A stretch of DNA of 13,998 nucleotides from contig DASSXV010000032.1 of NCBI GenBank assembly GCA_035703635.1, forward strand, positions 1 through 13,998, given 5' to 3'. The notes below the pieces were generated by a model that saw only the letters and a list, made by a program, of their open reading frames with translations, was not told where the DNA came from and made no database searches. The position numbers and the translations under genes are program-made. Each line of letters opens with the position of its first letter. Positions within the stretch are counted from its first letter, which is position 1. Below are positions 1-13,998 of this stretch, piece by piece. This DNA comes from Trueperaceae bacterium (GTDB taxonomy: Bacteria; Deinococcota; Deinococci; Deinococcales; Trueperaceae).

Positions 1-350
1 AGTGAGGCGAGGACTTGCGCTACGCGCAGCACGTCCTCCGCGCCTTGGACTTTCGGCACGCGGACCGCGTGGAGGCCCGGCCGCACGACCGCTTCCAGGT
101 CGTCACGCCAAGCGCCGTCCTGCGCCCCGATTCTCACGACACACGCGACGTCTGAGGTGACGAAATCGGGGAGGGCCGCACGAATGACCTCTCGTGCTAC
201 GGCCTTGCGTTCGGGCGCTACGGCGTCCTCAAGGTCCAGCACCACGGCGTCGGCGCCTGAGATCAGCGCCTTGCTGATCTTGCGAGCGTCGTCCCCTGGG
301 ACGAACAAGTAGCTTCGGCGAACGCCAAGGCTTGACGCGGTGAGGGTCAC
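1..350 (-). CDS. CitE-like CoA-ester lyase (HpcH/HpaI aldolase/citrate lyase beta family), 5' part; runs off the left edge
   Basis: Manual translation from GTG at 350: MTLTASSLGVRRSYLFVPGDDARKISKALISGADAVVLDLEDAVAPERKAVAR...VVRI...VRVPKV. RSxLFVPG, DxVxLDLEDAV and PKV are CitE/malyl-CoA lyase hallmarks. The start overlaps the CoA-transferase stop (GTGA, 347-350). Not in the ORF track because it has no stop in the window. Confidence 0.92.
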   Translation of the reverse strand, partial: MTLTASSLGVRRSYLFVPGDDARKISKALISGADAVVLDLEDAVAPERKAVAREVIRAALPDFVTSDVACVVRIGAQDGAWRDDLEAVVRPGLHAVRVPKVQGAEDVLRVAQVLAS

Positions 351-1561
351 ACCACCCCATCCCGCCTGAGCTCCTCGAGCTCCTCGCTCTCCACGCCGAC
401 GCTGCCGAGTATCTCGGCCGTGTCGGCCCCAAGCGGGCGTCCAGCGAAGCGGATGGCGCCGGGCGTGTCGGACAACCTGAAGAGGACGTTCTGCATCTTC
501 ACCGTGCCGAGCTCTGGATCCGGTACCTCAGCTATGCTCCCCAATGCGCGGTACTGCGGGTCGCTCATGACGTCGGACACGTCGTAGATGGGTATGGCGG
601 CGGCGCCTGCCGCCTCGAATGCCGCGATCACCTCGGCGGAGTCACGCGCCGCGATCCACGACCCAACGATCTCGTCCAGGAGGTCGGCGTGTTCGGCGCG
701 TTCGTGACCAGAACCGAACCACGGCTCCTGCGTGACGTCCGGCCGACCAACTAGCGTCATCACCCGCTCAGCTATCGTTTGAGCGCTGGTAGACACCGCG
801 ATCCAGCGGCCGTCCTTGCTGCGGTAAGTGTTGCGTGGTGAGTTGTTGACCGAGCGGTTGCCCGTTCTCCCCTGGATGACGCCAAGTTGGTCGTACACCG
901 TCGGTTGGGGTCCGAGAACGCTAAGGATGGGCTCGATTATCGCGAGGTCTATCATCTGACCTTCGCCGCCTCGAGCGTCGCGGTTGTAAAGCGCCATCAT
1001 CACCGCGATGGCGCCCGACAGCGCCGTTATGCCGTCGGCAAGGCCGAAGGGCGGGAGCGTGGGCGGACCCCCGGCTTGGCCCGTGATATGCGCGAAGCCG
1101 CTCATGGCCTCGGCGATCGTCCCGAATCCGGGGCGGTTGGAGTAGGGCCCGAACTGCCCGAAGCCAGTTACGCGCGCGAGCACCAGCCGCGGGTTGAGGT
1201 CGTGCAGGTCGGACCAACCCAGGCCCCACTTCTCGAGCGTTCCCGGGCGAAAGTTCTCTATGACGACGTCAGCCGTCGCCGCTAGTCGTTTGAAGATCCG
1301 CTGGCCGCGCTCGTCGCCGAGGTAGAGCGTCATGGTGCGCTTGTTGCGGCCGAGCAGCTTCCACCACAGGGCTACGCCGTCTTTCTGCGGACCGTGACCG
1401 CGGGCCGGGTCGCCGCGTGGGTGTTCGACCTTGATGACGTCGGCGCCGAAGTCGCCGAGGACGGTCGCTAGGAACGGTCCGGCGAACAGGGTCGAGACGT
1501 CCAGCACCCGGATTCCCTCGAGCACCTTCTTACCTTCGCTACCGGCTACGCTACTGTCCAT
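347..1561 (-). CDS. Family III (CaiB/BaiF/Frc) CoA-transferase
   Basis: LEGIRVLD..AGP..LGDFGADVIKVEHP.GD, RNKR, ADVVIENFRPG, NPRLV..R.TGFGQ.GP, and the candidate catalytic Asp in GLADGITAL. AAGGAG lies 13 nt upstream of the ATG. Confidence 0.95.
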   Translation of the reverse strand: MDSSVAGSEGKKVLEGIRVLDVSTLFAGPFLATVLGDFGADVIKVEHPRGDPARGHGPQKDGVALWWKLLGRNKRTMTLYLGDERGQRIFKRLAATADVVIENFRPGTLEKWGLGWSDLHDLNPRLVLARVTGFGQFGPYSNRPGFGTIAEAMSGFAHITGQAGGPPTLPPFGLADGITALSGAIAVMMALYNRDARGGEGQMIDLAIIEPILSVLGPQPTVYDQLGVIQGRTGNRSVNNSPRNTYRSKDGRWIAVSTSAQTIAERVMTLVGRPDVTQEPWFGSGHERAEHADLLDEIVGSWIAARDSAEVIAAFEAAGAAAIPIYDVSDVMSDPQYRALGSIAEVPDPELGTVKMQNVLFRLSDTPGAIRFAGRPLGADTAEILGSVGVESEELEELRRDGVV

Positions 1562-1604
1562 CGCCGTGGCACAACTCCTTTCAAGGTGGCGCGACCGCGC
1601 CTAA

Positions 1605-3071
1605 CTAATGACCGAGGTAAACGCGCGCGACGGCTTCGTCTTGCCGCATGTCCTCGGCCGCGCCTTGCATCGCCACCACGCCGTTCTCGAGCACGTATGC
1701 CCGGTGCGAGATGGCGAGGGCCAGCACGGCGTTCTGCTCGACCAGCAACACGCTCAACCCCTCCGCGTTCAGCCGCAGCAGGGCCTCGGCCACCTCTCGA
1801 GCTAGTAGGGGTGAGAGGCCGAGGGTCGGCTCGTCGAGCAGGAGGAGCTTCGGACTGCTCATCAGCGCTCTGCCGATCGCGAGCATCTGCTGCTCGCCAC
1901 CCGAGAGGCTCCCCGCCAGTTGGCTCGCGCGCTCCCGCAGGCGAGGGAAGAGGTGGTAGACGTGCTCCAAGGCTCCCTCGGTTGCGCCGCCGCTGGCACT
2001 CGCGCCCAAGTCGAGGTTCTCGAGCACCGTCATGCGAGGGAAGATCTCCCGTCCTTCCGGGCAGTGAGCCAGCCCTCCGCGCACCCTAGCCACTGGCCCG
2101 ACGGCGGCGAGGTCGCGGCCGAAGAGCCGGATGGCGCCCGTGGCGAGGGGCACCAGACCGGATATGGCGCGCAGCGTGCTCGTCTTGCCAGCCCCGTTGG
2201 AGCCAACAAGCGCGACGATCTCGCCGCGCCCGACGCGGAGGTTCAAGCGGTCGAGGGCGCGCACCTGACCGTACTTCACGCTGACGTCCTCTAGTTCGAG
2301 GACCGCTTCATCCGCGTTCAGGGCCGGGCTTGGCGCGGCGACCTCGTCGCCGGCACCAAGGTACGCACGCACCACTTCCGACTGCTTGGTTACTAGATTG
2401 GGGTAACCCTCAGCGAGCTTCACCCCGTAATCCATGACCACGAGCCGGTCACACCCACGCGCCATCGTCTGCATGTGGTGGTCGATGACCATGACGGTGA
2501 CGCCCCGGTCGCGGAGGCGGTGGATGAGTTCCATCGTCTCGTTCGCCTCCGTATCGTTCATGCCTGCGAAAGGCTCGTCCAGCATCAGGAGGAGCGGCTT
2601 CGCCGCTAACGCCAGCGCGATCTCTAGTACGCGCTGCTCGCCGTACGCGAGACCGCCAGCTAGGTCTTCCTGCCTGTGAAGCAGCCCAACCTCGGTGAGT
2701 ACGGCCTTGGCGTGCTCATCTAGGGCAGCCTCCCCTGCGCCAACTAGGTGACTTGCCACCAACACGTTCTGGCGCACACTCAGGTCGGCGAACACCCTGG
2801 TGTGTTGAAAGGTGCGGACCATCCCACGCCGCGCAAGGCGGTGAGGGACGAAACCGGTGACCTTCTGACCTAGGAACTCCACGCTGCCGCTAGTGGGCTT
2901 CAGATAGCCAGTCACGACGTTGAAGGTCGTGGTCTTACCGGCACCGTTCGGACCGACTAGTCCGAGGACCTCACCCTCTTTGACCTCGAACGACAGGCCG
3001 CTGACCGCGGCGAAGCCCCCGAACGTGCGCGTAAGGTTCTCGACGCGCAAGATGGTGCGGGCGGTGCTCAC
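1605..3071 (-). CDS. Branched-chain-amino-acid-type ABC transporter ATP-binding protein, LivG-LivF tandem fusion
   Basis: Two complete NBDs: GPNGAGKTT/LAYGEQR/LLMLDEP/IDHH (LivG-like) and GSNGAGKTS/LSGGEQQM/LLLLDEP/VEQN (LivF-like). The GTG start overlaps the LivM-like stop (3068-3071). Confidence 0.93.
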   Translation of the reverse strand: MSTARTILRVENLTRTFGGFAAVSGLSFEVKEGEVLGLVGPNGAGKTTTFNVVTGYLKPTSGSVEFLGQKVTGFVPHRLARRGMVRTFQHTRVFADLSVRQNVLVASHLVGAGEAALDEHAKAVLTEVGLLHRQEDLAGGLAYGEQRVLEIALALAAKPLLLMLDEPFAGMNDTEANETMELIHRLRDRGVTVMVIDHHMQTMARGCDRLVVMDYGVKLAEGYPNLVTKQSEVVRAYLGAGDEVAAPSPALNADEAVLELEDVSVKYGQVRALDRLNLRVGRGEIVALVGSNGAGKTSTLRAISGLVPLATGAIRLFGRDLAAVGPVARVRGGLAHCPEGREIFPRMTVLENLDLGASASGGATEGALEHVYHLFPRLRERASQLAGSLSGGEQQMLAIGRALMSSPKLLLLDEPTLGLSPLLAREVAEALLRLNAEGLSVLLVEQNAVLALAISHRAYVLENGVVAMQGAAEDMRQDEAVARVYLGH

Positions 3072-4078
3072 CGCGCCACCTTGGCGCGCGCCCGGCCTAG
3101 CAGTCGCTGCGCGCCGCCGACCAGCCCAGTGGGCAGCGCGATGATCACGGCAATCAGGATCACGCCGTAAACGACTTGTGAGAGGGCGGGCGCCATGCCT
3201 TTGAGCCCAGACGCTAGGACCGTGAGGAAGACGGGTCCGACAATGGGCCCGAGGGCCGTGCCTGCTCCGCCCAGCAAGTTCATGACGAACAGGTCGAAAG
3301 AGTGCACGAACGTGAAGGAGTCGGGGCTAATGAACGCCGTGTAGTGGGCGTACAAGGACCCGGCCAAACCCGCGAAGGCCGCCGCTACCGTGAAGGCAGC
3401 AACCTTCACGCGGTACGTGGGGATGCCGACGCTCTCTGCGAGGTTCTCGTCACCCTTCACGGCCGTGAGGGCGCGCCCGAACCTCGAGCGCGTGATGGCC
3501 GCCCTGAGTAGCAACGTGACTGCGACGAACGCGAGGACGAAGTAGTAGTAACCGACCTTGTTGATGATGGTCCTGAAGGTATGGCTAAAGCCGAACAGCT
3601 CGAGCGTGACGAACGGCACCCCGGTCAGCCCCATGGGTCCACGGGTGAGGTCGACCATGTTGGTCATCAGGATGGTGATGATGATGCCGACTATGAACGT
3701 CACAACCGAGAAGTAGTGACCCTTGAGGCGCAGGGCGGGTATGCCAACGACCAACCCGGCAAGCGCGCCCGCGACTACGGCAGCTGGCAGAGCGACCGCG
3801 ATCGGTTGCCCCGCCTTCATCAGTAGCGCCGAGGCGTACGCTCCCACGCCCATGAACGCAGCGTGCCCTAAGGAGATGAGGCCCGCGCTACCGATGAGCA
3901 GGTCGAGGCTAGCTACCAAGATGACGTTGATGCCGAGCAACACGAGCAGGTTGCGGGCGACGAGTCCTGTGAACAAGTGTGGAGCTAGCAAGGCGAGCAC
4001 GCCAACTAGCAACCAGAGGGCGGCCTGCCACGCCCTTACACGGCTCCGCGCTCGCCCGGTCGCTGGCGGACTACTCAC
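3068..4078 (-). CDS. LivM-type ABC transporter permease (about 336 aa)
   Basis: G.ISLGHAAFMGVGAY, LRLKGHYF, T.GPMG, SRFGRAL.AVK.DE..AESVGI, FISPDSF and GG.GT..GPIVG motifs. Start reassigned to GTG 4078, which overlaps the LivH-like TGA; the ORF-track extension to 4483 overlaps the upstream permease and reads as nonsense. Confidence 0.92.
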   Translation of the reverse strand: MSSPPATGRARSRVRAWQAALWLLVGVLALLAPHLFTGLVARNLLVLLGINVILVASLDLLIGSAGLISLGHAAFMGVGAYASALLMKAGQPIAVALPAAVVAGALAGLVVGIPALRLKGHYFSVVTFIVGIIITILMTNMVDLTRGPMGLTGVPFVTLELFGFSHTFRTIINKVGYYYFVLAFVAVTLLLRAAITRSRFGRALTAVKGDENLAESVGIPTYRVKVAAFTVAAAFAGLAGSLYAHYTAFISPDSFTFVHSFDLFVMNLLGGAGTALGPIVGPVFLTVLASGLKGMAPALSQVVYGVILIAVIIALPTGLVGGAQRLLGRARAKVAR

Positions 4079-4947
4079 AACTTGGCGTCCTGCACGCCGA
4101 AGAGTCCGCGGGGCCGCACAAGTAGAACCAAGACCATGAGCACGAACGCCGTTAGTTCGGCGTATTGCGTGTTGATGATGAGGGCCGTGAAGTTCTCGGC
4201 CAGCCCGACGATGAGCGCGCCGACGATGGCTCCAGGAACGCTGCCCATACCACCGAAGATGACGATGGCGAACGCCTTTATGATGACGATGGCTGCGATG
4301 CTCGGGTCGAAGGCGTTCACGCCGGAAGCCAGCGTGCCAGCCGCGCCCGCCAAAGCGCCAGCGAGCAGGAAGGCGGTTAGTTCTACTCGGAACGGCGCAA
4401 GGCCGATGATGAGGGCGCCGCGCCTGTTCTGGGACACTGCCCGCAGGGCCTTTCCGACGGGCGTTACTTTGAGGAAGAGCCACGAAAGCAGGACGAGGAC
4501 CACGACGATGCCAGCGATCAATGCTTGGTAACCGGTCCAGCTCGCCCCGAAGAGGATGAGCCGCACGTTGGCCAGCGGGGCTCTCACGAGCCTGAAGTCC
4601 GCCCCGAAGACGAGTAGGGCTAGGTTCTGCAATATCAGCAGGAGGCCGAGGGCGGCTACGAAGGTCGTTGTGCCACTGAACTTGCGCAGCGGCCGATAGA
4701 CAGCAAGATAGTTCGTTCCAGCGATGAGCCCGCCCACCACCATCGCGAGCGGCAGCGCAACGAAGAAGTTGAGCCCGAACGTGGAAGTAGCGAAGAAGGC
4801 TACGTAGGCGCCCGCCATGTAGATCGCGCCCTGTGAGAAGTCGGCGATGTCGAGGACGCCCAAGACGAGGGTCAAGCCCAGCGCCACCAGAGCGTAAAGG
4901 CTGCTGGAGTGGAGCGCGTTGAGGAGTTGTTGTAGTACTAGCTCCAT
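4075..4947 (-). CDS. LivH-type ABC transporter permease (about 290 aa)
   Basis: MELVLQQLLNAL..YALVALGLTLV.G, T..GKALRAVSQN, KAFAIVIFGGMGSVPGAIVG and VLLVRPRGLFG. Start reassigned to ATG 4947; the ORF-track extension overlaps the SnoaL-like gene. Confidence 0.92.
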   Translation of the reverse strand: MELVLQQLLNALHSSSLYALVALGLTLVLGVLDIADFSQGAIYMAGAYVAFFATSTFGLNFFVALPLAMVVGGLIAGTNYLAVYRPLRKFSGTTTFVAALGLLLILQNLALLVFGADFRLVRAPLANVRLILFGASWTGYQALIAGIVVVLVLLSWLFLKVTPVGKALRAVSQNRRGALIIGLAPFRVELTAFLLAGALAGAAGTLASGVNAFDPSIAAIVIIKAFAIVIFGGMGSVPGAIVGALIVGLAENFTALIINTQYAELTAFVLMVLVLLVRPRGLFGVQDAKL

Positions 4948-4963
4948 GGCCTGACGCTGCGCC

Positions 4964-5407
4964 TCACACCGTCTTGAGCAGGACGCCGCTCTCGGCCAAG
5001 TCGTTCCAGACGTCTTGCCGGGCCAGGAGGCGACCGTCAACTTCGAAGCGGTCGACGAAGCGCACGCCTTCGAAGTCAACGCCGTGCACGTTCGTGCCGT
5101 AGAGGGTGCCGCGCACCCATACCACTTCGGCGCCGCCAGACGAGAGACTCTCGACGGCTTCGATGCGCTTCGCCACCCATTGGTAGCGTTGGCGGCTGCC
5201 ACTGACGAGGTCTTCAAGCGCAGTGAGCCGCTTGGGTCCGGGGAACACCATGGTGAAGCCCGGCGCTAACGCGGCCTTGGCGGCCGTCAGGTCGCGGGCC
5301 TCCATGGCTGCTAGGAAGGCCACTGCTACGGCTTGCGCCGTCCCCGCGTCGGGGTGGGCGCTCAGCCAGTCGGTCGGGCTCGGTGGGCTGCCAAGTGCGC
5401 TGTTCAT
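4964..5407 (-). CDS. SnoaL-like / NTF2-fold protein
   Basis: 147 aa with V.AFLAAME.RDL.AA...LAP.F.M.FPG, followed by beta-strand motifs VWVRGTLYG...G..FEGVRFVDRFEV.G.L..QDVWND typical of the NTF2/SnoaL fold. GAAGGGA lies upstream; the gene sits in the operon between the SBP and permease genes. Confidence 0.8.
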   Translation of the reverse strand: MNSALGSPPSPTDWLSAHPDAGTAQAVAVAFLAAMEARDLTAAKAALAPGFTMVFPGPKRLTALEDLVSGSRQRYQWVAKRIEAVESLSSGGAEVVWVRGTLYGTNVHGVDFEGVRFVDRFEVDGRLLARQDVWNDLAESGVLLKTV

Positions 5408-5438
5408 TGCGTGCGTCCCTTCGCGTCGCAGGTCCTCA

Positions 5439-5488
5439 CTAGAAGTGGCGCCGCCTGGGACTCCGTCCGGCAGGCGGCGCGACTCTAG
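5439..5488 (-). repeat. Intercistronic inverted repeat / RNA stem-loop just downstream of the SBP gene
   Basis: Perfect 10-bp arms GCGCCGCCTG (5448-5457) and CAGGCGGCGC (5471-5480), an inner GGAC/GTCC mini-stem, and an outer imperfect CTAG..AGT/ACT..CTAG extension. No U-tract. Confidence 0.75.
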
Positions 5489-5501
5489 CTTCAGGCGCCG
5501 G

Positions 5502-6752
5502 TTAGTTACAGAGGTCCGCTTCGGTCAGAAGGACAGGTTCGACGAAGGCGTAGTCACGGTCGGCGACGAGTAGCAGTCCGTCCGAGTCGAAGGTGGCGAC
5601 GCCCGCCCCTAGCACGGCTTGGCCGCACTGGAGGAAGTGGTAGTTGCCGTAAGACAGCTCGAAGTCTTGGCCCGAGAGCACTTGTTGCATGGTGGCGGCC
5701 GGATCGGTCGTGCCTGCGCGCTCCATGGCCTGTTTGATGAGCATGACGGTGCCCCAACCCAGGCCGTGGTTGCGGCCAGGGGTGATGCCTAGGATGCGCT
5801 CGCCGGCATCGAGCAGGGCCTGAACGCCGGGCTCGATCGCGGTGCGGTCGAAGGTGCGGGCGGCTGTGCCGGTGTCGTCGTACCAGGGGAAGTAGACGCC
5901 TTCGACGTTCTGTTGGCCGACGGCGCTTACGACGCTAACGTCGGACACGAGATCGGATCCGTAGAGCGTCTGCGTGATACCGAGCTCGTCGCTCTGGAGC
6001 AGGATGCCGATCATCTCTTGGGCCAAGCCGATGCCAACGATAGCGTCGGCTCCGGAGGCCTTGGCCTTGGTCAGCAAGGTGCGGAAGTCGGTGGCGGCGT
6101 ACGCGAAGTACTCAGGCTCGGCCACTAGGCTGCCGCCAAGCGCCTCGACGGTCGCCTTGAAGTGCTTGATCATGCTGCGACCGAAGTCGGTGTTCTGGGC
6201 CATGGCGAAGAACGTCTTATCACCGTTCTCGAGCACGGCGTACTTGGCGAGCGGCACCATCTCGTTGCGTGCCTGCACGCCGAGGCGCGCGGAGAGGACC
6301 GCGTTCGCGTCCGCGCGGGCAGTGGTCGTGAGTTCGTCGGCGTAGGCGTAGGCGATCTGCGGGATGCCTAACGCCGCGAGTACTGGCATCTCAGCGAGCG
6401 CCGCTGAGCTGCAGAACGAACCGCCTACGAAGGTAGCGCCTGCAACGGCCAACCTGCTGGCAGCGTCGATCGCTCCTTGTGGGCTACATAGATCGTCCTC
6501 GAAGACGAGTTTGAGCGTGACCGTCTGATCGCCGACTTTGAAGCCGCCAGCGTCGTTTATCACCTGGGCTGCGAGTTCGGCCCCGACTTTGCTCTCGGTA
6601 CCTTCTTTGGCGGCACCTCCAGTAAGTGGGAGGGAGAAGCCGATGGTGACGACCGTTTGGGCCGCGCCCACGCTGACGAGCGCCAGCAAGAGCGCCGCCA
6701 GGATGCCGCGAAACGCCCATCCTTGTCGTCTGGATGCGTTGCCGAATGACAC
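5502..6752 (-). CDS. ABC transporter substrate-binding protein, LivJ/LivK (periplasmic binding protein type 1) family
   Basis: Sec-type signal peptide (RR..FR, hydrophobic core, VGAA|QT), then IG.S.PLTG..A..G, EDD.C.P, G.FCSS, N.DFGR and DF.TLLTK.KASGAD. GAGGAGG (6762-6768) lies 9 nt before the GTG. Confidence 0.92.
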   Translation of the reverse strand: MSFGNASRRQGWAFRGILAALLLALVSVGAAQTVVTIGFSLPLTGGAAKEGTESKVGAELAAQVINDAGGFKVGDQTVTLKLVFEDDLCSPQGAIDAASRLAVAGATFVGGSFCSSAALAEMPVLAALGIPQIAYAYADELTTTARADANAVLSARLGVQARNEMVPLAKYAVLENGDKTFFAMAQNTDFGRSMIKHFKATVEALGGSLVAEPEYFAYAATDFRTLLTKAKASGADAIVGIGLAQEMIGILLQSDELGITQTLYGSDLVSDVSVVSAVGQQNVEGVYFPWYDDTGTAARTFDRTAIEPGVQALLDAGERILGITPGRNHGLGWGTVMLIKQAMERAGTTDPAATMQQVLSGQDFELSYGNYHFLQCGQAVLGAGVATFDSDGLLLVADRDYAFVEPVLLTEADLCN

Positions 6753-6829
6753 GATAATCCGCCTCCTCGTTGGAAGGTGCCGACCGGCCGTTTGGACGGC
6801 GGCTGGCCTAGTTGGTCAATTTCACAGTG

Positions 6830-6858
6830 AGTGTAGCGCCGGTTTGACAGGCTGTCAA
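6830..6858 (-). promoter_or_regulatory. sigma70-type promoter for the transporter/CoA-transferase operon
   Basis: On the minus strand: TTGACA (6858-6853), 17-bp spacer, TACACT (6835-6830). Predicted TSS near 6823. Confidence 0.75.
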
Positions 6859-6872
6859 CAGGACAACATAAT
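6844..6872 (+). promoter_or_regulatory. sigma70-type promoter for gntR-amidohydrolase, probably giving a leaderless mRNA
   Basis: TTGACA (6844-6849), 17-bp spacer, CATAAT (6867-6872), 6 nt, ATG (6879). No SD upstream of the ATG. Confidence 0.75.
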
Positions 6873-6876
6873 GTCC
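6853..6876. promoter_or_regulatory. Candidate GntR operator(s)
   Basis: Inverted repeats TGTC-N5-GACA (6853-6865) and GGACA-N6-TGTCC (6861-6876) overlap the promoter elements next to the gntR gene. Confidence 0.4.
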
Positions 6877-6878
6877 GT

Positions 6879-7694
6879 ATGAATTTTCCTTCGGGGCCTG
6901 AGGGCGTCGCCCGACTACTCAGCGGAGCGTTGCCGGACGTCAACCGTGATAGCCCCTTGCCTTACTATCACCAACTCAAGAACATCATCCTCGACCAGAT
7001 CCTGCTGTTGAAGGATGACCAGCAGCTGGCCCTCCTCCCGACCGAGCGTGAGTTGCAGGAGCGCTACCAAGTCTCGCGCTCCGTCGTCAGGCAAGCAGTC
7101 GACGAACTGGTGAAAGAGGGTTACGTCGTGCGGCAGCAAGGTCGCGGTACCTTCGCCGTTCCGCACCGCGTGCGCCACAATCCTCAACCAGAGACAGCGC
7201 GCTCGCTAGGGCTATCCGGCTACCTGAAGGTGCGTGGGATCGATTCCAACACGACGTTGCTCTCTCGCGGGCTCCAGGCAGCCGAGCCAAGCGTCGCGCT
7301 TGCTCTCGGGCTTGCGCCGGGGGCCGAGATCCTGCGCTTCGAGCGGGTGCGCTTAGCGGCCGACGTGCCGATCGGGCTGCACATCGTGAGCCTGCCAGCG
7401 GCGCTGATCGCGGCCGCAGAAGGCGGCGTCGACGACGAATGGCTCCTGTACGGCGAGTCCTCGATGGACTATCTGACCGAGCGCCTCGGGCTTACCATCG
7501 GCCACAGCACGCGCACCATCGAGGCCACCGCCCTAGACGAGCACCAAGCTGAGTTCCTGCGCGGCCAGCCGGGCCAACCTGCGCTCCGCGTTAGGCGCAC
7601 CGTCAAGGACCGCTATGGCCGCCCGATCGAGTACTTCGACGCCGTCTACCGCGGCGACATGTTCGAGTACTCACTGGAGTTCGACCACACCTGA
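6879..7694 (+). CDS. GntR-family transcriptional regulator, HutC/UTRA subfamily
   Basis: wHTH motif SPLPYYHQLK..LPTEREL.ERYQVSRSVVRQAVDELVKEGYV.RQQGRGTF, and a C-terminal UTRA pattern RFERVR..P, TIEA, PALRVRR...GRPIEY..AVYRGD.FEY. Confidence 0.95.
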   Translation: MNFPSGPEGVARLLSGALPDVNRDSPLPYYHQLKNIILDQILLLKDDQQLALLPTERELQERYQVSRSVVRQAVDELVKEGYVVRQQGRGTFAVPHRVRHNPQPETARSLGLSGYLKVRGIDSNTTLLSRGLQAAEPSVALALGLAPGAEILRFERVRLAADVPIGLHIVSLPAALIAAAEGGVDDEWLLYGESSMDYLTERLGLTIGHSTRTIEATALDEHQAEFLRGQPGQPALRVRRTVKDRYGRPIEYFDAVYRGDMFEYSLEFDHT

Positions 7695-7726
7695 GGCACT
7701 AACTGCGCCTCGCCCAAGGAGGAAGT

Positions 7727-9199
7727 ATGGCCGCGAACAACGAGTGCGATCTGCTCATCAAGAACGTACGCCTAGCCAGACCCCACGGGTCCGACACGCC
7801 TGTGACGGACGTGGCGATCAAAGATGGAAAGTTCCACCGCATCGCGCCAGGCATAGCGGTCGATGGCGCGCGCGAGGTGGTCGATGGCGGCGGCCTACTG
7901 GCGTTCCCTGGCTTGGTCGACGGGCATATGCACGTTGGCATCTACTCCCCGCTCGAGCAAGACGCGGTAACGGAGAGCAAGGCCGCCGCCATGGGCGGTG
8001 TAACGAGCGCCTTGACCTACTTTCGCACGGGAGACTACTACCTCAACCGTGGCGGACCGTACGCGGACTTCTACCCTGAAGTCCTACGCCGCTCCGCAGG
8101 CAGGTACTGGGTGGATTACGGCTATCACCTGGCGCCGATCAACCGCTCGCATATCGACGAAATGCCCATGCTGCTAGACGAACACGGCGTGTCATCGTTC
8201 AAGATCTTCATGTTCTACGGCGGGCACGGCCTGCACGGCCGCTCGAGTTCACAGCGCAACTTCCTGCACCTTGAGGAGGGCGAGACTTACGACTTCGCCC
8301 ACTTCGAGTTCATCATGCGCAAGCTCTCGGCCATGATCGCCGACGACCCCAAGCGGGGGGAGCACATCTCCCTAAGCCTCCACTGCGAGATCGCAGACAT
8401 TCTCAACGCCTACACGGCGATCGTCGAGCGCGACGGCAAGCTCAAGGGCCTCCACGCTTACAACGCCGCGCGGCCGCCGCACTCGGAGGGGTTGGCGGTG
8501 TTCATAGCCTCCTACCTCGCGTACGAGACCTCGTTGGCGAACATCAACCTCCTGCACCTCAGTGGCCGCAAGGCGCTCGAGGCTGCCCTGATGATGGAGG
8601 GCCTCTTCCCGCACATTTCGTTCAAGAAGGAAGTCACCATCGGTCACCTCCTCCTTGACATCGATAGTCCCGCCGGGCCCCTCGCGAAGGTCAACCCGCC
8701 GATTCGTCCACGCGCCGACGTGGAGTACTTGTGGGAGCAGGTGCTTGCCGGCAACGTCGACTGGATCGTGAGTGACCACGCGTGCTGCAAGGCCGAGATC
8801 AAGGTCTCAGAGGAGCATCCGGACGACATCTGGCTGGCCAAGTCGGGCTTCGGCGGCACCGAATACCTCCTTTCTGGGCTCTTCAGCGAGGGCTCGAAGA
8901 GAGGCCTGTCACCAAACCGGGTAGCCGAACTCACGAGCTTCAACCCCGCCAAGCGCTACGGGTTAGGAGCCAAAGGTGATGTGGCTGAGGGCCTCGATGC
9001 AGACCTGGTACTCCTCGACCCGAACAAGAGCTTTGTCGTAAGGGCCGCGGACGCCGAGTCGGGGCAGGGCTACACGCCGTTCGAGGGGCAGGAGCTGACC
9101 GGCAAGGTCATGAAGACTTACCTGCGCGGGAACCTCGTATATGACGACGGAAACATCGTCGGACCGGCGAGAGGGCAGTACCTGCGGCGGCCGAGTTAG
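7727..9199 (+). CDS. Cyclic amidohydrolase (allantoinase/dihydroorotase/hydantoinase family), binuclear metal site
   Basis: PGLVDGHMH (HxH), ESKAAAMGGVT, FKIFM (Lys normally carboxylated), LHCE, LLHLS, KVNPPIR, SDHAC, NPAKRYGL..KG....G.DADLV, TPFEG.EL.G. SD AAGGAGG at 7716-7722. Confidence 0.92.
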   Translation: MAANNECDLLIKNVRLARPHGSDTPVTDVAIKDGKFHRIAPGIAVDGAREVVDGGGLLAFPGLVDGHMHVGIYSPLEQDAVTESKAAAMGGVTSALTYFRTGDYYLNRGGPYADFYPEVLRRSAGRYWVDYGYHLAPINRSHIDEMPMLLDEHGVSSFKIFMFYGGHGLHGRSSSQRNFLHLEEGETYDFAHFEFIMRKLSAMIADDPKRGEHISLSLHCEIADILNAYTAIVERDGKLKGLHAYNAARPPHSEGLAVFIASYLAYETSLANINLLHLSGRKALEAALMMEGLFPHISFKKEVTIGHLLLDIDSPAGPLAKVNPPIRPRADVEYLWEQVLAGNVDWIVSDHACCKAEIKVSEEHPDDIWLAKSGFGGTEYLLSGLFSEGSKRGLSPNRVAELTSFNPAKRYGLGAKGDVAEGLDADLVLLDPNKSFVVRAADAESGQGYTPFEGQELTGKVMKTYLRGNLVYDDGNIVGPARGQYLRRPS

Positions 9200-10500
9200 C
9201 GGAGTGAGCTGAGTTGTTCGCCACTGGCGCCCAGCGCTCCCTCACGCGCCAGCGCCCGCCCAGCCAACCACCCGGTCGTCCACGCGCTCTGGAAGTTGAA
9301 CCCACCCGTTATGCCGTCGATGTCGAGTACCTCGCCCGCGAAATGCAGTCCGGGCACGACCCGGCTCTCCATGGTGGCGAAGTCGACTTCCTTCAGCCGG
9401 ACGCCACCGCACGTCACGAACTCTTCCTTGAAGACGCCCTTGCCGGTTATTTCGTAGCGACCAGCGTGCACTTCGTGCGTGAGCGCCGCTACGAGCGACT
9501 TGGGTGCATCGCCCCAGCGTAGTTGCTCGTCTGCGCCCGCGGCCGCAGCTAGCGAGCGCCATAACCGCTGCGGCAGGTCGAGTGCGCCTGCTGCGAGGAC
9601 GGTGCGGCGGGCGTCGGCCTGCTTCGCGGCGATCAGCTCGCTGCGAACGGCTTCCTCGGTGAGGTCTGGGCGCCAGTTGACCGTCACGCCGAGTTGGTAG
9701 CCGTGGTCGTGGAGCGGCCGAGCGCCCCAAGCCGACGCCTTCAGAACGGCCGGACCGGAGAGGCCCCAGTGAGTTATGAGCAGCGGGCCGTCGTGGGACT
9801 CCTTTACTCCGTCCAGGCGCACGCGTCCATCCTGCACGGAAACGCCCGCTAGGCCGTGCAGGCGCGGGTCGTCGATCTTGAAGGTGAACAGGGACGGCAC
9901 CGGCGGCTCGACGGTGTGCCCCAAGTCCGCAGCCCAACGGTAGCCCGCCGGCGCACCGCCGGTGGCGAGCAGGACGCGGTCGGCGGCGACTGCGCTGCCG
10001 TCCTTCAACCGGAGGAGGAACCTGGCGGCGGCTCCTTCCGCAGGATGCCCGTCGCCTGTGGGTTCGTGCACCTCGACGCTGACCACGGCCGCTCCGGTGC
10101 GCACCTCGACCCCCGCATCTCTCGCGGCGCCAACGAGGCAGTCGATGATGGTGGCAGAGTCGTCGGTGGTTGGGAACATGCGGCCGTCGGCCTCGGTCTT
10201 GAGTTGCACGCCGCGCTGCGCGAACCACGCCACCGTCTCCCGCGGTCCGAAACGCGTGAGCGGGCCTAACAACGCGCGGCCGCCCCGAGGATAGTTCCGT
10301 ACGAGCAGCGCCGGGTCGGGCTGGTCGTGGGTGACGTTGCAGCGGCCGCCACCCGAGATGCGCACCTTCGACAGCACAACCTGGCTGGCCTCGAGGATGG
10401 TTACGCGCGCCGCCCGGTTAGCTTCCTGGCAAGTTATGGCCGCGAAGAAGCCGGCGGCGCCGCCACCTACGATCACTATGCGTTGGCCGGTGCTGCGCAT
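9196..10500 (-). CDS. HI0933/YhiN/BaiN-family NAD(P)/FAD-dependent oxidoreductase
   Basis: GGGAAG, K..ISGGGRCNVT, GRMFP, LATGG, LITHWGLSGPAVL, VTCGGV, GL.FAGEVLDIDG.TGGFNFQ.AW.TG. Confidence 0.95.
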   Translation of the reverse strand: MRSTGQRIVIVGGGAAGFFAAITCQEANRAARVTILEASQVVLSKVRISGGGRCNVTHDQPDPALLVRNYPRGGRALLGPLTRFGPRETVAWFAQRGVQLKTEADGRMFPTTDDSATIIDCLVGAARDAGVEVRTGAAVVSVEVHEPTGDGHPAEGAAARFLLRLKDGSAVAADRVLLATGGAPAGYRWAADLGHTVEPPVPSLFTFKIDDPRLHGLAGVSVQDGRVRLDGVKESHDGPLLITHWGLSGPAVLKASAWGARPLHDHGYQLGVTVNWRPDLTEEAVRSELIAAKQADARRTVLAAGALDLPQRLWRSLAAAAGADEQLRWGDAPKSLVAALTHEVHAGRYEITGKGVFKEEFVTCGGVRLKEVDFATMESRVVPGLHFAGEVLDIDGITGGFNFQSAWTTGWLAGRALAREGALGASGEQLSSLR

Positions 10501-10506
10501 CGGGGC

Positions 10507-10512
10507 ATGTTA
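10507..10512 (-). promoter_or_regulatory. -10 element of a probable leaderless transcript (HI0933-family gene)
   Basis: Minus strand reads GG-TAACAT-GCCCCG-ATG: TAnnnT exactly 6 nt before the start, no SD, no recognisable -35. Confidence 0.6.
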
Positions 10513-10543
10513 CCGGCAGAGGCGGGGTCCGCGTTACTTGGCG

Positions 10544-11455
10544 CTAGGCACGCAGCACTTGGCGGCTGCGGCGGTTGCTAAGGATTGTCGCGAGGTGCTC
10601 CTCTAGCGCCGCCAATTCCAGCCCAAACGCTTCGACCGCCGGTCGGGGATCCCCAGTGTTACCCGCGAGGAGCATGATCAGCTCGTCACGTGTAATCGGG
10701 GGGTTCGGGAGCAGTCTGAACAACGCAACGCCCACGCGCATGAGCGGCAGCGGAATGTTCACGAGCGGCCTGTTCAGCCCAAGGGTTTCGCGCACCAAGA
10801 CGAGCAACTCCCGGAGCGTGTACTCGCGAGGGCCGACCAAATCGAAACTGCCACCTACCGTGGTCGGGCGCTCGAGCGCGCGAACGAACGCCGTGGCAAC
10901 GTCATCGATCCACACGGGACTGAACGGGTATTCGCCGCTCCCTACCACCGGAATGACCGGCGGCTGGGTGACGAGATTGCGGAGCGTCCCTCCGAAGAAG
11001 GCATCGCCAACACCGAAGATCAGGCTCGGCCGCATGATGGTCCAAGCGGCAGCCGACGACCGCACTAGCTCCTCGGCCGCCGCCTTGCTGCGGTGGTAGC
11101 CGCTGCTGGAACCAACGCCTGCGCCGAGGGCGCTCATGTGTACCAGCCGCGGCACCCCAGCTCTAGCGGCCGCGGCGAGTACGTTGCGCGTGCCTTCGAC
11201 GTGGACCCGCTCGAACGTCGCGCCGCCGCGCTCCCGGATGATGCCGACAAGGTGAACGACGGCGTCCACGCCGCTCATGGCGGCCGCGAGACCCTCGCTA
11301 GTTACGACGTCGCCTTGCAGGCTGGCGACCGTCGCTGGCAACTCGGTCGACCGCTGCAGGCGGCCGAAGGTAGTGACTTGCATGCCAGCGTCCAACAGGT
11401 GCTTCACGACGTGGCCGCCAACGAAGCCGGTGGCGCCGGTGACGAGAACCCTCAT
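10544..11455 (-). CDS. NDUFA9-like atypical SDR / NAD-dependent epimerase-dehydratase family protein
   Basis: VLVTGATGFVG, DAVVHLVGIIRE, F.RVHVEGTRNV, HMSALGA, YHRSKAAAE (YxxxK), TIMRPSLIFG.GD, P..IDDVA, PPITRDEL.ML. Confidence 0.92.
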   Translation of the reverse strand: MRVLVTGATGFVGGHVVKHLLDAGMQVTTFGRLQRSTELPATVASLQGDVVTSEGLAAAMSGVDAVVHLVGIIRERGGATFERVHVEGTRNVLAAAARAGVPRLVHMSALGAGVGSSSGYHRSKAAAEELVRSSAAAWTIMRPSLIFGVGDAFFGGTLRNLVTQPPVIPVVGSGEYPFSPVWIDDVATAFVRALERPTTVGGSFDLVGPREYTLRELLVLVRETLGLNRPLVNIPLPLMRVGVALFRLLPNPPITRDELIMLLAGNTGDPRPAVEAFGLELAALEEHLATILSNRRSRQVLRA

Positions 11456-11461
11456 GGGGTC

Positions 11462-11467
11462 AGTTTA
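11462..11467 (-). promoter_or_regulatory. -10 element of a probable leaderless transcript (NDUFA9-like gene)
   Basis: Minus strand reads TAAACT-GACCCC-ATG: TAnnnT exactly 6 nt before the start, no SD. Confidence 0.6.
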
Positions 11468-11469
11468 GG

Positions 11470-11498
11470 CCGTGGCCGGGCCGGAAGCCCGGTCACGG
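11470..11498. repeat. 12-bp inverted repeat between divergent genes
   Basis: CCGTGGCCGGGC (11470-11481), 5-nt loop CGGAA, GCCCGGTCACGG (11487-11498); 11 of 12 pairs Watson-Crick plus one G-T. Confidence 0.7.
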
Positions 11499-11515
11499 GC
11501 CGGACACCCGACCCG

Positions 11516-11524
11516 TGCCAGAAT
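11516..11524 (+). promoter_or_regulatory. Possible extended -10 (TGnCAGAAT) for the LLM gene
   Basis: TG-C-CAGAAT ends 8 nt before ATG 11533; no convincing SD. Confidence 0.35.
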
Positions 11525-11532
11525 CGACGGAT

Positions 11533-12558
11533 ATGACGAAGAGCATCGGCTTCCTCTCGTTCGGGCACTGGACACCGTCCCCGCACTCGCAAACGCGCAC
11601 AGCATCGGATGCCTTGCTGCAAGCCATCGACCTGGCCGTGGCCGCGGAGGAGTTGGGGGCTGACGGGGCGTACTTCCGCGTGCATCACTTCGCGCGGCAA
11701 CTTGGCTCGCCGTTCCCGCTGTTGGCCGCCATCGGAGCTAAGACCTCGCGCATCGAGATCGGCACTGCCGTCATAGACATGCGCTACGAGAACCCGATGT
11801 ACATGGCTGAGGACGCTGGCGCCGCCGACCTCATCGCGGGCGGGCGCCTGCAGCTTGGCATCAGCCGCGGGTCGCCTGAGCAGGTCGTCGATGGCTGGCG
11901 CTACTTCGGGTACGCGCCGGAGGAAGGCGAGGACGACGCCGACATGGCCCGGCGCCACGCGATCAAGTTCCTCGACGTGCTGCGTGGCGTGGGCTTCGCG
12001 CGGCCGAACCCCCGACCGATGTTCGCTAACCCACCTGGCCTGTTGCGCCTGGAGCCGTACTCGGCCGGCTTGCGTGAGCGGATCTGGTGGGGCGCCGGAT
12101 CGGACGCCACGGCCGCCTGGGCGGGCCGGCTAGGCATGAACCTGCAAAGCTCGACCCTCAAGTTCGACGAGACCGGCAAGCCGTTCCACATCCAGCAGGC
12201 CGAGCAGATCCGCGTGTTCCGTGAAGCCTGGCGCGAGGCTGGTCATCCTGGGGAGCCGCGCGTGTCCGTTAGCCGCAGCATCTTCGCGCTAGTGGACGAC
12301 CGCGACCGCGCCTACTTCGGCCGTGAACAGAACGACGCTGATCAGATAGGCTTCATCGACGAGAAGACGCGGGCCATCTTCGGCCGCAGTTACGCCGCCG
12401 AACCGGACGTGCTCGTCAAGCAGCTAGCAGAGGACGAGGCGATCGCGGAGGCCGACACGCTCCTCCTCACCGTTCCGAACCAGCTTGGGGTCGAGTACTG
12501 CGCGCACAGCATCGAAGCCGTACTCAAGTACGTGGCGCCCGGGCTCGGCTGGCGTTAA
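11533..12558 (+). CDS. LLM-class (luciferase-like) flavin-dependent oxidoreductase
   Basis: IGFLSFGHW, AEELGADGAYFRVHHF, P.PLLAAI...TSRIEIGTAV, ENP..MAEDA..ADLI.GGRLQLGISRG. ATG 11533 (MTKSIGFLSFG) is preferred to GTG 11515 because family members as I recall them begin directly at this first strand. Confidence 0.93.
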   Translation: MTKSIGFLSFGHWTPSPHSQTRTASDALLQAIDLAVAAEELGADGAYFRVHHFARQLGSPFPLLAAIGAKTSRIEIGTAVIDMRYENPMYMAEDAGAADLIAGGRLQLGISRGSPEQVVDGWRYFGYAPEEGEDDADMARRHAIKFLDVLRGVGFARPNPRPMFANPPGLLRLEPYSAGLRERIWWGAGSDATAAWAGRLGMNLQSSTLKFDETGKPFHIQQAEQIRVFREAWREAGHPGEPRVSVSRSIFALVDDRDRAYFGREQNDADQIGFIDEKTRAIFGRSYAAEPDVLVKQLAEDEAIAEADTLLLTVPNQLGVEYCAHSIEAVLKYVAPGLGWR

Positions 12559-12983
12559 CTGGCTGGGCTAAGCGCCCACGGCCACACAACGCACGAAGCC
12601 ACCTCAGGCAGCACGACCAGGTCGGCTTTGCCCTTGAACGCGAGGGTCGTCACCTCACAACCAGCCAGGTGTTGGCGGGCGACGGCCATGGTAGCGCCGC
12701 TCACGCTGACGTCATCGACGAGCAGCACGCGGCTGCCCGGAGCCGGGCCATCGAACGGCTCGAGCAGGGTGGGAGCCTCGCGCCGCGGCTTGTTGTCGGG
12801 GTCGCGGAAGTTCAGATGGATGATCTTCAAAGGCGCCCCCAGGTGGTAGGCGACTAGGCTGGCTGGCACCACGCCGCCGGTCGCGATGCCAACGACGACA
12901 TCGACCTCCGGCAGCCCCAATGCCCTCAGGCGCCGGGAGACGTCCTGAAAGTCGAGCTCGAGCTTGGGTGAGGCGACGGTCAC
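12555..12983 (-). CDS. Type I phosphoribosyltransferase (Gpt/6-oxopurine PRTase-like), compact 142 aa
   Basis: DVVVGIATGGVVPA.LVAY.L (PPi loop), VLLVDDVSVSGATM (PRPP-binding motif) and C-terminal VVWPW. The GTG start overlaps the upstream TGA (12980-12983). Confidence 0.88.
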   Translation of the reverse strand: MTVASPKLELDFQDVSRRLRALGLPEVDVVVGIATGGVVPASLVAYHLGAPLKIIHLNFRDPDNKPRREAPTLLEPFDGPAPGSRVLLVDDVSVSGATMAVARQHLAGCEVTTLAFKGKADLVVLPEVASCVVWPWALSPAS

Positions 12984-13510
12984 CTTGAGCTCGGCCGGCC
13001 CGCGAGCCTCACGACCAGCAGATTGACGACGACAAGCACCACGAGGCCAGGCAGCGCGTTGACGACGGAGGCCGACAAGTAACCGAGCGGTAGCGCCGGT
13101 ATGAGCGCGGTGACGCTAAGAACGCCAGCCGCAACGACTTTGGCGATCAGGTACGCGATTGGTGCGTTGATCACCGAGCGCCGCCAAACGCGCGTGAGGG
13201 CGAGCGCGGCGACGGTGAAGGCGCACAGTTCCACGGTGAGGAGCACGGCCATCTCGAGCGTTGGCTGACCGGTTAGTGAGCGGTTGAGGAGCGGCGTTGC
13301 CAACGATGCCACCAGCGCAGCGACTGGGTGGAACAGCAACACCGCGATGAACGGCGCGATGAACAGCGGTAACAACACTGCGCCCATGGGCGTGGCGCCA
13401 ACCGGGGGCAGCATGTGTACGAAGAACGGCAATGCCACCGCGAACAGCACCGTCAGCAGCGTGGCGGGGACGGCGAACTTGCGAGTGGCGAGGGCGGGGA
13501 GGGTTGTCAT
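12980..13510 (-). CDS. Integral membrane protein, probable ECF transporter S-component
   Basis: 176 aa with about 5-6 hydrophobic segments and the pattern AVALP..VH......G..LLP.F.....A............PLL...LTG.P..........EL, plus C-terminal ..LPG.VV, recalled from ECF S-components. SD AAAGGA lies upstream of the ATG. Confidence 0.65.
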   Translation of the reverse strand: MTTLPALATRKFAVPATLLTVLFAVALPFFVHMLPPVGATPMGAVLLPLFIAPFIAVLLFHPVAALVASLATPLLNRSLTGQPTLEMAVLLTVELCAFTVAALALTRVWRRSVINAPIAYLIAKVVAAGVLSVTALIPALPLGYLSASVVNALPGLVVLVVVNLLVVRLAGRPSSR

Positions 13511-13541
13511 GTAGATGGTCCTTTCGAGGGTGAGGACGCCT

Positions 13542-13998
13542 TCACGTCACCGCAGTGAGTTCACGTGCGTCAGGCGCCAGCTCACGCATGCGCAGCACTT
13601 CGCGGACGAACGCTAACGAAGTCGGTTCGATCTGGTAACTGACCGTAAGCACGGCTCCGGCAGGTTCCCATGACAGGACGCGGTCATGAATGGACTGCGT
13701 GTCAACTACGACCTGAGCTGATCGCACCATGGCCCGAGCTTCGGGTGAGTCGATCAGCGCGGCGGACTGAGGCGCCGTCCGCGCGTAAGTCTTTACCATC
13801 CTCACGAGCCGCTCGAGGGTAGGTGCGTTCGACGCCACGACGTTGATGGTCGATCTTGGGTCGAGCTGCGCGAACGTCACGAGCGTGTCGGTGGTTGGGA
13901 CCACGTTGACGTTGAGCAATGTCCGTTCAGGCCCGAGCATCGCCGAGACTTCCTCGTAGTGGAAGGGCGTCGTGAGGAAGATGTCGTGCGGCCCGCAG
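13542..13998 (-). CDS. C-terminal part of a protein truncated at the right edge; resembles the effector domain of long (PlmA-like) GntR regulators
   Basis: The frame is open to the window edge (..CGPHDIFLTTPFHYEEVSAMLGPER..), so ATG 13940 is internal. The D..lTTxFHxxEV and terminal YQIEPTSLAFVREVL patterns resemble such GntR C-termini; no HTH is visible in the window. Confidence 0.5.
   Translation of the reverse strand, partial: CGPHDIFLTTPFHYEEVSAMLGPERTLLNVNVVPTTDTLVTFAQLDPRSTINVVASNAPTLERLVRMVKTYARTAPQSAALIDSPEARAMVRSAQVVVDTQSIHDRVLSWEPAGAVLTVSYQIEPTSLAFVREVLRMRELAPDARELTAVT

Follow-up and report, generated by a model that had tools for sequence, protein, structure and literature searches.

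The locus analysed here raises two questions: whether a cyclic amidohydrolase (AH), a SnoaL-like protein, a family III CoA-transferase, a CitE-like lyase and a dedicated ABC importer gathered around one GntR regulator serve a single pathway, and which compound that pathway would degrade. The window, a stretch of 13,998 nucleotides, comprises the entire contig C60 of a Trueperaceae bacterium, and its genes were called by Pfam and NCBIfam profile searches, with permease starts refined (Table 1). All genes named in an earlier note are found in place, and its description of two tightly coupled divergent units around a 126-bp control region holds: 126 bp lie between 6752, where the binding-protein gene starts, and 6879, the first base of gntR; neighbouring genes overlap by 4 bp at 347/350, 3068/3071 and 4075/4078, and are 16 to 94 bp apart at the other junctions. 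That further genes lie beyond the left edge is also borne out, the cluster continuing past base 1: window positions 1-141 form an exact 141-nt overlap with contig C84, which by Pfam profiles holds the remainder of CitE (L002:1786-2487; C-terminal part, 106.6 bits), a 'cyclase' amidohydrolase (PF04199) and an MmgE/PrpD protein whose gene is cut by the end of C84. We infer the C84-C60 join from this overlap and from synteny. Together with the closed same-genus genome G008, which carries the identical 11 genes in identical order, it gives an 11-gene island comprising (i) PrpD-like, cyclase-family amidohydrolase, CitE and CaiB genes, followed by (ii) a Liv-type ABC importer with the SnoaL-like gene inside, and (iii) a unit divergent from the importer operon, encoding the GntR regulator with its UTRA domain and AH. 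Metagenome contigs L125-L127 repeat this order, and conservation with G008 does not extend to genes right of 9199.

Table 1. Features of the island within the window
Feature	Position	Strand	Evidence or remark
CitE-like acyl-CoA C-C lyase, N-terminal 116 aa	3-350	-	PF03328, 85.2 bits; cut by contig end
Family III (CaiB/Frc-type) CoA-transferase	347-1561	-	PF02515, 397 bits, profile 1-366 of 366
Fused two-domain ABC ATPase (LivG-like + LivF-like)	1605-3071	-	PF00005 in 2 stretches, 208.7 bits
LivM-type permease, 336 aa from GTG at 4078	3068-4078	-	PF02653 (BPD_transp_2)
LivH-type permease, 290 aa from ATG at 4947	4075-4947	-	PF02653 (BPD_transp_2)
SnoaL_2/NTF2-like protein	4964-5407	-	PF12680, 25.5 bits, slightly below cut-off 27
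Periplasmic substrate-binding protein (Peripla_BP_6, HAAT family)	5502-6752	-	PF13458, 150.6 bits
Promoter-like site, importer operon: TTGACA, 17 nt, TACACT	6830-6858	-	10/12 matches
Palindrome 7-1-7, TTGACAG-G-CTGTCAA	6844-6858		Arms 100% complementary; candidate GntR operator
Promoter-like site, gntR-AH: TTGACA, 17 nt, CATAAT	6844-6872	+	11/12 matches
GntR-family regulator, HutC/UTRA type	6879-7694	+	PF00392, 52.3 bits; PF07702, 105.4 bits
Cyclic amidohydrolase (AH)	7727-9199	+	Metal ligands aligned to E. coli allantoinase

The two units share their control elements. The palindrome in the spacer provides the -35 hexamer for both divergent promoters, and a 45-nt block around it, common to both operons, is kept, like the -10 region of the importer promoter, in all six aligned relatives, which cover both versions of the locus described below and a second genus; the flanking spacer is not conserved. 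The scan gave three promoter-like sites, where shuffled sequence gives 0.4 ± 0.7. The -10 element of the gntR-AH promoter ends 6 nt 5' of the ATG, which makes a leaderless mRNA probable; no Shine-Dalgarno sequence precedes gntR, and AH has AAGGAGG. A scan of 5350-9400 found no terminator-like site. The regulator scores below every NCBIfam cut-off and is 60-71% identical to its relatives in both versions.

The importer is likewise well preserved, the fused ATPase being 64-74% identical in relatives of either version, and the LivM- and LivH-type permeases having counterparts of 335-340 and 290 aa, respectively. The substrate-binding protein has an N-terminus resembling a signal peptide, its gene is preceded by a GAGGAGG ribosome-binding site, and its NCBIfam score for UrtA is 36 (cut-off 492.75). 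The SnoaL-like gene lies between the binding-protein and permease genes, within the importer operon, which amends the layout given previously, and it occupies the same position in nine of nine version-A Deinococcota loci of an 80-locus survey of AH (51-68% identity); the Atlas model of its product (pTM 0.90) has SnoaL_2/DUF4440 proteins as neighbours, some with a tautomerase domain fusion.

According to PMC9863593, the cyclic amidohydrolase family (allantoinase, hydantoinase/dihydropyrimidinase, dihydroorotase and imidase) is defined by its binuclear-centre ligands, four His, one Asp and a carbamylated Lys, and members that hydrolyse cyclic imides, including maleimide, are named in its reference list. 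AH carries the same set: H67, H69, K159, H219, H277 and D350 align with the E. coli allantoinase ligands, so that all six are intact, and an insertion of about 25 residues follows the carbamylated Lys relative to that enzyme. It nevertheless stays below every curated equivalog cut-off (allantoinase, 213.3/357.85; ErtD, 194.8/650; D-hydantoinase, 176.8/393.25), its best match to a solved structure reaches about 145 bits, and it is accompanied by genes for CoA-dependent C-C cleavage rather than by carbamoylase genes. Homologues 62-85% identical occur in Deinococcota, Chloroflexota, Methylomirabilota, Betaproteobacteria, Acidobacteriota and Cyanobacteria. AH belongs to an uncharacterised, strongly conserved clade and is a candidate imidase; the named proteins closest to it are allantoinases and hydantoinases rather than imidases, which counts against the imide assignment.

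The remaining enzymes also fall short of the named equivalogs. The CitE ortholog in G008 (299 aa) ranks citE first (208.8, cut-off 443.4) and RipC second (194, cut-off 375), and the best NCBIfam match of CaiB is succinate--glutarate CoA-transferase (219.5, cut-off 750). The cyclase retains the HxGTHxDxxxH signature. The PrpD-like protein scores 52-56 against PrpD equivalogs with cut-offs of 575-950, and its closest solved structures are cis-aconitate decarboxylase/IRG1 and IDS epimerase, both enzymes of cis-unsaturated or substituted polycarboxylates. No island enzyme reaches the curated cut-offs for allantoin, pyrimidine, hydantoin, ergothioneine, itaconate, citrate-lyase or methylcitrate enzymes, in keeping with the earlier view of a self-contained, non-canonical unit under one regulator.

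Comparison of loci discloses two versions around one core. Version A comprises the importer-SnoaL-GntR-AH core plus HMGL-like, LeuC-like, LeuD-like and CaiB' genes, that is, by Pfam, an HMG-CoA-lyase-like lyase, a LeuCD-like hydratase and another family III CoA-transferase; version B, found in the window and G008, comprises the core plus CaiB-CitE-cyclase-PrpD. Twelve Deinococcota loci (nine from the AH survey, together with G019, G022 and G027) keep the importer, SnoaL, GntR, operator and AH, and carry the version-A genes between gntR and AH. The window genome has no ortholog of the four version-A genes, its best matches (35%, 32-39% and 30% identity) being located elsewhere, and the window's CaiB has no ortholog in five version-A genomes (best match, 29-34%). 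A neighbour-joining tree of AH groups the window with G008 in 74 of 100 bootstraps and nests them within the version-A clade in 100 of 100, which indicates that a non-homologous module has replaced an older one in the window lineage. The CoA-transferase/lyase/hydratase set has been exchanged around an unchanged core, and this swap supports, at the level of sequence comparison, the assignment of all these genes to one pathway of ring opening, hydration, CoA activation and C-C cleavage. The linkage that the earlier note proposed survives in altered form. Linkage of AH with CoA-transferase, C-C lyase and hydratase genes extends over several phyla (CaiB' in 46, LeuD-like in 38, LeuC-like in 37 and HMGL-like genes in 35 of the 80 loci), but outside the window just G008 and three near-identical metagenome contigs combine CaiB and CitE with this AH. 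The earlier scheme also lacked a hydration or dehydration step, for which the candidate enzyme is PrpD-like here and LeuCD-like elsewhere. Among AH-linked LeuD-like proteins, which match the 'LeuD/DmdB family' model TIGR02087, 36 of 39 matches have the substrate-recognition loop GK[Y/H]TKT, whose Lys aligns with Arg of YLRT in homoaconitase (2PKP) and Val of YLVY in isopropylmalate isomerase (3VBA), a hint of an anionic substrate side chain. The two hydratase types are not always alternatives, since locus L013 has PrpD-like and LeuCD-like genes together.

An unlikely alternative is that two unrelated units are merely adjacent, the core serving one compound and CaiB-CitE-cyclase-PrpD being an independent mobile cassette behind the ATPase gene that degrades an itaconate-, aconitate- or amide-acid-like substrate. 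The CaiB-CitE pair or four-gene module indeed mostly occurs without AH (an AH-like gene in 1 of 80 metagenome loci), and of the 14 loci whose flank is long enough, only 6 have cyclase and PrpD after CaiB-CitE. Such loci have their own regulators and transporters, an FCD-GntR, an IclR or a Liv-type system (L144, L154, L143, L147), so the module can act on its own substrate. CaiB-CitE is also found with FGE-sulfatase-like, esterase and ADP-ribosylglycohydrolase genes, the CaiB ortholog is present in just one of 17 same-genus genomes (G008, 85% identity), and a DDE transposase lies directly after AH in G008. Against independence, HMGL-LeuCD-CaiB' was lost from between gntR and AH in precisely the genomes that acquired the cassette, and the cassette follows the ATPase gene by 43 bp on the same strand, with no terminator-like site found in 5350-9400. 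The families are also linked independently by L143, which comprises MFS, an AH paralog (43.8%), CaiB, CitE, cyclase, PrpD and IclR genes, and by the mixed Acidobacteriota locus L025, where HMGL-like, CaiB-like and PrpD-like genes directly precede AH and the PrpD-like protein is 54% identical to that of G008.

It is improbable that AH acts as a hydantoinase, allantoinase or dihydropyrimidinase on a ureide or oxidised nucleobase, with the N-carbamoyl product degraded via CoA esters, even though allantoinase, ErtD and D-hydantoinase head its NCBIfam and PDB matches and a nearby phosphoribosyltransferase gene (12555-12983) hints at nucleobase metabolism. These matches fall far under the curated cut-offs, that gene lies in the non-conserved region right of the island, and the partners are citrate-, aconitate- or alkylmalate-type acid enzymes. 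The hydroxylated hydantoin or oxidised nucleobase suggested earlier is not favoured, because it would give N-carbamoyl products, and neither version conserves a carbamoylase, ureidoglycolate enzyme or urease. An oxindole/isatin-type lactam route in which a 3-hydroxy-lactam-acetic acid is CoA-activated, cleaved by CitE to acetyl-CoA and an alpha-keto-lactam, and opened by an isatin-hydrolase-like cyclase would fit the order CaiB, CitE, cyclase and the nearest named solved relatives of the cyclase (isatin hydrolases and kynurenine formamidases), but is very improbable, as the island has no indole-ring oxygenase or anthranilate genes, passages of the iad preprint (PMC12633357) ascribe side-chain removal to an acyl-CoA synthetase, thiolase and dehydrogenase rather than to CaiB, CitE or cyclase families, and AH, PrpD and the LeuCD-like proteins with their cationic recognition loop would have no role.

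Known systems share parts of the chemistry. Itaconate degradation (Ict/Ich/Ccl; RipABC) likewise combines a CoA-transferase and a CitE-family lyase on a C5-dicarboxylate-type acid, but the island lyase is far under the RipC cut-off, no MaoC-type itaconyl-CoA hydratase occurs among the 11 genes, and the island further has AH, genes of the cyclase and PrpD families and an importer of its own. Methylcitrate/citrate-lyase chemistry also pairs a PrpD-family (de)hydratase on a cis-unsaturated tricarboxylate with a CitE-family lyase on a 3-hydroxy-3-carboxy-acyl-CoA, although the PrpD and citE scores given above separate the island from it, as does the closeness of the PrpD-like protein to IRG1/cis-aconitate decarboxylase and IDS epimerase among solved structures. 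The dimethylmaleate branch of nicotinate fermentation in Eubacterium barkeri comprises an enamidase, a LeuCD-type dimethylmaleate hydratase and a 2,3-dimethylmalate lyase. Its step logic is that of version A (amidohydrolase-superfamily ring opening, LeuCD-type hydration of a cis-dialkylmaleate and C-C cleavage), whereas cleavage in the island would be CoA-dependent, through a family III transferase and an HMGL-like or CitE-like lyase; the island has no B12 mutase or nicotinate dehydrogenase, and the window version has a PrpD-family protein in place of LeuCD. Cyclic-imide metabolism in Blastobacter sp. A17p-4 reportedly proceeds from an imidase to a half-amidase and then a dicarboxylate, two successive amide hydrolyses as proposed for AH and the cyclase-family hydrolase, a likeness at the level of reaction steps; it is not known to include CoA-dependent steps, an importer or a regulator.

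We therefore read the locus, with moderate confidence, as an accessory catabolic island under GntR control whose imported substrate would be a cyclic amide; a cyclic imide carrying carboxyl or alkyl groups is the likeliest candidate. We infer the reactions, their order, the substrate and the repression as follows. The compound would be taken up by the Liv-type system, its ring opened to a half-amide by the binuclear-metal AH, and the second amide removed by the PF04199 metal amidohydrolase, a step that would have to be spontaneous in version A, which lacks this gene and has no conserved second amidase (a CN_hydrolase neighbour in one locus only). The MmgE/PrpD protein would then hydrate the resulting cis-unsaturated di- or tricarboxylate, the family III transferase would form the CoA thioester, and the CitE-like lyase would release an acyl-CoA and a 2-oxo acid. 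The SnoaL-like protein has no assigned step in this scheme, the analysis giving no support to its earlier suggested action on the ring-opened product. By binding the palindrome, the UTRA-GntR would keep both the importer and the enzyme genes repressed as long as neither the substrate nor a ring-opened product is present. The partner enzymes point to a cis-unsaturated or hydroxy polycarboxylate, as would arise from a cyclic imide; because AH adjoins Rieske oxygenase and RCC-reductase-like genes in Chloroflexota and cyanobacteria, tetrapyrrole-derived maleimides such as hematinic acid are suggested, speculatively, as candidates. With an HMGL-like lyase, a LeuCD-like hydratase and a different CoA-transferase taking the same roles elsewhere, what is conserved around AH is the function and not the CaiB-CitE gene pair.

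All the genes named in the earlier note are recovered by an ORF listing combined with Pfam and NCBIfam scans, and its description of their arrangement is borne out, the divergent starts lying 126 bp apart and the junctions inside each unit being overlaps or short gaps. The window comprises all of contig C60 of a 2.9 Mb genome (97.65% complete), and the further genes suspected beyond its left edge do exist on C84 (2,488 bp), a contig whose last 141 bases (L002 2348-2488) are identical to window positions 1-141. C84 encodes on the same strand (i) the remaining 233 aa of the CitE-like lyase, (ii) a cyclase metal amidohydrolase of the PF04199 family (267 aa), and (iii) an MmgE/PrpD protein, its gene being truncated by the contig end. 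The 141-nt overlap has the size of an assembly k-mer and the CitE gene is split at the junction; we infer the C84-C60 join from this overlap, and G008, a closed genome of the same genus, shows exactly that gene order, namely PrpD-like (481 aa), cyclase, CitE (299 aa), CaiB, ATPase, two permeases, SnoaL and binding protein, with divergent GntR and cyclic amidohydrolase (AH). The window and G008 proteins share 55-87% identity, with one permease at 46%, and the same order appears again in the metagenome contigs L125-L127.

Coordinates of the predicted genes and promoter-like sites of the island in the window
Feature	Position	Strand	Basis or detail
CitE-like lyase, first 116 aa	3-350	-	Pfam/NCBIfam; cut by contig end
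Family III CoA-transferase CaiB	347-1561	-	PF02515
Fused two-domain Liv-type ABC ATPase	1605-3071	-	Pfam
Permease 1	3068-4078	-	Pfam; start refined
Permease 2	4075-4947	-	Pfam; start refined
SnoaL_2-like protein	4964-5407	-	
Peripla_BP_6 binding protein	5502-6752	-	
Promoter-like site	6858-6830	-	TTGACA, 17 nt, TACACT; 10/12 matches
Promoter-like site	6844-6872	+	TTGACA, 17 nt, CATAAT; 11/12 matches
GntR/UTRA regulator	6879-7694	+	PF00392 + PF07702
AH, cyclic amidohydrolase, 490 aa	7727-9199	+	

Outside the island, positions 9196-13998 encode a flavoprotein, an NAD-dependent epimerase/SDR, a luciferase-like oxidoreductase, a small phosphoribosyltransferase and three ORFs without family, the HI0933-like flavoprotein belonging to the aminoacetone-oxidase family (TIGR00275, 400 bits, above the cut-off); the genes to the right of 9199 are not syntenic with the G008 island. 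In G008, a DDE transposase directly follows AH (L119:3001-4464; PF13701, 274.9 bits), consistent with the location of the island in a variable, mobile region. A 154-aa ORF at 7615-8079 (+), which overlaps gntR at its end and AH at its start, matches no family and is unlikely to be a gene.

The regulator displays the HutC/UTRA architecture, with an N-terminal GntR winged helix (PF00392, 52.3 bits) and a C-terminal UTRA domain (PF07702, 105.4 bits). Alignment of the control region with five relatives discloses a conserved block of ca. 45 nt directly before gntR (6835-6878), the remaining spacer not being conserved, and inside this block a perfect 7-1-7 palindrome (6844-6858) whose halves are, in a consensus scan, the -35 hexamers of both promoter-like sites, so arranged that a single regulator dimer could block both promoters. 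The scanned region contains three promoter-like sites, compared with 0.4 ± 0.7 in shuffled sequence. On the plus strand, the -10 element terminates 6 nt upstream of the ATG of gntR (window 6867-6881), and gntR lacks the Shine-Dalgarno sequence that both AH and the gene for the binding protein possess; the gntR-AH transcript is therefore probably leaderless, and leaderless mRNAs are common in Deinococcus-Thermus. A terminator scan of 5350-9400 returned no site. Contigs from four sludge RNA-library runs (X15-X18) cover most of 1-9600, with depth in 30 of 30 bins in X15, and depth is greater for the contig on the gene of the binding protein (37.9 and 21.4) than for those on the neighboring genes (about 3-7); these being contigs, and since RNA libraries can hold DNA, the depths show neither transcription nor operon structure, and although some contigs end near 6811, 6883-6884, and 6902, as the start sites predicted near 6879 (+) and about 6823 (-) would allow, this is no proof of them. 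DNA runs of soil, wastewater, leachate, and sludge from several studies contain the stretch at 0.84-0.87 of sampled words, which is a habitat hint only.

The account of the cyclic amidohydrolase family in PMC9863593 describes a binuclear metal centre built from four His, together with one Asp and a carbamylated Lys. AH aligns over its full length with the E. coli allantoinase (PDB codes 3E74/8HFD) and preserves all six residues (H67, H69, K159, H219, H277, D350), the metal centre that characterizes the DHOase/hydantoinase/allantoinase/imidase family. Three substrate-specific assignments were discarded: (i) allantoinase AllB (TIGR03178), with 213.3 bits against a cut-off of 357.85; (ii) D-hydantoinase/dihydropyrimidinase (TIGR02033), with 176.8 bits in two stretches against 393.25; and (iii) hydantoin-5-propionate amidohydrolase ErtD (NF058539), with 194.8 bits against 650. 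The best solved relative scores only ca. 145 bits. The AH clade is abundant and tightly conserved: 6,691 of 8,000 scored candidates are homologs at E ≤ 1e-20, the best 120 share 67-90% identity across at least six phyla under generic names only, and the clade is annotated solely as 'allantoinase' or 'dihydroorotase family'. In species-representative genomes an AH relative is encoded in 500 of 515 candidate stretches; 80 loci of the 500 or more were kept, from Deinococcota, Chloroflexota, Methylomirabilota/Rokubacteria, Betaproteobacteria, Acidobacteriota, and Cyanobacteria, and the neighborhood counts rest on these 80.

The partner enzymes belong to broad families. CaiB matches PF02515 over the entire profile (397 bits, 1-366 of 366), and among NCBIfam models no substrate-specific equivalog fits it, the best reaching 219.5 against a cut-off of 750. 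The CitE-like lyase most closely resembles citrate lyase beta and RipC; the full-length G008 ortholog falls below the cut-offs of both citrate lyase beta CitE (TIGR01588, 208.8 versus 443.4 bits) and RipC_Ccl (194 versus 375), the window's own split parts scoring 80 and 162.8 bits against TIGR01588 with the gene cut by the contig end. The PrpD-like protein lies within the broader MmgE/PrpD Pfam family (N-terminal domain, 202.7 bits), nearest among solved structures to cis-aconitate decarboxylase/IRG1 and IDS epimerase, and scores 55.8 and 52.4 bits against cut-offs of 575 and 950 for 2-methylcitrate dehydratase PrpD (NF006943, NF042438). The HxGTHxDxxxH signature is the metal-binding motif of the kynurenine formamidase/isatin hydrolase family PF04199, in which the cyclase is placed (109.1 bits) with the motif intact (H-V-G-T-H-I-D-A-F-S-H); it does not reach the arylformamidase equivalog TIGR03035 (54.7 versus 223.05). 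The nearest relative of the cyclase is an uncharacterised protein, followed by isatin hydrolases and kynurenine formamidases, and an isatin-type reading of the island is accorded a low probability. For the importer, a urea transporter Urt was rejected (UrtA 36 versus 492.75, UrtB 137 versus 250.3, UrtC 115.9 versus 296.2), the fused ATPase exceeding the UrtD and UrtE cut-offs (327.1 and 335.3) only because its two domains sum.

Every equivalog test run on the island enzymes thus failed, which agrees with the earlier note, where the combination was not recognised as the canonical allantoin, reductive pyrimidine, Rut or itaconate pathway, and the literature search found no description of this gene set. 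The island resembles (i) itaconate degradation, in sharing a CoA-transferase and a CitE-type lyase but differing in the lack of an itaconyl-CoA hydratase; (ii) the enamidase/dimethylmaleate branch of nicotinate fermentation; (iii) methylcitrate and citrate-lyase chemistry; and (iv) the imidase/half-amidase route of cyclic imides. The itaconate system itself (RipC/Ccl, Ich, Ict) was set aside, with RipC below its cut-off and itaconyl-CoA hydratase missing; the 11 island genes contain no MaoC or enoyl-CoA hydratase domain.

Comparison with related genomes reveals two versions of the island built around the same importer and AH. Within 41 genomes spanning the window's own, its genus, family, and order, AH occurs at E ≤ 1e-100 in nine, namely in 7 of the 17 genomes from the same genus, in one from a different genus, and in the genome of the window itself. 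An ortholog of the window CaiB is found only in G008 (85% identity), the next best matches showing 55% and 40%. The other AH-bearing relatives retain the importer, SnoaL-like gene, binding protein, GntR, operator, and AH, and carry four extra genes between gntR and AH (version A), encoding an HMG-CoA-lyase-like (HMGL-like) lyase, LeuC-like and LeuD-like hydratase subunits, and CaiB', a family III CoA-transferase like the window CaiB and 27-31% identical to it. Version A is present in nine loci from Deinococcota (L004-L010, L018, L022), all of which carry the full set of seven marker genes, and in genomes G019, G022, and G027; G016 was left out of the version call on account of its 1.5 kb contig. 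The version-A lyase scores above the cut-off (246) of the HMG-CoA lyase subfamily NF004283 (L105:15748-16743, 271.5 bits), as does a Chloroflexota HMGL fusion (323.5 bits); this is a subfamily model, so that the match leaves the lyase substrate unfixed.

The two versions are mutually exclusive in these genomes. A search of the window's own genome returned no orthologs of the four version-A genes, only distant paralogs of HMGL, LeuC, and CaiB' type, and the window CaiB ortholog is absent from five version-A genomes. In a neighbor-joining tree of AH (Biopython, 100 bootstraps), the window and G008 form a pair in 74 replicates and are nested in the version-A clade in all 100. The simplest history is that a version-A ancestor lost HMGL-LeuCD-CaiB' and gained the CaiB-CitE-cyclase-PrpD cassette (version B) behind the ATPase gene. 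The swap proceeds role for role, with a CoA-transferase, a 3-hydroxyacyl-CoA lyase, and a (de)hydratase of cis-unsaturated acids each replaced, and it constitutes strong genomic evidence for assigning these three reactions to one unit with the importer and AH.

Loci beyond the genus add independent links. Just before AH, an Acidobacteriota locus (L025) carries HMGL-like, aldehyde dehydrogenase, CaiB-like, and PrpD-like genes, the last encoding a protein 54% identical to that of G008, and is a hybrid of versions A and B. A metagenome search for the origin of the cassette revealed CaiB at 60% identity or more in 30 of 80 loci, adjoined by CitE in 24 of these; where at least 3.5 kb of downstream sequence is available (n = 14), CitE follows in all 14, the cyclase in 6, and the PrpD-like gene in 6. 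One of these loci, L143, displays the order MFS, AH paralog (43.8% identical), CaiB, CitE, cyclase, PrpD, IclR. Against a simple one-pathway picture stand (i) the occurrence of the cassette elsewhere with its own regulators or transporters, an AH-like gene being absent in 79 of the 80 metagenome loci; (ii) CaiB-CitE pairs 64-69% identical to the window's in a different conserved setting (metagenome contigs L150-L152 and L158-L163), where they are accompanied by a large protein with an FGE-sulfatase domain, a long one with an esterase domain, ADP-ribosylglycohydrolases, and an SBP_bac_1 binding protein; and (iii) locus L013, which holds both PrpD-like and LeuCD-like genes.

Regarding the substrate class, a carbamoylase is conserved in neither version, which argues against the ureides that the earlier note had listed among candidate substrates. 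The version-A hydratase is a member of the archaeal-type isopropylmalate/homoaconitate family. The substrate-recognition loop of its small subunit reads GK[Y/H]TKT in 36 of 39 LeuD-like matches, a Lys aligning with the Arg of YLRT in homoaconitase (PDB code 2PKP) and with the Val of YLVY in isopropylmalate/citramalate isomerase (PDB code 3VBA). In homoaconitase, this Arg binds the distal carboxylate. The loop region is described as setting substrate preference (PMC7308503). Judged from sequence, the partner enzymes would fit a cyclic imide whose substituent is acidic or alkyl. Opening of its ring would yield a half-amide, which on losing the second amide would become a cis-unsaturated di- or tricarboxylate; hydration, CoA transfer, and retro-Claisen cleavage would then lead to an acyl-CoA and a 2-oxo acid. 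Version A is devoid of a second amidase. Dialkylmaleamic acids hydrolyse spontaneously via neighboring-carboxyl catalysis, which could explain this absence. A CN_hydrolase was rejected as the version-A half-amidase, L105 being the one locus in which it adjoins the importer, an arrangement absent from L102-L104 and the other loci.

A narrower proposal, which we regard as unlikely, is that the island would be the terminal CoA-dependent branch mineralising monopyrrolic imides from chlorophyll, heme, and bilin oxidation, such as hematinic acid and methyl-ethyl-maleimide. This proposal, suggested by gene content and chemistry, draws on the RCC-reductase-like (RCCR-like) and Rieske counts, the cationic homoaconitase-like loop of LeuD, and the cis geometry that would be inherent to a ring-opened maleimide. 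AH would act as an imidase yielding a 3-methyl-cis-homoaconitate-type acid, the LeuCD-like or PrpD-like enzyme would hydrate it, and the CoA ester would be cleaved to propionyl-CoA (or acetyl-CoA) and 2-oxoglutarate (or pyruvate). Hematinic acid and alkyl maleimides are natural products of chlorophyll and heme oxidation, reported from lake sediments as well as leaves (PMC7318184). If hydrolysed, hematinic acid would become a cis-homoaconitate bearing a methyl group, a suitable substrate for a hydratase of homoaconitase-like or PrpD-like type and for a lyase that forms propionyl-CoA and 2-oxoglutarate.

Across the 80 AH loci, the recurrent neighbors are CaiB' (46), aldehyde dehydrogenase (40), LeuD-like (38) and LeuC-like (37) proteins, an HMGL-like protein often fused to a flavin reductase (35), an acyl-CoA-dehydrogenase-like protein (34), a Rieske/VanA_C oxygenase (31), an alpha/beta hydrolase (29), and a match to red chlorophyll catabolite reductase (PF06405, 58 bits; 15), together with several proteins without family. 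In the PDB, the PF06405-matching protein finds significant matches among plant RCC reductases only (E 2e-8). Its homologs lie beside AH in Chloroflexota (L015, L035, L043, L050-L054), accompanied by a Rieske oxygenase, alpha/beta hydrolases, and DUF3891, and in Cyanobacteria (L073-L083), accompanied by SnoaL_2, CN_hydrolase, DUF4437, DUF3598, and a HisRS-like protein; BLASTP gives no alignment between the window SnoaL-like protein and the cyanobacterial SnoaL_2, only the fold class recurring. The Chloroflexota AH (70-76% identical) resides in clusters of at least 12 genes, and the RCCR-like/AH cluster is large, conserved, and without described function. The HMGL-like protein of Chloroflexota is fused to an N-terminal flavin reductase (PF01613) in L011:5517-6902, L039:5374-6759, and L059:7280-8692, and the nearby acyl-CoA-dehydrogenase-like protein could be its partner oxygenase. 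A 324-aa Chloroflexota protein shows a sub-threshold Atlas likeness (0.89) to DUF3598/BFA1-type proteins, a lead only.

In the tetrapyrrole proposal, Chloroflexota and cyanobacteria would encode beside the same AH an upstream, tetrapyrrole-opening part (Rieske oxygenase, RCC-reductase-like protein, alpha/beta hydrolases, two-component flavin monooxygenase, aldehyde dehydrogenase), and Truepera-like heterotrophs would scavenge only the soluble imide via the ABC importer; the Deinococcota islands contain none of these upstream genes. The literature search found nothing on how bacteria catabolize hematinic acid or maleimides, and bacterial RCCR-like sequences serve as an outgroup in PMC10151467. 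If the substrate is indeed a tetrapyrrole-derived imide, the island would provide a first gene set to test for mineralisation of such breakdown products.

The island is, as predicted from its genes, a regulated and uncharacterised catabolic pathway, rendered unusually informative by the module swap within the genus. One genus with two non-homologous enzyme sets attached to the same importer, regulator, operator, and AH represents a natural experiment, providing strong genomic evidence for the reactions required after ring opening and offering a compact test set that comprises the binding protein, GntR, AH, two hydratases, and two lyases.
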